Source: Firmicutes bacterium UBA4881 (GTDB lineage: Bacteria; Bacillota; DTU065). Taken from it: a stretch of DNA of 64,000 bases. The stretch spans positions 24,594 to 88,593 of the forward strand of contig DHDH01000001.1 in NCBI GenBank assembly GCA_002399235.1, read 5' to 3'. Below are positions 1-64,000 of the stretch, piece by piece. The translations under genes were made by a program, and so were the position numbers. The notes beneath the pieces are model-generated. The model was given only the letters and a program-made list of their open reading frames with translations, was not told the origin of the DNA and did no database searches. Within the stretch, counting starts at the first letter, position 1. The number at the start of each line of letters is the position of its first letter.

Positions 1-132
1 GCAAATAATTTGCAGGAAAAACTCCCAGTAGCTGGTGGGGAAGAAGAAAAAAGAAATCAAGAGCAAGTTGAAGTAAAAACAGAGCCTATAGCTTGGAAAC
101 CATTCCCTAAGCTTCCTAATAGGAGGTGGTAA
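1..132 (+). CDS. 3' end of an upstream gene (partial; stop TAA at 130-132)
   Basis: The frame is open from the window edge to TAA at 130-132, directly ahead of the RBS (AGGAGGTGG) of the next gene. The product cannot be identified. Confidence 0.3.
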   Translation, partial: ANNLQEKLPVAGGEEEKRNQEQVEVKTEPIAWKPFPKLPNRRW

Positions 133-133
133 T

Positions 134-1312
134 GTGAGTGAAGAACGCAACTACTATTTTGTTAAAGATGGTAGGCCAGTAGAAGATTCACCTTATGTTA
201 GGCAACAAATTGTAGCTTTAATGAAAGAGCGTAACGAAACAGGACTAGTTTTAGTAGGTTACGAAGAACAAGCTACATCAGTTGGTGTTCCGGTGGATGC
301 TTTACAAGCAGTAGAACTTTTTGTTTCTGCGGGTCTTGATGTTGGTCAGGCCGGTGCTTGCACTCTACCTCAACTATCTTTTATGGCTAAAAATCTCGGA
401 GCTTCTGCTTGCTATGTAGATGATTCCGTTTGCTACTTAGATAAGGGTGGTGGATATCTAGATGGCAAGATGGAATTAAAACGAATTGAAAAAAAACCTA
501 GGGGTAAATTAATGCGTTTTGAGATACAAAGAGAATATATTAGACATCTTCGTAAAGAGATTGCAACAGATAGACTCCATAATATAGCTTTAGCAGTAGG
601 TGGCTTAAATCCCAAATTGTTAAGTCTTCTTGCACAGATTATACCACTAAAGGGCCTTTGGCGAGTACGCTCAGAAGCCTCACCATCATTAAGCCAAGTG
701 GCAGAATCAGTTGTAAGATCTAGAGCTGATGTCGGTATAAAACTTAATTCAGCAGGAACAAAAGTTGAGTTTGTTGACGAAAATGGAACAACAGTTACAA
801 CTGAAGAAGCTTCAGCTTTAATAGTTCGCTATCTCAAAGAACAAGGAAGTTTAAACGGCAAAGTAGCCAGAAGATGGAATGTATCACGCTTCTTTGATCG
901 GGTGATGGAGAAAACAGGAATTACAATAGAAGAAAACGCCGACTTTTCAGTCGGCGACGAGATTGTTTTTCAACCCCACTTAAATATCGGGGATGGATTG
1001 TGGTTAGGTCTTATAATCTGCGAAATTGTTGCAGTAGGGGAGAGACCTCTATCAGAGCTAATAAAAGAAATGCATAAAGTAGTACCAAAAAGAGAAAGTA
1101 AGCAACTTAAAGCTAGTGAAGGACAGTTAGATAGATTCTTACGCAAGTTAACGGGGAAAGCCTTATTAGCTAGAGATAGAGGAGAATTGCAAATAGATGG
1201 AGATATTATCTCTTGGCTAAAAAATAGCCAATATAAGTACGACGTTTTTTTAGATGGTGATCGTTCTAGACTGCACTTTTGGTTAGAACAGTTTCCCCAA
1301 GATACTTTGTAA
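134..1312 (+). CDS. hypothetical protein with a degenerate phosphoglucomutase/phosphomannomutase-like domain
   Basis: GTG start 6 nt after AGGAGGTGG. The segment GLVLVGYEEQATSVG..AGLDVGQAGACTLPQLSFMAKNLGASACYV follows the domain-I pattern of PGM/PMM enzymes, but I could not find the catalytic (T/S)ASHNP serine loop. The family assignment is from memory only. Confidence 0.3.
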   Translation: MSEERNYYFVKDGRPVEDSPYVRQQIVALMKERNETGLVLVGYEEQATSVGVPVDALQAVELFVSAGLDVGQAGACTLPQLSFMAKNLGASACYVDDSVCYLDKGGGYLDGKMELKRIEKKPRGKLMRFEIQREYIRHLRKEIATDRLHNIALAVGGLNPKLLSLLAQIIPLKGLWRVRSEASPSLSQVAESVVRSRADVGIKLNSAGTKVEFVDENGTTVTTEEASALIVRYLKEQGSLNGKVARRWNVSRFFDRVMEKTGITIEENADFSVGDEIVFQPHLNIGDGLWLGLIICEIVAVGERPLSELIKEMHKVVPKRESKQLKASEGQLDRFLRKLTGKALLARDRGELQIDGDIISWLKNSQYKYDVFLDGDRSRLHFWLEQFPQDTL

Positions 1313-2123
1313 TGAGAAATTGCACCAGACGGTTAAGCTCTTTAGGAGCTTCCGTTCTGGATACATAATAATTGATAAAGATGTGCTTGTCAGGGCGTGT
1401 ACGAGGGACTGGGAATGTTTTAAGTAGGTGGTTAAAGATCATTTTACCACTTACTTTTTGCTGCCATAGTTCAGGCTTGGTTGATAGCAACTCGAGGCGG
1501 AGAAAATACTCATCAGGATCAGGCAAACCTTGATTACGACAAAAGATTAAAATGTTTTGATATAGTTTTTCTGGTTCCAAATGCGGTGAGTCTTTATACT
1601 CAAGTTGCATAGCTTGACCATATTTTTGTCCTAAGTCCCAAGCAAGCCAGTTATAAGCTGCTGCTGGTAGGTAGGCTTTAAATATATTGCCGATGCTTTC
1701 TCTACATTCTTCGACACTCCGCCACCCTTTAGGTAATTTATTACGCCAAAATAGCAAAGCTATTTCATACCAACCTTCAGGTTCTAATAAGTAATTTTCT
1801 AAAGTATAACGTTCAGTGCGATAGATATGATCAGTATAATTTGGTTCGTATTGGTTTTTAACTATTAATTGGGTAGAAAAGTCACGGTCAATAATTCCAG
1901 CGACATGTCTTTGTTCTCGTTCTATAAACAAAGTCTCAACAGCATCAATAACTTTTGAATAACCATCTTGGGGGTAAAAGGTAATTAGATGGGCTAAATC
2001 CCCAAACCATTGGGAATAAACCCATTCATCATCTCCATTGTGAACACCTTCGATAATTACCGATAATCCCTTGCCAGAACGAATCTTAAGTAGTAGCTGA
2101 TTTAAAGAAAGATAATTCATCAA
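1266..2123 (-). CDS. Toprim-like / DUF4435-like protein, predicted nuclease partner of the upstream ATPase
   Basis: 285 aa. Acidic motifs in Toprim order: E in VIIEGVHNGDDEW, DxD in GIIDRDF, then ENYLLEPEG. Its ATG lies inside the ATPase stop (ATGA overlap at 2120-2123). Domain recognition is from memory, not a profile search. Confidence 0.5.
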   Translation of the reverse strand: MMNYLSLNQLLLKIRSGKGLSVIIEGVHNGDDEWVYSQWFGDLAHLITFYPQDGYSKVIDAVETLFIEREQRHVAGIIDRDFSTQLIVKNQYEPNYTDHIYRTERYTLENYLLEPEGWYEIALLFWRNKLPKGWRSVEECRESIGNIFKAYLPAAAYNWLAWDLGQKYGQAMQLEYKDSPHLEPEKLYQNILIFCRNQGLPDPDEYFLRLELLSTKPELWQQKVSGKMIFNHLLKTFPVPRTRPDKHIFINYYVSRTEAPKELNRLVQFLITKYLGETVLTKSAV

Positions 2124-2935
2124 TGTTCACCTCCGCAAAGGGAGTCAAGACTAAAGACTTCTGTATCAGAGGAAGCTCTTACGATCTCCAAGGAATGAGT
2201 TGCTATTAATAGTTGACAGTTATGTTTTTTTAAGTAATTTGAGATTAAGTGATAAAGACGTCTTTGTAGGGTGGGATGTAGACTAATTTCGAACTCATCA
2301 ATTATGACAAGAGAATTAGGTTTCATATGTTTTTCGATTAAAGTTAAAAGAATTAATGCTTGTTTTTCACCAGCAGGAAGTTTTCTCAGGGGAATGGGTG
2401 TATTGTTGCTTGCTGAAGCCGAAAGAGTATAGTGATTTTCTACATATTCAAGTGTTCTATTCTCAAAAAATAAGCTGGGTAAATGAGGAATACCTTTTTG
2501 CAAATATAGTTCGGGGCTATCTTCTTGAGGATGATATTTATAACCAAATACCGTTTCTTTTGGTTGTTCGTGGACTTCAAGTAGATATCTTTCAGCTGGA
2601 AAGTAAAGATAATATGGTATTAGGTTAGGATCACCACTAATTGTTAAATGGCCATCGTCAAGGGTTATCTCAAGATTATTATCATCACTATCGGCAAATT
2701 CTAGCGAAACAGTGGCTCGGGTTTGGACAAGTTCTGTAAACAGGTCATCTTTTATGCCTTTGGAACCTTTTATGAGTGATGCCACAACTTCTAAGATAGT
2801 ACTTTTACCAGAAGCATTAGTACCTACTAAAATGATACGTGAATTAGTCATCCCTGTGTAAGGGTCTAAAAAAGATAGCACAGTACTTTTATGAAAATTA
2901 CGGAATCCTGATATAGTAACTTGACTAAGTTGCAA
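2120..2935 (-). CDS. compact ABC-type (AAA_15/AAA_21-like) ATPase
   Basis: Walker A GTNASGKST; Walker B/D-loop LVIIDEFEISLHP; H-loop IATHS. Likely start is TTG at 2935 (MQLSQVTISGFRNF, the typical ABC ATPase N-terminal strand), 7 nt after AAAGGAGTG. The ORF track instead uses an RBS-less in-frame ATG at 2965. Confidence 0.7.
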   Translation of the reverse strand: MQLSQVTISGFRNFHKSTVLSFLDPYTGMTNSRIILVGTNASGKSTILEVVASLIKGSKGIKDDLFTELVQTRATVSLEFADSDDNNLEITLDDGHLTISGDPNLIPYYLYFPAERYLLEVHEQPKETVFGYKYHPQEDSPELYLQKGIPHLPSLFFENRTLEYVENHYTLSASASNNTPIPLRKLPAGEKQALILLTLIEKHMKPNSLVIIDEFEISLHPTLQRRLYHLISNYLKKHNCQLLIATHSLEIVRASSDTEVFSLDSLCGGEH

Positions 2936-3320
2936 ATGAATCACTCCTTTAAAAACAAGTAGCAAAAAGGTTCTTTAGGAACTAAAATAAATTGGAGTGT
3001 GCCCCAATGGTTTGAACAATAACAGGTAGTTTTTTATATACTAGTATTATGCCTAAAGTAACCAGTCTTTGCTTTTGATCACATTGTATCAGAAGGGCAG
3101 GAGGTCCTCAAATTTAATTTCGTTAAAATGTCTTTGTACTAAGATGTTTTTCGTTTCTAATTAGAGATTTGACTTTTAAGTCCATAATAAAAGGTATGGA
3201 GTAACAAAAGTTTGTATAACATTAGTTTCTAACATCTAAATATGAGTCAAAGAGTTTATTACCCTCTTAAATTTATATACATAAGTTATACTAACCTTTC
3301 TAGAAAGGGAGGCGTAAAAT

Positions 3321-3425
3321 ATGGTAGATACAACATCTGACGGCCAAGAAGCAGCAACCTTGTTTTTGATCCTCATACTTTTGGTCATCATGACAATGAA
3401 TGGCGGATGCAATAAGGGCTGGTAG
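3321..3425 (+). CDS. small hydrophobic peptide (34 aa, single predicted TM helix)
   Basis: AAAGGGAGG RBS 8 nt upstream of ATG. Translates to MVDTTSDGQEAATLFLILILLVIMTMNGGCNKGW. A strong terminator follows directly. It falls below the ORF-track length cutoff. Confidence 0.35.
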   Translation: MVDTTSDGQEAATLFLILILLVIMTMNGGCNKGW

Positions 3426-3440
3426 GTCGCTTGTAAATAG

Positions 3441-3480
3441 AAATAGCTCTCCTCTTAAGGGAGGAGAGCTATTTCTTTAG
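3441..3480 (+). terminator. rho-independent terminator
   Basis: Perfect 14-bp stem AAATAGCTCTCCTC / GAGGAGAGCTATTT with a short loop, followed by TTTCTTT. Confidence 0.6.
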
Positions 3481-3552
3481 CTTGTAACTTTAGGGGATAT
3501 AAGGTGAGGAGGAGATTAGTAAAAGATAAAGAAAAGAGTCTATAATGGAAGG

Positions 3553-3720
3553 AGAGAGGTAAATGGCAGAAAAAAGGTAAGATTTTAATAGTCGACTAAA
3601 TACATTGATTGGAGAAGGAATAGAAGTACTTACCGATAATAGCGAAATGTATTTAACTGGTAAACTCAGAGCGGTTTATGACGGTTATATTGTGTGGAAC
3701 AAGATAATGGGAAAGTAACA
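3553..3720 (+). pseudogene. small ORF interrupted by an in-frame TAA (MAEKR*DFNSRLNTLIGEGIEVLTDNSEMYLTGKLRAVYDGYIVWNKIMGK)
   Basis: GGAGAGAGG RBS before ATG 3553. In-frame TAA at codon 6. The downstream 45 codons look like protein (possibly a small Sm-like/DUF-type fold). An intact 37-aa version could instead start at TTG 3605. Confidence 0.25.
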
Positions 3721-3799
3721 TACATAAATACTAATAAGATTGTTTACTTTATAGCAAACAAATAAGCAATAACTTATGAATAAGTTATCTATAAGATGG

Positions 3800-4010
3800 T
3801 AGAAAGAAGATATTTTTTGTCCATCCGTTCTGGAAAATGTTATCGGCTACAGTTACAGGGGGTGTCTTGGCAATAAAGCTTTTCTTTATAACTTTATCTA
3901 GTAGGATAGATGGGTGAGGAGTTCTTCTTACCAAAAAAGCCTTTAAAGTAGGTATTGTATATAGGAATTTAGGTAAAGAATGGCATAAAATCTATGACAT
4001 ATGAATTGGA
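3800..4010 (+). pseudogene. decayed gene remnant
   Basis: Three short protein-like stretches in different frames (..ENVIGYSYRGCLGNKAFLYNFI*, ..GVLLTKKAFKVGIVYRNLGKEWHKIYDI*), consistent with an old frameshifted coding sequence. Its identity is unknown. Confidence 0.25.
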
Positions 4011-4076
4011 AAAGGGTATCTAATAATACCCTTTTTCAACTATAAAATATTAGAAAGATGCTTTGACAGTAAAGAC

Positions 4077-5003
4077 TTACGTTAAGTGACAGTAAAATGT
4101 TTTAAGGAGCCTTAAGAAGTGGCTAGCTTCGCGCAAGACATGGTCGCCAAGTAGAGGAATGATTATAGATTGTATATTACAACCGAGTAAACCCTGAGTT
4201 CCTTGAGCTTTGAAGTCACGAATTCTTTTTGTGGCATTTAAGCTGTCTTCTGTGACCTCAGTAAGTGGTATATTCATCTCCATGGCTTCTTCCACTTCTT
4301 CTACTAACGTGTCAAATTCATTACCAAAGTTGTTAGCTATGGTTATTAACTCATTTTCCGTTGGGTCTAGCAATCCTATAATAAACTTGGAATGCTCCGC
4401 CATTATTCTGTTCCAAAATAGTTCTTGTTCCAAAACTTCTCTTTCTACATTGATCCTTTCTCGGTTTTGAAGTCTTTGAACCATCTGCAGATATAATTTT
4501 GCTTCGCGTAGAATGTGATCGATTAACAAGGGATAATTAACGGTGAACATTTGACAGGATAAAACATTGGATAGAATGGTTGTCTTAAATTGGATAATCC
4601 TGCCAATTAAATCCGTAGCTCTTTGATTAAGTGCAACAACCTTTTGCTCTAGTTGGGGGTCAATTTCTTTGTCGCCACCTATTAAGTCGATTTCAGCTTG
4701 TGTTATATCTGTTGGTATTTGAATTCCCGCTAAAAATGAAGTGGTTTTTTCTGCATTCAGAGTATAGGGTGTCACTACCTCACCCGATTGAAGCACATCA
4801 GGGCTAACGACACCGTTGGCAACAGCAACGACATCTCTTAGAAAACTATCGAACTCCATTCTAAAAGCGTCTGCTTGTCGGGTAAATTCAGCATCTCTTG
4901 GGGTAAATCCGACTTCGAGAAAAAATGAGTGTTCTTTCATAATCCGGGCAAAAAAAAGATGCAAATCAATAGATTGACGAACAAAATCTATACTTGGCAA
5001 CAT
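4077..5003 (-). CDS. DUF2935 family protein (internally duplicated helical domain)
   Basis: Two repeats carry (I)MxEHSxF and DH(I/V)LREAxx(F/Y)L motifs (MKEHSFFLE/IMAEHSKFI; DHILREAKLYL/DHVLREASHFL), typical of clostridial DUF2935 proteins as I recall them. Confidence 0.5.
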   Translation of the reverse strand: MLPSIDFVRQSIDLHLFFARIMKEHSFFLEVGFTPRDAEFTRQADAFRMEFDSFLRDVVAVANGVVSPDVLQSGEVVTPYTLNAEKTTSFLAGIQIPTDITQAEIDLIGGDKEIDPQLEQKVVALNQRATDLIGRIIQFKTTILSNVLSCQMFTVNYPLLIDHILREAKLYLQMVQRLQNRERINVEREVLEQELFWNRIMAEHSKFIIGLLDPTENELITIANNFGNEFDTLVEEVEEAMEMNIPLTEVTEDSLNATKRIRDFKAQGTQGLLGCNIQSIIIPLLGDHVLREASHFLRLLKTFYCHLT

Positions 5004-5828
5004 AGTTTATTCCTCCCAAAATTTTCAGCTTATGCTGTCATAGTATTTCTAGATTGCTTTAAGCGTTACATTCTCCAAAAAGAATTAGCATTCATGATTG
5101 TATTCTCAGATAAGAAACTCTATGCTTTGAGCCAATTTGGCTAAATGTTTTATAGTAAACGGCAAGGAACAGGTGCACCGCCTGTTGTTACAGTCTAAAA
5201 GACTTGCAACTAAGGTGTACCGGAACATGGTTAGGGCTGGAAGCCTTATCTGCGCGTTATCAATGAAAGCATTTAGCGTCCTGGGCGGGTCCTTTTGACA
5301 AGTAGAAGAGAAATCTTACCTCTATGGTGGTTCACCTCTAAGAATTTGATTCGATAACCTTCCTACAGCTATAGTTCATGTTGTGGGGGAAATCGAGAAT
5401 TAACAGATATGTTTCAAAGATTTATGTTGCATTACCGTTTTCAAGCTAAGTTTTGTAACAAAGCTGCTGGGCACGAAAAAGTGCGAAGATGATATGAATC
5501 GTAACCATTATAAAAGTGTTGGTTTGAAGAAAGTAAAAAACACCTATTGCCGTTACCTTCTACTCCATTTTAAATAGACTAAATATAAGAAACTTAGACT
5601 TGGGATATGACATTTAATGGTGAAACTTACCGGCTAAGAAACGCTTTATCAGCAAATATTCCAAAAATAATCCTCTCCCTCCCTACGGAAGGCAGTCAAT
5701 CCATGGTAGCGTGGTCTAAAAAATTAGTTGCCGAACTCTAAAATTTCAGATTGCCAAATACAACCTCCCTCAGCAATCTTGGAATCCAGTAGATAATCAT
5801 AATGGGTATATAAAGGTGGTTCAACAAA

Positions 5829-6755
5829 ATGGGAGCTCAGCGAGGTAAAATCTTGGTTGTAGTAATTGGTATAGTTTTAAGCATAACTTTGTCGTCATGT
5901 AGAGCCTATGAGAAAGGGGACTTACGTATCACGGATATAGAGATATTCAAAGATACGCCTGCATGGGAATTAGCTCTAGCAGTGAAAAGACAGAGTACCA
6001 AAAGTATAGAAAAGACAATCAGAACTAATCCGGGTTTGCTTAACTTCCAGGAGCCACATTTTGGTGCAACTCTGCTTCTTTGGTCTGTTGGCATGGAGAA
6101 ATATAATTCAGCAAAGAAGCTGCTAGAATTGGGAGCTGATCCTGATATTGCATCAACTTATGATGGAACTACCCCTTTATTTCAGGCATCCGGTTTTTCG
6201 TGGGTGAGTGTGGCTTGGTTTCCGAATGAAGATCCTAAGTATGTTAAACTCCTGTTACAGTATGGAGCAGATCCAAATACTACATTTAAAGGACATAACA
6301 AACCTGGCATAAACAATATAGTAGAAAGAGGAACCAGTGCATTAATGCACTCTGTGGGAGCAGGTCTAGAGAAAACTAAGGCGCTAGTAAAGGGGGGCGC
6401 TGATCTTAATTACAAGACTGTAACGGGAAGGACTGCGGCTGTGAGAGCGTTATTCTGGGGTGAGCCTAAATATGCATACTATTTAATCGCTGAGTGTAAG
6501 GCTAGGGTTACTGAGCCTATTTGGGCTAGAGAAGAGTGGACTCGGGCAAATAATGCTCCGGTGTACCCGGTAGAATTACTGCGAGATTGGGTTTTTAAGA
6601 TAGGCTCAAAAGAACATCAAATGAAAATGGAAATAGTAGAGGAATTTAAAAGGCAGGGAGTCGATTATTGGGGAACCGAAGTCCCTAAAAGTAGGTTCGA
6701 GCAGATAAAAAAACTATATCCAGATACCTGGGAAGAGTATATTCAAAAATACTAA
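5829..6755 (+). CDS. ankyrin-repeat lipoprotein
   Basis: Signal peptide with a lipobox (ITLSSC). At least three ankyrin-like repeats (LLELGADPD, LLLQYGADPN, LVKGGADLN). RBS AAAGGTGG. The gene looks GC-richer than its surroundings. Confidence 0.6.
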   Translation: MGAQRGKILVVVIGIVLSITLSSCRAYEKGDLRITDIEIFKDTPAWELALAVKRQSTKSIEKTIRTNPGLLNFQEPHFGATLLLWSVGMEKYNSAKKLLELGADPDIASTYDGTTPLFQASGFSWVSVAWFPNEDPKYVKLLLQYGADPNTTFKGHNKPGINNIVERGTSALMHSVGAGLEKTKALVKGGADLNYKTVTGRTAAVRALFWGEPKYAYYLIAECKARVTEPIWAREEWTRANNAPVYPVELLRDWVFKIGSKEHQMKMEIVEEFKRQGVDYWGTEVPKSRFEQIKKLYPDTWEEYIQKY

Positions 6756-7615
6756 ATGTATTAGGCCGATGGACTGACAAAGTCTGTTGGCCTATATCTA
6801 AACTAAAAGGACTATTAGATGTCACAAATGTGCCAGGTTTTGATGTACTTTATATGTTAATGTGTTATTGGGAAGAACTTCTGAGGAGATAAAGGTGCCT
6901 AGACAAGGATTAAGACCTTGCTAAGCTATAGGATGTAACGATTTGACTAAAAGTAACTGCTGTGAGTACTCACACTGGTCAAGGAGCGCCACAAGATCAA
7001 TGACCAGTATTCTAGAGATAAGACAGTGGTTAAATTTTATAAGGGAAAAGAGTGGTTAATAGTTAGACAGAAAGCGCTTACCTTATGTAGATAAAAGAGA
7101 TGATATTGATTTGATTAGCGGGTGGGTAGTATATGAAGAGCTGTATGATAATGATAGCTTAAATATGGTTACATTCTGTAGGACGATTGATGGTGTAACA
7201 TAATATTGTGTTGTAAATGCAGGTTCAAAGACAGTAGGATATGGGGTTATGAACGGTTTATTACCTCTTGGTTTTAGTTTAGATATGTATAATTCTAGAG
7301 CTTATGCTGAATGTTTTGTATGTAAACGTCAAATAGCCCCCACCTATATATAAGTGGAGGCTATGGTATCATTGCTTTTGGGACATTTGCAGAAAGGCTT
7401 GGTTGGGATGTTTAGTCTATCCAAGGCATGTTGTAAAGGATGAAGTATCGAAATATATGTCACTTTTTTTCGTGAAGTTATTGGTTAAGAAGTACTTTAG
7501 AATCTATGAACTTTATAGATTTTATAGTTAATGAAAAGTTCCCTTGTAATAGAAAGATTTTACAAGGGGACTTTAGTGGTTATAAGTATGAACTTTTTGC
7601 TTCAGAGTTACATGT

Positions 7616-8212
7616 TTACCTTATTTTTAACCTAAAAACAACTATTACTTCATGTCCAAGATTAATTAATCTTAATAAACCATCTGTATCAGATAAATTA
7701 GATGGCATTGGTTTTGGATTTTCATTAATGGTCACTATAAATACTGTAGTTTCTATGGTGTCACCGTTATTTTCAAACAACAAGTTTGGTGACCTAAACC
7801 ACATAAGTATAAGTGACATATTTTCTTTTTCAGGGTTTGACAAAAATGCACTGAAATCGATTGCTGTCTGAGCAAGTGCATTATTATCGGTCCCCCAATA
7901 TACCTGGTAAGAGTGTGATCCTATAGGTGCAAAAGCTAGAAAACCTTCACGCTTTTTTAAAGCTTGATTTGGTTGGGCAAACTTAAATAAACTTATGCGT
8001 TCTTTCTGGTAATGAGTATCTTTTCGATAGATGTCCATATAAACTTCAGACTCTTCAAATAGTGGCAACTGGAACTTTGATGACCTAAAACCCAATAACT
8101 TAACCCATGTGCTTACGTCTATGTCTGATGTTTCGGCTGCTGTTATGTTGATTGATAAAAGAATTACTGTAAGAATTAAAATGAACATCCATCTTGGTGT
8201 TTTTGAGATCAT
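7616..8212 (-). CDS. secreted hypothetical protein
   Basis: Strong RBS (AAAGAGGAGG) 7 nt before the ATG. N-terminal signal peptide MFILILTVILLSINITAAE. No recognisable domain. The overlapping plus-strand ORF 7506..7871 is probably spurious. Confidence 0.5.
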   Translation of the reverse strand: MISKTPRWMFILILTVILLSINITAAETSDIDVSTWVKLLGFRSSKFQLPLFEESEVYMDIYRKDTHYQKERISLFKFAQPNQALKKREGFLAFAPIGSHSYQVYWGTDNNALAQTAIDFSAFLSNPEKENMSLILMWFRSPNLLFENNGDTIETTVFIVTINENPKPMPSNLSDTDGLLRLINLGHEVIVVFRLKIR

Positions 8213-9269
8213 GATCAGGCCTCCTCTTTATATACTCTCTAAAAAATATGATAAGTTATCAGTGAAATATGAGTCTATTTGCATAGTTAATCCAAGAATG
8301 TTGATTGACGTTAGATATTCTGTATATAAGTTTTCTAAGAAATTAATCTTTTAGCTAAGTATACTTAGTAAAAGTTCTGGATTAGGATCGTCATAATATA
8401 AACTTGTTAACATGTCTATACGGTTAGAGGAACTTTCCTTTCTAATCGAAGCCATCTCCTGATAGCTTCTCTTTTACATATTGCACCTCTCTTTTTTTTT
8501 CTATGTTCACTGGAATTTGAATCTGCAATGCTATTTATTAGAATGTCAGGTTGTCCTGTATCATTATACTTAATAATTAAACTTATTGGCATAATTAAAT
8601 TTAATGGCGTATTCTCCTTCTTCAAAAGAAAGAAATGATTAATAAGACCTAAACAGCGGAAATTTACATATATTATGAAAATAGTGTGTCGGTGATATCA
8701 GTGGCAGAAACTTGGCGGTTTTGGACTCTTTTTTCGTGTTACTATGTTATTGGACAGGGCTATCCACAACGGATGGCTTTTTTTATACTGTCTAGCAGGT
8801 GGTATGTATAAAACAGCATTTTTAACCGTTTCTAGAGCATGGCTTAATACTTTAGTCATATAATAAATTAGATTTTATTAGCCAAGCCTCAAAAAACACC
8901 GTTCCAGTCATGTATTGACTAAAATGCTAACCCACGTAGCGAAAAACACACTAATTATTGCAGCACAGGAGTGATTATTATCTGGGAGCTTTATGAATGG
9001 CTGGAGCAAAGCAAAGATAGATATAACGATATTTATAATAATTTTAGAGATTCACTTAGAAAGAAAGACATCTAATATAGAAAAAATTGTTGTAAAGAGC
9101 GTTCTGGATAATTAAATTAGTCTATCACCCTTATGTATTCTATTTTAATACTGGAAATATAATTATTCGTTTTAGTTATTGTTGGTTTGTGGCGATACTT
9201 TATGTTTTTAATTTTATACGTTCATGCTTGAACTTGCACTGGTATAGCTACAAAGGACAGCTTTAGCTA

Positions 9270-9306
9270 TAAAAATGCCTCACTTTAGATTTCTCTAGAG
9301 TGAGGC
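9270..9306 (-). terminator. rho-independent terminator downstream of tRNA-Pro
   Basis: On the minus strand: GCCTCACT..AGTGAGGC stem followed by ATTTTTAT. Confidence 0.5.
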
Positions 9307-9323
9307 ATAGCAATACTTTGTAA

Positions 9324-9400
9324 TGGTCGGAGTGCGGGGATTCGAACCCCGGGCCTCTGCGTCCCGAACGCAGCGCTCTACCAAACTGAGCCACACTCCG
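9324..9400 (-). tRNA. tRNA-Pro (anticodon CGG)
   Basis: The reverse complement folds as a cloverleaf: acceptor CGGAGTG/CACTCCG, D arm GCTCAGTTTGGTAGAGC, anticodon stem CTGCG/CGCAG with loop TTCGGGA, T arm GGTTCGAATCC, and an encoded 3' ACCA. Confidence 0.85.
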
Positions 9401-9463
9401 ATTCTTATCAAACTCCCCTAATTATAAACCTGGTTTTTAGGGTTGTCAAAATGATTGTAGCGA

Positions 9464-10705
9464 TTATAGCGAAGGTACAGGTAAGTTAGGTTCCCATCTT
9501 TTCAAGTTTAGATACTTTAACGCACATTCCATATGCGCATTTTGTACATTAAGTAGAGCCAGCTCCTGCTCAATTAACGATATCTTTAATTCTTTTGGAG
9601 ACACTAAGCCTTTTTGATAGCCTTCATTAGCTAGCTGGTGCATTTTTGTAGCATCAGCTAGATTTTCTTTTGCTTTTAACCAGGCTTGGCGTGATTTTGA
9701 ATAAGCTTGTAAAGCTAATTTGGCCTCTGCGTAAAGGGCCTCTTTTTTTTGTGTGAAAAGTAGTTCTTGTTTTTGCAACTCCAGTTCGGTTTTTTGAATC
9801 TGCTTAGCTAAGCTTGGATTAAAGAGAGTCTGACTAAACTCTAATAATACACCGTAGTTGAAACTAGTTTTATTTGCTGACAAATCAATGCTGGTTCCAA
9901 GCTGAGGCTTTTTATTTTGCTTAAGCTTATGGAGCTCTTCTTTAGTTATTCTAAGAGGTTCTTCTAATTGTTCAATTAATCTAGTATCTACATTAAGAGT
10001 ATCGAGTGTTGGCCATTCATAAGAAAAGTTATAGATTAAAGTGTCTAATTCAATGCAACCTAGTTCAGTTTCTAAACTAGATTCCGCTTCATTTAGCTTT
10101 GTTTGTAGTTCTATGACTTCCTGCTGCTTAAGCTGTTCATTTTGGACAGCTTCTTTATAGTCACTAAAAGAGATTAAACCTAAAGAATAGTTTTTCTCGC
10201 TAACTAACAAATTTTCTTTCCCTAACTGCCACGTTTTTTCTTTTATTGGTAATTCTAATCTGCAAGCAAGTACAGAGAAAAATTGTTTGGTGATATTAAG
10301 CTCATTTTCTTGTAGCAAGGGAATACTTTGCTTGGCGCTTTGGTTACTTTTGGGTGGGAAAAGATTAAAAGATACTTTGAGAGAGAGACTTGGATTAGCT
10401 AAATTAAATGATAGGTTAGCATGGGAAATGGGGTTGGCGTTTGTGCTCATATTCAGTAAAAGGGATGTATTATTTTTACTGCCATTAGAAGCACCATTTA
10501 GAGCAATCTGGGTATTGTTATAAAGTTGCTCTCCAAAAGAGAGTGGGGTAGAATTAATCGCATTAATTTGCTTTTCTAAAGCTAATATTTGATTATTAAT
10601 ACCTGATTCGCTTAACAAGAGAGCTTCACTTAGGGTTAAGGCTACAGCAGAGGTACTAAAACAAAGGGTAAGAAGACATAGAAGCAATCGTTTTATTTTA
10701 TTCAT
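9464..10705 (-). CDS. TolC-like outer-membrane efflux protein (OEP family)
   Basis: Signal peptide MNKIKRLLLCLLTLCFSTSAVA. Long coiled-coil-rich sequence typical of outer-membrane factor proteins. Last gene of efflux operon 1. Confidence 0.65.
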   Translation of the reverse strand: MNKIKRLLLCLLTLCFSTSAVALTLSEALLLSESGINNQILALEKQINAINSTPLSFGEQLYNNTQIALNGASNGSKNNTSLLLNMSTNANPISHANLSFNLANPSLSLKVSFNLFPPKSNQSAKQSIPLLQENELNITKQFFSVLACRLELPIKEKTWQLGKENLLVSEKNYSLGLISFSDYKEAVQNEQLKQQEVIELQTKLNEAESSLETELGCIELDTLIYNFSYEWPTLDTLNVDTRLIEQLEEPLRITKEELHKLKQNKKPQLGTSIDLSANKTSFNYGVLLEFSQTLFNPSLAKQIQKTELELQKQELLFTQKKEALYAEAKLALQAYSKSRQAWLKAKENLADATKMHQLANEGYQKGLVSPKELKISLIEQELALLNVQNAHMECALKYLNLKRWEPNLPVPSL

Positions 10706-11738
10706 GCGTGTCCACCTCTAAAGCTTCTGTAGGATACCCTAATTCAAGTAAAGAGATGGCTAGAGAAAGTGAACCATTTTTATACCCTAATTCACCAAGT
10801 GTTACAGCCTCAGAAGCTTCTTCTAGCTCACTTAGAGAGATGAGCCCTAAAGAAAATTGTTCCTTAGCTTCGACTAATTTTGCTTGTGCCTCTTCCCATT
10901 CTCTTTGCATATTATCTATTTGGCGTAAGCGATCTTTTAGTTGAAGTTGCTCCTGTTCTGCTAAAAGATGAATTTCATTTTCTTTAGTTATTAAATCTAA
11001 CTTAAGTAACTCTAACGCGATCTCTTGTTCTCTAATGGTTAAGGCAGCTTCTTCTTGTAATTTTGCCATAGACAAAACCAAAGATTGAGCTTCAATTTGG
11101 TTTTGTAGTTTTTGCAGAGAAGGCTCTTTCTTGATAAGAAGCAGGTGTAACTCATCTTTATCAGGTAATTTTGGTAAGGTAACTGTAGGTATTTCTAGTT
11201 CGAAGTCATGGCCAAGAGGTAGACCGGTCAATTGATTTAACTTCATGATTTGAAGTTGCAGAGCATTTTGGGCTTGGAGCAGAGCCTCATCAGCAACTCT
11301 AACTTTGTTTTTTTGCTGCTCTAATTCAAACTTAGAGCTAAGCCCCTTTTCGTAGCGAAATTCAGTTAAAGTTAAGTTGCGTTTTTCTTTAAGTAGCTGC
11401 AGTTTTTTTTCTGTGAGGTTAGTTTTTGCTTCGATAAAGTTTAAGGCTTGTTTTTTGGTATCAATTTTGATTTGATTTTTCATAGTTGTAAGCGATTTTT
11501 CTGCTTCATACCAGGCTTTTTCTTTTTCTAAAAGAGTTTTTTGAGGGAGAGTATACTCTTTATGCTTAGCTCTATTATAATCAATGGCTGTTTGTTCTAA
11601 GATTAGTTCAGCTTTCTTTAAGGAGATGCTATTAGCTATAGCCATTTTTTCAAATTCCAGAAGAGAATAAGCCCCAGCAGATAAAGAGAGTAAGACTAGC
11701 ATTAGACTAAGAAGTGCTAGCCTAGATCTTTTTCTCAT
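10698..11738 (-). CDS. TolC-like outer-membrane efflux protein (OEP family)
   Basis: Probable start is ATG 11738 (MRKRSRLALLSLMLVLLSLSAGA signal peptide) after TAGGAGG. Coiled-coil repeats. Overlaps the next TolC-like gene by 8 bp. Confidence 0.6.
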   Translation of the reverse strand: MRKRSRLALLSLMLVLLSLSAGAYSLLEFEKMAIANSISLKKAELILEQTAIDYNRAKHKEYTLPQKTLLEKEKAWYEAEKSLTTMKNQIKIDTKKQALNFIEAKTNLTEKKLQLLKEKRNLTLTEFRYEKGLSSKFELEQQKNKVRVADEALLQAQNALQLQIMKLNQLTGLPLGHDFELEIPTVTLPKLPDKDELHLLLIKKEPSLQKLQNQIEAQSLVLSMAKLQEEAALTIREQEIALELLKLDLITKENEIHLLAEQEQLQLKDRLRQIDNMQREWEEAQAKLVEAKEQFSLGLISLSELEEASEAVTLGELGYKNGSLSLAISLLELGYPTEALEVDTHE

Positions 11739-11751
11739 AATGATAAACCTC

Positions 11752-12474
11752 CTAGTTAGCATGGAGAAGATTAGCAACATACTCGACAGAATTACGTTCT
11801 GTAAGCATTGCATCAAGAGAGATTAAGCCATCTTGAAGTTTCAATAGTCTTTTAGCTCTGGAGCCAACATTAGCATCATGGGTGACTAATACTACTGTTA
11901 CTCCTTCTTCATTTAACTGGCAAAACATGTCTAGAATCTCTTCTGATTGTGCACTAGCTAGGTTACCAGTAGGTTCATCACCTAAAATTAGTGTTGGGTC
12001 ATTGGCGAGAGCTCTAGCAATTGCTACCCTTTGTTGTTCGCCACCAGAGAGTTGATTAGGATAATGCTTGGTTCTTTTTTCTAAACCAACTTTCTTTAAA
12101 AGTTCGTAGCCACGATCTTTTTGTTCACTTTTGGGTACCTTAGCATACATCATTGGTAAGCAAACATTATCTAGAGCATTAAGTTCTGGCAATAGATTGT
12201 AGGCCTGAAAAACAAAGCCAAAGTGCTCGTTACGAATACGGGAAATTTCTTTATCACTAAGGCCGGTGATATCAGTACTTTCGAGAAGATATTCGCCACT
12301 ATCAGGCAGATCAAGGCAACCAAGTATATGCAATAAAGTCGATTTACCTGAACCAGAGGGGCCCATAATAGCTAACATTTCGCCTCTATCTATCTTTAAG
12401 GAGACACCTTTCAAGGCCTCTACCAGGTTATTACCAAGACGGTAGATCTTTTTAATCTCTTTTAATTCAATCAT
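11752..12474 (-). CDS. ABC transporter ATP-binding protein (MacB/LolD-type)
   Basis: Walker [10 protein letters not shown], signature [14 protein letters not shown], Walker [13 protein letters not shown]-loop VTHD. Start ATG 12474 after GGAGGCAGAGCAA. Its ATGATTGA start overlaps the HlyD stop. Confidence 0.85.
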
Positions 12475-13762
12475 TTGCTCTGCCTCCTTCAAGATTAACG
12501 ATGATCTCTTTTTGATCTTTATAAGCTTCATAGGAACTTGTAATCACAATATCGCCTTGATTTAAGCCTCTTTTTATTTCAATTAAATTACCATCATAAG
12601 CGCCATAAGTAACATCTGTGCGCAAAGCTTTTCCATCTATGATCTTATAGACGAACATATTCTGACCACTAGTAACATAAGGGCCACGAGGCAAACAAAT
12701 AATATTATCTCTTCTGCCAGTTTCGATTTCAGCTTGAGCTTCGGTAGTAGGTAAAATAAAACCCGGATCAGCTAAAAAAACAATATCGGCTAGGATATGA
12801 GCGCTACCTTTATCAGCACTTATGGCATAAGATAATTTTTCAATAACCCCTTGGTGGGTACGACCAGCAATTTTCACATTTGCTTTCATACCTTCATTAA
12901 CACGATCTGCTTCTTGGGCTGTGATCTTTACTTCGACAAAAGGGTTATCAACGGTAACAAGTTTAAGAAGCAAGGCACCAGCATTAATCTCTTCGTCAGT
13001 TTTTACGGCTATTTCCAGGACTTTACCAGAAAAAGGAGCGATTAGAGTGTTTTCTTGGCTGATTTTTTCTAACTCAGCTAACTTTTCAGTAGTAACTCGA
13101 ATCTGAGTAGTGGCAGCATCGATGGCTAGGGAATTAGTTAGTTTAGTTTTTTCAACATTTTTTTGTTTAACAAATAATTCTTCTTTTGCTGTGAGTAAGG
13201 CACTTTGAGCTTCTTCTAGAGCTCTTTTACTAGTTGTGCCTAAGCTATACATCAGTTCTTTTTCTTCAAGGTTTTCTTGAGCATTCCGGACTGCTTTTTC
13301 TTGTTCACGTATAGACCACTCGATCTTTTGCAACTCTAAGTCAGCATCAATTTTCGCTTTTTCTAGTTCTACCTTGGCTTTAGCTAAAAGTTCTTTTTGC
13401 TCTTTAAGGCTATTTTCCAGTTCTGGAGAGGTTAACTTTAATAAAAGGTCTCCTTTTTTCACTTCATCACCAGAGTTTATATAAACATTATTAATCTTTC
13501 CTTTATAACGAGAAGTAGGAGTCCAACTTTCTTTAGCTTTAACACTCCCTGTAGCTCGAACAAATTCTCTAAACGTAGCTTCTTTCACCGTAGTATAAGT
13601 ATAATTATCTAGTTTGTAGACCTTGTTTTTCGGGATGAAAATATATGCTGGTATGGCTATTAAGAAGGCTAAGACAACTAAAACAAAAATCGTTAAACTG
13701 AAATCTCGTTTTGATTTTTTAGGCCTAGGTTTATTGATGATAATGGGTTTATCTTTGTGCAT
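12467..13762 (-). CDS. HlyD/MacA-family periplasmic adaptor (membrane fusion protein)
   Basis: N-terminal TM anchor. A biotinyl/lipoyl-like half (GDEVKKGDLLLKL), a long coiled coil, and a C-terminal β-barrel domain. Start ATG 13762, 6 nt after AAAGGAGGA. Confidence 0.75.
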   Translation of the reverse strand: MHKDKPIIINKPRPKKSKRDFSLTIFVLVVLAFLIAIPAYIFIPKNKVYKLDNYTYTTVKEATFREFVRATGSVKAKESWTPTSRYKGKINNVYINSGDEVKKGDLLLKLTSPELENSLKEQKELLAKAKVELEKAKIDADLELQKIEWSIREQEKAVRNAQENLEEKELMYSLGTTSKRALEEAQSALLTAKEELFVKQKNVEKTKLTNSLAIDAATTQIRVTTEKLAELEKISQENTLIAPFSGKVLEIAVKTDEEINAGALLLKLVTVDNPFVEVKITAQEADRVNEGMKANVKIAGRTHQGVIEKLSYAISADKGSAHILADIVFLADPGFILPTTEAQAEIETGRRDNIICLPRGPYVTSGQNMFVYKIIDGKALRTDVTYGAYDGNLIEIKRGLNQGDIVITSSYEAYKDQKEIIVNLEGGRAND

Positions 13763-13774
13763 TTTCATCCTCCT

Positions 13775-15004
13775 TTAATCGCGTAATGATTCTACTGGCG
13801 AATATTGAGCGGCTTGGTAAGCGGGGTAGATGCCAAATAAACCACCCACAATGCTTGCTAAAGCAAGAGAAAGCAAAGCGGCTTGCCAGGAAAGAGAGCT
13901 TTGTGTAGTTTGCATGTTGATATACATAAAGTTTAATATCTTACCGACGTTGAAGAAGCGAGATACTATAGCAGCTAGAATTAGCCCCATAAAGCCACCG
14001 ATGTTAGAGAGCATGATTGATTCATAAAGCATTTGGCCAAAGATGGTTCCTTTTGTCGCACCCAGAGCACGACGTAGTCCTATTTCTCTTGTTCTTTCTA
14101 AAATGTTTACCAACATAATGCTTAAGATGCCAATTGAACTTACAACTACCGCAGCAAAAGCAAGGATGCCTAATATTTTTAGAAAGCTATCTGTTGAACT
14201 TTTAATTTGATTTAATAAGGTTTGGGCAGTATCGATAGTTACTTTAGCTTCAGGACCACATTCTTGGAAGACAAGTTCTTCAATGGCTGATTTGATCTCG
14301 GTAAATTGGTTTTTCTCTATTCTTAGCGAAAATTCTACAAAACTCTCACTAATCATATAAGACGGAGGAGTAAGCACCATATTGACTGGTCCTAAAAGCA
14401 TAGTGATTGTAGGGGGTAGTTCTTTAAAAACACCAGTAACTAGGTAATTAGTGGGTTCGCTATCTTTGCTCGTAGTTACACCAATAGTCTCACCTAAAAC
14501 ATCAGTTGTGCCAAACAGGGTTTTAGCTAGGGCTTCGGAAATAACCGTTTTATTATCTTTTTCTTCAGCTTCTGTATAGAAGGATCCGTTAATAAATTCG
14601 AGGGGAAATGTTTGATTAAAGGATGCTCCTGCACTAAAAGCTCCTACAGGTCGATAGAGATTTTTATCTACTAATAACAAATCATGAAAATAATTTTGCG
14701 AAGAAATTCCTAAAATGCTATTAGTATTGTTCGCTAATTCTTGGAGCAACTTTGAACTTAACCGCTTATTCCCCATGGCGTGAATTATATTACCATCTTC
14801 CATTTTTTCTTCTTCAAAGATCGATACTTGCAGAAATTCTTCGCTTGTTTGGGAAGCGGTATTGTTTATCATATCGGTGAGGCCAAAATGAATATTAAAG
14901 ATTAGAGCTGCTGCTAAAACTCCTAAAGCGATCTGTAAGGTAGTCAAGATAAACCTCAACGGTCGCTTTTTAATCATAAGCAGGAGGAATTTAAAGTTTT
15001 CCAT
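13775..15004 (-). CDS. ABC transporter permease, MacB-like periplasmic domain plus FtsX 4-TM domain
   Basis: Start ATG 15004 after GAGGAGG. N-terminal TM, large periplasmic domain, C-terminal FtsX-like helices ending ..AAQYSPVESLRD. Confidence 0.75.
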   Translation of the reverse strand: MENFKFLLLMIKKRPLRFILTTLQIALGVLAAALIFNIHFGLTDMINNTASQTSEEFLQVSIFEEEKMEDGNIIHAMGNKRLSSKLLQELANNTNSILGISSQNYFHDLLLVDKNLYRPVGAFSAGASFNQTFPLEFINGSFYTEAEEKDNKTVISEALAKTLFGTTDVLGETIGVTTSKDSEPTNYLVTGVFKELPPTITMLLGPVNMVLTPPSYMISESFVEFSLRIEKNQFTEIKSAIEELVFQECGPEAKVTIDTAQTLLNQIKSSTDSFLKILGILAFAAVVVSSIGILSIMLVNILERTREIGLRRALGATKGTIFGQMLYESIMLSNIGGFMGLILAAIVSRFFNVGKILNFMYINMQTTQSSLSWQAALLSLALASIVGGLFGIYPAYQAAQYSPVESLRD

Positions 15005-15020
15005 GTTATACCTCCTCAAT

Positions 15021-16295
15021 TTATTCTGCACGTAAAGCATCAACAGGGTTGATACGTGAAGCTTTAATAGCTGGATAAATACCAAAAATTAAACTTACCG
15101 TAAGACTAGCACCTAAACTGAGAAAAACAGTAGGTAAAGAAATGGCGAATATTTCTCCTAATGATTTTAAAAGTGGTGTAGCTAGAGCAACTAATCCTAA
15201 ACCAACAAGACCACCTAAAAGGCCTAAGCTTAGCGATTCAATTAAGAACTGCCAAAAAATATTGCTTTTACTAGCACCGATAGCTTTCGAGATACCAATA
15301 CTTTTAGTTCTTTTAAGAACCCGGGCCAACATTAGGTTGAGAATATTCAAAGAAGCAATAAACAAAGCCAAGGATGCTAGGCCACCTATAAAGATTAACA
15401 TCGGTTGCATTGATTTTAAGAAGAACTGCAATTCTTCACGGGCACTTTCTACAGACAAGGAATCACCATACCTAGCTAGGAGGTAGTCCTTTACTTTAGC
15501 TGTTGGATCGTCATTTTTAGGTACTAAGGTAATACTGCTAAAAATGGGATCGTTTGTTTGGTTGCAATTATGTCTAGGCGAGAAGATGTATCTATTCATC
15601 TCGCTTCTAAACCAGGAAAACTGAGTATAACGTTCGGGTATTTCTTCGGGTACCTTTTTCAAAACGCCAATTACAGTAAGAGGTGTATCGATGTGTTCAA
15701 GTTCAATTAATTGGCCAAGAGGGTCTTTATCAGGGAAGAGATCTTGAGCTAAATCGTAACCTATTACAGCAACTGCTTCTTGATTTTTAAAATCGTCAAG
15801 TGTATAAAAGGAACCCTTTTCTAACTCGCCATTTAAAAAGGTAATTAAATTAGGCAAAGTCCAAATAATTGTTAACCAATTTGGATCAGGTCCACTGCGC
15901 CAATCAGTTTCATTCATTGGTGGAGCTCCCTTTAGTCTACCTCCTTGATGTTCATAGGCGAGGATAGTATCAATCTCGGGTATAGCTATTTGTAAATCTT
16001 CGATAAAATCTAAAGAAAGTTTTACTTCTTCAGCTTCAATGCTGCCTACTAGCTGAGCTGGAATTTTATTACCTGATTTATAAAACGTCCTATAATCGTC
16101 AACTTTTTGTTGAATTGTAATGGTGTTTTGCTCGGGGTCGGACATATTTAATTCTCTAGTTCCTTTAATAACTACAGTACCGACAACTGAAAGAACAGCT
16201 ACTCCTAGGGAAATAGCTAATATAATTAAAAGAGATTCAAAAAAACGTGAACGTATCTGTCTAGATGTCCAGGAAATAAGTTGACCTAATCCCAT
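15021..16295 (-). CDS. ABC transporter permease, MacB-like periplasmic domain plus FtsX 4-TM domain
   Basis: Start ATG 16295 after AAAGGAGTGAGAGT. Same architecture as its neighbour. C-terminus ..ASRINPVDALRAE. Confidence 0.75.
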   Translation of the reverse strand: MGLGQLISWTSRQIRSRFFESLLIILAISLGVAVLSVVGTVVIKGTRELNMSDPEQNTITIQQKVDDYRTFYKSGNKIPAQLVGSIEAEEVKLSLDFIEDLQIAIPEIDTILAYEHQGGRLKGAPPMNETDWRSGPDPNWLTIIWTLPNLITFLNGELEKGSFYTLDDFKNQEAVAVIGYDLAQDLFPDKDPLGQLIELEHIDTPLTVIGVLKKVPEEIPERYTQFSWFRSEMNRYIFSPRHNCNQTNDPIFSSITLVPKNDDPTAKVKDYLLARYGDSLSVESAREELQFFLKSMQPMLIFIGGLASLALFIASLNILNLMLARVLKRTKSIGISKAIGASKSNIFWQFLIESLSLGLLGGLVGLGLVALATPLLKSLGEIFAISLPTVFLSLGASLTVSLIFGIYPAIKASRINPVDALRAE

Positions 16296-16406
16296 ACTCT
16301 CACTCCTTTGGAACAAGTATACAATATTAAACTGCCCTACACCATTTTTAATCCTTACAGGTCAGATAATAGTCTTACAATTTTGCAAGGTATTTTTTAC
16401 CTACAT

Positions 16407-16441
16407 TATTACACCATCTCTAAAAAGAGATGGTGTAATAA
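16407..16441. repeat. perfect 14-bp inverted repeat (ATTACACCATCTCT-AAAA-AGAGATGGTGTAAT)
   Basis: Seen directly in the sequence, about 110-145 nt upstream of the first gene of efflux operon 1 and downstream of the GGDEF gene. No U-tract on either strand, so it looks more like an operator than a terminator. Confidence 0.4.
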
Positions 16442-16536
16442 TGAAATTTCTAAAATTGAGGTAATAGTTTCAAGTGGAGTTAGTTTAGCGTTTGAGGTTA
16501 ATAACTGTTAGCGTTAAGATCATTGAAAATTAATAA

Positions 16537-18717
16537 TTAACCAACTCTATGGTTGTCGTCGGGTGAAGTATTGCCTATAAGACCCTTGCGTTTGGCTTTA
16601 TCGGTATACATGTTGTCATCGGCAAGACGAAAAACCTTAAAAGGATCGTTACCAAAAGCAACACCAACCGAAGCTTCAATACCTTCTTGCTTAAAAGTTT
16701 GGCGAATTTTAGTACTTAATGTAGTTAGTTCAGTTTCGTTAAGACCTGTTATGATCGCTGCAAATTCATCGCCACCAATGCGTGCTACTATATATTCAGG
16801 CAGCCCATTTTCTAAGACAGCAGCTATCTTTTTAATTAATTGATCCCCTTTGACATGACCATAGGTATCGTTTACTATTTTCAAATTGTCTAAGTCGGTA
16901 ATTAAAATAGCTAAATCTCCTTTTTTATTAGCTAAGGCTTGATCAAAGTAAGTCCGATTATAAAGACCAGTTTGTAGGTCGTGGTGGCTGAGGAATGCTA
17001 GCTCATCTTTGAGGGCTGTTTTTGTCACTTCGGAAGCGATGGCACTAGCCAGTAATTCTAAGATGTGAGTATCAGGTGGGAAAAGACTTTCGGCAAAATA
17101 AGATAACACAATAAAGCCTTGGGAGTTAGATTTAGCTTTTAACGGTATCACAATACGATGAAGATTAGGAGGATTATGGAAAATAGTAATACTATCTAAT
17201 TCATAATAAGCTTTCAACGAAGTTGTCTTATAAATGTCGGAAGCGAAGTTACCTTGGATCTCTGCTTGGAACACTCGCTTACCATATGTAAAACAAGCGA
17301 AAGCAGAGTCAGCTGAGGTGATATTAAATAGTTCATGTAAAGCCAATTCCAGCAGTGATTGTGTATCACTAGTTTCTTTAGATTGGATACGATATATCAT
17401 CTCTAATTCAAGATTACGGCGTCTAAGGTTATTTTCTTGTACATGTTTTAAAGTTACATCTTCTAAAAGCACGAGAATACCTCTAGGTTCATTATCATCT
17501 AGTAGTGGTGCTAAAGTAATTTTAAGAATGCTGTGACCATTTTTTTTCTCAAAAGAATATGGTTGATGAGTTTCTAAAATATATTCTAAAAGTTTGCCTT
17601 GCATAATAGCGTTTTTACGCATATCTACACTACTAGCTGAACTGATACCAAGGAGAGTGAGTCCAGGTTCATTGGCATGAATTATTTTGCCATCTAAATT
17701 GAAAGCAATTACACCCAAGGGCAGACTTTGTACTAAAGAACGAAATAGTTCTTCAGAAAAGGTTAGATTAGTTAGATCTTTAGATATCCCAAGGAACACA
17801 GGTACCTCATGGGGAGCAGAGAGAATGGGGGTAATTGTGGTTAGATAAACTCTTTTGCCGTTAGGGGTTACCATAATATCTTTAAATGTGACTGGCTCAC
17901 CTAGGGTTAAGGCCTTTTGATAGTTTTCTACTAAATTGGTATGGTTTTTAGGGAAGAGTGAGGCAACTGGTTTACCAACTACATCATCTAGAGTTAAGCC
18001 AGTTGAACTTAGATAAGCATTGTTGACAGTAATGAATGGGAGATCTTCTGTTGCTTTGAGTAAGAAAATAGCATCAGAAGCTTCATGGAACAAAGTTTGG
18101 TATAGATTTAGTGAGGATTGAACTCTTTCTTCAGCTAATTTTAATTCGGTAATGTCCGAAACAACTATGGCATAGCAGGTTCTATCCCATTCGAAAAATG
18201 GTATTACTTTTCCCTGTAATTGTTTTTCTTTATAAGTAAAATCTAAAGTATAACTGGTTATGGAGGCAAAAGCCTCTCTAAAGGCTTGTTTATCAACATC
18301 ATTAAGTAAGGAAGTAAAGGAAGTATTAGCTATTTTTAAGGCAAATAAATCATGGGCTTTGTGGTTAGCAAAGGTTATTTTACCATTAGCATTGACAATT
18401 AAAAGTCCTTCATGGGAGTGTTCTATTACTAGCTCAGGAAAGTTAGTAATAGAACTATAACGGAGTTTTTTCGCTAAAATGAATAATATAACGCTAAAGA
18501 TGATAAGTATTATGGCGTTTGTAGTATAATTGTTAAATAGAGCACTAGCTATGATGAGGGAACTACCTAAAAGGTAAAGATCGAAAGAGACAAAAAAAGC
18601 TAGAGCTAGAAGAAATATTGATCCTACAAATAATTGTAAGCTAGCCTCTGGTAAAAAAGTAGCAATTACAATTAGGGAAATTATGAGGTAATGAATCTTT
18701 TTTGTGATTCGCAACAA
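16537..18717 (-). CDS. membrane-anchored multi-PAS sensor diguanylate cyclase (GGDEF)
   Basis: About 90-aa N-terminal TM region, several PAS-like segments, and a C-terminal GGDEF domain with an intact RIGGDEFAAI motif. Confidence 0.8.
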   Translation of the reverse strand: MLRITKKIHYLIISLIVIATFLPEASLQLFVGSIFLLALAFFVSFDLYLLGSSLIIASALFNNYTTNAIILIIFSVILFILAKKLRYSSITNFPELVIEHSHEGLLIVNANGKITFANHKAHDLFALKIANTSFTSLLNDVDKQAFREAFASITSYTLDFTYKEKQLQGKVIPFFEWDRTCYAIVVSDITELKLAEERVQSSLNLYQTLFHEASDAIFLLKATEDLPFITVNNAYLSSTGLTLDDVVGKPVASLFPKNHTNLVENYQKALTLGEPVTFKDIMVTPNGKRVYLTTITPILSAPHEVPVFLGISKDLTNLTFSEELFRSLVQSLPLGVIAFNLDGKIIHANEPGLTLLGISSASSVDMRKNAIMQGKLLEYILETHQPYSFEKKNGHSILKITLAPLLDDNEPRGILVLLEDVTLKHVQENNLRRRNLELEMIYRIQSKETSDTQSLLELALHELFNITSADSAFACFTYGKRVFQAEIQGNFASDIYKTTSLKAYYELDSITIFHNPPNLHRIVIPLKAKSNSQGFIVLSYFAESLFPPDTHILELLASAIASEVTKTALKDELAFLSHHDLQTGLYNRTYFDQALANKKGDLAILITDLDNLKIVNDTYGHVKGDQLIKKIAAVLENGLPEYIVARIGGDEFAAIITGLNETELTTLSTKIRQTFKQEGIEASVGVAFGNDPFKVFRLADDNMYTDKAKRKGLIGNTSPDDNHRVG

Positions 18718-18887
18718 CTATCCCTCCAGAGATAAGTGGAAACACAGTTATGTGTTTAATATTAAAATAACTTTATCGAAAAAGTAGCAGGGTTACATCA
18801 ACGAATAGAGAATAACCCTCATTTGAACAGATGATCTTACTAGCTAGGTTTTCCCTAGCTTTGCATTTAGGAAGGAGAAATCGCACA

Positions 18888-19910
18888 ATGAGCCATCTAA
18901 AATCAGCTATTATTGGCTGTGGCGGAGTAGCCAGGGTGCATGCTCATGCCATTAACGACAACACAGATGCCCATTTAATGGCAACAGTAGACATTATCGG
19001 TGAAAGAGCAGAAAAATATGCCAGAAAGTATGGTAAAGAGGGTTGCAAAGCTTACACCAACTACAAAGAGATGTTAAAAGATCCCTCCATCGATGTAGTG
19101 CATGTTTGTGCACCTCATTACTTACATGCTCCTATGGTGATTGATGCTTTAGAAGCAGGCAAAAATGTTATCACAGAGAAACCTTTGGCCATTAGCGTAG
19201 AGCAAGCCGAGGCTATGATTGCTGCTGGTAAAAAGAGTGACAAGAATTTTGGCGTTATCTTACAAAATCGTTATAACCTAGCCAGTCAAGAAGCTAAAAA
19301 AGTTATTGATGCGGGTAAATTAGGCAAAATTCTTGGCGCTAGAGCATTTGTTACTTGGTATCGTACTAAGGAGTATTATTTAGAAAGTAATTGGAAAGGT
19401 ACCTGGGATAAAGAAGGTGGCGGAGTCTTAATAGATCAAGCCATTCATACTATAGATTTGATGCAATGGCTTGTTGGCGAAGTGGAATGGGTACAAGGTA
19501 CTTGCCACAATAGATTCCACCCTTACATTGAAGTAGAAGATGTTGCCGAAGCTATGTTCCAATTTAAAAACGGTGCTCGCGGTGTTTTATTCGCAACTAA
19601 CTACTACACCTATGATTCTAACATTATTTTGGAGATTCATGGTGAAAATGGCAAAATATTTATTGAAAAAGACATGGCGAGAATTGAAATTGGCGATGAA
19701 GCTTATACTGTAAAAGAAGATCAACAGGTTAAAGAAGGTAAATCCTATTGGGGTTCTAGCCATTCAACACAGATCGCTGAATTCTATAAAGATGTTGCGA
19801 GTGGTAAGAGACACTGGATAAGTGGTGAAGAAGCCAAGAAAGTTCTCGATATTGTTTTGGGAATTTATCGTTCGGAAGGGAAAAGAGTAGAGCTTCCTTT
19901 AAAATCATAA
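18888..19910 (+). CDS. Gfo/Idh/MocA family oxidoreductase
   Basis: N-terminal Rossmann motif AIIGCGGVARVHAHA and a conserved EKP motif (VITEKPLA). Start ATG 18888 after GGAAGGAGAAA; the upstream ATG 18831 lacks an RBS. Confidence 0.8.
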   Translation: MSHLKSAIIGCGGVARVHAHAINDNTDAHLMATVDIIGERAEKYARKYGKEGCKAYTNYKEMLKDPSIDVVHVCAPHYLHAPMVIDALEAGKNVITEKPLAISVEQAEAMIAAGKKSDKNFGVILQNRYNLASQEAKKVIDAGKLGKILGARAFVTWYRTKEYYLESNWKGTWDKEGGGVLIDQAIHTIDLMQWLVGEVEWVQGTCHNRFHPYIEVEDVAEAMFQFKNGARGVLFATNYYTYDSNIILEIHGENGKIFIEKDMARIEIGDEAYTVKEDQQVKEGKSYWGSSHSTQIAEFYKDVASGKRHWISGEEAKKVLDIVLGIYRSEGKRVELPLKS

Positions 19911-19998
19911 TAATTAAAGCTGCTCAAATTGAGCAGCTTCTTCTTTGCCTTCTACCTAGAAATTGGTAAAATAGAAACAAGATAGGAGTGAGCATCTA

Positions 19999-20568
19999 TT
20001 GCAAGACAAACAATTTTGGCCTGATTATAAATCGGCATTTTTTCCGGTCTCGATTGTGGTAGTTAGTGTAGATGGCCCTATTAGACCAAACCTTATTACC
20101 CTAGGTTGGGCAGGAATTCTTAATTCGGATCCTTTAATGGTGGGTATTTCAGTTAGACCATCACGTTTTAGCAATCAGTTATTACATCAACAGATGGCTT
20201 TTGGCCTCAATATCCCACAAGAGAGCCAGGCCTCAGGTGTTGATTACTGTGGTGTAGTGTCAGGTAAGGATATAGATAAATTTACTGCTACAGGTTGGCA
20301 TTCAGTTAGAAGTCAGATCCTTGAGGTACCTTTAATCAAAGAATTCCCAGTTAATGCCGAGTGCCAAATAAAACAAATCATTCCTCTAGGAACCCATGAA
20401 CTATTTTTAGCCGAAGTTAAAGGTATCTATGTTAATAACGAGTATATCGCCGAGAACTCGATTGATTGGACTAAGGTCCAGGGGTTAACTTATACGGCAA
20501 AAAAATATTGGTCAGTAAAAGAGCCTGTCTATAAATCAGGGCAATCATTGAAGGAGCTAAAGAAATGA
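19999..20568 (+). CDS. flavin reductase-like (FMN-binding split-barrel) protein
   Basis: TTG start after AGGAGTG. Sequence pattern of the flavin reductase domain (VSIVVVS.. GPIRPNLITLGWAG). Confidence 0.55.
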   Translation: MQDKQFWPDYKSAFFPVSIVVVSVDGPIRPNLITLGWAGILNSDPLMVGISVRPSRFSNQLLHQQMAFGLNIPQESQASGVDYCGVVSGKDIDKFTATGWHSVRSQILEVPLIKEFPVNAECQIKQIIPLGTHELFLAEVKGIYVNNEYIAENSIDWTKVQGLTYTAKKYWSVKEPVYKSGQSLKELKK

Positions 20569-21371
20569 AAGTAGATTACCATATGCACACAACACGATGC
20601 GGCCATGCGGTTGGCACCATGGATGAATATGTTAGGCAAGCAATTAAATTGGGTCTTCCCGAGATCGGATTTTCCGATCACTTACCCCTTAGTCCCGCAC
20701 CTGAAGGAACTTGGTCCTGTGACTGGGCTATGCAAGAGAAGGAATTACCCGAGTATCGAGAGGAAATTGTGAGATTACAAACCAAATACCCACAGATAAC
20801 AATTAAAACTGGTATTGAAGCAGATTACTTCCCGGAAAGTATTGAGAAAACTAAAAGTTTGTTAGCTAATTACCAATGGGATTATGTTTTAGGATCAGTA
20901 CATCACATTGGTCCTTGGCCTATAGACTCTTCTGTGTATCTAGATGAGTTTGACAAAAGAGACCTCTATAAAACGTATGAGATTTATTTTTCTTTGGTTA
21001 TAGCAGCGGCTCAAACAGGTCTATATGATATAATGGCTCACCTAGATGTGATCAAAAAATATGGTCATCGACCTTCGGAAGATTTGTCTTCTTTATATAA
21101 TGATCTGGCTTTAGAGTTGAAGAAAGCCAATGTCGCTGCTGAGCTTAACACTTCGGGTTTTCGAAAAGTAGCCGCAGAGATCTATCCGGCACCTCCTCTT
21201 ATACAAAAACTAGTTGAAGCAGGGGTCCCTTTGACATTAGGTTCAGATAGTCACGCGCCTACAGAGGTAGGTATGGATTTTGCTAAAGCTCTAGAATTAT
21301 TAAATAAATTTGGTGTCAAAGAAATAGCTACGTTTACAGCTCGTAAACGTCAAATGGTTCCACTTAAATAG
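20565..21371 (+). CDS. PHP-family histidinol-phosphatase (HisJ/HisK type)
   Basis: N-terminal DYHMHT..CGHA metal-binding motif and later GFSDH, characteristic of PHP histidinol phosphatases. Overlaps the flavin reductase gene by 4 bp. Confidence 0.7.
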   Translation: MKVDYHMHTTRCGHAVGTMDEYVRQAIKLGLPEIGFSDHLPLSPAPEGTWSCDWAMQEKELPEYREEIVRLQTKYPQITIKTGIEADYFPESIEKTKSLLANYQWDYVLGSVHHIGPWPIDSSVYLDEFDKRDLYKTYEIYFSLVIAAAQTGLYDIMAHLDVIKKYGHRPSEDLSSLYNDLALELKKANVAAELNTSGFRKVAAEIYPAPPLIQKLVEAGVPLTLGSDSHAPTEVGMDFAKALELLNKFGVKEIATFTARKRQMVPLK

Positions 21372-21386
21372 TTATGAGGTGATAGC

Positions 21387-23786
21387 GTGGATGTAGAAGG
21401 TTTTCTCAAAGAAATTACCAATTCACGCCACTATAGAGAGCAAATTCAAACTGTGAAAACTTTACCTACTCAGAGACCAAAGTTTGGAGAGGTAGAGCTA
21501 GGTGAGGTTATTGAGCCTTTATTAAAAAAAGCTAATATAAAGAAACTCTATACTCACCAAGCGACAGCACTAGATAAAGCCAGAAAGGGCGAAAATTTAG
21601 TTGTTGTATCTGGCACAGCCAGTGGTAAGACAATGTGTTATAATTTACCAGTTTTAGAAACTCTTCTCACTACGGACGACACAACAGCCCTTTATATCTA
21701 TCCTACTAAAGCCTTAGCCCAGGATCAGCAGCGAAAAATAAGAGAATTAGCCCCAGAGTTAGAGTTAGGGACCTTTGATGGTGATACACCCCCTAACGAT
21801 CGCAGAAGGCTCCGGGATAGGGGTAGACTGCTTTTAACTAACCCTGACATGCTAAGTGGTTATATTCTCCCACACCATGATTCTTTTGGCCAATTTTTGA
21901 GCAAGTTACGTTATGTAGTAATCGATGAAGTCCACTCCTATCGAGGGGTCTTCGGTTCTCATCTAGCTTTAGTCATTAACCGGTTAAAAAGAATTGCCCA
22001 AAAATATAACACTAAAATTCAATTCATAATGACTAGTGCTACTATCAATAATCCCTTAGAGTTAGCAGAATCACTCATTAAAGAACCTGTTACTTTAATC
22101 GATAATGATGGGGCTCCTAAAGGACGGAAGACCTTTGTTCTTTGGAATCCTCCATGGGATGATAGGGAGGGGCAACGTTTAAGTGCTAATGTGGAGGCTA
22201 ACAGGCTTTTTGTTAAATTAATTAAAGAACGGATTAGAACTATCGCTTTTGTTAAGGCCAGGGTAACTGCTGAACTTTTATACCGTTATGCTGCTGATGA
22301 GCTAAGTAGATTCGGTTTATCACAAATGGTTAAAGCATATAGGGGCGGTTATTTGCCTGAAGATAGAAGGCAGATAGAAGAGGATCTTTTTACAGGTAAA
22401 CTTCTAGGTGTAACCAGCACAAGTGCTTTAGAATTAGGTATTGATGTGGGTGGCTTAGATGCCTGTCTTATTGTAGGCTATCCTGGGTCGGTAGCTTCTA
22501 CTTGGCAACAAGCAGGACGAGCTGGTAGAGGTAAAAACGATTCGTTAGTTATACTTATTGCTAACTCTGATCCTATCGACCAGTTTATCGTACAACACCC
22601 CGATTACTTCTTTGAGCAATCTCCAGAGAGTGCTGTTATAGATCCAGATAACCCTTATATCTTACTTAGTGAGCTTAGAGCTATGGCTTATGAGTTACCC
22701 CTAAGAAAGGATGAAGTTATTAATATTAGTGAAAATGCCCCAGCGGTAACCCAGATACTTACTGAAAGTGGGGAGCTATCCCCAAGGAGGAATCAGTTCT
22801 TTTGGATTGGTAGGGGTTACCCACCCCAGGATATTAATCTAAGAAATATCTCCGAAAACACCTACAGTATAGTGGAAAGAGTCGATAACCAAACTGTAGC
22901 CATAGGGAGTATTGACGAACTGTCTGCTTTCACTCAACTTCACGAAGAAGCAGTTTATATGCATAATGCCGATACTTATTTAGTGAGAGAACTTGATTTA
23001 AAAGGTAAAATAGCCTATGTAGAAAGAGCTGATGTAGATTACTTCACCCAGTCTATAACTGAAAGAAGAGTCTTGGTAAAAGAAGAGCGCTTAAACCGCA
23101 ATTATCAAGAAGCACGTCTAGCTTTTGGTGAACTAGATGTTACTTTTATTACCTATATGTTTCGTAAGATTAAATTTTATACCAAAGACTCTTTTGGTTT
23201 TGGTAGTATAAAGTTACCACCATCAACTTTAGAAACCTGTGGTATCTGGTTAGAGCTACCTTCTAAAGTAGTAGGTGATGTAATTAAATATGGCAAAGAT
23301 CCCCGTGAAGGACTTTTAGGCATTGGCAATGTCCTATCGTCTTTAATGCCACTTTATATTCTTTCTGATCCTGGTGATGTAGGTTCGGCTGTTGATAGTG
23401 CTAACACAGGTAAACCTGTCCTCTTCCTTTTTGATCGTTTTCCAGGTGGAATTGGTATCACAGAGAAAGCTTTCCCTTTAATCGAAGAACTATTAGAAAA
23501 AGCTTTAAATCTTATCAAAGCTTGTAACTGCGAACGTGGCTGTCCATCTTGTGTAGGAGCACCGCGAACCAGAGAAGATCTTCTCGATCCAGACTCTTCA
23601 CCACGAGGAAAACTTCCTGATAAGGATACGGCGCTAATAATTTTGCATAGTTTATTAGGCCTTGAAGAGTATATACCCCAAAGTGTTGAAGAAGAAGAGA
23701 TAGTTTGGCAGGTTAAGCCATTACCTGAGAATACAGAAAATAGATTAAGACAGATGATAGGTAAAATAAAAGAGAAAGGGCGATAA
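21387..23786 (+). CDS. mrfA: DEAD/DEAH-box helicase with C-terminal DUF1998/MZB zinc-binding domain (MrfA/YprA-like)
   Basis: Motif I GTASGKT, DEVH (VIDEVHSY), helicase-C motifs (QQAGRAGRG), and a C-terminal four-Cys cluster CNCERGCPSCV. Confidence 0.75.
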   Translation: MDVEGFLKEITNSRHYREQIQTVKTLPTQRPKFGEVELGEVIEPLLKKANIKKLYTHQATALDKARKGENLVVVSGTASGKTMCYNLPVLETLLTTDDTTALYIYPTKALAQDQQRKIRELAPELELGTFDGDTPPNDRRRLRDRGRLLLTNPDMLSGYILPHHDSFGQFLSKLRYVVIDEVHSYRGVFGSHLALVINRLKRIAQKYNTKIQFIMTSATINNPLELAESLIKEPVTLIDNDGAPKGRKTFVLWNPPWDDREGQRLSANVEANRLFVKLIKERIRTIAFVKARVTAELLYRYAADELSRFGLSQMVKAYRGGYLPEDRRQIEEDLFTGKLLGVTSTSALELGIDVGGLDACLIVGYPGSVASTWQQAGRAGRGKNDSLVILIANSDPIDQFIVQHPDYFFEQSPESAVIDPDNPYILLSELRAMAYELPLRKDEVINISENAPAVTQILTESGELSPRRNQFFWIGRGYPPQDINLRNISENTYSIVERVDNQTVAIGSIDELSAFTQLHEEAVYMHNADTYLVRELDLKGKIAYVERADVDYFTQSITERRVLVKEERLNRNYQEARLAFGELDVTFITYMFRKIKFYTKDSFGFGSIKLPPSTLETCGIWLELPSKVVGDVIKYGKDPREGLLGIGNVLSSLMPLYILSDPGDVGSAVDSANTGKPVLFLFDRFPGGIGITEKAFPLIEELLEKALNLIKACNCERGCPSCVGAPRTREDLLDPDSSPRGKLPDKDTALIILHSLLGLEEYIPQSVEEEEIVWQVKPLPENTENRLRQMIGKIKEKGR

Positions 23787-23789
23787 TAA

Positions 23790-24149
23790 ATGACTAGAGA
23801 AGATATTATTAACAAAGCTAAAGAGATTAACCTAGTTCTTAAACTAAGTGATGAGTATCTTGCCTATCAAAAAGCTGCTAAGGAAATAGAAGAACATGCA
23901 GCGGCAGGTATTATGTTAAACGATTTTCGTAAGAAGCAAATGGAGATTCAAAGGAAGGCGCTTGAAGGTGAGGATGTCGAAGCATATTTAGGTGAACTTC
24001 GTAAACTATGGGATGTTGTTAGCATGAATCCTTATGTACGTAATGTTATCGAAGCTGAGTTAGCTTTTGGACAACTTTATAGCGAGGTAATGCAGGAAGT
24101 AGTCCGGGACATCGATCTACTAGCAAGTGAGAAACCGCAGGAAAATTAA
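23790..24149 (+). CDS. YlbF/YmcA-like (UPF0342) protein
   Basis: 119-aa helical protein with the family's length and register (..LNDFRKKQMEIQRKA..). Recognised from memory. Confidence 0.4.
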   Translation: MTREDIINKAKEINLVLKLSDEYLAYQKAAKEIEEHAAAGIMLNDFRKKQMEIQRKALEGEDVEAYLGELRKLWDVVSMNPYVRNVIEAELAFGQLYSEVMQEVVRDIDLLASEKPQEN

Positions 24150-24161
24150 AGGGGTTTTAGA

Positions 24162-24644
24162 ATGAAATTAGGTCAAAATGTGCATAAAGCTGAGAGTGCA
24201 GTTATTGCTGGCGAGGTTACACTAGGGAATAATGTAAATGTTTGGTACAATGCAGTTATTCGAGCTGATATTGCACCTATCTATATCGATTGCGATACTA
24301 ACATCCAGGAGAACGCGATTTTACATGTAACCAAAGATTTACCATTAAAACTAGGTAAAAGGGTAACTGTAGGCCATGGTGCTATTCTACACAGTTGCCT
24401 CATCGAAGATGATGTTTTAATTGGTATGGGAGCAATTGTCCTTGATGGAGCTCAGATAGGTTCAGGCTCAATGATCGGCGCAGGAGCTTTAGTTGGTCCT
24501 GGGAAGGTAATACCACCAAACTCATTGGTAGTTGGTGTTCCTGGTAAAGTAGTGCGAGAACTTACCGAGGAAGAACAAAGGTCGAAGGCCGAGAATATTG
24601 CAGAGTATCTCTTGCTTGCCAAATCATTACCTAGTATCGACTAA
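24162..24644 (+). CDS. gamma-carbonic-anhydrase-like hexapeptide-repeat protein (YrdA/PaaY family)
   Basis: Left-handed β-helix hexapeptide repeats and the motif ADIAPIYID..ENAILHV..GHGAILHSC. Confidence 0.75.
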   Translation: MKLGQNVHKAESAVIAGEVTLGNNVNVWYNAVIRADIAPIYIDCDTNIQENAILHVTKDLPLKLGKRVTVGHGAILHSCLIEDDVLIGMGAIVLDGAQIGSGSMIGAGALVGPGKVIPPNSLVVGVPGKVVRELTEEEQRSKAENIAEYLLLAKSLPSID

Positions 24645-24686
24645 ATAGAGGTCTATTTAGGGAGGCAGAAAGAAATTAACGTTAGA

Positions 24687-24720
24687 AGGCTACTGACAAC
24701 GATCAGTAGCCTTTCTTATT
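24687..24720. terminator. stem-loop between convergent genes
   Basis: AGGCTACTGA-CAACGA-TCAGTAGCCT followed by TTCTTATT on the plus strand. It sits over the stop of the minus-strand gene. Confidence 0.5.
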
Positions 24721-25432
24721 CACAGATTATTGGTAGGTAATTATTTTCTGGCTCTAAAATAAAGAGCCTACCAAGTAACTTAATCTGAACTTGAAAATTA
24801 GGGAATAACCTAGCTTTAGTGGCTAAGATGGTTTGCTCATTTTCTTCTGGAGAAAGACCTGCTTTAGCTAAAGCGTGTTTAAAATTGGTCAGTTGTTGCT
24901 TACTTTCTCTTAACCACTCAGCATCTAATTCAATATTAGCTTGGATGTGATACAGGGCTAAATTTAGAGCTTCTTTATACGAGATTTTTTTCTTTACTAC
25001 AGGACCAGGGTCTGCAGCTAAATAGTTTCCCAGTTTAGCTTGTGAAACAGTACCCGAAATTAAATTAATGAGTAAAGAAAAATGCAAACGTGGTGCTTTT
25101 GGTTGAGGAGAGATAAGTTGCAACCAAAGATAAAGATAAGGAATATAACTTTCCCTAGTTTGGTTCTGAGGTTTGGGGTCTGGTATTTTCTTGACATAGG
25201 CTGTTGTGAAAGCTCCTTTGGCTAGACAAGAATCTAAGACTTGGTAAAAGAAATTAGTGCCAGGGTAAAAACCGATGGTGCCTTCGTTAAGTTCGGCTTC
25301 TTTTAGAGTATAACTAGTTTCGTTAGATTGATCATTGTGCGACCACTGAGCTATAACCAGATTACCCTCTTTTTTGTACTTATATTGCAAATAATCTAGG
25401 TAATCTAAAAAAAACTGTTGGTACTTTTCCAT
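24716..25432 (-). CDS. hypothetical protein coupled to the SNF2 helicase (YqhG-like position)
   Basis: No recognisable domain. Its start overlaps the helicase stop by 1 bp. Confidence 0.5.
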   Translation of the reverse strand: MEKYQQFFLDYLDYLQYKYKKEGNLVIAQWSHNDQSNETSYTLKEAELNEGTIGFYPGTNFFYQVLDSCLAKGAFTTAYVKKIPDPKPQNQTRESYIPYLYLWLQLISPQPKAPRLHFSLLINLISGTVSQAKLGNYLAADPGPVVKKKISYKEALNLALYHIQANIELDAEWLRESKQQLTNFKHALAKAGLSPEENEQTILATKARLFPNFQVQIKLLGRLFILEPENNYLPIICE

Positions 25433-27090
25433 TAGCTAGTTAACTCCTTTTCCATGGGTGGGAGTAGTAGTTCAGAGATAATATATTGAGTGAGATCTTC
25501 GCCTAAACACTCTTCATCTAAAGAGAAAACATCGGTGAAGATCTGGAGTTTTTTATACAAGAGTTCCAAGATTCTTTCCTCTATGGTGTCTTTAGTAAAT
25601 AGATTAAGGACTTCTACTGGTTCTGTTTGGCCTAAACGATGAACTCTACCAATTCTTTGTTCTAATTTCATAGGATTCCAGGGTAGATCATAGTTAATAA
25701 TTCGGTGACAAAATTGTAAGTTGAGTCCTTCACCGCCAGCTTCGGTTGCTAATAGTACTTGAGCATCTCTCCTAAAACGTTCTCTAGCCCATTCTTTGCG
25801 CGAAGAAGATAACGAGCCATCGTAAGTTACAAAACGAATATTTCGTTTAGCTAGTTCGTTAGCTAAGAACTTTTGGGTTGCTACATATTCTGTGAAGACT
25901 ACGATTTTGTCTGGACATGTACTTAACTTATTAAGAAGAAAACGGGTTTTAGCATTGGTTTTTACTGAAACACCCAGCTGAACAATTTCACCTAAAAGGG
26001 GGTCTTCTGACTCACTTAGCAACTTTTCTAAGGTTAGTAGAGCGGCAAAAACGCTAGAGCAAAGTTCTTTTTGCAGAGTAACTAAAAGTAGTTGATTTTG
26101 GTGTTTTCTTTGTAAGGACAGTTTTATGTATTCGGAAAGGGCTTGGTATAAGAGCCTTTCCGAATCCTCTTGTTCACACCCAGCATGGGTTACTTGGCGG
26201 GGAGGAAGCTCTAATAGAGCTTCTTTACGTGTAGTGCGAATTAAAAATGGTTTTAAAGCTTTTTTTACAGAATCAAGGTTAGGGTTATCACCTAAAGCAT
26301 ACCGATGCGAAAAATCCTCTAAAGAACCTAATACCCCAGGTGCAATTAACTGTACTAAATTAAAAAGTTCTCTTAAGTTGTTTTGCATAGGTGTAGCAGT
26401 AATTAATAGTAGATGGCGTTTTTTTAATTGAGAGATAAATTTGTAAGCTTGCGTTTTATTGTTTTTTAAGTGATGAGCTTCATCAACAATAACCATATCC
26501 CAAGAAACTTCTTTGATTAAAGAAGCATGAGGCTCTTTTTTGGCTGTAGCTAGACTAGCTATAAGTAAAAAACTATTTTGCCAATCAAGTAAGGTCCGTT
26601 GTCTATAAACCTGTAGGCTAAGCTTCTGGCGTAGTTCCCATTCCCATTGCCTAGTTAAAGAAGCTGGTGTAAGGATTAAAACTTTATTTAATAAACCTCT
26701 CTCTAAGTATTCTCTAAGAATTAAACCTGCTTCAATTGTTTTACCTAAACCTACTTCGTCGGCAATTATAGCTTGACCATTCATTTCTTCAATTACGCGG
26801 CGTACACATTCAATTTGGTGAGTGTAAGGGATTAATCCTAAACGTTTAAAGTTTTCTTGCAGACGAGTTAAGGAAAATAAGTCAAAATCGTTGTTGGTTG
26901 TTTCTAACAAGACATTTAAAGCTTTATATGCTAAAAGAAATAAGTTAAAGTCCTTGTTTTGTTTACTGTAGCGCAAGCCTACACTGGCTGCATCCAGATC
27001 AAGTTTTAGTTCTAAATCATCATTAGCTAAGGTGAGAAATCTAGGTTCTCTTAAGCCATCGCCAGGCATAATATAGCGAATTTTAGCCAA
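25432..27090 (-). CDS. SNF2/RAD54-family helicase (compact, YqhH-like)
   Basis: SNF2 motifs: ADEVGLGKT (I), VIVDEAHHLKN (II), helicase-C QRIGRVHRLGQT (VI). 552 aa. Confidence 0.8.
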   Translation of the reverse strand: MAKIRYIMPGDGLREPRFLTLANDDLELKLDLDAASVGLRYSKQNKDFNLFLLAYKALNVLLETTNNDFDLFSLTRLQENFKRLGLIPYTHQIECVRRVIEEMNGQAIIADEVGLGKTIEAGLILREYLERGLLNKVLILTPASLTRQWEWELRQKLSLQVYRQRTLLDWQNSFLLIASLATAKKEPHASLIKEVSWDMVIVDEAHHLKNNKTQAYKFISQLKKRHLLLITATPMQNNLRELFNLVQLIAPGVLGSLEDFSHRYALGDNPNLDSVKKALKPFLIRTTRKEALLELPPRQVTHAGCEQEDSERLLYQALSEYIKLSLQRKHQNQLLLVTLQKELCSSVFAALLTLEKLLSESEDPLLGEIVQLGVSVKTNAKTRFLLNKLSTCPDKIVVFTEYVATQKFLANELAKRNIRFVTYDGSLSSSRKEWARERFRRDAQVLLATEAGGEGLNLQFCHRIINYDLPWNPMKLEQRIGRVHRLGQTEPVEVLNLFTKDTIEERILELLYKKLQIFTDVFSLDEECLGEDLTQYIISELLLPPMEKELTS

Positions 27091-27243
27091 ATAAATTCCC
27101 CGTTTCTTTTTTGTTAGGATAGCCTTTTTTGTTAGAAATCAATCAATTGGCATTATTTTCACTCTCTGAAAAATTATAAGAAGGAAAAGTAAAGTTAATG
27201 AAAGAATAGCAATATTAATGGGAATTCTGTTAAAACAGAAAGG

Positions 27244-28536
27244 GTGAATGTAGTGAGTAAAAGGATGTGGTTATTTTTCGTTGTTGTGCTTGTTAGTATA
27301 ACAACAGTAGCGGCTCCGCTAACCATGTGGGTAACTGGTTATTCTAACGAAGAGAAGAGAATTCTTAACGAAATTATCGCTGACAGCTTTACCAAAAAGA
27401 CTGGAATTGAAGTAAGTATAACCAATCTTTCTTGGAACGATTACGAAAAGAAGTATCTTCTAGCTGCTGCGACTGGGGATGGTCCGGATGTAGCACATAT
27501 GGGAGCAATTGTAGCTCCACAGCTAGGTGTTAGAGGAGCCTTAGAAGATCTCACTCAATATCCTAATTATACTAATTTAGAGAAGAATACTTTCCCCGGA
27601 CTTTTAAAGGGATGGCGTTATAAATCAGTTTCATATGGTGTTCCTTTTGGGACCTACCTTTATCCTATGTTTGTGCGTACAGATATCTTAGCTGAAAATG
27701 GCCTCGGTGTTCCTGATAACTGGGATGAGTTTAGAGCAATAATTCCTAAGTTACAAGCTAAAGGTATGAATGTATCACTCGCTTGGGGACTATCAGGAAA
27801 CATTTACTGTGACGCTTCCATGTTTATGTGGCAAAAGGGAGCCGATTGGTATAATGATTCCTTAACAGCTTCTATGTGGGATAGCCCAGAGGGTATAGCT
27901 GGATTTAGGGAATATATGGAGCTTTATACTAAATACAAAATTGAACAGGAGACCGGAATCTCCCTACGTTCAACTAATTTCCGCACCGGCAAGGTACCTA
28001 TAATCTTTGGTAACATCTATAGCGACTATGGTATCTTTAATCTAACAGCTCCTGAGATCAAAGGTAAGTGGTCTGTGAAAGTAGCACCTGGAGTTAAACG
28101 TGATGGTACTATGCATAGAGATGTTTATGCAGGACCATCAACAATGTCGATATTTAAATCTTCGAAAAAGAAAAACGAAGCTTGGCAACTTCTTCAGTTC
28201 CTTGCTTCAGCTGAGATACAGTCTCAGTATGCCTCTAGAATTATGAATGAGATTCAAGGTATAACTTTTGTTCCAACCGATATAAATGCTTTTAGAGCAT
28301 TACCTATCCCTGAAAAAGATCGTCAAATCATCGAAGAGCAAGCTAAACATGCCAAGACACCACCATTTTCTCTAGCACCTAGAGAGATGGCTTATAGGTT
28401 ACTTGATTTTGCTGCTCACGAAGTTATACAGCAGGGCAAGGATCCTACTGCTGCTATTAAAGACGCTGCGAAGCAGATGACTAGCGAATTACAAAAGAAG
28501 AACAAAGAGTTCAAACGTTTCCTCGATAAGTTATAA
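27244..28536 (+). CDS. ABC transporter solute-binding protein (family-1 carbohydrate-type), orphan
   Basis: Signal peptide. Typical family-1 SBP sequence (..WNDYEKKYLLAAATGDGPDVAHMG..). No adjacent permease or ATPase genes. Confidence 0.7.
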   Translation: MNVVSKRMWLFFVVVLVSITTVAAPLTMWVTGYSNEEKRILNEIIADSFTKKTGIEVSITNLSWNDYEKKYLLAAATGDGPDVAHMGAIVAPQLGVRGALEDLTQYPNYTNLEKNTFPGLLKGWRYKSVSYGVPFGTYLYPMFVRTDILAENGLGVPDNWDEFRAIIPKLQAKGMNVSLAWGLSGNIYCDASMFMWQKGADWYNDSLTASMWDSPEGIAGFREYMELYTKYKIEQETGISLRSTNFRTGKVPIIFGNIYSDYGIFNLTAPEIKGKWSVKVAPGVKRDGTMHRDVYAGPSTMSIFKSSKKKNEAWQLLQFLASAEIQSQYASRIMNEIQGITFVPTDINAFRALPIPEKDRQIIEEQAKHAKTPPFSLAPREMAYRLLDFAAHEVIQQGKDPTAAIKDAAKQMTSELQKKNKEFKRFLDKL

Positions 28537-28548
28537 TAAATAACAAAA

Positions 28549-28575
28549 ATGGGGCCCTTTTTAGGGCCCTTTCTA
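28549..28575 (+). terminator. rho-independent terminator
   Basis: GGGCCC-TTTTTA-GGGCCC followed by TTTCT. Confidence 0.6.
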
Positions 28576-28601
28576 ATCTATAAGAGAAAAGAGGGATCTG
28601 A

Positions 28602-31600
28602 ATGCATTATATTTGGGCGTTAGTTTTATTCTTGCTTCTTTCGTCTCCGATTTTAGCTACTGATGTGGTGCCTAAAGTAGGAGTTTATATTAGTAAAGAA
28701 GATATTATTAATGCTAGAGAGTTAGCTAACACTAAAGGATGGGCGAAAGCGGAAAAGGATAGAATTATTGCTGTAGCTGATAAGTGGGTTGATGTACCTG
28801 ATGAATATATTAGAAGTATAATGCCCCAGGAAAGAGCAATTTTTGCTTATGGTATAGCTGGTTGCCCAGATCATAATGTTACCTGGACCAATTTTGGTGG
28901 CAATGGTATTGCTGATCTTTCCCAGCCTCTAACTTTAAAATGTCCTGCTGGGCATATTATTGACTTTAATAACCCCGAGAGTAAATACTACGATAGTGGT
29001 AACGGTGTATATATCGATAACAGGCGTTTCTTCTTCCGTGGGGTATGGAATGCCTTTGTTGTCGATACTTTCACAGGCCAAGGATCGGATGCAGGTGCCC
29101 TACATCAACTAGCCTATGCTTATGCTTTAACTGGAGAGGACCAATATGCTAAAAAAGCAGCTATTATTTTTGATGCTCTAGCTCATCTATCTCCCACTAC
29201 TAAAGGACCTCGAGATTTCCATGTAGATGATAAGGCTATAGCTGGTAGATTACATTTTTTAACTTCAATAGTTCATCGCTCCAAAGTGCATTTTGTCCGA
29301 AGTTTTGATCTACTATACAATAATCCTGCTATGCAGGCTAAATCTTATTATAACGATCAGACTATTGCTCAAAATGTAGCTAAAGGTATTTTAGAGGATT
29401 ATATGTTTGTAGAGTTTGATCTGAGAAATGGTAAGCTGACAACGATGCATAATCATGAATCAGATGAATTGAGAGGTATGCTAGCTACAGGTTTAGTACT
29501 TGGTAATCCCGATTATATCCGGTGGGGAATTCAAGCTGCTTCTTATTTTTTCGAAAACACAATAGATCGAGATGGCCTTTACTACGAAGGCTCTCCTTCA
29601 TATGCGAATTTTACGCAGACAGTGTTTTCTGATATTGCTGAGTTGGCTTATTATTACAATCCAGAGAACTATGATCTAGAGGGTTTACCAGAGAGAGTAA
29701 ACTTTTATGATCACCCTAAACTTAGGGAGTTTTTAGCTGAGATGAGAAATAAATTAGATATTGCTGGCCACTTTGCGAGTTATGGTAATGCTTCTTCTGA
29801 TAGATTAAGGATTGAGGTGGGAGCAAGAACCATTGATGGTAAAGAATTTCTTTTACTAGATCAGCTCTACCACCGGACTGAAATTCCTGAGTTAAAAGAG
29901 ATTTATAAAGAAAAGGTTTTAGAGTATAGCCAAGGAAATCCTGACCAAAGGCGTTCAGGAACCTGGGCACTATTCCATGTAAAACCGGAGGCTTACCCAG
30001 AGGTAGAACGTTTTCGTCAGACAGATCAAGCGAAAACAGCTTATTACGCGGGACCTAGTTTAGCTATTTTAGGCTCCGGAGAAGGCAGAGAAAGGCGAGG
30101 CCTGCTACTAAGAGGCGGACCGAATCTACCTCACTCTCATGATGATGCACTAGCCCTTTTTTACTATGATAAAGGTTACCTCTTAACCCAAGATAATGGT
30201 TACAACATCTTTGGTTCACCTCTGCATTCAGGCTGGGGCTCCCAAGCTGTGAGCCACAACCTAGTTGTAGTTGATAATGATAAATATCGTAAAGGGTGGT
30301 ATAAAAACACTCCAGGAGCAGAAATCTTAGGTTTTGCCAATTTAGATGGACTCAAGTATGTTCATCTAGACGCACCTTACCAGTTCCCAACTTCAGCATT
30401 TATTAAGGAATATAGCAGGCAGACTGCTCTGATCGATATCGATAATAGAAATTCTTATGTTGTTGATGTCTTTACTGTGAGAGGTGGCCAAAGACATGAT
30501 TATGTTTTCCACACCGCAGCACCAATTTTAGAAACCGATTTAGAGTTTAATGAAATTGAAGGTGTTTGGACTTTAGGTGGTTTAGATTACCCCGAAGCTA
30601 GTTTCAATAAAGAAGGCCAAAGCTGGGGCGAAAGAATATTGCCTGGCGATATGATTAAAGATATTGGTATTCCTAGCGAAGGTGTCAAATCAATGTACTG
30701 GAATCCAGCACCACAAAATGGATATGGTTTTATTTACAAATTGCAAGCAGGTACCTTAGAAGAAAATATGATTGAAGCGCGCTTCAAGTTTTATGATGGT
30801 ACTGATACCACCTTAACCAATAGGTTATTCTTCGATAGGGAGAGTAAACTTTATAAAGGTCTCGGGCCTAATTTGGCTGGCAAAGAAAAATACCCCTATC
30901 TTATTCTTAGAAGCGAAGCTTCCAAGAATTTAGAGAGTAGAGTTATATCTATAATGGACGCTTCTTTTGGAAGCTCAAACTTAGAAGAAGTAAACAGAGT
31001 AGATAACAACGCCTTCGAAATAGCCTTTTACGATGGCCAGAAACACTATCTCCTCTTAAATGGTGGGAAGTCTAATACACCAATTGGATCTGTAACAAGT
31101 ACTGCTGAACTCGCGTTGGTAAAATTTGCTGATAATGAGCTTAAAGAAATTTTATTGGTAGGTGGCGGTTTATTACAGGTAAATGATCAACCTCTACTAG
31201 AGAACAAAGTTCAAGAAGTAGAAATTATGGCTGTCGACTATAATAAGTCGGAGATAACATTGGCAGGACATTTAGAAAGCCAAAAAGGTGAGCTCGTAGC
31301 GATTGATAGCCGAAGTTATGTTCGTAATACAACCTACACTATTAAAGAAGTTAAGTATGAAGATAATAAAACAATTCTTGCTCTAGAAGGTTCACTGGTT
31401 TTAGCCAAAGGAAAAGTAGAAAAAGGAACTAGACATTTAACTTTAAATGTACCTTTACCAACAGGATTTTCTTATTCCGATTCTACTCGCTATTTAAATG
31501 GCAAATTGTTTATTAGAGAAAAAACAGGTGAAGGACAGAAGATAAAATCTGTAACAGGTTTTAAAGCAGTTTCTATCAATAGTGATATACCTTTTGAGCC

Positions 31601-31679
31601 TCAAGATAGTTTTCTCATAGTTGATATCAAAGTTGGCGATATACTTACTACACTACCAAAATTGCACTGGACTAAGTAA
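28602..31679 (+). CDS. secreted polysaccharide lyase-like protein (heparinase II/III-like)
   Basis: Signal peptide. The central motif PHSHDDALALFYYDKGY resembles the HxHxDxxSF signature of heparinase II/III-like lyases (PL12/15/17/21 type). Large extra C-terminal β-rich region. Family call is from memory. Confidence 0.45.
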   Translation: MHYIWALVLFLLLSSPILATDVVPKVGVYISKEDIINARELANTKGWAKAEKDRIIAVADKWVDVPDEYIRSIMPQERAIFAYGIAGCPDHNVTWTNFGGNGIADLSQPLTLKCPAGHIIDFNNPESKYYDSGNGVYIDNRRFFFRGVWNAFVVDTFTGQGSDAGALHQLAYAYALTGEDQYAKKAAIIFDALAHLSPTTKGPRDFHVDDKAIAGRLHFLTSIVHRSKVHFVRSFDLLYNNPAMQAKSYYNDQTIAQNVAKGILEDYMFVEFDLRNGKLTTMHNHESDELRGMLATGLVLGNPDYIRWGIQAASYFFENTIDRDGLYYEGSPSYANFTQTVFSDIAELAYYYNPENYDLEGLPERVNFYDHPKLREFLAEMRNKLDIAGHFASYGNASSDRLRIEVGARTIDGKEFLLLDQLYHRTEIPELKEIYKEKVLEYSQGNPDQRRSGTWALFHVKPEAYPEVERFRQTDQAKTAYYAGPSLAILGSGEGRERRGLLLRGGPNLPHSHDDALALFYYDKGYLLTQDNGYNIFGSPLHSGWGSQAVSHNLVVVDNDKYRKGWYKNTPGAEILGFANLDGLKYVHLDAPYQFPTSAFIKEYSRQTALIDIDNRNSYVVDVFTVRGGQRHDYVFHTAAPILETDLEFNEIEGVWTLGGLDYPEASFNKEGQSWGERILPGDMIKDIGIPSEGVKSMYWNPAPQNGYGFIYKLQAGTLEENMIEARFKFYDGTDTTLTNRLFFDRESKLYKGLGPNLAGKEKYPYLILRSEASKNLESRVISIMDASFGSSNLEEVNRVDNNAFEIAFYDGQKHYLLLNGGKSNTPIGSVTSTAELALVKFADNELKEILLVGGGLLQVNDQPLLENKVQEVEIMAVDYNKSEITLAGHLESQKGELVAIDSRSYVRNTTYTIKEVKYEDNKTILALEGSLVLAKGKVEKGTRHLTLNVPLPTGFSYSDSTRYLNGKLFIREKTGEGQKIKSVTGFKAVSINSDIPFEPQDSFLIVDIKVGDILTTLPKLHWTK

Positions 31680-31685
31680 CAACAA

Positions 31686-31717
31686 GGAGGCAGACCTTAG
31701 GTCTGCCTCCTATTTAT
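31686..31717 (+). terminator. rho-independent terminator
   Basis: GGAGGCAGACC-TTA-GGTCTGCCTCC followed by TATTTAT. Confidence 0.65.
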
Positions 31718-31918
31718 CTATCTTTTACAGTAGAGACAAAAAATCTGGATTTGAGGCGTTATCTAACTAAGTAGACCAAGCACAAATGGCTATTAGAAGG
31801 CATAAAATTAATACTAGCTTGATTAGAGAAAATAAGTAACTACCTTAATTTTGTTCTGAGAACTTTCGTTATGATTAGCACTGAGGGTTAAAAATAAAAA
31901 ATTAGGGAAGTGAGCTAG

Positions 31919-32194
31919 ATGACACCTAAGGAAGAGTTATATTCGTTATTAAAGCATTATCATGCTAACGCCTGTAGTACAAAAACCTTTTGTGATCAGT
32001 TTACAGTTATCTACCATTTGGAGCTTAATAAGGGGATTTTAACTCCTTTAGAGCAAAAGTTATTTAAAGAACTTGTCGATATTGCCACCCGCTATGTTCC
32101 TGGTAAATCAGAAGCTCAAGCCACAGGTATTTTTACTAGTGAAAAAAGAGTTAAGGATAAAGCAGAAGAAGTTTATAAAAGTTTAATAAGCTAA
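31919..32194 (+). CDS. small hypothetical protein (91 aa)
   Basis: RBS GGGAAGTGAG before the ATG. No signal peptide and no recognisable domain. Standalone between two terminated units. Confidence 0.4.
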   Translation: MTPKEELYSLLKHYHANACSTKTFCDQFTVIYHLELNKGILTPLEQKLFKELVDIATRYVPGKSEAQATGIFTSEKRVKDKAEEVYKSLIS

Positions 32195-32282
32195 ACTAAC
32201 TCTTGTTTTAACTTTTTAAAAAAATTTAAGAACGCAATTTGGGAATATTACATCATATACCTAGGGTTAAATGACCTATAGC

Positions 32283-32317
32283 TTTCTTGATATTAATCGA
32301 GAAAGCTATATTTTTTG
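32283..32317. repeat. near-perfect inverted repeat ATAGCTTTCTTGA-N9-TCGAGAAAGCTAT
   Basis: Seen directly in the sequence, about 260 nt upstream of efflux operon 2. One mismatch in 13-bp arms. Confidence 0.35.
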
Positions 32318-32578
32318 GAGTAAGATTGGCAGTTATTTGGTTAGTAACAGTGGGTTTTCTTTAAATTTAGTTAAGGGACAAGACTAAAGACAATCCATTC
32401 AAATATATATAAATTGAATGCAGGCAATAGATAGTAGACATCAGAGCAAAATAAATATTTTAATAATTTGTAATATAGGATGTAACTTTTTCTAAATTAA
32501 ACCGTTTCTATAATAGAAGGATAAACTTAAAAATTTTTTACAGAAAACTAACCCCATAACCAAAGGAGTGTGAGATGA

Positions 32579-33877
32579 ATGAGTTTTAGTGACTTGTTAA
32601 GGTTAAGTAGTAAACAGTTAAGAGCAAGAAAAATTGAGACGATGTTGATTGTTTTAGCTGTAGCCTTAAGTGTTCTAGTTTTAGCTGTAATTCTCTCCCC
32701 CCTTTATGTTAGTAGATTACCTGTAAAAGACATTAGAGATTTTATTGTGACAGTTAATCAAAGTGCATCTAATATTAACAATGAACTTTTAAATGGTTCC
32801 GGTTTTCCTTTAATTCGCTATGATATTCCCGATGATCCTAGTTCACATAGACTAACTATAGAAGAAGTTGAAGAGATCTTTCAAGCGATTCCAGAAAGTA
32901 AGTTTTATTTCTCAGGTAGTAGATCAGGTTCTAGAATAAGAGGTTATAATCAGTATCTTCCCTCATCCTTTTCCCAAAGTTCTAATATAGGATATCAGGG
33001 TGGTATGCTATCGCTTACGCCTTTAACCCCCGAGGCGATTTATGGGCTAGAACTTAAATTAGCATCTGGTTCGCTCTATACAAAAGAAGATTATCTAAAT
33101 AACAAACCTTATATCATTCTCGGCTCAGATTTAGCTAAAAGTTTATTTCCAAGCGAAAATCCCATTGGCAAAACCGTTGAAACTATATCTGTGAACTCTC
33201 CTACCTTTACGGTTTTAGGAGTATTAGAACCAGTTTCTTTTGACTCGGATGATAAAAAATATAGTGCTGTCAACAATCTTCTTAAAGACATTAATCAAAT
33301 GGCTATTAGTAGCTATACAAGTGTGATTCCTCCTGAACAAGGACCAACTTATAGTGTTGTATTATTCTACCCTAAAACCCCCTCTCTAAAATTACAAAAT
33401 CAGATTGCATCTTATCTTAAAAAACACTATAAAGGCTTCTTTAATGCTTCTTGTCCCTATGCTTTGTATAGTTCAGCGATGAAGAATTGGCAAAAATCTT
33501 ACCTTGTTCTAGGCATAATCGCTACTTTAATTCTACTCATTGCTTGTATAAATATTATGAATTTGTTTTTTGTTCGTATTGCCAAACAAAATAGAAGCAT
33601 TGGTCTGAATGTGGCTCTTGGTGCAACTAAAAAGACCATATTTTCTCAATACCTAGTTACTGCAATCATACAAGGTCTACTTGGTGGTTTTCTAGGTGTT
33701 TTAATTTTTTGGTGTATCTCTAAAACTGGCCTTAGGCAAACTTTCCATCTTGTTTTCAATATTCAAGCAATCCTTTGGGGTATTGCTTCTGGTATTTTTA
33801 TGAGCTTAGTTTTCGGTATCTATCCAGCAGTAGTAGCAGCGAGTACAAGTCCTGTTGATGCTCTCCGAATGGAATAA
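32579..33877 (+). CDS. ABC transporter permease, MacB-like periplasmic domain plus FtsX domain
   Basis: Paralog of 15021..16295. C-terminus ..AASTSPVDALRME. Confidence 0.75.
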   Translation: MSFSDLLRLSSKQLRARKIETMLIVLAVALSVLVLAVILSPLYVSRLPVKDIRDFIVTVNQSASNINNELLNGSGFPLIRYDIPDDPSSHRLTIEEVEEIFQAIPESKFYFSGSRSGSRIRGYNQYLPSSFSQSSNIGYQGGMLSLTPLTPEAIYGLELKLASGSLYTKEDYLNNKPYIILGSDLAKSLFPSENPIGKTVETISVNSPTFTVLGVLEPVSFDSDDKKYSAVNNLLKDINQMAISSYTSVIPPEQGPTYSVVLFYPKTPSLKLQNQIASYLKKHYKGFFNASCPYALYSSAMKNWQKSYLVLGIIATLILLIACINIMNLFFVRIAKQNRSIGLNVALGATKKTIFSQYLVTAIIQGLLGGFLGVLIFWCISKTGLRQTFHLVFNIQAILWGIASGIFMSLVFGIYPAVVAASTSPVDALRME

Positions 33878-33896
33878 ACTTAGGAGGTGTATATCA

Positions 33897-35147
33897 GTGT
33901 CGATTTTTCGCAAAGGACTATACCTGTTTAAGAAAGATTCCGTAAGAACTATTCTCACAGTTAGTCAATTTGCCTTGGGAATAGCGGTAGCTTTAATTGT
34001 AGTAAATATAAGCGTAAGCTTAAGTAGATTTACTTTAGAAGCACAGACCTATTTTAACCCTGATTTTGGTATCTACACCGCCTCGTCAAATACAAGTTTA
34101 CTTGGTCCTATTACTAATAGTTATGGTCGTCCACTACCTCCACCGCAATTTGCTGACCAAATTAGCCTTGATTCTAGTGTAATAGCAGCAACTAATTTGC
34201 TTCGAGACAACAAAAAAATTACTGCTAACGGTATTAGCTATATCACAATAACTCACCAGGGTATCTCTACTTTACCTGAAGTAATCCCCATAAAATTTCT
34301 GCATGGGTCGTATTTTTCCGAAGATGAAGAGAATAACCAGGTTGCAGTTATCTCTGAGTCATTAGCTCGAGCTCTTTTTGGCCAAACCAATGTAATTGGT
34401 AAAAAAATAATGACCGAGAAATACACCTACACTCCATTTTATAGTTCCATGAAATATCCTCAAACAGAATACACAATAGTAGGAGTCTACCAAGATTTTC
34501 CCTTTATAGCTAGACAGGTTTTAGATAAGATTAACTTTATTCATACCAAAGCGGAAGATAATACTATTATCCAAAGTGCTGGGACAATTTACCTTAAAGC
34601 ACAGAAAGATAGATTAGTTGAGGCTGAAAAAGTATTAGAAAAGTTAGCTAAAGATTACTACGGTGAAGAGGCTAAGATCCAGCCAATTAATATCAAAGAG
34701 AAAATATCTTATAGTCTGGCTAGAGGCTTATCGTTAAAGAACCACTTTAACCTTATTGCTATTTTTGCTGTAATTGTGAGCTCTATTGGTATCCTTAGTG
34801 TGATGGTTGCTTTTGTAGCTGATAGAGCTAAAGAAATCGGTGTAAAGCGAGCTTTAGGAGCTAGCAAAGCGACTATCTTTCTGGAGATAATAATGAATAC
34901 ATTATACTTAACATCTTTTGGTGCTATAATTGGCATTTTGATTGCTTTACTCACCTCGCCAATTTTATATGCAGAGTTAACAGATTCTATATCGCAATTA
35001 CAGACCTTTAGTAGTACTGATTTTGCTCTCTTACCAAGTTCAATTCTTATAGTATTCTTAGCAGCCTGTCTAATAGGCGTTGTCTTTGGTATCTATCCTG
35101 CATTGCTGGCAGCGAATCTTCCTCCATCAGAAGCTTTACGGGAATGA
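33897..35147 (+). CDS. ABC transporter permease, MacB-like periplasmic domain plus FtsX domain
   Basis: GTG start 33897, 8 nt after AGGAGGTG, immediately following the previous stop. Paralog of 13775..15004. C-terminus ..AANLPPSEALRE. Confidence 0.7.
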   Translation: MSIFRKGLYLFKKDSVRTILTVSQFALGIAVALIVVNISVSLSRFTLEAQTYFNPDFGIYTASSNTSLLGPITNSYGRPLPPPQFADQISLDSSVIAATNLLRDNKKITANGISYITITHQGISTLPEVIPIKFLHGSYFSEDEENNQVAVISESLARALFGQTNVIGKKIMTEKYTYTPFYSSMKYPQTEYTIVGVYQDFPFIARQVLDKINFIHTKAEDNTIIQSAGTIYLKAQKDRLVEAEKVLEKLAKDYYGEEAKIQPINIKEKISYSLARGLSLKNHFNLIAIFAVIVSSIGILSVMVAFVADRAKEIGVKRALGASKATIFLEIIMNTLYLTSFGAIIGILIALLTSPILYAELTDSISQLQTFSSTDFALLPSSILIVFLAACLIGVVFGIYPALLAANLPPSEALRE

Positions 35148-35161
35148 GGGGTGAAGGTAAA

Positions 35162-36460
35162 TTGGATAAATACCAACCGATTATTAGGGAAAAACCGAAA
35201 AACCCGAGAAAAAGCCAGCAAACAAAGCTAATCCTGTTTATTCTTCTAGGTATCACGGTTTTAATAACGGTACCTATCTACTTGTTTCTACCTCAAAATC
35301 AAACTTATAAGCTTTACGATTATACTTACTCCACTGTTAAGACTAGGACTTTCCGCGAATATATAACTGTAGCTGGCCAGATTAACGCTCGTAAAGTAGT
35401 TAACCTTACTGCTCCATTTAAAGGTTGGCTAGAAGAGATCTATGTTAAAACTGGTGATTTGGTAGCTGAAGGTGATTTACTATTTAGGTTAGTTTCAGAT
35501 GACCTAGATAAAGAACTGGTAGAGGTAACCGAAAATCTAGCTAAAGCAACTAATGACTTGGAAAGATCTAAATTAGATCTCATGATCGAAACCCAAAGAT
35601 TTGCTAAAGATGCCAGGGAGCGCAATAACCAAATTAATCAGCTTGAATCTACATTGAAAGAAAAAGAAGCGCTTTTTGAACTAGGAGCCCTTAGTAAAAA
35701 AGAGTTAAATAATGCTATTGAAGCTTTTGAATCAGCAAAACTTGATCAAAGTATTAAACAATTGACTTCGGAAAAAACTCTTCTAGCTGCTAAAATGTCC
35801 TTAACAAATTCAGAAAAACAGTATCGCCTGGCTCAAGAAAAACTTGCTGAAATTAATCTCCTAATTAGTAATAAAGAAATTAAAAGTCCGATCGCAGGGA
35901 AGATATTAGAAACTACCGATCTAAAAGATTCTGAGGTTAATACAAGTAATATTCTCGCGAAGATTGCCACTATTAATAATCCTTATGTACAAATCTTCAT
36001 CCCTACTACAGAAAGCGAAAAGATAATAAATGGTTTACCTGTAACCATTAAAACAACAACCTCTAATTACAAAGGATATGTAGATAAAGTTGCTCTCAAT
36101 ATCCAAAACCATACAACCTTAGGTCCTACTGTTGTCGGGACTGTACTTTTTAAGGAAAACCCAGAATTTATCATTCCTGGTACCGAATGTAAAGTGGAGA
36201 TAGAACTAGGTAGTAGAGATAGTGTTTTGTATCTTCCCCGTGGTCCTTATATAAGTACAGGATCTAGTATGAATGCTTACACCATTAAAGATAATAAAGC
36301 AAACAAAACTCCAGTACGTTTAGGTGTTTTCGATGGTAGTGATGTAGAAATTATCGAAGGGTTAGAGGCTGGAGACGTTGTTATTACAAGTTCATATGAG
36401 GACTTTATCGAGTTTTACCAAATAGAGATAGATCCAAGAGGAGGGCGTAAAAATGATTAA
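35162..36460 (+). CDS. HlyD/MacA-family periplasmic adaptor
   Basis: TTG start after GAGGGGTGAAGG. The N-terminus DKYQPIIREKPKNPRKS aligns with KDKPIIINKPRPKKS of the operon-1 paralog. Coiled coil plus β-barrel domains. Confidence 0.7.
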   Translation: MDKYQPIIREKPKNPRKSQQTKLILFILLGITVLITVPIYLFLPQNQTYKLYDYTYSTVKTRTFREYITVAGQINARKVVNLTAPFKGWLEEIYVKTGDLVAEGDLLFRLVSDDLDKELVEVTENLAKATNDLERSKLDLMIETQRFAKDARERNNQINQLESTLKEKEALFELGALSKKELNNAIEAFESAKLDQSIKQLTSEKTLLAAKMSLTNSEKQYRLAQEKLAEINLLISNKEIKSPIAGKILETTDLKDSEVNTSNILAKIATINNPYVQIFIPTTESEKIINGLPVTIKTTTSNYKGYVDKVALNIQNHTTLGPTVVGTVLFKENPEFIIPGTECKVEIELGSRDSVLYLPRGPYISTGSSMNAYTIKDNKANKTPVRLGVFDGSDVEIIEGLEAGDVVITSSYEDFIEFYQIEIDPRGGRKND

Positions 36461-37178
36461 GTTAGACAACATTGTCAAGCTATATTCATTAGGCGATAAT
36501 ATTATTCGAGCTTTAGACGGAGTCACTCTATCTATTGAACGTGAAGATTTTATCTCCATAATGGGCCCATCTGGTTCTGGAAAGTCTACGTTGTTACACA
36601 TTTTAGGTTGTTTAGATCTACCCACAAGTGGTGCTTATTATCTAGAAGATGTAGATATATCCCACCTAAGTGATAAAGAAATATCGCGAATTCGCAATCA
36701 GCATTTTGGTTTTATTTTCCAAGCTTATAATTTGCTTCCAGAGTTAAACGCTTTAGAGAATGTTGAACTACCGATGATCTACAAAAAGATATCCCTTAAA
36801 GAGCGGAAAGAAATTGCTAAATCATTATTAGACAAAGTTGGTCTAGCACATCGCATAAAGCACTTCCCCTCACAATTATCAGGTGGAGAGCAACAAAGGG
36901 TAGCTATAGCTCGTGCACTTGCTAATAATCCTACTTTGATTCTTGCCGATGAACCTACTGGTAATTTGCCTAGCGAACATGGTGAAGAGATTATGGAAAT
37001 GCTGTGTCAGTTAAACGAAGAAAGCTCTACGATAATAGTTGTCACTCACGACCATAAAATCGGTTCTTATGCTAAAAAACTAATTCGATTAAAAGACGGT
37101 TTAATCGTCTATGAAAACGAGATAACAGAACGTTTTTCAGCTGAATATGTCTCGAAAATTGCTGCTTCCACAGTGTAG
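36453..37178 (+). CDS. ABC transporter ATP-binding protein (MacB/LolD-type)
   Basis: [37 protein letters not shown]. Its ATGATTAA start overlaps the HlyD stop, the same junction as in operon 1. Confidence 0.85.
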
Positions 37179-37188
37179 GAGGATGAAA

Positions 37189-38208
37189 ATGAGACATTTA
37201 GCTGTAATTATAAGTATCCTAGTGTTAAGTTTAAGCATGTCAGCAGAACTCCTTTCTTTAGATACGCTTATCGATGCAGCTGTTAAAATTTCGCCTAATA
37301 TTTTAAGTGCTGAGCTTACAATTGAAGATGCCGAGATCGAATTAAAACGTGCACTCTATAAAGAAACCACTCTACCTCCTAATACAATAAACGAAAAGAA
37401 AAAAGCTATTGAAAATGCCTGGTTTAACCTAGAAAAAACCAAAAAATTAGTTAATAAAGAGACTAGTAATATTGCTTTATCAGTTCTAAAAGCTCAACAT
37501 GGTCTAAGACAAAAAGAGATCTCCTTTTTAGAGGCTAAACGAGATCTAGAAATTGCAGTTGTAAAGTTTGATAGAGGAAGTATCTCCTTAAACGATCTGA
37601 TAGGTTTCGAAGATAAGTACACTTCTAGTAGTGATGCAAAAGAGCAAAGCAAAGAAACTTTAAAACTTGCTAAAGAAAAACTATGTCAACAGGTTGGTTT
37701 AGACTTTGACACAGAAATTGAAGTGGATTCTAAATTAGAGCCTCTGATCTTGAATATCTCTTTAGACGAGTTAATAGAAGCCAATAAGCGGTATGATTCT
37801 TCTTATCTTTCGGTAGTTAACTCTGTAAGTTTACGCGAAAGCGAACTAAAACAAATGCTCGAAGATAAAGAAGCTAATCTTACTATCCGCCAAAAAGAAA
37901 TTAGCCTAGAAAAAGCTAAGATTGATCTAAAAGCTAAAGAAAGTACGATTATCTCTAACTCCCGAACAACCTTATCGGCATATAACTCCCAGTTAAAAAA
38001 TCTAGAAAAGGCTGAAACTGAAGTTACAAAGGCTAAAAAACGTTTAAATGAAGCTTATAAGCAATACGAAGATGGTTTAATTACTTTAAATGACCTAGAA
38101 GACCGCCAATACCAAGAAGAGATAGCTTTAATGAAGCTTGTAGAAGCTAAATGGGACCTTCATTTAGCTAGTCTTTCGCTACAGATGGTTTTTGAAGGCG
38201 GTGATTGA
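37189..38208 (+). CDS. TolC-like outer-membrane efflux protein
   Basis: ATG 37189, 6 nt after TAGGAGG. Signal peptide MRHLAVIISILVLSLSMSA. Coiled-coil-rich. Confidence 0.6.
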   Translation: MRHLAVIISILVLSLSMSAELLSLDTLIDAAVKISPNILSAELTIEDAEIELKRALYKETTLPPNTINEKKKAIENAWFNLEKTKKLVNKETSNIALSVLKAQHGLRQKEISFLEAKRDLEIAVVKFDRGSISLNDLIGFEDKYTSSSDAKEQSKETLKLAKEKLCQQVGLDFDTEIEVDSKLEPLILNISLDELIEANKRYDSSYLSVVNSVSLRESELKQMLEDKEANLTIRQKEISLEKAKIDLKAKESTIISNSRTTLSAYNSQLKNLEKAETEVTKAKKRLNEAYKQYEDGLITLNDLEDRQYQEEIALMKLVEAKWDLHLASLSLQMVFEGGD

Positions 38209-39407
38209 TTATGCCTAGAAAACTTATTTTCTTCATTTTACTCTTACTTTTAACTAATTCATCGATAGCTCTCACTTTAGATGAAGCTTTTGAATTAGCT
38301 AAAAATGGTCCCGAGGGTATCGCTTTGCAAGCTGTGGTAAAGACTGATATCAGTTATTCTTTAGAATTAAACTCAAAGATTTCTTCAGATAATCTCTTAA
38401 CTTCGACAGAAATTAAAGGACTTGCGCAAATAAAATCTCTCAATTTATCTGGTACAGTAGACCTAAAAAACAAAAATGCTAATGCTCGTTTTAACCTACC
38501 TTTAGAGCTAATAAATTATAAGGCACTGTATAAACCTGACACTGACTTGTTATTAAGCCTTAGAAGTCGGGTAACTAATCTCTTCTTTAATATTCTAGAG
38601 AGTGATAACCAATTAGAGGCTAAACTATTAGCTTTAGAAATAGCGAAAGAAGAATACGAAAGAAGTAATCTTTACTTTGCCAGAGGTACTATCTCTTTTA
38701 AAGCCCTTTCTCAATCTTTAGAGGAAAAACAAAGAGCAGAAAATCAATTACAACAATTCATCAATACTTATAAAGATAACCAAAATGAACTAGCTTATCT
38801 CCTGGACTTAGTAGGAGTGCAGCCTCTTACCGATGACTATTCGCTAACTTTTAAACTTTTAGATGATCTGCCCTTAACCGAAAAAGAACAATCTGAACTC
38901 GATTACCCTATACTTGCAGCACAGCTTGAACTCGAACAGTTAAAGAAGCTACATTTCCCGCAACTAAGCCTAGAGGGAACTGGAAGTATAGGGCAAACAA
39001 ATAAATATTATGTAGGTCTATCCCTAAGATACCTTGTTTTGAGTAGTAATCAGAATGCTTTAAAAAGGAACGCTCAAGCAAAGCTAGAAAATGCTAAACT
39101 CGAACGAAATAAAAAAGAAAGAAACTTAATAAAAGAGAAAAACCGCCTGAAAAACGACTATAACAATGAGGTCTTAGCTTTAGAAGCCGCTAAACTCAGA
39201 TTAAAAGAAAATGAAGAATTTTATGAGTTAGCAAGCAAAGCGTATCAGGATGGTCTAATTTCGGATCTCGATCAAAAAAGAGCTTATTTAACTCTGTTGC
39301 AAGCTAGGGCTAATTACAAGTCTACCTACCACAAGTGTTTTAAACTGAAGCTAGCAATAGAAGGGGTTACCCTCTACCAGCAGGGTAATCTGGCAATAAC
39401 TATCTAA
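38205..39407 (+). CDS. TolC-like outer-membrane efflux protein
   Basis: Signal peptide MPRKLIFFILLLLLTNSSIA. Coiled-coil repeats. Overlaps the previous gene by 4 bp. Confidence 0.6.
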   Translation: MIMPRKLIFFILLLLLTNSSIALTLDEAFELAKNGPEGIALQAVVKTDISYSLELNSKISSDNLLTSTEIKGLAQIKSLNLSGTVDLKNKNANARFNLPLELINYKALYKPDTDLLLSLRSRVTNLFFNILESDNQLEAKLLALEIAKEEYERSNLYFARGTISFKALSQSLEEKQRAENQLQQFINTYKDNQNELAYLLDLVGVQPLTDDYSLTFKLLDDLPLTEKEQSELDYPILAAQLELEQLKKLHFPQLSLEGTGSIGQTNKYYVGLSLRYLVLSSNQNALKRNAQAKLENAKLERNKKERNLIKEKNRLKNDYNNEVLALEAAKLRLKENEEFYELASKAYQDGLISDLDQKRAYLTLLQARANYKSTYHKCFKLKLAIEGVTLYQQGNLAITI

Positions 39408-39643
39408 TTTTGGTTTAGGGTAATTCCAACTAAATTATATTAACTCAATTGAGTAGGAGGGGGTGTAACCACCGCCTCCTCTCTTTATGTAGCTCTAGGT
39501 CCTGGAAAGTGAGGTTCTGGACTTTACTTTTAGCAAGCTATTGATTATTTTTTTCAAAACTAAGAAGCTTTTTTAGTTTTTCCAAAGATAAAAACGCCAA
39601 AGCATTCATATCTATCTAGGAGAAAGTGTGAGGAGGGAGTAGT

Positions 39644-40786
39644 ATGAAGCTTTTGCGTTTTTTAGTTTTTGTTCTGCTTATGTTGTTTAGTGTTGTTGTT
39701 TTGGGTCCTGTACCAGATAACTACACCCTCGAATGTATTTCGCAGCCAACAACTGTTATTGATTTAAGCCCAACGTTAAAACAGAAACCGGTTATTGGTG
39801 CTTCAGCGGCTATTTTATATGAACCAAAGAGTAAAACAATTCTTTTTTCTAAAAAAGCTGAAACCGAAAGAGCTCCAGCTTCAACCACAAAAATTATGAC
39901 CGCCATTCTGACTTTAGAAAGGTGTGCTTTAGACGAGGTAGTAACTATTAGTAGAAAAGCTTCGAGAGTTGGTGGTTCACAAGTAGGACTAAAAGAAGGC
40001 GAAAAACATTCGGTAGAAGAACTCTTATGGAGTCTACTATTAGTTTCTGGTAACGATGCAGCTATAGCACTAGCTGAACATATAGCTGGTTCGGTAGAGA
40101 AATTTGCTATTTATATGAATACAAGAGCCAGAGAGTTAGGCTGCCAAAATACTAATTTCGTTAATCCTCATGGACTGTCTGCACCTGGTCATTATAGCTC
40201 AGTTTATGATTTAGCACTCATAACCGCTCATGCTCTCCAGTATCCTTTCTTTCAAGAGATGGTATCAGCAAAAGAAAAAGAGATTCCTTGGAGCCAATCT
40301 TGGGATCGCTATTTGAAAAATACCAATAAACTATTATGGATCTTAGAAGGTGCAGATGGAGTAAAGACAGGTACGACTAATTTAGCTGGTGCTTGCTTAG
40401 TATCATCAGCTTCTAAAGATGGTAGACAATTAATTGCTGTTGTTTTAAATAGTAGGGATCGTTGGGTTGAATCAGCAAGGTTATTAAAATGGGGCTTCGA
40501 TAATTTTGCTTGCCAGTTAGTTATAGGAAAGACAGAGACGATTCCCGATGTTTATGTCAATAATGGTAAGTATTTTGCTGTAGGTAATACCAATAAAGAT
40601 ATTTATGTCACGATCCCTAAAGGAGTTCAGCCGATTATAAAATTTCACCCCTATGAGCTACATGCTCCTGTTTTAAAAGAGCAGATAATAGGTGTTCTGG
40701 AGGTAGGACCAATACTAGGGCAAACTAGTAAACAACCTGTATATTCATCTTTCAAGGTCGGGAAAAAGAATTTCTTTCGTAAGTAA
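39644..40786 (+). CDS. dacB: D-alanyl-D-alanine carboxypeptidase (PBP5/DacB family, sporulation-type)
   Basis: SxxK (ASTTKIMT), SxN (LVSGNDAA) and KTG (VKTGTT) motifs. Signal peptide. C-terminal PBP5 domain. Confidence 0.85.
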   Translation: MKLLRFLVFVLLMLFSVVVLGPVPDNYTLECISQPTTVIDLSPTLKQKPVIGASAAILYEPKSKTILFSKKAETERAPASTTKIMTAILTLERCALDEVVTISRKASRVGGSQVGLKEGEKHSVEELLWSLLLVSGNDAAIALAEHIAGSVEKFAIYMNTRARELGCQNTNFVNPHGLSAPGHYSSVYDLALITAHALQYPFFQEMVSAKEKEIPWSQSWDRYLKNTNKLLWILEGADGVKTGTTNLAGACLVSSASKDGRQLIAVVLNSRDRWVESARLLKWGFDNFACQLVIGKTETIPDVYVNNGKYFAVGNTNKDIYVTIPKGVQPIIKFHPYELHAPVLKEQIIGVLEVGPILGQTSKQPVYSSFKVGKKNFFRK

Positions 40787-40885
40787 TACGTTTGTTAATT
40801 AGGAGCTTTCTTTACCGAGTTTATTAACTAAATCTTTGCTATAATAATAATGACAATAATTGATTATAAGGATGGCTTAAAGCAT

Positions 40886-43312
40886 ATGGCAATAAAAAAT
40901 ATAGAGCTCTTAGCTCCTGTGGGAGATTTTGATAGTTTATATGCTGCAATAGCTAGCGGCGCTAATGCTGTTTATTTAGGTGGCAAAGCTTTTAGCGCTA
41001 GAGCTTCAGCAGCCAATTTTAATAACGAAGAACTTATTGAGGTTGTTAATTACTGTAAACTACGCCAGGTTAAGGTCTATGTGACAGTAAATACATTAAT
41101 AAAAGACAAAGAACTCGCTAGTGCCAATGATTTCCTGGCCTTTCTCAATAAAATTGGTGTGGACGGGGTAATCGTTCAAGATTTAGGTCTTTGGTTATTA
41201 GCAGAGAAATATCTTGGTTTAGAAAAACACGTGTCTACTCAGATGACTCTCCACAACACATCAGCGGTAGAAATGCTCCAAAAAGCAGAGGCTTACCGAG
41301 TGGTGTTGTCGCGTGAACTTAGTCTAGAAGAAGTCGCAGCTATTAAAAATAAAACAGGTATTAGCCTCGAAGTATTTGGCCATGGGGCTCTCTGTTTTAG
41401 CTATAGTGGACAATGTTTAATGAGTAGCCTACTTGGTGAGAGAAGTGGTAACAGGGGGCGGTGTGCTCAACCTTGCCGCTTGAACTACTCACTTCTAGAT
41501 CAATTTGGTGAAAGATATACCTCTATAGGACCGTATCTACTTAGCCCTAAAGATCTGCGTACCGGTCTTGATTTATCTAAATTGGAAGGAGTAGTTGACT
41601 CCTTAAAGTTAGAAGGAAGACTAAAAAAACCAGAATATGTAGCTACTATAACTCGTACCTATAGAGCGTTATTAGATGGTTCAATTAACCTTCAAGAAGC
41701 AGAGAAAACTTTACGTGAGGTTTTTAACCGAGACTTTACCAAAGGTTATCTTTTCGGTGAGAGAGGGCGCCAAATTATGGGCCATCAAAGGCCTAATATG
41801 CGAGGGCTTTTTCTCGGTCAGATAACTAAATCGACAGGAGATTCCATCACTATCAAGCTGCAGCAACAACTTAATAAAGGTGATGGTATCGAAGTCTGGT
41901 TAGAAGCAGAAAACAGTATTGGTACAGTCGTTGGGGAAATTGTTAAAGATGGTTATAAAATAGAGAGTGCTAACCCAAACGATTTAGTAACTATACCCTT
42001 AAGAAAATTGGTGCCAGTAGGAGCAAAAGTTTATAAGACTAAAGCCAAAGAGTTAATCTCTTTAGCTCAAAGCACTTATCGATCAGAACGTGAATATCGT
42101 AAGCAACCACTAGACTTTTTTGTCAAAGCAAAAATTGGGTCTGAATTTTCCATAGTAGTTACAAACAACTATGGAGTAACAGGTCAAGGTATTAGTGAGC
42201 ATCTCTTAGAGAAAGCCCAAAAAAGGCCTTTGAGTTTTGAGGTACTAAAAGAACAACTGAACAGGTTAGGGAACACCCCTTACAATTTAGCAAATCTAGA
42301 AGTTGAGTTAGACCATAATGTGATGGTACCTTTCAGTGTAATTAACGAAACTAGAAGGATAGCTATTGATGATTTAGAGGCTAAGCTCATAGCTAGAAGT
42401 AGACGTGAACCGGTAATAGTTGATTTGCCTGAACCATCTATAGCTAAAAAAAGACCGTCTTTATTAATTGCTGAGGTAGCAACTCCTAACCTCTTTAAGA
42501 AAGCTCTCAAGGCTAAACCAGATCTTATTTACATCTCTGGAGAACGCTTGCAAAGAAATGGCTTTACCTACAAGTCTTTAGAGGAAGCGAGAATTGCTTG
42601 CCAAGCCGAGGGCATTCCTTGTTATTATGTTTTCCCCCGAATAATGCACGATAACGAACTAAAAAGAGAAGGTAGTTTTATTGCTACGCAAAAATTCGAT
42701 GGTTATGTAGTTGGCAATCTAGGTGCTTTTTCATTGCTTAAGCCCCAAGATAAGATCGTTTTTGATTGGGGTTTAAATATCATGAATTATCTAGCAGCTG
42801 AGTTTTTGCTTACCTATGCTGGCGATTTCTGCTGGGAGAGGTTTACAGCTTCCCTAGAACTAGAAAAAACAGAGTTGGCAGAATTAGCTGAGAAAATACC
42901 TCTGGAAGTGGTTGTTCACGGAAATCTACCCCTCATGATCAGTAAAAATTGTATTATTGGTACCACCAGAGGGGAAGGAACCTGTTCTCGTTGCAGTAGA
43001 TTTTGCGAAGAAAAAGATTATTATCTTGAAGATAGATTAAAGTATCGTTTTCCCCTTTTTAGTGATAGAGATGGTAGAAGCCATATCTATAATTCGCGTG
43101 ATCTTTGCTTAATTGATGAAGTTAGTAAGATAAAGGAATTCGCTTCGGTTAGATTGATGTTCTCTATAGAGGACGAGCCAGTTACCGAAATCATAGATGC
43201 GTATAAATTAGTCAGGGAACAAACCCTGGATGCCTCTACTCTGAAAGAAAGACTATTAGCTATTAGTCCAAGACCCTTTACCACGGGGCACTATTTCAGG
43301 GGGGTTGAATAG
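40886..43312 (+). CDS. peptidase U32 family protein (collagenase-like) with C-terminal extension
   Basis: MAIKNIELLAPVGDFDSLYAAIASGANAVYLGG matches the canonical U32 N-terminus. ATG 40886 is 9 nt after AAGGATGG. The ORF-track start 40850 lacks an RBS but cannot be excluded. Confidence 0.75.
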   Translation: MAIKNIELLAPVGDFDSLYAAIASGANAVYLGGKAFSARASAANFNNEELIEVVNYCKLRQVKVYVTVNTLIKDKELASANDFLAFLNKIGVDGVIVQDLGLWLLAEKYLGLEKHVSTQMTLHNTSAVEMLQKAEAYRVVLSRELSLEEVAAIKNKTGISLEVFGHGALCFSYSGQCLMSSLLGERSGNRGRCAQPCRLNYSLLDQFGERYTSIGPYLLSPKDLRTGLDLSKLEGVVDSLKLEGRLKKPEYVATITRTYRALLDGSINLQEAEKTLREVFNRDFTKGYLFGERGRQIMGHQRPNMRGLFLGQITKSTGDSITIKLQQQLNKGDGIEVWLEAENSIGTVVGEIVKDGYKIESANPNDLVTIPLRKLVPVGAKVYKTKAKELISLAQSTYRSEREYRKQPLDFFVKAKIGSEFSIVVTNNYGVTGQGISEHLLEKAQKRPLSFEVLKEQLNRLGNTPYNLANLEVELDHNVMVPFSVINETRRIAIDDLEAKLIARSRREPVIVDLPEPSIAKKRPSLLIAEVATPNLFKKALKAKPDLIYISGERLQRNGFTYKSLEEARIACQAEGIPCYYVFPRIMHDNELKREGSFIATQKFDGYVVGNLGAFSLLKPQDKIVFDWGLNIMNYLAAEFLLTYAGDFCWERFTASLELEKTELAELAEKIPLEVVVHGNLPLMISKNCIIGTTRGEGTCSRCSRFCEEKDYYLEDRLKYRFPLFSDRDGRSHIYNSRDLCLIDEVSKIKEFASVRLMFSIEDEPVTEIIDAYKLVREQTLDASTLKERLLAISPRPFTTGHYFRGVE

Positions 43313-43325
43313 GAGAGAGCTAGAT

Positions 43326-45650
43326 ATGGAAGAAAAAACGTTGAAGCTTCTTGAATATCCCAAGATAATTAGCGAGTTAGCTGATTTAGCAGCTACAACA
43401 ATTGGTAAGGAAATAACTTTAGCCATCAAACCTTACACCCAGTTTATGAGGGTAAAGCATGAGCTACGGGAGACTAGTGAAGCTTATGCTATGTTGAATT
43501 TAGCTAAAGAACCATCATTTGGTGGGGTAAGAGATATTAGGCAAGCAATAGCATTAGCCGAAAAAGGAGCTACCTTAGAAGGTATTGATCTTTTGGCTAT
43601 CGCTGATACACTAAGAGCTACTCTCAAGATGACTCAGTATCTTGATGGTTGTGGTTATCCCTGGCTAGAACAGTTAGGTTTTCGCTTATCCCCTTTACCT
43701 TTTCTTTATCGGGCGATTGAGGAAACCTTTGACGATCAAGGCGAAGTTATCGATACAGCTTCAGCAGAGTTAGAGAAAATACGAAAAGAATTACGTATTG
43801 CCACCAATCGTTTAGAAGAAAAAATGAACAGTATGATTCGTTCTGCTGAGTTTAGAAAATATTTACAAGATCCAATTATTACTAGGCGGGGAGAACGAAT
43901 GGTTATCCCCGTAAAACAAGAATTTAGAGGTATGGTACCCGGGATTATTCATGATCAATCTGCTAGTGGTGCTACACTCTTCATTGAACCGGCAGCTGTT
44001 GTGGAACTAAACAATAATATTAGAATTTTAAAAGAGCAAGAATTTGAAGAGGTCCAGCGAATCTTAAAAGAACTTTCCTGGCAAGTAGGCGATAACAAAG
44101 ATAAATTAATGCTTAACATTGAGACACTTGGCAGATTAGATTTTGCTTTTGCTAAGGCCCGGTATGCACTCAAATTAAAGGCTACAGAGCCCGAGATTAC
44201 AGAAGGTGGCTATTTCCAGGTTGATAAAGCTAGACACCCCTTAATTAAGGGAAACGTAGTACCTATCGACTTTACGTTAGGTCGCGATTTTCATACGATT
44301 GTAGTTACTGGGCCTAATACTGGTGGTAAAACAGTGACTCTCAAGACCATTGGGTTAATGGTTTTAATGGCTCAGTCAGGTTTATATATCCCTGCTAGAG
44401 AAGGGTCTAAGTTGGCTTTCCGTACAGCTGTTTATGCTGATATTGGTGATGAGCAAAGTATTGAGCAAAGTCTTAGTACTTTTTCTTCTCATCTAACTAA
44501 CATCATTGCTATCTTAAATAAAGCTGATGCTTCTTCTTTAGCTTTATTTGATGAACTAGGAGCAGGTACGGATCCTCAAGAAGGTGCTGCTTTAGCTATG
44601 GCCATTCTTACCGAACTTCATAATCGAGGCGTTTATACTGTGGCCACCACTCACTACTCTGACTTGAAATCATTTGCTTACCTTACAGAGGGTGTAGAAA
44701 ATGCTTCTGTAGAGTTTGACCCCGAAACACTCAGCCCTACCTATAGATTATTGATTGGTATACCAGGTAGAAGTAATGCTTTAAATATCGCTTCCCGTTT
44801 AGGTTTGGATAAAAAGATAATAGATTATGCTCGTTCCAAAGTAAGTACAGAAACCATAGAAGCTGGAGCTCTTATTGAAAGACTAGAAGAAAATAGACGG
44901 ATTAGCGAAGAATATAGAGAAGAAACCCAAAGACTTAAAGAAGAAGCGGCTAAATTAAAAAGTCAGTACGAAAAAGCCAAAAAGGATCTGGAAAATGAGA
45001 GACAAGAACTCGTAAAGAAAAACGCTAGCCAGGTTCTAGCTGAGATTGAGAAAAATAAGAAAGAACTAGAACAACTTATCGCAGAAATTAGAGAAAGCAA
45101 GTCTTTAGATGATGCCAAAGAACTGAGACGGTTAGTGGAGGAAGAAGAGAAAAAAAGAAAAGATCAGGTTTTTGAAGCTGAGAAGAAAAGACGTTCACTT
45201 AAACCACGGGAAGAACTTGTAGAGGGACAGCAGGTCCTGTTAAGGCAATCAAATCTTCCCGCTGTTATCTTACAAATAGAAGGTAATAAAGCTTTAGTAC
45301 AAGCAGGTATCATGAAAATAAATGTGCCACTTGTTGATCTCGAGCCAATGGAGAAAGAAGTTGAGAAAAAGCCAAGTATTTCGCGCTATAATTTAGGAAA
45401 AGCGACCATTGGTATTGAACTCAATGTAATTGGTAAGACCGTAGACGAAGCTATTGATGATATTGATCGCTATTTAGATTCAGCAATTTTAGCAGGACTC
45501 GCCTCGGTACGTATTATCCACGGTAAAGGTACAGGAGCACTGAGAAAAGGGATTCAGGAGTTTCTTCGCAGTCATCCGAGTGTCAAAGGGTTTAGAGATG
45601 GCGGCCAGGGTGAGGGCGGGATTGGTGCTACAGTTGTAGATTTACAGTAG
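43326..45650 (+). CDS. mutS2: endonuclease MutS2 (MutS domain plus C-terminal Smr)
   Basis: Walker A GPNTGGKTVTLK, ABC signature region, long coiled-coil linker, and a C-terminal Smr domain (..RIIHGKGTGALRKGI..). Start ATG 43326 after AGGAGAG, just past the U32 stop. Confidence 0.85.
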   Translation: MEEKTLKLLEYPKIISELADLAATTIGKEITLAIKPYTQFMRVKHELRETSEAYAMLNLAKEPSFGGVRDIRQAIALAEKGATLEGIDLLAIADTLRATLKMTQYLDGCGYPWLEQLGFRLSPLPFLYRAIEETFDDQGEVIDTASAELEKIRKELRIATNRLEEKMNSMIRSAEFRKYLQDPIITRRGERMVIPVKQEFRGMVPGIIHDQSASGATLFIEPAAVVELNNNIRILKEQEFEEVQRILKELSWQVGDNKDKLMLNIETLGRLDFAFAKARYALKLKATEPEITEGGYFQVDKARHPLIKGNVVPIDFTLGRDFHTIVVTGPNTGGKTVTLKTIGLMVLMAQSGLYIPAREGSKLAFRTAVYADIGDEQSIEQSLSTFSSHLTNIIAILNKADASSLALFDELGAGTDPQEGAALAMAILTELHNRGVYTVATTHYSDLKSFAYLTEGVENASVEFDPETLSPTYRLLIGIPGRSNALNIASRLGLDKKIIDYARSKVSTETIEAGALIERLEENRRISEEYREETQRLKEEAAKLKSQYEKAKKDLENERQELVKKNASQVLAEIEKNKKELEQLIAEIRESKSLDDAKELRRLVEEEEKKRKDQVFEAEKKRRSLKPREELVEGQQVLLRQSNLPAVILQIEGNKALVQAGIMKINVPLVDLEPMEKEVEKKPSISRYNLGKATIGIELNVIGKTVDEAIDDIDRYLDSAILAGLASVRIIHGKGTGALRKGIQEFLRSHPSVKGFRDGGQGEGGIGATVVDLQ

Positions 45651-45767
45651 AAAAATTAAGACCTTCTACCTAAAGGTTAATTAAAATAATCTTTGGTAGG
45701 AGGTTTTTCTTTTAAAACCACTAACATAATGTTAGATTTTATACAAATTAATAATGGAGGTGCAGAA

Positions 45768-48524
45768 ATGCACTTAAAAAAGAAAAGGATCTGGTTAATT
45801 CTAACCATCTTGCTCCTAGTGCTCAAGGGTGAGGCTTTTCCTTTAACAAAAGAGGAGAAGATTGCAGATTGGCAATTTTATTGCCAGACAATACTTGCGA
45901 ATTACCCTTATTTTGAGGTTAATGCTCGCGTGACAGGACGAGATTGGCGAGATAGTTTACAAGAACTTAAAAAAAGAGTCCTAGAGAGTGAAGATGATCT
46001 TAGTTTTTATGAGGCTATTCAGTATGCTACAGCAACCCTGCAAAACGGTCATACTCACATTATTCGGCCGGAAAGCTATGCTAATTATGCTAGTTCTTAC
46101 GCTGGTGTTAAACGCTGGGAAGACGCTTTCACAGCTGAGGTCAAAACAGCTTATGACTATTGGCAAGAGGTTGTAAATGGTAACAATGAATTTTACGCTT
46201 TTGATATTCGCTATGTTGCCGGAAGCTATATAGTTACTCGTGTAGGTGAAGAGATAAAGGATTTACCAATAGCAGCGGAAGTTTTAGCTATAGGTGGTCA
46301 GAATGTTGATGACTATGTCTTAGAGAAGGTAAAAACTACACAGATTCTCCTAGATCCAATTAAGGGCAAGCGATATGTAAATAATCTTTCTTTGCCTGAG
46401 GGTGCAATCAAACTAACAATTAAAAAGGATAACAAAATTCAAGATGTTGTGGTAGAAACAATAACCAACATAGAACCAGTAGCAAATTATACAAGGCCAG
46501 CTACAACAACTGATATATTAGAATCAGATAAGATTGCCTATGTGAAAATTCCTTCATTAAGCGGATCTTTAATAGACAACGATAAGGAAATGTTACTTTC
46601 TTTTTTTCAAGAGATCAAAGACTATCCTTATTTAATTATTGATATTAGGGGTAATGGTGGGGGCTCCGATTATTACTGGATGAATAATATCATGGCGCCT
46701 TTAATAGATGAACCAGTTGTTGTTCAAACCTACACGGCTCATCGTAAAGCTCCTTTTATTCGTTCTTTCTACAATGCCCGCCTTGGTTTAGCTAATAATA
46801 TTTTTAGACGTTCCAAAGCAGTTTTAGAAAGCTTACCGAATTTACCTTCTGAGGTCCTTACTAATGATTTTGCTGATCCCATGGAATTTAAATATACGAT
46901 AAAACCGAAAAACAGTGTAGGCTATCAGGGACAAATCATTTTGTTAGTAGATGGAGGAGTTTATTCAGCAGCGGAAACCTTTGCTATGGTAGCTAAACAT
47001 TCTGGTTTTGCTTATCTTGTGGGCACGAGAACAGGTGGTGATGGGCCTGGTATCGATCCTGTGTTTTTTTCCTTGCCCCATAGTAAATTAGTGATTCGCA
47101 TGGCAGAAAGTATAGGCCTAAACCCAAATGGTGCTGCTAATGAAGAAGAACACACCTTACCTCACCTTTGGGTTGCTCCTGAACCAGAGTATTACATTGC
47201 CTCACTTACGTCACAGAATGGTTATGATAGAGATAGACAATTAAAAACCGTTCTAGAGCTAATTGCTACAGATAATTTAATAGCAAATAAGATAGCAGCC
47301 AATAAAGAACAGGTGCCTTCTATAATGGAGCATCTTTTCAGTGGGGTTAATAGTAGTACAGATCAGGAACTTAGTCAATTCCAGGGTAAAACCATCTCGG
47401 AGGTACGCATTTACGGAGCTTATGCGACTAATTATGCTAAGCTAGAGAAACTAATTGATCTAAAACCAGGGGAAACGGTAAAAGTAAAAAAATTACGTAT
47501 GTTAGAAGATAGATTAAATGCCACAGGTGCTTATGCCCAAGCAGCCATTAATTTAAGCGAAGAAAGTAAAGGGGAAGTAATTGTTAAGATTCAGGTAAAG
47601 GAAGGTTTTCTTTTCTTTCTTACGCCTTATGATGCCTTCACGACTGTTATGTCTGATATTACTAGTAAGAGTCTTACGGGCAAGATTTATAATATAAATG
47701 GTGGTTTGCATAACTTTTCTATTACAGCCTCTATTCCTAATGAGCGACTAGAACTTAGTTGGGAAACACCTCTTATTTTCACTAATACCTATCAAACTAG
47801 TGTAGCTGTAGGTAGCTTGAAATATGGTAATCTAGTAACTACAGGATCAGAAAAAGGAAGAGGTTATCTTTTAAGAGACAATTATTTGCGTGCTGATATT
47901 TCTTTAGGAGTAGCACCTGCTACGAGAATTTATTTGCAGACAGCTTATTTTCAGGATACTTACCTTGAGACAGACACCCTCTCGCCTCATGGCCTGAAAA
48001 ATGGTGATTACTATGAAGTTGCTTTAGGGATCAACCAAACAATAAGAAACTTTTATACACTCCAAACTATACATCAATTAAATTCTTCTTTAACACTGGT
48101 TGGAGCAGGGAAGGAACTAGGGTATCGGCTAAGCACTGGCCTGCGTTCATATTTCCAAGTCGGGGATAAACTTAGGTTTACAATTAAACTAAATACTGGT
48201 TTAGCTGAAACAGTTCCTTATCAAAGACTGTACCAGATCAGTAGCAACTCCTTACCAGCCTACACTGGCATTACTATGCAAAAATTTGTCTTAGCAGGGC
48301 TAGAGAATACTATTTATCCAATAAAAGATATCTCTCTCGTTATTGGTTTATCAGGATTATATGGTAAAGAAGGGTTAGACGCTAGTATTAATAATGCTTA
48401 TCTTTCTTTATACGGAGCTCTACGGTATAGGTTGCCGTTTGGTTTACCGCTAGGTGTAGTTTATGGCTATGATCCTTTAAGCGGTGTTAGCAGAATTAAC
48501 TTTGGTATTAGTAATGAATTTTAA
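45768..48524 (+). CDS. S41-family peptidase fused to a POTRA domain and a C-terminal outer-membrane β-barrel
   Basis: ATG 45768 after AATGGAGGTG. Signal peptide. S41 motifs IIDIRGNGGG and GGVYSAAETFA. POTRA-like segment (ISEVRIYGAYATNYAKLEKLIDLKPGETVKV..). About 300 aa of alternating β pattern ending ..RINFGISNEF with a terminal Phe. Confidence 0.6.
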   Translation: MHLKKKRIWLILTILLLVLKGEAFPLTKEEKIADWQFYCQTILANYPYFEVNARVTGRDWRDSLQELKKRVLESEDDLSFYEAIQYATATLQNGHTHIIRPESYANYASSYAGVKRWEDAFTAEVKTAYDYWQEVVNGNNEFYAFDIRYVAGSYIVTRVGEEIKDLPIAAEVLAIGGQNVDDYVLEKVKTTQILLDPIKGKRYVNNLSLPEGAIKLTIKKDNKIQDVVVETITNIEPVANYTRPATTTDILESDKIAYVKIPSLSGSLIDNDKEMLLSFFQEIKDYPYLIIDIRGNGGGSDYYWMNNIMAPLIDEPVVVQTYTAHRKAPFIRSFYNARLGLANNIFRRSKAVLESLPNLPSEVLTNDFADPMEFKYTIKPKNSVGYQGQIILLVDGGVYSAAETFAMVAKHSGFAYLVGTRTGGDGPGIDPVFFSLPHSKLVIRMAESIGLNPNGAANEEEHTLPHLWVAPEPEYYIASLTSQNGYDRDRQLKTVLELIATDNLIANKIAANKEQVPSIMEHLFSGVNSSTDQELSQFQGKTISEVRIYGAYATNYAKLEKLIDLKPGETVKVKKLRMLEDRLNATGAYAQAAINLSEESKGEVIVKIQVKEGFLFFLTPYDAFTTVMSDITSKSLTGKIYNINGGLHNFSITASIPNERLELSWETPLIFTNTYQTSVAVGSLKYGNLVTTGSEKGRGYLLRDNYLRADISLGVAPATRIYLQTAYFQDTYLETDTLSPHGLKNGDYYEVALGINQTIRNFYTLQTIHQLNSSLTLVGAGKELGYRLSTGLRSYFQVGDKLRFTIKLNTGLAETVPYQRLYQISSNSLPAYTGITMQKFVLAGLENTIYPIKDISLVIGLSGLYGKEGLDASINNAYLSLYGALRYRLPFGLPLGVVYGYDPLSGVSRINFGISNEF

Positions 48525-48589
48525 TGGCTTTAAGTTAGTTATATTATCCTACTTAGCACTAAAATTAGACTTAATAAGTTTTCCAAAGA

Positions 48590-48640
48590 CTAAAAATAAA
48601 AACACCTGCAACTTTTGCTTTGAGCTGCAGGTGTTTTGCT
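48590..48640. terminator. bidirectional stem-loop terminator
   Basis: ACACCTGCA..TGCAGGTGT stem. T-runs on both strands, stronger on the minus strand (TTTTATTTTTAG). Confidence 0.6.
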
Positions 48641-48648
48641 AATAGTTT

Positions 48649-50151
48649 TTATAACTTACTAGATAATAACCAATCTACGATATCAAGATAGATTTTTTCT
48701 GGTGATTGGAAAACTTCTTCGATACCGAATTTAGGATTATTCAGAGGAGATGGAGTGAAGTAGTGAGTAAGATGAGGGTAGGTAATGACTTTAATCCCAG
48801 TAGATTTTTGAAATGCTCTTCTTAAGTCTTCTGCATGATGGGGAAGAACTTTGAGGTCAGCTTCACCTTGCAGAATTAACACAGGTTGAGTAACCAAACT
48901 AGCCAATTTACCTGTATCAGTTTCCATATGTTGTTTAAGGTAGGGGCCAGTAAAGCCAAGTGGAGTAATAGCTTGCCCTTTTTTCGCTAACCCTAGACTG
49001 GTTTTAGTTAGGTCCAAAAGTCCCTCAAGGTATTTGCGATTTTGTGCAGAAAGATTTGGTATACCTAACTGAGAATTAAGCTGTTCTAATAATATTTGAT
49101 CTAAAGATTGGCTTGGAGTAGCAAGTAAAATAAGAAAGGCTATATCATCTCTATTTGCAGCTAACTTAGTTGCGATTACTCCGCCTTCACTATGGCCTAA
49201 GATACCAATCTTTTTAACATCCGTTCGTGTTTTAAGGTAATCGATAGCTTTTACGCTATCTTCTATTAAGGTCTGAAGATCCTTATTCATATGGTTACCA
49301 GTGCTTTTGCCTGTACCTCGATCATCAAAGCGCAAGACACCATAGCCATTAGCTATTAGGTAGCGAGTTAAATGTTTAAAAAGGCTGTTATTCATCTCTG
49401 GGGGTGAATTGTTATCCCGGTCTTGGGGTCCAGAACCAGATAGCAGTAAAAGGACTGGAAACTGACCTGTGTTTTTAGGCAAATCTAATTCTCCGTGTAG
49501 TAAATCATTTTCACGGCTAATAACAACAGGAATCGAACGATAATTTATGTCTTGCTGTTTTTTAAATACCGTTTCCCAATCCTGTAGATAGCACTCTAAT
49601 CCTTGTGTTGGAATAGAAAGACGTACTAATTTATCTTCGAAAAAATAACCAAAAACAGCTAACTGTCCTACATTAACCTGACGAACTTTAGTATTATAAG
49701 GGCCGGGAGCCCAAGCAGAATAGTTCGCTTTAAGCATGAGTAGCTGAGAAGGAACCACAATTTGGGAAGGAGCATCTTGAAAAATATATGACCAGAGAAA
49801 AAAAGTGTTGTTCTCTACAGGATATAAACCTTTACCTCTAAATGTTCTACTTTGCTTTGCTACAGTAAATGTCGCTGAGTTACCTTTTAGGGTTCCTGTT
49901 ATAGAAACTTGATTATTTAAGTTAGCTTGATATAGTTCCGGTTGGTTACCTTTAAAAGCTAAAGTTTGAGAAAAAAGCAGTTTTTGTCCAGAAGCATTTA
50001 TCTCAGTGTTAGTAATGACTTGGTTATTAACAAAAACTACTTCTTCAAAACCTAATAAGGCATCACCCATGTAGATTACATATTTTGTAGCTAAGGTTGG
50101 TAAAGAAATTAAAATAACTAAAATTAATAAAAAACATTTACGCATCTCCAT
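48649..50151 (-). CDS. secreted alpha/beta-hydrolase fold protein with N-terminal β-domain
   Basis: Signal peptide. Nucleophile elbow GHSEGG. Catalytic Asp and His candidates lie downstream. About 200-aa non-catalytic N-terminal domain. Confidence 0.65.
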   Translation of the reverse strand: MEMRKCFLLILVILISLPTLATKYVIYMGDALLGFEEVVFVNNQVITNTEINASGQKLLFSQTLAFKGNQPELYQANLNNQVSITGTLKGNSATFTVAKQSRTFRGKGLYPVENNTFFLWSYIFQDAPSQIVVPSQLLMLKANYSAWAPGPYNTKVRQVNVGQLAVFGYFFEDKLVRLSIPTQGLECYLQDWETVFKKQQDINYRSIPVVISRENDLLHGELDLPKNTGQFPVLLLLSGSGPQDRDNNSPPEMNNSLFKHLTRYLIANGYGVLRFDDRGTGKSTGNHMNKDLQTLIEDSVKAIDYLKTRTDVKKIGILGHSEGGVIATKLAANRDDIAFLILLATPSQSLDQILLEQLNSQLGIPNLSAQNRKYLEGLLDLTKTSLGLAKKGQAITPLGFTGPYLKQHMETDTGKLASLVTQPVLILQGEADLKVLPHHAEDLRRAFQKSTGIKVITYPHLTHYFTPSPLNNPKFGIEEVFQSPEKIYLDIVDWLLSSKL

Positions 50152-50211
50152 TCACCTCGTACTTAGTACTACGATTATATTACAAGAAAGTTTCTTAGAG
50201 GAGGTAAGAAA

Positions 50212-50736
50212 ATGTTCTTTCGAGATTATTTTTGCTTAGATAGGCTTTTAGGTTTTCCATTCGAAGTCACTGCTATCTACACCGAAAAAGGTATAGTTTA
50301 TGTTGGTGTTAACGAGTTTAAGCCTCCAAAATTTATTACTTCCACACCTAAGTTGATCAATCTTAGTCACCTAATATTACGTCAGCAATTGGAAGAATAT
50401 TTTCGTGGTAAAAGGAAAATATTTGATCTCCAACTTGATTTAAGAACAACAGATTATCGCCGTAAAGTATATAACGCACTTCTAGCTATTCCTTATGGAG
50501 AGGTACGTACTTATAAACAAGTTGCTTGTAGTTTAGGTGTGCCAAATGGCCAAAGAGCAGTAGGTCAAGCTTTAAAAGCTAATCCATTACCAATAATTAT
50601 CCCTTGTCATCGTGTGGTAGCCGAAAGTGGGCTAGGTGGATTTAGCTTAGGGACAGAACTCAAAGAGGCACTTCTAGATCTAGAAAAAAGCTCTCTAAGA
50701 CCAAAGGACAATAAAGAGGTAGCTTTAGCAGAATAA
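50212..50736 (+). CDS. ogt: methylated-DNA--protein-cysteine methyltransferase
   Basis: Active-site PCHRVV motif (IIIPCHRVVAESG) and the DNA-binding helix-turn-helix region (YGEVRTYKQVA). RBS GGAGGTAAG. Confidence 0.85.
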   Translation: MFFRDYFCLDRLLGFPFEVTAIYTEKGIVYVGVNEFKPPKFITSTPKLINLSHLILRQQLEEYFRGKRKIFDLQLDLRTTDYRRKVYNALLAIPYGEVRTYKQVACSLGVPNGQRAVGQALKANPLPIIIPCHRVVAESGLGGFSLGTELKEALLDLEKSSLRPKDNKEVALAE

Positions 50737-50818
50737 ATTGCGCTTTGGAGTTCAATTAACATGAATCTTACAGGTAATTGACTTAGGGTTTTAAATATGA
50801 TAATCTTAGAGAAAGTTT

Positions 50819-50871
50819 TAGTTTAGCTTAGATAAGCTTAGATTAGAGGAGCTGAGTTTAGTTGAGTAGAG
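50819..50871 (+). promoter_or_regulatory. array of 11 (G/U)AG triplets at 2-nt spacing: candidate TRAP (MtrB) binding site over the RBS and start codon
   Basis: TAG-tt-TAG-ct-TAG-ataagct-TAG-at-TAG-ag-GAG-ct-GAG-tt-TAG-tt-GAG-ta-GAG. It covers the SD (AGAGGAG, 50845-50851) and the TTG start (50862). Confidence 0.55.
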
Positions 50872-51407
50872 AAAAAAATTTAACAAGAGATCTAACTTTA
50901 GCAGGTTTAATGGTGGCAGTTGGGTTTGTATTACATGGTTTTTTCCCAGCTATTGTAGCAGGAATGAAACCAGACTTTTCCTTGATAATGTTAATTTTAT
51001 TTGCTTTATTAAGAAGAGATCGTAAGATAACCATTGCTGCAGGGGTAGCTACAGCTATTATTACAGCACTGACAACAACCTTCCCAGGCGGACAGCTACC
51101 AAATATAATTGATAAATTACTAACTACAGCTGTTGTATTAGGGCTCACAATGTTTGCTGAAGGTTATTATAATGCTATCATTACCGGGATTATAGGTACA
51201 ATTGTAAGTGGTGTTACCTTCTTAACATCAGCTTTACTAATTTCTGGTTTACCAGCACCATACAAGGTTTTATTTTTCTCAGTTGTTTTACCGGCAACAG
51301 CTCTTAATACCGTAGCCATTGCGGTTCTTTACCCTGTTGTAGTTAAACTAAACCAGATGATAAAACCTAGAACCGCTACAGCATCTAGAACTACTAAAGT
51401 TGCATAA
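50862..51407 (+). CDS. trpP: TrpP-like tryptophan transporter / ECF-type S-component membrane protein
   Basis: 181 aa with five to six TM helices. Its size and hydropathy match the TrpP (YhaG) family. TTG start after AGAGGAG. The call is supported by the upstream TRAP-type triplet array. Confidence 0.5.
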   Translation: MSREKNLTRDLTLAGLMVAVGFVLHGFFPAIVAGMKPDFSLIMLILFALLRRDRKITIAAGVATAIITALTTTFPGGQLPNIIDKLLTTAVVLGLTMFAEGYYNAIITGIIGTIVSGVTFLTSALLISGLPAPYKVLFFSVVLPATALNTVAIAVLYPVVVKLNQMIKPRTATASRTTKVA

Positions 51408-51543
51408 AGTTTGTAATTATAGCTGTTGACTATGTCAACAGCTTTTTTAGATCCATCTATTTCTGGTTTACCAGATCAGTTCAGTTTTATGTACATGGAA
51501 AGTGGGTGTGATTATTCACACCCACTTTATTATTAGGAAGTAA

Positions 51544-52590
51544 TTATTTTAGTTTGTTTATGAGGTTTTTGAGAAACAACAGATAATCATCTTCGGGTCC
51601 TTTATCAGCTTCCTTGAGGGAAGTTGCGAGAGTTTTAATCTGTTTAGTTTCTTTTTCTAGTTCGACAAGAACCTCTTCCAAGCCTTTATTTAGTTGCTCT
51701 TTCTCATCGGGGGTGAGTTTGTCAACAACAATATCGTGATGTAAGACCTGCAATGAGCAAGCACACTTTATTCTTAGATAGAGAAGCTTTTCAGCATCAT
51801 CTAATTTGAATTCTGCAAGTAGTGTTTCGACTAGTTCCAAAGCAGAGGCACAGTCATTATCTTCTAAAGCTTTGAGAGCTACAATTTTCAGAAAGTCTGC
51901 TACAAAGGTTTCTTTTTCGGGGTTATCACCTAAATTGCGTAATCTAGAGATAGCTAATGGTAGTTTACCAGCTGAGAGAGCAAGATTTACTCCGAAATCT
52001 TCTAACTCTTCGTAAAGAATAGCCCCTTTAACCCAAAGTTGTTCTGCTATGTCGAAATCTTTATGCATTACCAGGTGGGAAAGTAGTTGAAGCATTACTT
52101 TAGGTTCTGCACTTTCGAAGCGAGCTTCTATATCCTGACAAACAATCTCATGAGCAGCCCAATTAGTTCTTAAATGTTCATAGATAGCTAAGCGATCATA
52201 CCAAGCAAGAGCCTCATTTAGTTTTTCTTGCCAGAAAGTAAAAGGAATTTCTCTCTCTCCTAGAGCTTCGAAGGTGAGCATGAGGTTATAGGTGGTATAA
52301 GGATCTTTGGGAGCGGATTCAGCTATTTCTTTGGCTTTTTTAAAGTCACCTTGAAAAAAGGCACTCAGAGCTTGGCAGTGAGGAATGTCTACTAGGGGGT
52401 CACCCTTAGCTAGAGAATCAAAGAGACCCTCTGGTACGGTTTCCGAATAATTTTGGGGAAGGAGATAAGGCATCTCTAAAGCCCAAACAGCTCTTTCTAC
52501 AGGATTAGCAAGCTCTTCAACGAAATCTAAGGCCTCTGAAGGAGAAGTCTTGGCTAGCATTCTTTGCCAAAAAGGATTGTCATTTCTCAT
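51544..52590 (-). CDS. hypothetical all-helical (TPR-like) protein
   Basis: No catalytic motifs. Helical repeats. Overlaps the tyrS stop by 4 bp. Confidence 0.5.
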
Positions 52591-53792
52591 TTTTTTAACC
52601 TCGCAAATTTACGTTTACCGACCTGAAGGACCATACCATCATCGATGGTAACTTCTAGATTACCATCTTCTACTTTGTTATTATTTAGTTTGACACCGCC
52701 TTGTTCGATCATTCGGCGAGCCTCAGAGTTTGATTTAACTAGTTCACAATCTACCATAAGTTTGACGATCCAGACTTTTTCTTCGTTAATGGTAAACTCA
52801 GGAATATCTTCTGGTAAACCACCTGAACTGAATACTTTCTCAAATTCATCTCGAGCTTTGATCGCTGCTTCTTCTCCGTGGTATTGGCTAACAATCTGCA
52901 TACCAAGTCTGCTTTTGACAGCTTTAGGATGTAGAGAACCATCATTAAGGCAGGCTTTGATCTTATCTATTTCAGTTTTGTCCATGTTAGTTACAAGTTC
53001 AAAGTAGGTTATCATCATTTCATCAGCTAAAGACATGACCTTACCATACATAGTATTAGGATCTTCTGTGATACCAATGTAGTTACCTAAGCTTTTACTC
53101 ATCTTATTAACTCCATCGAGGCCAACTAAAAGAGGTAAACACATAACAATTTGAGGCTCTTGACCAGCATCTCTTTGCAAGTCACGGCCTAATAAGATAT
53201 TGAAGACTTGATCTGTGCCACCAAGTTCAACGTCAGCTTTAATCTCCACAGAGTCAGTAGCTTGCATGAGAGGGTAGATAAACTCTAAAATACTGATAGG
53301 TTGATTAGTAGAGTATCTTTTTGCAAAGTCATCTCTTTCAAGCATACGAGCCACAGTAATCTTGGAAGCCATGTCTGCTAAATCAGAAAAGGACATTTTG
53401 CTAAACCAGGCGCCATTAAAAGCTACTGTGGTTTGTTCTGGTTTAAGAATTTTAAAGACCTGCTCTTGATAGGTTTTAGCATTGGCTAAGACCTGCTCGT
53501 GAGTAAGACGAGGTCTAGTAGCTGATTTGCCAGAAGGATCGCCAATCATAGCGGTGTAATCACCAATAATTAATGTTACATTATGGCCTAGATCTTGAAA
53601 CTGTCTCAATTTTTGTAGGGGAACAGTGTGACCTAAATGGATATCAGAGCTAGTAGGGTCTACACCTAGTTTAACATTAAGGGGACGATTCTCTGCGATA
53701 GATTTTTCAAGTTTTTTAAGTAATTCATCTGCTGATACTACTTGGGCTACTCCTCGTAAGAGTACCTTAAGTTGTTCTTGAGCTGAAATCAT
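52587..53792 (-). CDS. tyrS: tyrosyl-tRNA synthetase
   Basis: HIGH-type motif ([10 protein letters not shown]), KMSKS (NKMSKSLGN), and a C-terminal S4-like domain. RBS AGGAGGTG. Preceded by a Tyr T-box leader. Confidence 0.9.
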
Positions 53793-53808
53793 CAGCGCGC
53801 ACCTCCTA

Positions 53809-54045
53809 AAAATAAAAAAAAGAAACCGTCCCCCAGAAAGGGACGGTTAATACCGCGGTACCACCCTAGTTGCCCCCTAAGGGGCCACTTGATCCTTATA
53901 ACGGTAGGGAACCGAAGAAGGCTACTGAAAGTTCACCATCTTAGCTCTAGGGTGTACTTCATCTGAATTCTAGCTACCAGTTTACACCGACCACTGGCTC
54001 TCTAAAAGTCGAAGACAGACTACTCTCCCTGTCATTGCTTTATTC
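53809..54045 (-). promoter_or_regulatory. T-box riboswitch leader (Tyr specifier UAC) with terminator/antiterminator
   Basis: Minus-strand reading: sigma-A-like promoter TTGACG-17-TAGAAT; stem I with AGAGAG; specifier loop ..GAAGUACACCC (UAC followed by A); conserved T-box AACUAGGGUGGUACCGCGG (plus 53853-53871); terminator ACCGUCCC-loop-GGGACGGU followed by a U-run (plus 53809-53847). Confidence 0.85.
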
Positions 54046-54148
54046 TCATTCTAAACAAAGTAAGTAAGAGCGTCAAGAGCAATTAAAATGAGAAAATCTT
54101 TTTCTGGTAAAACATTTATTTAAATTAGTATTAAAGTAAATTCCTTAA

Positions 54149-55183
54149 TTAAAGTTTTCTCTGCTTAAAAGCATAGTAGCTGTTTGTTTTGAAAATTTCT
54201 GGTTCGATTTTTAGTTTGTCCTCTTCCTTAGGATTAGTAGTTAGAAAAGAATTGACACTTTCTGCAAGTAGTTCTTCATACTTAAGGTTAATACTAGATA
54301 CTTGACCTAAAAGCTTAATGGCAGTAACATATTCCTGCATGTCCCAAAGATTACTAAACCAAAGTTCACCAATTCTGCTAAGAAGACGGGCAGCTTCTCT
54401 AGCTGGTTTGGAGTTCGGAAACTGGCGGTTAAGCTGATGATAATAACTAGTGGCGGCGGTAAAGTCAGTTTTTTCTAAACAGATCTGCAAAATATAAAAC
54501 TGCAGATCAAGATTGTTGGGCTGTTCGAAAACTGCCTTTTTCCAGATATTTTCTGCTATACTTAATTCGTGAAGGGAGAGTAAAATCTCTAATACCTCCC
54601 AATAAGCACTAGCACTTTGTTTGGAAGATTCATTTAAAAGTAGGAGTATTTCTTCACGATTTAGGGGGAATTTCTTAAGAGCTAAAGCTAATTCGATGTA
54701 ACTTAATGAAGGTAGAATACTCTTGATATAAGCAGAAGCTTTCTCTAAATTATTTAATTTAGCATAGGTTAAAGCAATATTAAAATAGAGGTGCTTATCA
54801 TCTAAAAGTTGAATTTCTGTTTTCAAGTAGTAGTCTAAAGCTTTATTAAATTCACCTTGGAGGTAAAAAGCTGTACCTGAGAGCATATTTAAGTAGGGCT
54901 CTTCACTTTCGATACTCTGTAAGTCGCTGTTGATGTTTCCTAGCACAAAATCACGATATTCGGGTAAATGATTAATATGGGCCATATTCCAACCTACAGG
55001 TAGGTAGTAAGGTAGCTCCATATTTAAATAAGCTCTTTTAATTTCATCTCTGAGAATGTTAACAGCCTCAATATATTGATTGATATCTTCTAATTGATAT
55101 GTTTTTAAGGCATAGGCCATTTCTATCTCTTCTAAGCAGGCTGTTTTCAAAAGACCAAGTACTTGGTAAGCGTTTTTTGACAC
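54149..55183 (-). CDS. hypothetical all-helical (TPR-like) protein
   Basis: Similar size and composition to 51544..52590. No catalytic motifs. Confidence 0.5.
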   Translation of the reverse strand: MSKNAYQVLGLLKTACLEEIEMAYALKTYQLEDINQYIEAVNILRDEIKRAYLNMELPYYLPVGWNMAHINHLPEYRDFVLGNINSDLQSIESEEPYLNMLSGTAFYLQGEFNKALDYYLKTEIQLLDDKHLYFNIALTYAKLNNLEKASAYIKSILPSLSYIELALALKKFPLNREEILLLLNESSKQSASAYWEVLEILLSLHELSIAENIWKKAVFEQPNNLDLQFYILQICLEKTDFTAATSYYHQLNRQFPNSKPAREAARLLSRIGELWFSNLWDMQEYVTAIKLLGQVSSINLKYEELLAESVNSFLTTNPKEEDKLKIEPEIFKTNSYYAFKQRKL

Positions 55184-55282
55184 CTCTATCCACTCCCTTT
55201 TTGGTAAAAATAAATTACAAGGATTTATTAGGTTAAGTTGCGAATCTTTAAGAACAGGAGAATCCTGAGGAAGGTGTATGAT

Positions 55283-57640
55283 ATGGCTAAAAGCAAAAAT
55301 AATCGAATTGTTTTACGCGTTATACTAATAACAATAGTTGTTATTATAGGTATTCTAGGTGGAACTGCTGCAACCCTTGTAGCCAACGCTTTAAAAACTG
55401 TACCTAGCCTTGAGGATATAAAATTTAGTCCTAAATTGGCAACGTCTATTTATGACCGCAATGGCCAGCTAATCCAGAGGTTGTTTATTGAAAATAGAAT
55501 TTGGGCTCCAATCGCCGAGATACCTAAAAATTTGCAAGAAGCCATTATAGCAGTTGAAGATCATGAATTTTATTCTCATCATGGGGTCAACCCTAAGGCT
55601 ATTTTGAGGTCATTGTTTCTCAATATAAAGACCAAAAGTTTAAGTTATGGTGGCAGTACAATTACTCAACAGTTAGCTAAAAATGCTTTCTTGACGCAAG
55701 AAAAGAAATTAGCCCGTAAGGTTAAAGAAGCTATCTGGGCTATCCAGATCGAACGAGCTTATACTAAAGATGAGATCCTAGAGACTTATCTTAATGAGAT
55801 ATGGTTTGGACATGGTGCTTATGGAGTTGAAGCAGCTGCCCAGCTATATTTCGGTAAGCATGTAGATGAACTTAATTTAGAAGAGATGGCACTTATTGCT
55901 GGTGTTACTAATAACCCCAGTCTTTTCTCTCCAAGGGTGAATATGGAAAAAGCTAAATCTAGACGTGACCTAGTTCTCAAGCGTATGTGGGAAGAAGGTT
56001 ACATCTCTAAAGATATTTATCAAGAAACAATCGAGAAGCCTATTGTTCTGTATGAAAAAGTTGCTGGCAGCAAGAAAACAGCTTCCTATTTTATCGAAAC
56101 AATACAACATTGGCTTTTAGAAAAGTATGGCTACGATAAGGTGTATAGTGGAGGCTTAGAAGTTTACACTACACTTGATCTTAATATGCAAAAACTTGCT
56201 GAGGAAACCTTACTTACAACTCTTCCCAATGGAGGAACCGACAAAAACGGCCTTACCCAACCTCAAGGAGCTTTAATTACCATTAATAACAAAACTGGTG
56301 AGATTTTAGCAATGGTTGGAGGTAGGGGAGAAGATAAGCTTAACAGAGCCTTACAGACTTATCGCCAACCAGGTTCGTCAATTAAACCATTTATTTATGC
56401 AACTGCTCTTGGGCAAGGTTATACTCCAGCTTCGATCTTTGTTGATGAACCAATAGAATATAAACTACCTTCTGGTGAGCTTTGGCCTGTACGGAATTAC
56501 CATCGCGATTACAGAGGGCCTATGACACTTAGATATGCTCTAGAAATGTCTACGAACGTTATTGCGGTTCAATTGTTAGATAAAGTTAGCGTTGACGCGG
56601 TAATTAAGACAATTAAAAAGCTAGGAATTACTAGTTTAATTGAATCTGGGCAAATTAATGATAAGGGACTATCACCACTTGCTTTAGGTGCTTTGACTAA
56701 AGGTGTATCGTTAGTACAAATGGCAGCAGCCTATGGTGCTTTTGCTAATCAAGGTATCTATTATGAACCGTTTTATATTTCTCGAATTGAAGAACCAAAT
56801 GGTAAAGTTATTTTTATTAACCACTCTAAACCTAATGTAGCTTTGGACGAAAAGGTAGCTTACGTTCTCACTGATATGTTAAAAGGTGTCGTTACTAGTG
56901 GTACAGCCAAACAAGCTAATATTGGTAGGCCACAAGCTGGTAAAACTGGAACTACTGATAACTATCAAGATGCTTGGTACGTAGGCTTTACACCTGAGTT
57001 AGTAACAGCTATTTGGGTAGGAGAAGACTTTCCTAAAGAGATGATCTATAATGATAGGAAATATGGTAGCTGGGATTGTGCTTCAATTTGGGGTAAATAT
57101 ATGAAAAAAGTTGTTGCTGATACAGAACCTACTGATTTTCTAAGACCATCCGGTCTTACTGATTTAGATATCTGCACAGAATCTGGCCTAATTGCTCAAG
57201 CTAACTGCCCGAATGTTAGAAAAGAAATATTTATTAGTGGCTCTGAACCGAAAGCACTCTGTACACTTCATGAACCTCAAAGTAGTAATCGAGATCGTAA
57301 CATGATACCATTAGACCTCGATTTTGAAGAGGATGAGACAGATACCGGTACTAACTTTATGAACAGTCTCTTGGACCTTTTTGGTAAACAAGAAACCAAG
57401 CCTGAACCTAAGCCTATAGAAGAGACAGAAGATATTACTACTCAGCAACCTTCCAATGAGAATAATCCAGATATAAAAGCCGGTGATAATGTACCAGATT
57501 ATCTGGTTACAGTGGAGCTTTGTGGAGATTCTGGGAAGGTAGCAACACCTGCTTGTCCAGCTTCTAAAATCTACAAAATTAATTATTTAAAAGGTACTGA
57601 ACCTACTGAAGAATGCGATATACATGGCGGTGAGCAATAA
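55283..57640 (+). CDS. ponA: class A penicillin-binding protein (PBP1A-type glycosyltransferase plus transpeptidase)
   Basis: GT51 motifs (EDHEFYSHHG, GGSTITQQLAKN). Transpeptidase SxxK (GSSIKP), SxN, KTG (KTGTT). Acidic low-complexity C-terminal tail. ATG 55283, 7 nt after GAGGAAGGTG. Confidence 0.85.
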   Translation: MAKSKNNRIVLRVILITIVVIIGILGGTAATLVANALKTVPSLEDIKFSPKLATSIYDRNGQLIQRLFIENRIWAPIAEIPKNLQEAIIAVEDHEFYSHHGVNPKAILRSLFLNIKTKSLSYGGSTITQQLAKNAFLTQEKKLARKVKEAIWAIQIERAYTKDEILETYLNEIWFGHGAYGVEAAAQLYFGKHVDELNLEEMALIAGVTNNPSLFSPRVNMEKAKSRRDLVLKRMWEEGYISKDIYQETIEKPIVLYEKVAGSKKTASYFIETIQHWLLEKYGYDKVYSGGLEVYTTLDLNMQKLAEETLLTTLPNGGTDKNGLTQPQGALITINNKTGEILAMVGGRGEDKLNRALQTYRQPGSSIKPFIYATALGQGYTPASIFVDEPIEYKLPSGELWPVRNYHRDYRGPMTLRYALEMSTNVIAVQLLDKVSVDAVIKTIKKLGITSLIESGQINDKGLSPLALGALTKGVSLVQMAAAYGAFANQGIYYEPFYISRIEEPNGKVIFINHSKPNVALDEKVAYVLTDMLKGVVTSGTAKQANIGRPQAGKTGTTDNYQDAWYVGFTPELVTAIWVGEDFPKEMIYNDRKYGSWDCASIWGKYMKKVVADTEPTDFLRPSGLTDLDICTESGLIAQANCPNVRKEIFISGSEPKALCTLHEPQSSNRDRNMIPLDLDFEEDETDTGTNFMNSLLDLFGKQETKPEPKPIEETEDITTQQPSNENNPDIKAGDNVPDYLVTVELCGDSGKVATPACPASKIYKINYLKGTEPTEECDIHGGEQ

Positions 57641-57690
57641 TTAGTTCAGGTCTTGGACATTCTCTATTCTTTCATGTACAATTGATCTAG

Positions 57691-57725
57691 AAAAAGGCAA
57701 AGGTTGTTACAACCTTTGCCTCTCA
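57691..57725 (+). terminator. stem-loop terminator after the PBP gene
   Basis: 11-bp stem GGCAAAGGTTG-TTA-CAACCTTTGCC with a weak U-tract on the plus strand. Confidence 0.45.
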
Positions 57726-57788
57726 CTGTTGATGTATTTTAGCTTAATAAAATAAGTAGTTGATAGTAGTGGAAGGAGACGGATTTTA

Positions 57789-59237
57789 GTGAGCGAAGTT
57801 AGAGTTCGTTTTGCTCCCTCACCTACAGGGGACCCACATGTAGGCAATATACGTACGGCTTTGTTTAATTATCTATATGCACGGCATACAGGCGGTAAAT
57901 TTATTGTCCGCATTGAGGATACAGATCAAGTGCGCCTTAAAGAGGGCAGTGACCAGGCAATCTTTGATAGTCTACGTTGGTTAGGCATGAATTGGGATGA
58001 AGGACCAGATTGTGGTGGTCCTCATGCTCCTTACAGACAGTCGGAAAGATTAGAGTTATATAAAAAGCATGCCTTAGAGCTTGTAGAAAAGGGTATGGCT
58101 TATTATTGTTTCTGTTCTGCAGAAAGATTAGATCAGATGCGTCAAATTCAAGAGGCTGCTAAAAAAGCACCGATGTATGATCGCAAATGTCTTAATCTAA
58201 CTAAAGAGGAGATTAAGGCCAAAATAGACGCTGGTGAACCCTATGTGATTAGACTTAAAGTTCCAAGAGAAGGAACAACTGAATTTGAAGATATCATTAG
58301 AGGTAAAGTGTCTTTTGAGAATAGTGTAGTAGACGATCAAGTCCTTTTAAAAAGTGATGGTTTCCCAACCTATCATTTAGCTTGCGTAGTTGATGACCAT
58401 TATATGGGTATTACTAATGTAATTAGAGCAGAAGAGTGGATCTCTAGCACTCCTAAACATATTATGCTCTACGAAGCATTTGGCTGGACCCCACCTCGTT
58501 TTGCCCATTGTCCAATGGTTTTGGCACCAGATAGGAGTAAGCTAAGTAAGAGACATGGTGCAACTGGTGTTAAACAGTTTAGAGATCTAGGTTACCTACC
58601 AGAAGCATTGGTTAATTTCCTTGCCTTTTTAGGTTGGGCTCCACAAGATGAAAGAGAGATCTTTTCTTTAGATGAACTTTGCGAAGCATTTGAATTAGAA
58701 CGGGTTAATAAAGCTGGCGCTATCTTTGATATGAACAAATTAGATTGGTATAACGGCTATTATATCAGACATATTGCCACAGAAGATTTAGCAAATCGCA
58801 CTTTGCCATTTTTAGAAAAAGCGGGTATTGTACCAAACGATCATGATTATCTAGTTAAATGCGTTGCTTTAGTACAAGAAAGAATGAAAAACTTAGCTGA
58901 AGCTCCAGAGCTATTAGACTTTTTCTTTAAGCAGCCTGAATATGAGCCTAGCTTGCTCATTCCCAAAAAGAGCGACGTCGAGACCTCTAAAAAAGCCCTA
59001 GCTAAATGTAAGGAAGTTTTAGCAGGATTAGATGCTTGGGAGCATGATGCTATGGAAGAGGCTTTAAGGAAGGCTGCTGAAGAACTTGGTATTAAATCTG
59101 GTCAGATCCTCTGGCCTCTAAGAGCGGCTTTAACTGGCAAACCAGCATCACCAGGTGCTTTTGAAGTTACTTTAGTATTAGGTAAAAAAGAAGCACTAGC
59201 TCGTCTAGACATAGCTCTAGAAAGACTCTCCCGTTAA
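57789..59237 (+). CDS. gltX: glutamyl-tRNA synthetase
   Basis: RFAPSPTGDPHVGNIRTAL (HIGH region), KLSKR (KMSKS equivalent), and an anticodon-binding C-terminus. GTG start after GGAAGGAGA. Confidence 0.9.
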   Translation: MSEVRVRFAPSPTGDPHVGNIRTALFNYLYARHTGGKFIVRIEDTDQVRLKEGSDQAIFDSLRWLGMNWDEGPDCGGPHAPYRQSERLELYKKHALELVEKGMAYYCFCSAERLDQMRQIQEAAKKAPMYDRKCLNLTKEEIKAKIDAGEPYVIRLKVPREGTTEFEDIIRGKVSFENSVVDDQVLLKSDGFPTYHLACVVDDHYMGITNVIRAEEWISSTPKHIMLYEAFGWTPPRFAHCPMVLAPDRSKLSKRHGATGVKQFRDLGYLPEALVNFLAFLGWAPQDEREIFSLDELCEAFELERVNKAGAIFDMNKLDWYNGYYIRHIATEDLANRTLPFLEKAGIVPNDHDYLVKCVALVQERMKNLAEAPELLDFFFKQPEYEPSLLIPKKSDVETSKKALAKCKEVLAGLDAWEHDAMEEALRKAAEELGIKSGQILWPLRAALTGKPASPGAFEVTLVLGKKEALARLDIALERLSR

Positions 59238-59243
59238 AAAGTA

Positions 59244-59275
59244 GGGAGCCCTCAGGGCTCCCTTAATAATAGTTT
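59244..59275. terminator. bidirectional stem-loop between gltX and cca
   Basis: GGGAGCC-CTCA-GGCTCCC followed by TTAATAATAGTTTT. The cca stop lies in the loop. Confidence 0.55.
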
Positions 59276-60364
59276 TAATAGTTCTTCTCTTGTATTAAGA
59301 TTAGGGTTTTCACGAACATAAAAGGCTAATTTATTTAGGGTTTTGCCAACTATAGGTCCCTTACCCTTGACTTTGATAATATCACTTCCACTTATAGCAA
59401 GATCGTGTGGAAAAATTGGCGTTTTAGCGAGTGCTTTAGCTTGAGGTGTTAAGCCTCTCAAAATAAGCCAATCGTCTAGATACTCTCTACCTACATGGAA
59501 GCAGAGATGTCTTAGTTCTGTAGTAGTTTTTGGAAGAGGGTAATTGGTTAGGACTTTATTTATGTGATTTAATTTTTGCCGAGATAAAGTTAACTTATCA
59601 AAAAGCCAGGGGTTATCTTGAAGAACCAGACTAAGTCTTAATTCCTTTCGGAGAGGAAATTCTTCTAGTTTATCAGGTATTATTAACTTATAACCAAAAG
59701 CTTCTTTGGCAATTAGTGATAATTCTTTGAGCCCTCTAGTTGGCGCAATACCCATTAGTAGTTTGCTGAATTCTTCAGTGATTCGTTCTTTACTGATAAA
59801 ATGGAGTAGGTTAGCTTGGCTCTTCATTGCTTTTGCAGTTGCAGACTCAAGGGACCAATCAGAACCTAAGGAGGAGCAAAAACGGATACCTCTAAGGATT
59901 CTTAAGGCGTCTTCTTGGAACCTTTTCTGTGGTTTGCCAACGGTTTTAATTACTCTATTTTGCAGATCGATTTGACCTAAAAAGGGATCGTAGAGACCCC
60001 TTATAGGCGAATAAGCAATGGCATTAATGGTAAAATCTCGTCTAGCTAAATCATCAAGTATTCTTGGGGAAAAGGTAACATTAGTAGGCCGCCTTCTATC
60101 ACAATAAGGTCCATCTTTTCGAAAGGTTGTTACTTCCACTGGTGCTTCGCTTAATACAGTAACAGTACCAAACTTAATTCCAGTAGAGGCAGTGTGGGGG
60201 AAAAGGGCTATAATACTAGTGGGCAAAGCTTGGGTAGCGATATCATAGTCATGAGGAGTGCGACCTAATAAATTATCGCGTACAGAGCCCCCAACAACAT
60301 AACTTTCGTATCCAGCATTTTCTAAAGTCTGCAAGATGTCTAGCACATATTTAGGCAATTGCAT
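59252..60364 (-). CDS. cca: CCA-adding tRNA nucleotidyltransferase / poly(A) polymerase family protein
   Basis: Head-domain motif GGSVRDNLLGRTPHDYDIAT and RRDFTINA. 370 aa. Confidence 0.8.
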   Translation of the reverse strand: MQLPKYVLDILQTLENAGYESYVVGGSVRDNLLGRTPHDYDIATQALPTSIIALFPHTASTGIKFGTVTVLSEAPVEVTTFRKDGPYCDRRRPTNVTFSPRILDDLARRDFTINAIAYSPIRGLYDPFLGQIDLQNRVIKTVGKPQKRFQEDALRILRGIRFCSSLGSDWSLESATAKAMKSQANLLHFISKERITEEFSKLLMGIAPTRGLKELSLIAKEAFGYKLIIPDKLEEFPLRKELRLSLVLQDNPWLFDKLTLSRQKLNHINKVLTNYPLPKTTTELRHLCFHVGREYLDDWLILRGLTPQAKALAKTPIFPHDLAISGSDIIKVKGKGPIVGKTLNKLAFYVRENPNLNTREELLKLLLREP

Positions 60365-60415
60365 AATAACCCTCCAGATAAATTGATTTACTGAAGACTT
60401 AGGAGGAATAAAGTC

Positions 60416-60964
60416 TTGTTCACAGAGATACGTGATTGGCTAATAACAATTGGTGAAGCTGTTCTTTTAACAACATTTCTTATTTTTTTTGTTGCCCAAT
60501 CCTTTCTAGTTAAAGGGTATTCCATGGAACCTACCTTACACAACGGAGAGCGAGTAATGGTCGAAAAGATTAGTTATCGTTTTCGTCAGCCTAAAAGAGG
60601 TGAAATCGTTATAGTTAAAAACCCTTTACAAAAAGAGGAAAAATATATAAAAAGGATTATCGGCTTACCTGGCGATAAAATTGATATTAGAGAAGGTTCT
60701 TTGTATATTAATGATGTTTTACTCGATGAAGATTATATCGCTGAACCGATAGCTTTTTGGTATCAAAAAAGTTGTGAGGTTCCTCCTGGGCATGTTTATG
60801 TCTTAGGTGATAATCGTAATCATAGTGATGACAGTAGACGTATTGGACCTATACCTTTAGATCATGTGTTAGGTAGAGTTGCTTTTGTTTATTGGCCATT
60901 TAAAAATTTCGAACTTATCAAGCAGCCAGAAGTTTTATCTGGGTTAGAAGTATATAACCATTAA
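60416..60964 (+). CDS. lepB: signal peptidase I (S26)
   Basis: SMEPTL (catalytic Ser), the Lys box (YIKRIIGLPGD), and GDNRNHSDDSR. TTG start 7 nt after TAGGAGG. Confidence 0.85.
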   Translation: MFTEIRDWLITIGEAVLLTTFLIFFVAQSFLVKGYSMEPTLHNGERVMVEKISYRFRQPKRGEIVIVKNPLQKEEKYIKRIIGLPGDKIDIREGSLYINDVLLDEDYIAEPIAFWYQKSCEVPPGHVYVLGDNRNHSDDSRRIGPIPLDHVLGRVAFVYWPFKNFELIKQPEVLSGLEVYNH

Positions 60965-60992
60965 GAAAAAAAGGGGGAATCCCCTTTTTTAT
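60965..60992. terminator. bidirectional stem-loop (AAAAAAGGGGGAATCCCCTTTTTT)
   Basis: G/C stem flanked by an A-run and a T-run, between convergent lepB and the ROK gene. Confidence 0.55.
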
Positions 60993-62203
60993 AATGATGT
61001 TCTTTTTTTGTAAGTAGGTAGTTCGAAGAGACTTTTTAAAACTAATGTTGCCGAACCAACAACTCCTGCAGAGACACCTAAATTAGAAGCACTAACTTTG
61101 AAATCCTCTCTATTGCAACTTATTGAATTCTCTTTGATTAAAGAGATAAGTTTTTCTGAGACAATATGTTGGGGTGGGCAGAGCAGACCACCTAATATAA
61201 CACGACTGGGATTTAACAGGTTTATAGCTGAGATAATACCTCTTGAGACATTGGAGATCATTTCATCAAGGAGATCACTACATAGTTTATCACCATTTAA
61301 AGCAGCTTCAATAAAGTTTTCCAAGTAAAGGCTATCTAAAGTCATGGATGTTGGTGTGCCATTTTTAATAGCTTCAGCTATTTTTAACATGACATGAGTC
61401 CCATCAGCAATGGGACCAAGACAACCTTTTAGTCCACAGCTACAGTTTGGTCCATGAGCATCAATACTCATATGCCCTAATTCACCAGCATTGCCATAGG
61501 CACCTCGATAGAGAACACCATCAATAATGAGTCCGGCCCCTAAGCCATAACCTAAGTAAACGTACAAGACATGGCGATCTTCTTCACCAACACCAAACCA
61601 AGTTTCGCCTAAAGCCATAGCGTTGACATCGTTTTCAACAACAAACGTGAGATGATGTCGGTATTTTTCTATTAAGGGTGTTAGATCGAGACTGTGCCAA
61701 TCATCGCCTAAAAGATAGCGAGTTGTTGTTCCTTCAACCAGGCCAAGAATTCCAATGCCAGCACCAACTAAACGATCAGATAATCCTTTTTCTTTTAGAA
61801 AGTTAAGAGAAAATTCGATTCCTTCGCTGATTTTGTCTAAAATAGCTTGACTGTCAGCTAGATTAACACTAGCTTCAAATTTTGTTAAGGGCTGACCGAT
61901 TAGGTTCACTGGTGCTACAAAGACACCATCATGATCGATACAAACACCGAGGGCGATTCGTCCATCAGGTATCAATTCTAATAAGATGGGTTTTCTTCCC
62001 GCTGCAGATTTGCCAACACCAATCTCCCGTACCATCCCGTTTTCGATTAGCTCAGCTACTAAGCTAGAGACAGTTGTAGGAGAAAGATTGGTTGCAGCGG
62101 TTAGATCGGCTCGAGATACGCCGGGGTTTTTTCTAATTAATTTAGATAAAAGTGATAGGTTCCATTCCTTCATTAACTGTAGGTTTGCAGTTCTAATTTC
62201 CAT
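60989..62203 (-). CDS. ROK-family transcriptional regulator (NagC/XylR-type)
   Basis: N-terminal winged-HTH (..RADLTAATNLSPTTVSSLVAELIENGMV..). ROK sugar-kinase fold with the zinc motif GHMSID..CSCGLKGCLG. Confidence 0.8.
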   Translation of the reverse strand: MEIRTANLQLMKEWNLSLLSKLIRKNPGVSRADLTAATNLSPTTVSSLVAELIENGMVREIGVGKSAAGRKPILLELIPDGRIALGVCIDHDGVFVAPVNLIGQPLTKFEASVNLADSQAILDKISEGIEFSLNFLKEKGLSDRLVGAGIGILGLVEGTTTRYLLGDDWHSLDLTPLIEKYRHHLTFVVENDVNAMALGETWFGVGEEDRHVLYVYLGYGLGAGLIIDGVLYRGAYGNAGELGHMSIDAHGPNCSCGLKGCLGPIADGTHVMLKIAEAIKNGTPTSMTLDSLYLENFIEAALNGDKLCSDLLDEMISNVSRGIISAINLLNPSRVILGGLLCPPQHIVSEKLISLIKENSISCNREDFKVSASNLGVSAGVVGSATLVLKSLFELPTYKKRTSL

Positions 62204-62418
62204 GTTATCACCATCTTTCGATTCGTAGTCTGACGCAAGATTCTACAATATTTCATTAATTCTACTTCACCGAGAGGTTTCCTTCAAAGCCAAAGGTTAA
62301 ACAGAGTTAGCTAGATAAATAAGGAAGAAATGAAGGGGAAAGCTAATTTTTAGTTGAATTTCTCTATGAGAGTTCTATTATTACCATGTATAAGGTATGC
62401 TAATGTGGAGTGAAGCAG

Positions 62419-63069
62419 ATGGAAAAAGTTATCTATCGCTCTGTGGCCAAAGAGGCTAAGATAGAAATAATAGAAAAAAAGTCTCGCTTTCTAGGTCATG
62501 TGAAGCCAGTCCAGTCGAGCGAAGAAGCAGAAGCTTTTCTGCAGGAGATTCGTGCCAAGCACCCGACAGCTACCCATAACGTTTGGGCTTATAGATTAGG
62601 TTTATCAGGCGAACAACAAAGGTTTTCTGATGATGGCGAACCATCTCAGACCGCAGGTATGCCTACTTTAGATGTAATTCTTAAGCAAGATATAACCCAG
62701 TTAATTATTGTTACTACTCGTTATTTTGGTGGTATTTTGCTTGGCGCTGGAGGGTTAGTGCGAGCTTATAGCAAATCAGCTTCCGAAGCCATTCAAGCCG
62801 CTGGTATAACCGCCTATGTACAAAGAGCGAAATATAGAGTAACAGTAAGTTATAGTGAATGGGGTATTGTGGAAAACTTTTGCCAAAAAAGGCGTTGGGC
62901 ACTTTCAGAAGTCGAATATATGGAAAATGTATCGGTTACAGTAACTATTCCAGAATATGACAAAGAGGCATTGGTTTCTTTTTTACAAGATACTACTAGT
63001 GGAAGAGTAGAACCTACTTTTATGGCCAATGTTTATTTGCAAACTTCTTCCAATCGTCCCGACATTTAG
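62419..63069 (+). CDS. yigZ: IMPACT/YigZ-family protein (UPF0029)
   Basis: N-terminal motif KKSRFLGHV..HNVWAYRLG..QRFSDDGEP..AG typical of YigZ. ATG 62419, 8 nt after GTGGAG; the GTG at 62410 is the alternative. Confidence 0.75.
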   Translation: MEKVIYRSVAKEAKIEIIEKKSRFLGHVKPVQSSEEAEAFLQEIRAKHPTATHNVWAYRLGLSGEQQRFSDDGEPSQTAGMPTLDVILKQDITQLIIVTTRYFGGILLGAGGLVRAYSKSASEAIQAAGITAYVQRAKYRVTVSYSEWGIVENFCQKRRWALSEVEYMENVSVTVTIPEYDKEALVSFLQDTTSGRVEPTFMANVYLQTSSNRPDI

Positions 63070-63285
63070 AGGCGGTTTTTAATCTGACTAACTTGCAGTC
63101 TCGACTAAGGCTATGTATAATGTTATAGACATTGATTAATTGCTTGATGCCAAGGACTTTTACTTGACGGAAAACAAGCAGAAGGATATAATTAGAAAGT
63201 AATTGTCTGGACTCTAACCTCAGTTTTAGCTTGGAAGCATTCGCTAAAACGTAGAGTAGCAGATGGCTTAGTGCGAGGTGACCAG

Positions 63286-63825
63286 ATGATGCAAGATCTA
63301 AAAATTAGTATTGCTAAGCTTCAATCTGGCGAGGAAAGATCATTTAATATGGTTATACCGGCGAAGTCTTGCCAATTGCCAGAAGAACATGTAGAAGCAA
63401 TTCAGCCTATAGTTATCGAGGGTACAATTACCCATGCTGGCGATTTTTTTGTGCTACTGGCGAATGTTACTACTAGGCTTAGAATGCAGTGCACACGCTG
63501 TCTTGTTGAATTCGAAAAAGATGTTCATCTTGCTATTGAAGAGGAACTTCGAAAAGCTGAGGGTTCTGAAGATTTTGTCGAACTTTCAGGAGATGACGAC
63601 CTTTACTCCACATTTCTTGGCCACGAGATTGATGTAGGCCAGATTGCCTTGGAGCATTTGGTCCTAAGCCTGCCAATTAAAAGACTGTGCCACCCAGAAT
63701 GTCTTGGACTTTGTCCAATTTGTGGGCAGGATCGCAACAAAAATAAATGCGAATGTAAGGATGAGAATATCGATCCTAGGTTGCAGGCTTTGAAAAAAAT
63801 ACTTAATAAGGAAAACCAGTTCTAG
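63286..63825 (+). CDS. yceD: YceD/DUF177 family protein
   Basis: CxxC..CPICG cysteine motifs and its position immediately upstream of rpmF. ATG 63286 after GAGGTGA. Confidence 0.7.
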   Translation: MMQDLKISIAKLQSGEERSFNMVIPAKSCQLPEEHVEAIQPIVIEGTITHAGDFFVLLANVTTRLRMQCTRCLVEFEKDVHLAIEEELRKAEGSEDFVELSGDDDLYSTFLGHEIDVGQIALEHLVLSLPIKRLCHPECLGLCPICGQDRNKNKCECKDENIDPRLQALKKILNKENQF

Positions 63826-63837
63826 GAGGTGTAGACA

Positions 63838-64000
63838 ATGGCAGTACCAAAGAGACGAGTTTCTACTACACGTAAAGCTAAAAGACGTACAAATTGGAAG
63901 TTAGAAGGACCATCAATTAATGTTTGTCCAAGTTGTGGGGAGCCTAGACTACCACACCGTGCTTGTGCAAAATGTGGCGCATATAAAACCAAGCCTACTA
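63838..64000 (+). CDS. rpmF: 50S ribosomal protein L32 (3' end truncated by window edge)
   Basis: [36 protein letters not shown] matches the canonical L32. RBS GGAGGTG. Confidence 0.9.

Follow-up and report, generated by a model that had tools for sequence, protein, structure and literature searches.

Current understanding of PARIS rests on one system, that of the P4 satellite of E. coli B185, a class 4 member of the OLD family (PDB 8UX9, 8V45-8V49). In class 4, the split class of the family, an AAA_15/21-type ATPase and a Toprim nuclease are encoded by separate adjacent genes. The 464-aa ATPase AriA builds a homohexameric propeller from its coiled coil and two insertions: IS1 (residues 122-180), which forms the pores that bind phage triggers and serves trigger recognition, and IS2 (residues 242-289), which serves hexamer assembly. 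The nuclease AriB, whose active site resembles that of RNase M5, sits over the AriA dimer interface via its first 53 residues. Mutation of AriB E26 abolishes both nuclease activity and toxicity, and AriA mutations that weaken the interaction could be obtained only with the catalytically dead AriB E26A, which fits the toxicity of freed AriB. For detection, Rousset et al. (2022) require adjacent genes, one matching AAA_15 with at least 32 bits or AAA_21 with at least 27 bits, the other matching DUF4435 with at least 27 bits.

Two further members of this landscape are relevant here. AbiLii, the second component of the AbiL system of Lactococcus, has no significant sequence similarity to AriB (PMC13064643). 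Cran1, an archaeal OLD-family ATPase-nickase, is conserved across an order in a conserved neighbourhood; it is apparently not antiviral, and the cell cycle requires it (PMC12796447).

Here, we analyse a pair of genes of this kind in a stretch of 64,000 nucleotides (the window). The host belongs to an uncultured lineage known from metagenome-assembled genomes (MAGs); organisms of this kind occur in fermentation and digester samples.

Results

Both genes are carried on the minus strand, where the window contains the open reading frames 1266..2123 and 2120..2965. The likely start of the ATPase gene is a TTG at 2935, which gives a gene at 2120..2935 and a minimal ABC-type ATPase of 271 aa. A Shine-Dalgarno sequence, AAAGGAG (2944..2950, minus strand), is found 8 nt upstream of this start; equivalents of both are kept in four lineages, and A-/G-rich Shine-Dalgarno sequences stand at an equal distance from the ATPase start in L001, L005, L010 and L012. 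The second gene (1266..2120, minus strand) encodes a 284-aa DUF4435 protein in which a Toprim domain like that of AriB is combined with a helical domain.

The first-pass annotation described the two genes as overlapping by ATGA. The overlap is confirmed and conserved; its letters in the window are different. The junction reads TTGATG (2118..2123, minus strand; CAT-TGA-TGA in context). Here the stop codon of the ATPase gene, TGA (2122..2120), runs into the start of the nuclease gene, with an overlap of 1 nt (TGATG) if that start is the ATG at 2120, or of 4 nt (TTGA) if it is the TTG at 2123. A literal ATGA overlap is found in the relatives L005 and L012 and a TTGA overlap in L010. Because these 4-nt overlaps recur, we consider the coupling real and conserved: judging from the reading frames, the two genes are translationally coupled, with the ATPase first.

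Downstream, a PGM-like gene (134..1312, plus strand) converges on the nuclease gene, and the 3′ ends of the two overlap by 47 nt (1266..1312). Convergent overlaps of 35-50 nt with this gene are present in all lineages (L001, L005, L010, L012, L017 and L031). Upstream, a pattern match identifies a candidate sigma-70-type promoter with an extended -10 TG (TTGAGG-17-TACAAT, 3083..3111, minus strand), about 150 nt before the ATPase start. The counts of promoter and terminator patterns in the region show no excess over the shuffled expectation, and this site is therefore a weak lead. At a permissive threshold, Rfam returned only tRNA-Pro for the flanks.

Compared with a 95%-identical relative, dN/dS stands at 0.07 (ATPase) and 0.125 (nuclease). 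Both genes are intact and under strong purifying selection, and these ratios, together with the Pfam scores given below, show that the reading frames are no product of chance. The upstream flank is variable: L013 carries an IS21-like element there, and the window has a decayed gene. The pair therefore lies at the edge of a variable region. Decayed gene fragments had been reported beside the pair, and we could recognise one small gene of this description: a 67-aa DUF6897-like gene that L002/L003 carry whole lies broken at 3563..3762 (plus strand) of the window.

The ATPase retains all catalytic motifs of its class. Walker A, GTNASGKST, occupies residues 38-46 (271-aa numbering) with K44 at 2806..2804, and Walker B, VIIDEFEISLHP, occupies residues 210-221 with D213/E214 at 2299..2294. 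The signature motif in the window is LPAGEKQ (186-192); its Ala is shared with L012 and L017 and replaced by Ser in L005 and L010. ATHS (245-248) provides the H-loop histidine, H247. With the Walker A Lys, the Walker B Glu, the signature and the H-loop in place, the protein is predicted to be a competent ATPase. Pfam assigns it to AAA_21 (E = 1.3e-22, 81.7 bits) and AAA_15 (7.7e-21, 75.6 bits), both above the gathering scores.

At 271 aa compared to the 464 aa of AriA, the ATPase is indeed much smaller than AriA, as the first-pass annotation had it. The distance from Walker A to the signature motif is 123 aa, compared to 308 aa in AriA. This short span leaves no room for an AriA-type coiled coil, IS1 or IS2, and the AlphaFold2 model (pLDDT 89.5) is devoid of long helices. 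Together, sequence and model indicate that the protein is an ABC head only, lacking all three elements with which AriA senses its trigger and scaffolds the hexamer. In a set of 1.84 billion cluster representatives, just one further cluster has an ATPase of this compactness, and below E 1e-30 the compact form is the sole cluster of its kind. Conservation is uneven along the chain, with 27-46% identity between lineages at residues 61-140 compared to 62-87% at residues 181-260.

How AriA-like is this ATPase? AriA is its best PADLOC model (5.9e-24) and its top sequence match in the PDB, where the alignment covers only residues 31-58 and 181-256 and pairs K44/E214 with AriA K39/E393. ZnuC ties with AriA in that search (E 7e-7 versus 5.9e-7), and Foldseek ranks PtuA first for the model, with SMC and Rad50 heads also matched. 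Thus, by these sequence and model comparisons, the ATPase alone is not specifically AriA-like; it is its partner that makes it so.

In the nuclease (284-aa numbering), the acidic motifs follow the order of a Toprim domain: IIEG contains E24 (2051..2049), IIDRD contains D78 and D80 (1889..1881) and ENYLLE contains E108 (1799..1797). The motifs that the first-pass annotation had named in both proteins can thus be read directly in the sequence. The invariant residues of the nuclease are E24, D31, D78/D80, E108-N109-Y110 (LENY) and K226. E24, the counterpart of AriB E26, is unvarying across 47 sequences, and residues 21-60 are among the best-conserved stretches in the clade, with 82% pairwise identity.

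Pfam DUF4435 matches the nuclease above its gathering score (E 6.5e-9, 36.3 bits), and the domain calls proposed for the two proteins are thereby upheld. The best PADLOC model is AriB (1.3e-11). Identity to AriB is about 14%; a single-sequence phmmer search of the PDB returned nothing relevant and the family profile reached AriB at E 0.015 only, so structure prediction was needed. No NCBIfam model and no PHROGs match were found for the nuclease. The predicted structure has the fold of AriB together with the acidic residues of a Toprim domain: the N-terminal Toprim domain, with its catalytic Glu and acidic metal ligands, precedes the helical region of DUF4435. The UBA5301 copy (L009) seems to have a 45-aa insertion, but this is a run of N in the assembly. 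In one population (L016), a nonsense allele of the nuclease, corresponding to the 74-aa member P0255, stands beside an intact ATPase gene.

With 81.7, 75.6 and 36.3 bits (AAA_21, AAA_15 and DUF4435) and overlapping genes, the pair satisfies the rule of Rousset et al. 2022. Together with AriA and AriB as best PADLOC models, this result supports the PARIS-type pairing suggested earlier. The resemblance to AbiL that had also been suggested is limited to the ATPase, where it is generic: the AbiLi models of PADLOC match at 1.2e-18 (one stretch) and 6.1e-14, outscored by the generic AAA_21/AAA_15-type AriA models and by PtuA models, and no AbiLii model matches the nuclease in PADLOC at E <= 1. An identity as AbiL was accordingly rejected. 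Gabija and OLD classes 1-2 were rejected as well, the ATPase and Toprim proteins being two separate ORFs with no helicase gene adjoining, and so was RecF/RecR, a housekeeping pairing of an ABC ATPase with a Toprim protein, to which the two proteins do not belong by sequence.

The pair is found at one locus in five diverged uncultured Bacillota lineages, beside an array of PGM-like, Spo0A, RsmB, Fmt, Def and PriA genes. Identity between lineages is 67-69% for the DUF4435 protein and 50-59% for the ATPase, compared to 65-67% for RsmB, 66-67% for Fmt, 71% for PriA and 52-56% for Spo0A. On these sequence comparisons, the pair diverges at the rate of housekeeping genes and appears to be vertically inherited and chromosomally fixed. 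While the relatives were mostly sampled through the pair itself, three loci (one genome and two metagenome) were reached via the neighbouring PGM-like gene, and all three carry the pair. The first-pass annotation had described an accessory, patchy setting. This description does not hold, since the same locus recurs in five lineages with divergence at housekeeping rates; every relative sampled has the pair conserved beside housekeeping genes, a pattern that the annotation itself had named as counting against its proposal.

Likewise, the ecology typical of defence genes (patchy occurrence; satellites, prophages, plasmids and hotspots) is not seen among the relatives sampled. No defence or mobile genes adjoin the pair in eight context types, and tblastn found no relatives in 50,697 phage records or 72,556 plasmid records. 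A scan of IMG/VR also found none, at a sensitivity limited by the use of one peptide pattern.

The nearest relatives are pairs of a 340-395-aa ATPase and a DUF4435 protein of about 280-293 aa from Chloroflexota and other MAGs, for example Caldilineales GCA_019695115.1. Chloroflexota-type relatives are annotated merely as 'DUF4435 domain-containing protein'. ATPase and DUF4435 nuclease co-occur and are coupled in every relative seen, across two phyla. In the wider subfamily, the pair is co-directional with housekeeping genes and often overlaps them start to stop. A DUF309-pair-DUF4149-RluA-like order is present in three lineages, where the pair is 54-56% identical compared to 42-80% for its neighbours; other contexts are an atp operon-mreB-pair order and a YggS/YggT block. 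Overall, the subfamily is rare, with about 45 clusters at 90% identity.

Discussion

On balance, we lean towards reading the locus as a divergent minimal PARIS-type module of ATPase and Toprim nuclease, class 4 of the OLD family, fixed in an uncultured Bacillota chromosome (UBA5301 and relatives). As to its role, we modestly favour defence or stress-triggered growth arrest; a function against phages is plausible. Family scores, the detection rule, the invariant counterpart of AriB E26 and the constant pairing under purifying selection speak for this reading, and the strong conservation of nuclease residues 21-60 suits the docking of AriB through its first 53 residues. Against it stand the immobile locus with its housekeeping-like divergence, the lack of defence or mobile neighbours, the negative results in the phage, plasmid and viral collections, an ATPase that is not specifically AriA-like and the remote similarity of the nuclease to AriB.

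If the E. coli system is taken as a guide, the ATPase would form an ATP-dependent head-to-tail dimer that keeps the nuclease inactive. A signal altering the state of the ATPase would free the nuclease, which would then dimerise and use two-metal catalysis to cut RNA, with specific tRNAs as the most likely targets, and this cleavage would stop translation and growth. The PARIS mechanism is not transferable as a whole because the trigger-sensing and hexamer-assembly elements of AriA are absent. Without coiled coil, IS1 and IS2, the ATPase cannot form the hexameric propeller or its trigger-binding pores, and the resting complex would probably be an A2B1 core alone. As the pores cannot form, sensing must rely on another surface, and the best candidate is the segment of ATPase residues 61-140, which evolves fast. 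The signal may be a phage protein, as in defence or abortive infection, or an endogenous cue. The nonsense nuclease allele beside an intact ATPase gene agrees with an effector that carries a cost and can be dispensed with.

The genomic setting of the pair is compatible with a different role, namely a domesticated housekeeping module: a vertically inherited ATP-regulated nuclease that works not in immunity but on a task of the cell itself, for instance the maturation or quality control of RNA, or the processing of DNA or chromosomes. We regard this explanation as possible, though we hold it tentatively. The shared locus in five lineages, with divergence equal to that of housekeeping genes, speaks for it, as do the three of three loci found via the neighbouring gene; nonetheless, most relatives were ascertained through the pair itself. 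The wider subfamily is likewise co-directional or overlapping with housekeeping genes, yet the neighbours differ between phyla, and in Bacillota the pair stands at the edge of a variable region marked by the IS21-like element of L013 and the decayed gene of the window. Absence from the phage, plasmid and viral collections agrees with an endogenous task, while the rarity of the subfamily runs contrary to what a general housekeeping function predicts, and the nonsense allele in one population argues against essentiality. Precedents exist in Cran1, non-antiviral and essential for the cell cycle (PMC12796447), and in the comparable Toprim enzyme RNase M5, which the active site of AriB resembles. 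A bolder form of this explanation makes the whole subfamily, compact Bacillota and Chloroflexota-type members alike, an ATP-gated Toprim nuclease acting in endogenous RNA/DNA processing or at a checkpoint of development or stress rather than in immunity, and we find it rather doubtful.

Pure addiction, in which the ATPase is solely an antitoxin whose loss is lethal and the pair brings neither defence nor physiological benefit, seems improbable to us. Tight translational coupling with the ATPase first would suit it, the PDB depositors label AriA an 'antitoxin', and weakened-interaction AriA mutants needed the dead AriB E26A. The sole inactivated allele seen also strikes the nuclease and not the ATPase; addiction, however, would predict that the toxin is inactivated and that both genes then decay, and addiction alone rarely keeps both at a dN/dS of 0.07-0.13 across genus-to-family-level divergence. 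Nor is the pair found on plasmids or mobile elements, where addiction pays. Finally, the ATPase has the size of a transporter nucleotide-binding domain, ZnuC scores about equal to AriA by sequence and several NCBIfam transporter ATPase models match weakly, so the pairing might be a coincidence, with an orphan ABC-transporter subunit beside an unrelated gene. We consider this extremely unlikely: the NCBIfam matches are all far under their cut-offs, AAA_21/AAA_15 reach 76-82 bits compared to 21.9 for ABC_tran (Pfam cut-off 25), and every relative, across two phyla, preserves the overlapping ATPase-DUF4435 pairing. With ABC_tran below cut-off and no permease gene adjoining, the transporter assignment of the ATPase was rejected.

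Whichever role applies, the pair satisfies the published rule on domains and adjacency and would probably be labelled 'PARIS' by defence-finding tools for that reason, yet in their behaviour it and its nearest relatives resemble core chromosomal genes. With a natural ATPase that is reduced to its head but evidently functional and long-lived, one can test how much of AriA is required for holding the nuclease silent and setting it free, and at what other sites a trigger can be read. If the role were endogenous, the 271-aa protein would represent a minimal head-only unit sufficient to control an AriB-type nuclease and the pair a bacterial split-gene counterpart of archaeal Cran1. A function other than antiviral would make it the second OLD-family enzyme recruited to cell physiology, after Cran1, and a warning against equating domain-pair matches with immunity.

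[quoted passage not shown] In PtuA systems (Septu and retron), by contrast, the partner is the HNH nuclease PtuB, and in P2/Ts OLD and GajA, ATPase and Toprim are fused in one chain; PtuA, GajA and OLD also carry long inserts, helical or for dimerisation, of which this pair has none. Cran1 is likewise an OLD-family ATPase/Toprim enzyme; likened here as a precedent for evolutionary behaviour rather than by sequence comparison, it differs in being archaeal and a single fused polypeptide.

With PARIS, the pair shares the two-gene cassette, ATPase first and DUF4435 Toprim nuclease second, the catalytic Glu, DxD-type motif and LENY motif of the nuclease and, in the ATPase, the Lys of Walker A and the Glu of Walker B. 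It differs in missing about 185 residues present in AriA between Walker A and the signature motif, the span that houses IS1, the coiled coil and IS2, in a nuclease only about 14% identical to AriB, and in its chromosomally fixed, apparently vertical inheritance, whereas PARIS is carried on satellites, prophages or plasmids.

The Chloroflexota-type pairs stand nearest: their nucleases are 29-36% identical and their ATPases 25-30% identical over full length, they share the gene order, the stop/start overlap and the invariant nuclease residues, and they too are embedded among housekeeping genes. Their ATPases differ in retaining two segments that alignment shows to be lost from the compact clade, one of about 50 residues that follows the first beta-sheet lobe and one of about 35 residues with a strongly conserved W.GSLEQLWVWQNYLDLE motif.

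The pair and its translational junction

Both genes lie on the minus strand, where mechanical ORF calls place the ATPase at 2120..2965 and the nuclease at 1266..2123. The most likely ATPase start is TTG 2935, giving a 271-aa protein (2120..2935): a Shine-Dalgarno sequence, AAAGGAG (2950..2944), precedes it by 8 nt, and its spacing and the start position are also found in four diverged relatives. The window junction reads CAT-TGA-TGA, i.e. TTGATG, in which the ATPase stop (2122..2120) has 1 base in common with ATG 2120 or 4 bases with TTG 2123. In relatives the overlap is ATGA (loci L005 and L012) or TTGA (L010), which shows the translational coupling to be conserved; the literal ATGA of the first-pass annotation is not what the window reads.

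Every motif cited there is found: GTNASGKST (K44), VIIDEFEISLHP (D213/E214) and ATHS (H247) in the ATPase, IIEG (E24), IIDRD (D78/D80) and ENYLLE (E108) in the nuclease. As ATPase signature motif (residues 187-191, 2375..2363 (-)) the window/L001 lineage has LPAGEKQ and L012/L017 has IPAGEKQ, each with Ala in place of the canonical Ser of L005, L010 and the longer relatives (LPSGEKQ/LPSGEQQ).

A terminator-like hairpin with a T-rich tail (2991..3008 (-)) stands in the 5′ leader, downstream of a candidate promoter (3111..3083) and ahead of the ATPase Shine-Dalgarno. It may be a chance occurrence because such sites are no commoner in the region than in shuffles.

A PARIS-like pair with an AriB-like nuclease

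The ATPase scores 81.7 bits against Pfam AAA_21 and 75.6 bits against AAA_15, and the nuclease 36.3 bits against DUF4435 (cut-off 27), of whose 238 profile positions it aligns to 11-91 alone. The published genome rule for PARIS is adjacent genes with AAA_15 of at least 32 or AAA_21 of at least 27 bits plus DUF4435 of at least 27 bits (PMC9122126), and the pair falls under it by both scores and adjacency. The best PADLOC models are AriB for the nuclease (1.3e-11) and AriA for the ATPase (5.9e-24), the AriA models being of the same length as the Pfam models and non-discriminating; PtuA and AbiLi score just below. The initial domain calls and PARIS pairing are thus upheld, and by this operational rule the pair is PARIS/class 4 OLD. 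The pair is not AbiL, since the proposed resemblance does not extend to the nuclease, which shows no similarity to AbiLii.

In the predicted nuclease model (pLDDT 92.8, pTM 0.89) a helical domain comes after a four-stranded Toprim core. AriB chains are its only significant Foldseek matches in the PDB (E 5e-6). A 47-member family profile likewise matches AriB alone in the PDB (E 0.015), pairing RDF...YTLENYLL with REF...HSLENYFF. E24 is the counterpart of AriB E26, mutation of which abolishes nuclease activity and toxicity (PMC11464382). It is invariant in all 47 sequences, as are D31, D78, D80, E108-N109-Y110 and K226.

A minimal ATPase

The ATPase is predicted to consist of the ABC head alone, without long helices (pLDDT 89.5), and its model superposes on the heads of PtuA, SMC and Rad50. 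Its best PDB sequence match is AriA (464 aa), which aligns only over residues 31-58, at Walker A, and 181-256, from the signature motif to the H-loop. The span between these blocks is 123 residues here versus 308 in AriA, where it holds IS1 (122-180, trigger recognition), a coiled coil and IS2 (242-289, hexamer assembly). All three are absent from the window protein, which at 271 aa is, as first noted, far smaller than AriA. In alignments it has also lost two segments kept by longer relatives, one bearing a strongly conserved W.GSLEQLWVWQNYLDLE motif.

Within the compact clade, residues 61-140 evolve fastest (27-46% identity versus 62-87% for residues 181-260) and are for this reason a candidate sensing surface.

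The compact clade is small

In word-indexed searches the identity within the compact clade is 63-95% for the nucleases and 50-97% for the ATPases, which are 271-276 aa long. Beyond a gap lie pairs whose nucleases are 29-36% identical and whose ATPases run to roughly 340-395 aa. When 1.84 billion cluster representatives were searched exhaustively with HMMER, a single one fell below E 1e-30, namely that of the compact clade; the next full-length matches are nearly all 320-480 aa.

The MAG 'Firmicutes bacterium UBA5301', an uncultured Bacillota, matches the window at 99% identity. On the contig of its GTDB representative (L009:11133-12125) the nuclease ORF is swollen to 330 aa by a run of N, an assembly gap; an insertion was ruled out. 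In L016, a strain of 99% identity that comes from a fermentation metagenome and is covered only about 5x, GGA>TGA at nuclease codon 76 (TTG-start numbering; L016:6788-7645, window 1266..2123) directly precedes IIDRD, with the ATPase gene intact. A 74-aa nuclease member, P0255, matches this allele (two contigs, ENA and Logan, possibly one sample).

A conserved locus at the edge of a variable region

We found the pair in the identical place in every compact-clade contig with enough flank. It is convergent with a phosphoglucomutase (PGM)-like gene ending the array PriA-Def-Fmt-Zn peptidase-RsmB-Spo0A-385 aa-PGM-like, and the 35-50 nt overlap of 3′ ends is kept in five lineages (window/L001, L005, L010, L012/L017 and L031). 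A sixth compact lineage (P0006 cluster), abundant in NCBI Bacillota MAGs, is excluded from this count. Loci reached through the PGM-like neighbour instead of the pair carry the pair in 3/3 cases.

Between lineages, identity is 67-69% for the nuclease and 50-59% for the ATPase, compared with 65-67% for RsmB, 66-67% for Fmt, 72-77% for Def, 71% for PriA, 52-56% for Spo0A and 51-57% for the PGM-like protein. Judged from these identities, the divergence is the pattern that vertical descent from a common ancestor would leave. Against a 95%-identical strain, dN/dS is 0.07 for the ATPase and 0.125 for the nuclease, the same as for the neighbours. The initial accessory framing fails on this shared locus and neighbour-like divergence.

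The PGM-like gene (134..1312 (+); L001:5478-6635) encodes 392 aa with weak phosphoglucomutase-domain similarity (PGM_PMM_III 3.8e-8; GlmM models far under cut-off). Pfam has no match for the 385-aa protein, whose gene abuts it upstream; the two genes are invariably placed between Spo0A and the pair.

The opposite flank varies: DUF2935 and an ankyrin protein in the window, and elsewhere an ABC transporter with a MazE/AbrB-like gene, or a GFO_IDH_MocA oxidoreductase, just past which L013 has an IS21-like element. With one flank fixed and the other variable, the pair is the constant edge of a variable region. The gene decay first reported beside it is real: at 3563..3762 (+) a gene for a 67-aa DUF6897-like protein has become a pseudogene, interrupted in frame by a stop at codon 6 and shifted out of frame near 3691-3715. 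L002/L003 keep this gene intact, and in L001 it is cut to 49 aa.

The longer-ATPase subfamily behaves in the same way. Three diverged lineages, probably of Chloroflexota type (L022, L026, L030), share a co-directional run with overlapping stops and starts that looks like an operon, Mrp/ParA-FeS-GCV_T-DUF309-pair-DUF4149-RluA-like (pseudouridine synthase), with the pair in ATPase-DUF4435 order and 54-56% identical versus 42-80% for neighbours. The Caldilineales context is atp operon-mreB-pair-P-type ATPase, and in another lineage the pair adjoins YggS/YggT/YfiH. None of eight context types has a recognisable defence or mobile gene directly flanking the pair. No relatives were found by tblastn in 50,697 phage and 72,556 plasmid records, or by an IMG/VR pattern scan.

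Other features of the window

The window carries TolC-like OEP efflux genes and relatives carry Spo0A; together these suggest a diderm, sporulation-gene-bearing Bacillota host. Two paralogous six-gene clusters in inverted relative orientation (9464..16316 (-) and 32579..39407 (+)) each encode two MacB/FtsX permeases, an HlyD-type adaptor, an ABC ATPase and two TolC-like OEPs. The 308-aa ankyrin-repeat protein (5829..6755 (+)) has a hydrophobic signal-like N-terminus and weak similarity, far under cut-offs, to Legionella Dot/Icm Ank effector models. Upstream of the minus-strand genes at 51544..53792 lies a T-box leader (158 bits, 53836..54044 (-)). An MrfA-like helicase (DEAD and MZB zinc-binding domains, 21387..23786 (+)) and a SNF2-family helicase (25432..27090 (-)) are a few kb apart.

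Possible function and mechanism

The data show that the two genes are coupled and under selection, that the ABC ATPase is competent, and that the Toprim protein has the AriB fold and keeps its acidic residues. We lean towards a PARIS-like, signal-released growth-arrest nuclease. A domesticated housekeeping function would fit the pair's evolutionary behaviour and has a precedent in the OLD-family ATPase-nickase Cran1, whose neighbourhood is conserved and which is essential and not antiviral (PMC12796447). Nevertheless the subfamily is rare, its neighbours differ between phyla, and L016 and the 74-aa member carry a truncated nuclease, all of which weakens this reading, the less likely of the two. 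We regard a pure addiction module as improbable, and an orphan transporter subunit as barely credible.

For the growth-arrest nuclease, PARIS offers a model. There, the first 53 AriB residues bind over the AriA dimer interface, trigger recognition and release require ATP binding, and AriB, once freed, dimerises and cleaves tRNA through two-metal chemistry. By analogy, the nuclease would be held over the ATPase dimer interface, ATP binding would be needed for trigger recognition and release, and the freed nuclease would dimerise and cut tRNA in the same manner. In PARIS the contact is made to the nucleotide-binding heads, so an ATPase reduced to its head could still keep the nuclease sequestered in an A2B1 unit; an AriA-type hexamer and trigger pores are beyond its reach.

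The pair offers a minimal system, provided by nature, in which to dissect how an ATPase controls AriB-type nucleases, and is a case of a 'defence' domain pair behaving like a core gene. It differs from PARIS in lacking the AriA architecture and in not matching the usual defence-gene ecology.

Follow-up and report, generated by a model that had tools for sequence, protein, structure and literature searches.

A predicted S41 peptidase fused to a POTRA domain and an Omp85-type β-barrel in an uncultured member of the Bacillota

The analysed window, a 64,000-nucleotide stretch of contig DHDH01000001.1 from Firmicutes bacterium UBA4881, contains an open reading frame of 918 aa (45768..48524, +), in which a signal peptide, an S41 peptidase, a linker, a POTRA domain and a β-barrel follow one another. 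The locus raises the question of whether a protease built in this way would be passed through its own barrel or would be held beneath the outer membrane. So far, the published examples of the layout all carry a lipase (PlpD) or a phosphoesterase where the protease stands here. According to a 2019 review of type V secretion, all type Vd passengers described until then were lipases (PMC6555100), and the S41 class is absent among the ten Omp85 subfamilies of Heinz and Lithgow 2014 (PMC4104836). The original prediction had known of no protease version, and likewise no paper on a protease version of the PlpD-like architecture was found in a literature search.

The ATG at 45768 was judged to be the best start, given a GGAGG ribosome-binding site at 45756..45760 (+), which was read directly from the sequence 7 nt 5' of the ATG, and a Sec signal peptide at the predicted N-terminus of the product. 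The gene callers of the public assemblies chose upstream starts, resulting in proteins of 931 or 943 aa. The Sec-type signal peptide (aa 1-23, MHLKKKRIWLILTILLLVLKGEA; 45768..45836, +) was assigned on the translation by its n/h/c-region pattern, judged by eye without a predictor; the N-terminus reads MHLKKKR-IWLILTILLLVL-KGEA, as expected of a canonical Sec signal peptide, and its pLDDT was below 50 in the full-length model. A lipoprotein was ruled out by the lack of a lipobox Cys in the signal peptide. Promoter and terminator scans gave nothing above shuffle expectation, the results being at or below it.

The metagenomic source of all sequences was the only point in favour of an assembly or annotation artefact fusing two separate genes. 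However, the reading frame is single and uninterrupted in the window, the identical protein was found on at least eight contigs from independent ENA, JGI and NCBI assemblies, and the same architecture recurred in other lineages with identities of 28-46%, one of the cases being on a 57-kb contig of Thermotogota. An assembly artefact was excluded because of this identity across contigs and the recurrence of the architecture, and virtually no credence is given to an artefactual fusion of either kind.

The protease half begins with a helical sub-domain (aa 26-137; 45843..46178, +), delimited by the model helices and ending with the invariant LQNGHTH motif. Relatives match Pfam Tricorn_C1 just upstream of this motif, and no such match was obtained for the query itself when its isolated N-terminal segment was scanned at E ≤ 10. 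A β-rich insert (aa 145-245; 46200..46502, +), recognized by its DSSP strands, follows at the PDZ position of the tricorn/CtpA enzymes. Since Pfam matched no PDZ domain on aa 130-250 at E ≤ 10, we can only infer a PDZ identity for the insert, which is missing from the shorter family members P0009, P0104, P0106 and P0112 (an alignment gap in P0009). The catalytic core (aa 255-465; 46530..47162, +) was defined by Pfam, alignments, conservation and Foldseek. Peptidase_S41 (PF03572) was matched over aa 255-465 with E=1.4e-26 and ~93 bits (93.4) against a cutoff of 24, and S41 structures, including 4ghn, CPAF and CtpA, were matched by Foldseek at E~1e-15. Both motifs quoted in the original prediction were located in the translation, IIDIRGNGGG at aa 290-299 and GGVYSAAETF, which includes S400, at aa 396-405; D425 and E459/E460 also belong to the core.

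A catalytic Ser/Lys dyad had been expected, and this expectation failed. The nucleophile S400, placed in the G-x-x-S-A-(A/S)-E motif, aligns with S452 of Prc and with the serine of the CPAF FSCAD motif. In the ungapped alignment with Prc 435-478, however, K477 stands opposite D425 (TGGDG), so that the position of the catalytic Lys of Prc and CtpA is taken by an Asp that is invariant in 64/64 family members, and a dyad of the Prc/CtpA type was ruled out. K410 was rejected as a base, as by alignment CPAF and 4ghn likewise carry a Lys at +10 of the Ser and do not use it in catalysis. The conservation table showed H95 and S400 to be as invariant as D425 (64/64 each), while E459 and E460 were retained in 59 and 63 of the 64 members, respectively; the invariance of the three residues together with the E460 count indicates that the enzyme is under selection. 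H95 is also conserved in the alignments with 4l8k and 4ghn, and E459 aligns with the CPAF Glu (E558), each of the two lying 59 residues beyond the respective Ser (S400 in the query). By its conservation and position, H95 was proposed as the probable general base. The alignments thus strongly support a predicted protease of the CPAF/tricorn-type S41, with S400 as the nucleophile, H95 as the probable base and E459/E460 as the third member, for which the dyad is the wrong criterion. Because S400, H95 and E459/E460 are conserved as in these enzymes, the protein is probably active by a mechanism other than Ser/Lys.

The best matches to the protease half were CPAF (Chlamydia CT858), the tricorn-type S41 enzymes and the Bacteroides proteins 4ghn and 4l8k. 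Shared features are the Ser motif, a TGGD/TAGAG sequence in place of the Lys motif, a Glu downstream and, apparently, a helical domain at the N-terminus that bears a conserved His. These proteins are, however, soluble or secreted, have neither POTRA nor barrel, and are only 14-18% identical to the query.

The protease is connected to the C-terminal module by a flexible linker of ~37 aa (aa ~504-540; 47277..47387, +), modelled with a pLDDT of 29-45 in the full-length model (pTM 0.43). The linker is poorly conserved, its length and sequence varying in the family alignment. A single POTRA domain follows (aa 541-613; 47388..47606, +). It was matched by Pfam PF07244 at aa 542-613 (E=4.1e-6, 27.8 bits vs a cutoff of 21.3), the family profile matched POTRA domains of BamA/TamA, and both models gave it a β-α-α-β-β topology. 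By DSSP in two models, the next residues form a hydrophobic extended segment, FLFFLTP (613-619), and an amphipathic helix (620-632; together 47607..47666, +) with a conserved pattern and a helical hydrophobic moment of 1.18 vs a strand moment of 0.67. In the register given by the YN.xGG motif, the segment and the helix appear to occupy the position of BamA strand β1/loop 1.

The barrel (aa 634-918; 47667..48521, +) was modelled at pLDDT 80-95 with 15 long DSSP strands. The Pfam domains anticipated for the protein were matched in part: Peptidase_S41 and POTRA were found, and no barrel or ShlB match was obtained in the query, whose last ~300 aa matched nothing in Pfam (PF01103 included), also in a separate scan of this segment at E ≤ 10. 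These residues were assigned to an Omp85-type barrel because the distant full-length relatives P0007, P0008, P0104, P0105 and P0107 match PF01103 (the Omp85 barrel), because a profile of 15 C-terminal-module sequences matched F. nucleatum BamA (1.8e-20) and TamA (1.6e-10), and because the structural predictions agreed. Modelled separately with AlphaFold2, aa 520-918 (pLDDT 86.6, pTM 0.79) comprised the POTRA, 15 long strands and an L6-type loop, and in Foldseek the modelled POTRA-barrel reached TM 0.62-0.68 and E~1e-15 to TamA/BamA. The assignment also took into account the alternating hydrophobicity of the strands, roughly double the value in control windows (2.87 vs 1.43), and the terminal Phe. 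The latter had been foreseen: the chain ends with ...FGISNEF, the last strand carrying a β-signal-like C-terminal motif (VSRINFGISNEF) followed by the stop codon (48486..48524, +), and 13/15 family members end with F or Y. Of the 16-strand barrel that had been put forward, the barrel fold was supported by the models, but DSSP counted 15 strands, the segment and helix lying at the β1 position. The L6-type loop (aa 815-834, ..VPYQRLYQISSNSLPAYT..; 48210..48269, +) was located by the family alignment and HMM alignments to 9ccg and 4c00. It aligns with F.GG..S(L/I)RG(Y/F) of BamA/TamA, but the Arg-Gly is absent, SLPAY being found here and (S/A)FAAY in most relatives. Thus, the fusion of an S41 peptidase, a POTRA domain and a C-terminal barrel was confirmed by two Pfam matches and a modelled barrel of the Omp85 type.

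A phmmer search with the C-terminal module against 1.84 billion representative proteins retrieved only 17 barrel relatives, and the family is rare. It is found in MAGs of uncultured Bacillota and Thermotogota, hosts that live in digesters and fermenters. A scan of the genome collection with the single protein detected no relative, but an alignment-based rescan did. A sister group carries a C45/AAT hydrolase and TPR on the same POTRA-barrel module, and no patatin domain was matched in any of the 10 barrel relatives scanned against Pfam. Unfused homologues in monoderm Clostridia begin with a transmembrane signal-anchor, and among unfused relatives a lipobox is present in P0058 and P0060 and a TM anchor in P0059. 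In the S41 tree the fused domains clustered, accounting for 12 of the 15 leaves of their common clade. Their strict monophyly received a bootstrap of only 32%, because three anchored, unfused sequences nest among the fused ones. The anchoring of the unfused relatives, together with the clustering of the fused domains, suggests that a single family of extracytoplasmic membrane-tethered proteases may have swapped anchors. Synteny was kept among close relatives only and indicated no substrate or partner gene; no gene was common to the surroundings of P0007, P0008 and P0009, which are distant members, and nothing was learned from the genes around P0105 (a stand-alone POTRA-barrel) or around P0108 (AAT-fused).

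The same order of a Sec signal, an N-terminal hydrolase, a linker, a single POTRA, a BamA/TamA-like barrel and an aromatic C-terminus is known from PlpD of P. aeruginosa and FplA of F. nucleatum. Their enzyme, however, is a patatin phospholipase A1 with a Ser-Asp dyad, whereas an S41 protease of the Ser-His-Glu type, with no patatin match, is predicted here. Those hosts are Proteobacteria and Fusobacteria rather than Bacillota and Thermotogota, and the barrel families are distinct. In PlpD the enzyme domain docks on the POTRA. The choice of PlpD as the known analogue holds for the layout, but other enzyme-Omp85 fusions had already been catalogued. The Omp85 'Metallo' proteins (PF00149) likewise join an enzyme to Omp85 and have a proposed periplasmic role (Heinz and Lithgow 2014, PMC4104836), their enzyme being a calcineurin-like phosphoesterase instead of a serine peptidase. 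TamA and BamA share with the family the YN.xGG motif at the POTRA-barrel junction, the L6 loop and the G.VW strand motif (most family members). They differ in having three to five POTRA domains and (V/I)RG(F/Y) in L6, whereas here a single POTRA is present, the Arg-Gly is replaced, the predicted β1 is not a regular strand and an N-terminal enzyme is added. The SPATE proteins of type Va also combine a protease and an outer-membrane barrel in one polypeptide, but with an S6 chymotrypsin-like protease, a β-helix stalk, a 12-strand barrel and no POTRA, and are unrelated to the query in sequence and fold. Type Va was ruled out, as no S6, β-helix or PF03797 was found and the barrel is of the Omp85 type. 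TpsB (type Vb) was ruled out by the one PF07244 POTRA, the lack of a ShlB/POTRA_2 match and the position of CdiB below BamA/TamA in Foldseek.

We proposed, placing about half of our confidence in this reading, that the protein is an outer-membrane-anchored S41 protease kept in the periplasm, with the Omp85 module acting as an anchor and not as a secretion pore. It was preferred to a secreted passenger because the closest unfused relatives are TM- or lipid-anchored and the enzyme domain of PlpD is periplasmic. Export via the Sec signal peptide and a BamA/TamA-like Omp85 barrel in the C-terminal ~300 aa, with one POTRA in front, are strongly supported predictions, and on this basis the folded ~50-kDa protease (the N-terminal ~480 aa) would stay on the periplasmic side, held by the ~37-residue flexible linker. 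The Omp85 module would thereby substitute for the N-terminal TM or lipid anchor of the closest unfused relatives. In the periplasm the protease may cleave envelope proteins, either for turnover and quality control or in the processing of wall-remodelling enzymes, as a counterpart of Prc and CtpA, which in Proteobacteria are tethered by the lipoprotein adaptors NlpI and LbcA.

Outer-membrane-tethered S41 proteases with periplasmic substrates are established for NlpI-Prc (PMC11211486) and LbcA-CtpA (PMC11021448). In Proteobacteria both are held on the inner side of the outer membrane and degrade periplasmic peptidoglycan hydrolases, a functional analogy that supports the periplasmic model. Their tether, however, is a separate TPR lipoprotein and their enzymes are of the Ser/Lys type with PDZ, whereas a covalent β-barrel tether and another catalytic type are predicted here. 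All POTRA domains known so far are periplasmic, and the enzyme domain of PlpD, which forms a dimer, is periplasmic and not secreted (PMC11116518). The periplasmic model is further favoured by the barrel, which was BamA/TamA-like and not TpsB-like in Foldseek, by the N-terminal enzyme, modelled as a globular α/β fold and not a β-helix, and by the TPR of the sister C45/AAT proteins, a typical periplasmic protein-interaction module.

Several points against this model would also speak for a true type Vd-style autotransporter, in which the linker threads the barrel and the S41 domain is displayed or released as an extracellular nutritional or competitive protease. The linker, modelled as disordered over ~37 aa, would be long enough to thread the pore, the loss of the L6 Arg-Gly lock and the unusual β1 region might just as well reflect a pore that is changed and less tightly closed, and hosts from protein-rich fermenters and digesters could plausibly use a protease on their surface to feed. 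The domain order is also that of PlpD and FplA as first interpreted (PMC6555100), and to this extent the original prediction of a type-Vd-like protein with a protease passenger stands. The word passenger, however, presumes secretion, and secretion of the prototype PlpD has been experimentally refuted, its enzyme staying in the periplasm; the energetic objections, a folded globular domain and a periplasm without ATP, hold equally here (PMC11116518). No BamA/TamA-type barrel is known to export a folded enzyme that is covalently joined to it, and the closest unfused relatives are membrane-tethered and not free secreted enzymes. Secretion was accordingly considered unlikely, although it was the most serious of the alternatives. 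A special case of the periplasmic model, likened to BepA/DegP acting at BAM, would be an OMP quality-control device, in which OMPs that are unassembled or stalled are bound by their C-terminal β-signal at the POTRA/barrel seam and degraded by the attached protease. Binding of β-signals and nascent OMPs is known for Omp85 barrels and POTRA domains, and recognition of substrates by the C-terminus is common among S41 enzymes. Periplasmic quality control was proposed by Heinz and Lithgow for the 'Metallo' fusions (PMC4104836), and no accessory lipoproteins of BAM were detected in diderm Firmicutes (PMC5007114). This case is purely inferential, however, and quite doubtful: β1, the β-signal binder in BamA, seems in the models to be replaced by a helix and an extended segment, PDZ was not detectable by the Pfam scan of aa 130-250, and such a role cannot be a general requirement because the family, with its 17 relatives among 1.84 billion representatives, is so rare. 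With the top structural and profile matches being BamA and TamA, the protein could also be the organism's own BamA/TamA-type insertase with the protease as an accessory domain. This was regarded as highly improbable, given the one POTRA, the degenerate L6 motif, the lack of a regular β1 gate strand, the same sparse distribution, and the separate canonical BamA present beside TamB/Skp in all Negativicutes and Halanaerobiales genomes of a 2016 study (PMC5007114).

Omp85 proteins are otherwise described as insertases or translocases, the exceptions being PlpD, the only enzyme-bearing member studied experimentally, and 'Metallo', catalogued without reported experiments (PMC11116518, PMC6555100, PMC4104836). 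The reclassification of PlpD in 2024 as periplasmic and non-secreted led to the idea of an Omp85 scaffold re-used in evolution for new functions (PMC11116518). S41 and C45/AAT-TPR on a dedicated POTRA-barrel module, both from Bacillota and Thermotogota, would be the second and third enzyme classes and would independently support such re-use. These proteins would also offer new test cases for whether attached domains ever cross the membrane, and convenient ones, since a protease is readily localised by its activity. Should the secreted reading prove right, the S41 domain would become the first type Vd passenger that is not a lipase. Under the favoured periplasmic model, the fusion points to a way in which diderms that have few outer-membrane lipoproteins, or none, might place hydrolases on the inner side of that membrane. 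There is a slight chance that the S41- and C45/AAT-TPR-POTRA-barrel proteins make up an unrecognised 'enzyme-on-Omp85' class of deep-branching diderms (Bacillota, Thermotogota), in which the Omp85 module would be more than an anchor, the POTRA/barrel seam capturing unassembled OMPs by their C-terminal β-signal and feeding them to the hydrolase. If true, OMP quality control would be self-contained in these proteins and would stand in for BepA/DegP and for lipoprotein adaptors in lineages in which no accessory lipoproteins of BAM were detected.

An outer membrane in the host, as claimed in the original prediction, is supported by four TolC-family (PF02321) genes within the window, and the S41-POTRA-barrel gene could serve as an added marker for outer membranes in uncultured Firmicutes. 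The affiliation with the Firmicutes was also supported, since MutS2 relatives and a T-box leader point to Bacillota. The description of the host as sporulating had no evidence in the window, among whose genes 0 sporulation-specific Pfam annotations were counted. A SASP gene was observed only on the contig of one distant relative. The orthologue in MAG STF2_155 looks interrupted, its longest ORF being 337 aa while the match spans aa 5-586, as would be expected of a pseudogene or a sequencing error.

The gene is a single unbroken open reading frame on the plus strand that ends at 48524 of the window. Public gene calls begin it further upstream (window 45693-45767), either at TTG 45693, giving 943 aa, or at ATG 45729, giving 931 aa. 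The ATG at 45768, the start assumed in the original prediction, was favored because a ribosome-binding site, GGAGG (45756-45760, plus strand), is located 7 nt 5' of it, and because the resulting 918-aa product opens with MHLKKKR/IWLILTILLLVL/KGEA, a textbook Sec signal peptide without a lipobox. In our view the public calls are too long. Both domains proposed for the N-terminal and central parts were recovered by the Pfam search above the curated cutoffs, the Peptidase_S41 domain (aa 255-465) with E=1.4e-26 and the POTRA domain (aa 542-613) with E=4.1e-6. Both S41 motifs quoted earlier were found as well: IIDIRGNGGG covers aa 290-299, and GGVYSAAETF covers aa 396-405. An assembly artefact can be dismissed as the origin of the fusion, since the identical protein was present on at least eight contigs of independent ENA, JGI and NCBI assemblies, MAG GCA_002409345.1 among them.

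The C-terminal 300 residues of the 918-aa protein gave no Pfam match, even when scanned alone at E<=10. Four independent lines of evidence show that they form an Omp85-type barrel. PF01103 was matched in the distant full-length relatives P0007, P0008, P0104 and P0107 and in the stand-alone relative P0105. A profile built from an alignment of 15 C-terminal modules matched Fusobacterium nucleatum BamA with E=1.8e-20 and E. coli TamA with E=1.6e-10, the alignment spanning the L6 loop and the last strands. The AlphaFold2 model of aa 520-918 (pLDDT 86.6, pTM 0.79) contained a β-α-α-β-β POTRA, 15 long strands and an L6-type loop; it was superposed by Foldseek on TamA/BamA (query-normalised TM 0.62-0.68, 420-490 columns, E~1e-15), with TpsB (CdiB) and Sam50 ranked below. 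Finally, the alternating-hydrophobicity contrast of the strands was 2.87, compared with 1.43 in control windows (twice), and the chain ends in ...FGISNEF. Of the 16 strands anticipated, 15 were seen in the model and a sixteenth is deduced.

The family differs from BamA/TamA in two conserved respects. In the L6 loop (48210-48269, plus strand; aa 815-834) the S(L/I)RG(Y/F) of BamA/TamA is replaced by SLPAY here and by (S/A)FAAY in most relatives, the Arg-Gly being gone. In the barrel family of the S41-Omp85 protein, the L6 (V/I)RG(F/Y) lock lacks its Arg-Gly. At the β1 position (47607-47666, plus strand; aa 614-633), the location of BamA strand β1 being set by the YN.xGG junction motif, the models showed residues 613-619 (FLFFLTP) as an extended, hydrophobic stretch that leads into a conserved amphipathic helix (620-632). 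From loop/turn parity we infer that 613-619 takes the place of β1 in the modeled barrel, which would give 16 membrane passes. The predicted β1 replacement and the degenerate L6 are both located at the functional seam of Omp85 proteins.

The N-terminal half of the full-length model (pLDDT 72.7) was matched by Foldseek to 4ghn (Bacteroides) and to the CPAF and CtpA enzymes. The original prediction had named the lack of a Ser/Lys dyad as evidence against it, and in formal terms the dyad is lacking: in an ungapped profile alignment with E. coli Prc 435-478, nucleophile S452 was opposite S400, and catalytic K477 was opposite D425. The alignment with CPAF placed the FSCAD serine opposite S400 and the CPAF glutamate, 59 residues downstream, opposite E459, which lies 59 residues from S400 with the same spacing. 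Among 64 family members, fused and unfused, H95 (in LQNGHTH), S400 and D425 were invariant and E460 was present in 63, while H97 varied. H95, kept in 4l8k and 4ghn, is positioned just past a stretch that matches Pfam Tricorn_C1 in relatives, which is the place of the catalytic His in tricorn and CPAF. Rather than a dead protease, this appears to be an S41 enzyme of the CPAF/tricorn (Ser-His-Glu) type on which purifying selection acts strongly. A β-rich insert (aa 145-245) occupies the PDZ position of such S41 enzymes; it was matched by no PDZ model of Pfam and is absent from shorter family members.

Full-length relatives were only a handful: P0001-P0004 have 46-95% identity and keep the U32/MutS2/gene/hydrolase synteny, and P0007-P0009 have 26-31% identity. 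One orthologue in the same MutS2/hydrolase synteny, in Bacillota MAG STF2_155 (L008 10001-11737), looked interrupted, the match covering aa 5-586 and the longest ORF being 337 aa; either a pseudogene or an error of assembly could account for this. Distant members had no neighboring genes in common, therefore no sign of a dedicated partner was seen. When the POTRA-barrel part was searched exhaustively with phmmer against 1.84 billion representative proteins, 17 matches were returned. Most of the Pfam-scanned POTRA-barrel relatives were S41 fusions. Four others (P0108, P0111, P0113 and P0115; 976-997 aa) carried PF03417 (AAT / C45 Ntn-hydrolase) and then TPR repeats before the same module, one such sister gene lying at L092 1047-4040, and P0105 (450 aa, L091) was the module alone, adjoining an NRPS gene. 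The genome scan located S41 fusions in MAGs of Bacillota and in three others, which bear the labels Petrotoga, Thermotogota and Thermotogaceae; in one of these three the 803-aa gene is complete, on a contig of 57 kb.

The nearest unfused S41 proteins (~530 aa, 33-40% identity) were from monoderm Clostridia, e.g., Caloramator and Thermosediminibacter; in place of a cleavable signal peptide they had a transmembrane signal-anchor at the N terminus. In a neighbor-joining tree the fused S41 domains grouped together, making up 12 of the 15 leaves of their common clade, with only 32% bootstrap for strict monophyly. The three unfused sequences nested among them had a lipobox (P0058 and P0060) or a TM anchor (P0059). 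What recurs is a single family of extracytoplasmic proteases, kept at a membrane by interchangeable tethers. P0059 bears the label of a Candidatus Heimdallarchaeota MAG as its source (139-kb contig), which could reflect horizontal transfer or a binning error.

The host had been described as a Firmicute with an outer membrane, and both parts of this description were supported. The only close relatives of MutS2, which is encoded directly upstream, were in 'Firmicutes/Bacillota bacterium' MAGs (68-73% identity); beyond these, identity fell to ~48%, with Hydrogenispora ethanolica as the best cultured match among many Bacillota. A T-box leader (158 bits; 53836-54044, minus strand) is located upstream of tyrS, and the order of the L32, plsX and fab genes is consistent with Bacillota. 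Two paralogous MacB-type efflux operons (32579-39407, plus strand; 9464-16316, minus strand) each encode two MacB_PCD/FtsX permeases, a membrane-fusion protein and an ABC ATPase, and each is closed by a tandem TolC-family (PF02321) pair instead of the usual single gene (64, 49, 42 and 33 bits; cutoff 22). These TolC-family genes and the Omp85 barrel are good evidence of an outer membrane. A lone tRNA-Pro(CGG) (9324-9400, minus strand) lies just downstream of the minus-strand operon. The host had also been called sporulating; no sporulation-specific Pfam annotation was found among the genes of the window. The contig of the distant relative P0007 (L094) carries an α/β-type SASP gene (PF00269; 6179-6403) together with the Omp85 protein, implying a spore-former with such a protein; therefore the S41-Omp85 family occurs in at least one likely spore-former.

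While the architecture and catalytic type of the S41-Omp85 protein were established, its topology is deduced. We give about an even chance to a periplasmic protease tethered to the outer membrane. PlpD, the only studied analogue, forms a dimer, and its enzyme domain is periplasmic and not secreted; energetic objections have been raised to the passage of a folded globular domain across a closed Omp85 barrel (PMC11116518), objections that are equally valid here. The main rival, and a rather improbable one, is the type Vd-like secretion of the protease put forward originally. The 37-aa disordered linker, the lost Arg-Gly of L6 and the odd β1 region allow for it, and a protease at the cell surface would be a good fit for organisms that live in digesters; the periplasmic PlpD domain and the same energetic objections speak against it. 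The periplasmic tether is further favored because the barrel is of the BamA/TamA and not the TpsB type, because relatives are membrane-tethered rather than free, because in the sister family there are also TPR repeats, a module typical of interactions in the periplasm, and because S41 proteases have a precedent at the inner face of the outer membrane, namely Prc with NlpI (PMC11211486) and CtpA with LbcA (PMC11021448). A sub-hypothesis of outer-membrane protein quality control, in which β-signal capture would be coupled to proteolysis, seems a long shot. LolA/LolB were not found in Negativicutes, nor BamB-E in diderm Firmicutes (PMC5007114). Speculatively, in lineages that lack the sorting of lipoproteins to the outer membrane, or for which it is uncertain, the barrel anchor might stand in for a lipoprotein adaptor.

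The S41-Omp85 protein may work like PlpD and FplA, or is at least built like them; however, it falls outside that family, since it has no patatin domain and its barrel forms a separate clade. It belongs to peptidase family S41 (CPAF/tricorn type) and, judged by profile and fold, to the Omp85 superfamily, with an atypical L6 motif. The census of ten Omp85/TpsB subfamilies by Heinz and Lithgow (2014) includes 'Patatin-like' and 'Metallo' (PF00149) enzyme fusions and has no S41 fusion (PMC4104836), and the type Vd passengers described up to a 2019 review were all lipases (PMC6555100). A full-text literature search found no published description of any S41-Omp85 protein, in agreement with the earlier remark that no protease version was known; the sequences themselves had been deposited publicly, without a name or as 'hypothetical' proteins. 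For work on Omp85, type V systems and diderm Firmicutes the finding is of moderate interest, chiefly as a source of new test cases, simple to assay, for the function of enzyme-Omp85 fusions.

Convergent with the S41-Omp85 gene is a gene for a signal-peptide-bearing 500-aa α/β hydrolase (48649-50151, minus strand) with Hydrolase_4/S33, S9 and S15-like matches; the adjacency is kept in 46%-identical relatives and not in distant ones. The gene at 28602-31679 (plus strand), which adjoins a sugar-binding protein gene, encodes 1025 aa with domains of the alginate-lyase and heparinase II/III-like types and is conserved at the same place in a relative's locus (L005).

Follow-up and report, generated by a model that had tools for sequence, protein, structure and literature searches.

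A run of 11 phased NAG triplets, covering the leader and first codons of a monocistronic tryptophan-transporter gene (trpP) in the 64 kb window (the whole stretch of DNA analysed here), is very probably a translational operator of the TRAP type. [quoted passage not shown] At the sequence level, the locus has every feature by which a TRAP translational operator is recognised; it is an ordinary, well-preserved instance of a known control device, and leaves the known mechanism unchanged. What is gained is the confident annotation of one gene of a digester bacterium, a tryptophan importer predicted to be shut off when tryptophan is plentiful.

A phased triplet array over the ribosome-binding site of trpP

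A scan of every (G/T)AG located the array at 50819-50871 on the forward strand, with a period of 5 nt and all ten spacers exactly 2 nt long (Table 1). The first-pass annotation had described eleven (G/U)AG triplets here; the position and the eleven phased NAG triplets hold, but only ten of them are TAG or GAG, the remaining one being AAG. In TRAP sites generally, NAG is repeated 9-11 times and the spacers between the repeats are not conserved (PMC4347634). From that source we took a minimum of nine NAG triplets, preferably (G/U)AG, on the mRNA strand as the mark of a TRAP site, a number that the array exceeds. Its spacers are short as well, with the classical length of 2 nt to which Babitzke et al. 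1995 refer in their title. An additional in-phase GAG lies upstream of the array, and in a relative whose TrpP is 95% identical (L007) a 12-triplet chain takes in the equivalent position.

Such a run is far outside what the window's composition would produce. In the rest of the window, on both strands, the highest count of (G/T)AG over 11 phased positions is five. With the window's triplet frequency of 0.0385, the binomial expectation for sites with at least 10 of 11 positions occupied is about 1e-8 over the whole window. When the AG-rich 81 nt around the array were shuffled 20,000 times with dinucleotide content preserved, no shuffle exceeded seven triplets.

Both elements needed for translation initiation lie inside the array, as the first-pass annotation had stated: the AGAGGAG Shine-Dalgarno sequence, whose GGAG stands 10 nt from the start codon, and the TTG start itself, so that the site covers the two together. 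The same TTG is used by gene callers on six public contigs, and in two related loci (L230 and L232) an ATG aligns with it and leads into identical codons, AGT AGA GAA AAA.

Table 1. Coordinates of features at the window's trpP locus, with identifiers of the loci and proteins discussed in the text
Feature	Position or identifier	Strand	Remark
Probable promoter	-35 TTGACT, 50778-50783; -10 GATAAT, 50799-50804	+	15-nt spacer; read from the sequence
Additional GAG	50809-50811	+	In phase; possible 12th triplet if transcribed; 7-nt gap before the array
TAG triplets of the array	50819, 50824, 50829, 50839, 50844, 50859	+	In phase
GAG triplets of the array	50849, 50854, 50864, 50869	+	In phase
AAG triplet of the array	50834	+	In phase; the sole triplet that is not (G/U)AG
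Out-of-phase (G/T)AG	GAG 50846, TAG 50867	+	Overlap the array
Shine-Dalgarno sequence, AGAGGAG	50845-50851	+	Overlaps triplets 50844 and 50849
TTG start of trpP	50862-50864	+	Overlapped or flanked by triplets 50859 and 50864
trpP, 181-aa multi-pass membrane protein	50862-51407	+	PF17099 match
Intrinsic terminator-like hairpin and T run	51421-51450 (hairpin 51421-51443)	+	3' of trpP
Bipartite Halanaerobium leaders	L250, L252, L269, L270, L272, L285, L294, L297, L298, L300
Array-less trpP with T-box	L249, L260, L265, L274, L281, L288, L292, L296, L306
Candidate TRAPs looked up	P0386, P0474, P0504, P0272, P0475, P0471, P0533, P0528, P0459		All from other organisms
ORFs directly 3' of mtrB, examples	L314:6270-6473, L327:3253-3453, L310:2911-3108, L087:6383-6592, L097:6259-6459
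Long, weakly TRAP-like proteins	P0307, P0334, P0344-P0347, P0349, P0356, P0359, P0362

The trpP gene and its predicted transcript

The first-pass annotation had called the downstream protein TrpP-like and had asked for a profile search. That search bears the assignment out: the product matches the Pfam TrpP family PF17099, a family resembling ECF S-components, with a score of 150.8 bits (E = 4e-44; the cutoff is 27.2), and the match is nearly full length, pairing residues 8-162 with profile positions 2-166 of 169. Hydrophobic stretches run along the entire protein. It has 938 homologues, the named ones being 'tryptophan transporter', and some of them match PF12822 too; the NCBIfam models gave no match. 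The array therefore stands before a gene of tryptophan transport, TrpP, as a TRAP operator would. No ECF energising module (EcfA/A'/T) was seen among the part of the window's ORFs that was scanned. In B. subtilis, trpP has been deleted together with ribU, thiT and panU (PMC11487621).

A probable promoter precedes the array. Its -10 element lies within TATGATAATCT and can also be read as a TGn extended -10; it matches the consensus moderately and is absent from a consensus scan, whose rule was a spacer of 16-18 nt. Related leaders carry TGnTATAAT-like elements at an equal distance upstream of their arrays. From a promoter ending at 50804, transcription would begin near 50811, giving a leader of about 50 nt that is nearly all array. 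The terminator-like hairpin that follows trpP from 51421, together with an upstream, ogt-like gene that ends at 50736, indicates that trpP is monocistronic.

The leader RNA shows no excess of structure, its minimum free energy of -15.9 kcal/mol being close to the shuffle mean of -15.3 (z = -0.25), and the array would thus lie in a single-stranded region free of a stable competing fold, as is expected of a TRAP site. No terminator lies between the array and the trpP start, and Rfam has no match at the leader; on these three grounds a riboswitch or attenuator at this leader is not supported. No T-box (RF00230) precedes the window's trpP. The only T-box of the window, a full-length leader (158 bits) at 53836-54044 on the reverse strand, lies upstream of the tyrosyl-tRNA synthetase gene tyrS (52587-53792, reverse strand).

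Conservation of the array in orthologous leaders

The first-pass annotation had made conservation of the triplet spacing in orthologous leaders a test of its reading. We compared 80 metagenomic and 80 named-genome loci, whose TrpP relatives are 42-95% identical, and scored chains of (G/T)AG triplets with 2-3 nt spacers and one skip permitted. The highest-scoring chain of the locus lies in the interval from -50 to +25 relative to the trpP start in about 55 of the 80 metagenomic loci, with 5-12 triplets at trpP versus 2-3 on the opposite strand, and most of the 80 named-genome loci likewise have their best chain in this interval. Among the named genomes, the chains hold 8-10 triplets in the four closest relatives, 9 in Limnochordia, 8 in a Natronincola MAG, 7 in Halothermothrix, 6 in Ca. 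Frackibacter, 4-6 in Peptococcaceae, and 5 plus an upstream block in Halanaerobium species. The Bacillaceae, the expected positives, have 8 (Geobacillus thermodenitrificans), 6 (Cytobacillus) and 7 (Bacillus infantis). In Halobacteroides halobius DSM 5150, a phased series TAG-AAG-GAG-GAG-GAG-GAG-AAG-GAG lies over the Shine-Dalgarno sequence and the start codon.

The leaders of the window and of three relatives (L007, L230 and L232; TrpP 66-95% identical) can be aligned without gaps. Across these four, the AG of the triplets is invariant in 22 of 22 columns and the first base is only ever T, G or A; of the 20 spacer columns, 11 are invariant. Where the window has AAG, L007 has GAG, and both L230 and L232 have TAG. 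The array is thus conserved in orthologous leaders, and the test set by the first-pass annotation came out in its favour. A protein that recognises regularly spaced NAG triplets in RNA would be expected to impose this pattern, which is not that of a DNA operator or a recent duplication.

The regularity of the array could nevertheless have its origin in the DNA, either as a tandem-repeat operator bound by a repressor just past the promoter, or as a microsatellite-like duplication that is neutral. TRF detects a weak array of period 5 at the trpP leader and, inside the array at 50825-50843, a perfect 10-nt tandem duplication of AGCTTAGATA in 1.9 copies; in addition, the array begins about 15 nt after the putative -10 element. 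Part of the regularity in the window's leader could indeed come from this local duplication. Over the 207 loci examined (2.17 Mb, both strands), however, all 65 chains of at least six triplets lie at the trpP start on the sense strand, with none elsewhere, and they are tied to the Shine-Dalgarno sequence and start codon rather than to the promoter. In many orthologues the arrays extend well into the trpP coding region. Only the NAG and its phase are conserved while the spacers vary, unlike an operator half-site or a recent duplication, and no dyad symmetry of note was found at the leader. We consider an explanation at the DNA level extremely unlikely, and the RNA operator remains our reading of the array.

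Two observations concern the architecture of these leaders. The AGCTTAGATA duplication hints that arrays can grow through local duplication of two-triplet units. Halanaerobium leaders are bipartite (Table 1), with a first block of 3-5 triplets and a second of 4-5 over the Shine-Dalgarno sequence and start codon, set apart by about 12-15 nt of A-rich sequence.

On this comparison, trpP appears to carry a very strongly conserved and highly specific TRAP site in many lineages other than Bacillus, with arrayed trpP genes in genomes labelled Halanaerobium, Halothermothrix, Limnochordia and Peptococcaceae as well as in DTU065-like biogas MAGs. Leaders of trpP offer a handy marker for mapping TRAP regulons, and the many natural sites could help to relate the number and spacing of triplets to the size of the ring.

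Arrays alternate with tryptophan T-boxes

Orthologues of trpP that lack an array occur in Clostridium sensu stricto, Peptostreptococcaceae, Eubacterium yurii and some Halanaerobiales. Nine of the ten such loci tested have a T-box leader (RF00230) before trpP, and the tenth has only 300 nt of upstream sequence. In the two T-box alignments that were inspected, the specifier loop reads GAA-UGG-A, specifying Trp. Even genomes labelled Halanaerobiales show the alternation of arrays with T-boxes at trpP. Whichever of the two it carries, array or Trp T-box, trpP would be controlled in response to tryptophan, and the alternation supports both the substrate assigned to TrpP and a part for the arrays in sensing tryptophan. 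The T-box leaders resemble the window's locus in the gene family controlled and in the signal, tryptophan supply, but differ in that a structured RNA senses uncharged tRNA-Trp and acts on transcription; the window's trpP has no such element.

The same alternation bears on another reading of the AG-rich leader, as a translation enhancer or ribosome standby site built from Shine-Dalgarno-like GAGG/GGAG, or as a CsrA-type site. The leader is purine-rich and has a strong Shine-Dalgarno sequence, as this would suggest. Neither device, however, needs a strict 5-nt period, an invariant AG or a first base drawn from U, G and A; the leader contains a single GGA, against a CsrA site; and alternation with Trp T-boxes points to control that responds to tryptophan. 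There is, in our estimate, scarcely any chance that an enhancer or CsrA-type site accounts for the array, and a TRAP operator fits these observations.

The predicted TRAP of the window's genome, and TRAP elsewhere

A TRAP operator at trpP predicts that TRAP (MtrB) is encoded in the window's genome, and we infer that it is. Neither a single TRAP sequence nor a set of about 80 representatives of the family, used as tblastn queries, matched an mtrB in the 64 kb window, and in about 170 trpP loci no mtrB was present in the 10 kb around the gene. Nine candidate TRAPs looked up for the window's genome all belong to other organisms (Table 1).

These results could be taken to mean that the lineage has no mtrB and that some other factor reads the array, an unrelated tryptophan-responsive RNA-binding protein that converged on the TRAP recognition code; the effect on translation would be equal and the sensor would be new. 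The mtrB search, however, reached only the window and exact-sequence look-ups, and its outcome is not evidence of absence. NAG triplets, 2-nt spacers, 9-12 repeats and an invariant AG are exactly the features of TRAP sites. The same arrays occur in Bacillaceae, where TRAP has been characterised, and in one MAG outside the Bacillaceae (GCA_050951405.1) that encodes both a TRAP (P0471, on JBMNIZ010000014.1) and an arrayed trpP (L258, on JBMNIZ010000016.1). TRAP is, moreover, very widespread in Bacillota. We regard a convergent reader as very unlikely, and TRAP as the protein to be expected at this site.

The TRAP family (PF02081) is small and highly conserved; it falls into 127 clusters when grouped at 50% identity and into over 6,600 at 90%. 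Bacillaceae took up the matches listed in a first homology search, and a profile of low-GC TRAPs from outside the Bacillaceae gave at least 120 further matches. The family is star-like, its consensus being equally close to Bacillaceae and to other members, and amino-acid composition did not discriminate as a marker of low-GC TRAPs. By the names given in the sources, TRAP outside the Bacillaceae occurs in Thermosyntropha and Syntrophomonas (Syntrophomonadaceae), Carboxydothermus, Desulfitibacter and Paenibacillus, and in many MAGs labelled 'Clostridia' and 'Bacillota'. P0471 and other TRAPs from outside the Bacillaceae keep the HTEKLD and KIRG motifs, which we take to hold the residues (Glu, Lys, Asp and Lys/Arg) through which the B. 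subtilis and G. stearothermophilus proteins contact RNA. Among the Bacillaceae, the TRAP P0122 is named by its source for G. thermodenitrificans NG80-2, and the trpP locus compared here (L268) is from a different strain.

The first-pass annotation had called TRAP regulation little described in this lineage. As a statement on the literature this stands: no published description of a TRAP operator in the window's uncultured lineage was found in the literature searched, and nothing relevant was found there on TRAP in Halanaerobiales and related taxa. As a biological surprise it does not, TRAP being not rare outside Bacillus.

Outside the Bacillaceae, mtrB has a recurrent neighbourhood: dnaE, at times a nucleotidyltransferase gene or recQ, mtrB, a small ORF, accD/accA or pfkA, and pyk (TRAP loci from other organisms inspected: L087-L097, L220-L229 and L310-L328). 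This dnaE-mtrB-pyk type of arrangement was found in all eight lineages looked up besides that of P0386, in which ytrI/ytrH take the place of dnaE beside mtrB. The recurrence predicts where mtrB should lie in the window's genome, most probably in the interval from dnaE to pfkA/pyk.

The small ORF directly 3' of mtrB is conserved in seven lineages and encodes 65-69 aa (examples in Table 1). Its matches to DUF2007 (PF09413) range from weak to significant, and it has an invariant MW.VV start and the motifs ..EG.L..LR and ..E.LV..SE. It contains no cysteines and so is not a homologue of the zinc-ribbon anti-TRAP protein. The product could be a partner of TRAP, or the gene a mere syntenic neighbour; the window contains no homologue.

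Two MtrB homologues carry labels outside the Bacillota, a 'candidate division WOR-3 bacterium' MAG (P0285) and a 'Desulfobacteria bacterium' MAG (P0539), which could reflect horizontal transfer or a binning error. An exhaustive search with representatives also returned long proteins of 440-2268 aa that contain 2-7 weakly TRAP-like stretches (Table 1).

Proposed mechanism and related operators

In the mechanism that we propose, the trpP mRNA would start about 8 nt upstream of the array, so that the 11 NAG triplets take up nearly the whole leader together with the first three codons. With tryptophan in ample supply, a TRAP ring of 11 or 12 MtrB subunits, loaded with the amino acid, would hold the array around its rim, one triplet per subunit. 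[quoted passage not shown] When tryptophan is scarce, TRAP would be released and the transporter translated. Both the binding of TRAP to this RNA and its dependence on tryptophan are predicted from the features of the leader. TRAP rings of 11 or 12 subunits are known (PMC11725872); the 11 triplets would fit the former, and the latter would be served if the GAG at 50809 is transcribed. Since the leader has no antiterminator or terminator structures, control would be translational only.

The operator of B. subtilis trpP (yhaG) shares with that of the window the TrpP family, the (G/U)AG triplets over the Shine-Dalgarno and initiation region, and the absence of a terminator/antiterminator, its repression being a block of ribosome binding. 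The B. subtilis site has nine triplets at less regular spacing, whereas the window's array is fuller, with 11 phased triplets, spacers that are all 2 nt, and mostly UAG. The window's operator also differs in belonging to an uncultured, probably diderm member of the Bacillota, in which the binding of TRAP is a prediction. The B. subtilis trpP operator is attributed to Sarsero et al. 2000 and Yakhnin et al. 2004, as they are cited in PMC4347634 and PMC1635260. Bound over the Shine-Dalgarno sequence and start codon, B. subtilis TRAP blocks ribosome binding at trpG, trpP and ycbK, and it represses trpP up to 900-fold (PMC1635260).

The same direct occlusion at the Shine-Dalgarno sequence and start codon is described for the sites of B. 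subtilis trpG (pabA) and ycbK (PMC1635260), but the target genes differ, and the trpG site lies at an internal gene of the folate operon. The B. subtilis trpEDCFBA leader also has 11 triplets, but there they form part of an attenuator that switches between an antiterminator and a terminator; passages in PMC3064811 and PMC4027176 describe its eleven (G/U)AG repeats as wrapped by the 11-mer ring.

Host genome

The exact TrpP protein is encoded by two MAG assemblies that carry no annotation (GCA_002397445.1 and GCA_036827085.1), and it recurs in several metagenome assemblies from ENA and Logan. In a scan of species-representative genomes with TrpP, the best match was 67% identical and the window's species was not among the matches. 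The closest named TrpP relatives, at 62-67% identity, are in 'Bacillota bacterium' biogas MAGs and 'Clostridia bacterium DTU065', followed by genomes labelled Limnochordia, Halanaerobiales, Peptococcaceae, Clostridium and Bacillaceae. Contig and isolate names suggest that most of the related contigs derive from metagenomes of fermentation, bioreactor and biogas origin. The G+C content of the window is 37%.

Two stretches of the window, 32579-39407 and 45693-48524 (both on the forward strand), carry outer-membrane hallmark genes. The window encodes a MacB/FtsX-HlyD-ABC efflux set followed by two TolC-like OEP genes, and a 943-aa protein with an S41 peptidase domain and a POTRA domain. The TolC-like OEP, MacB/HlyD and POTRA genes suggest a diderm Firmicute, and the host is probably a diderm member of the Bacillota represented by an uncultured MAG from digester-type metagenomes.
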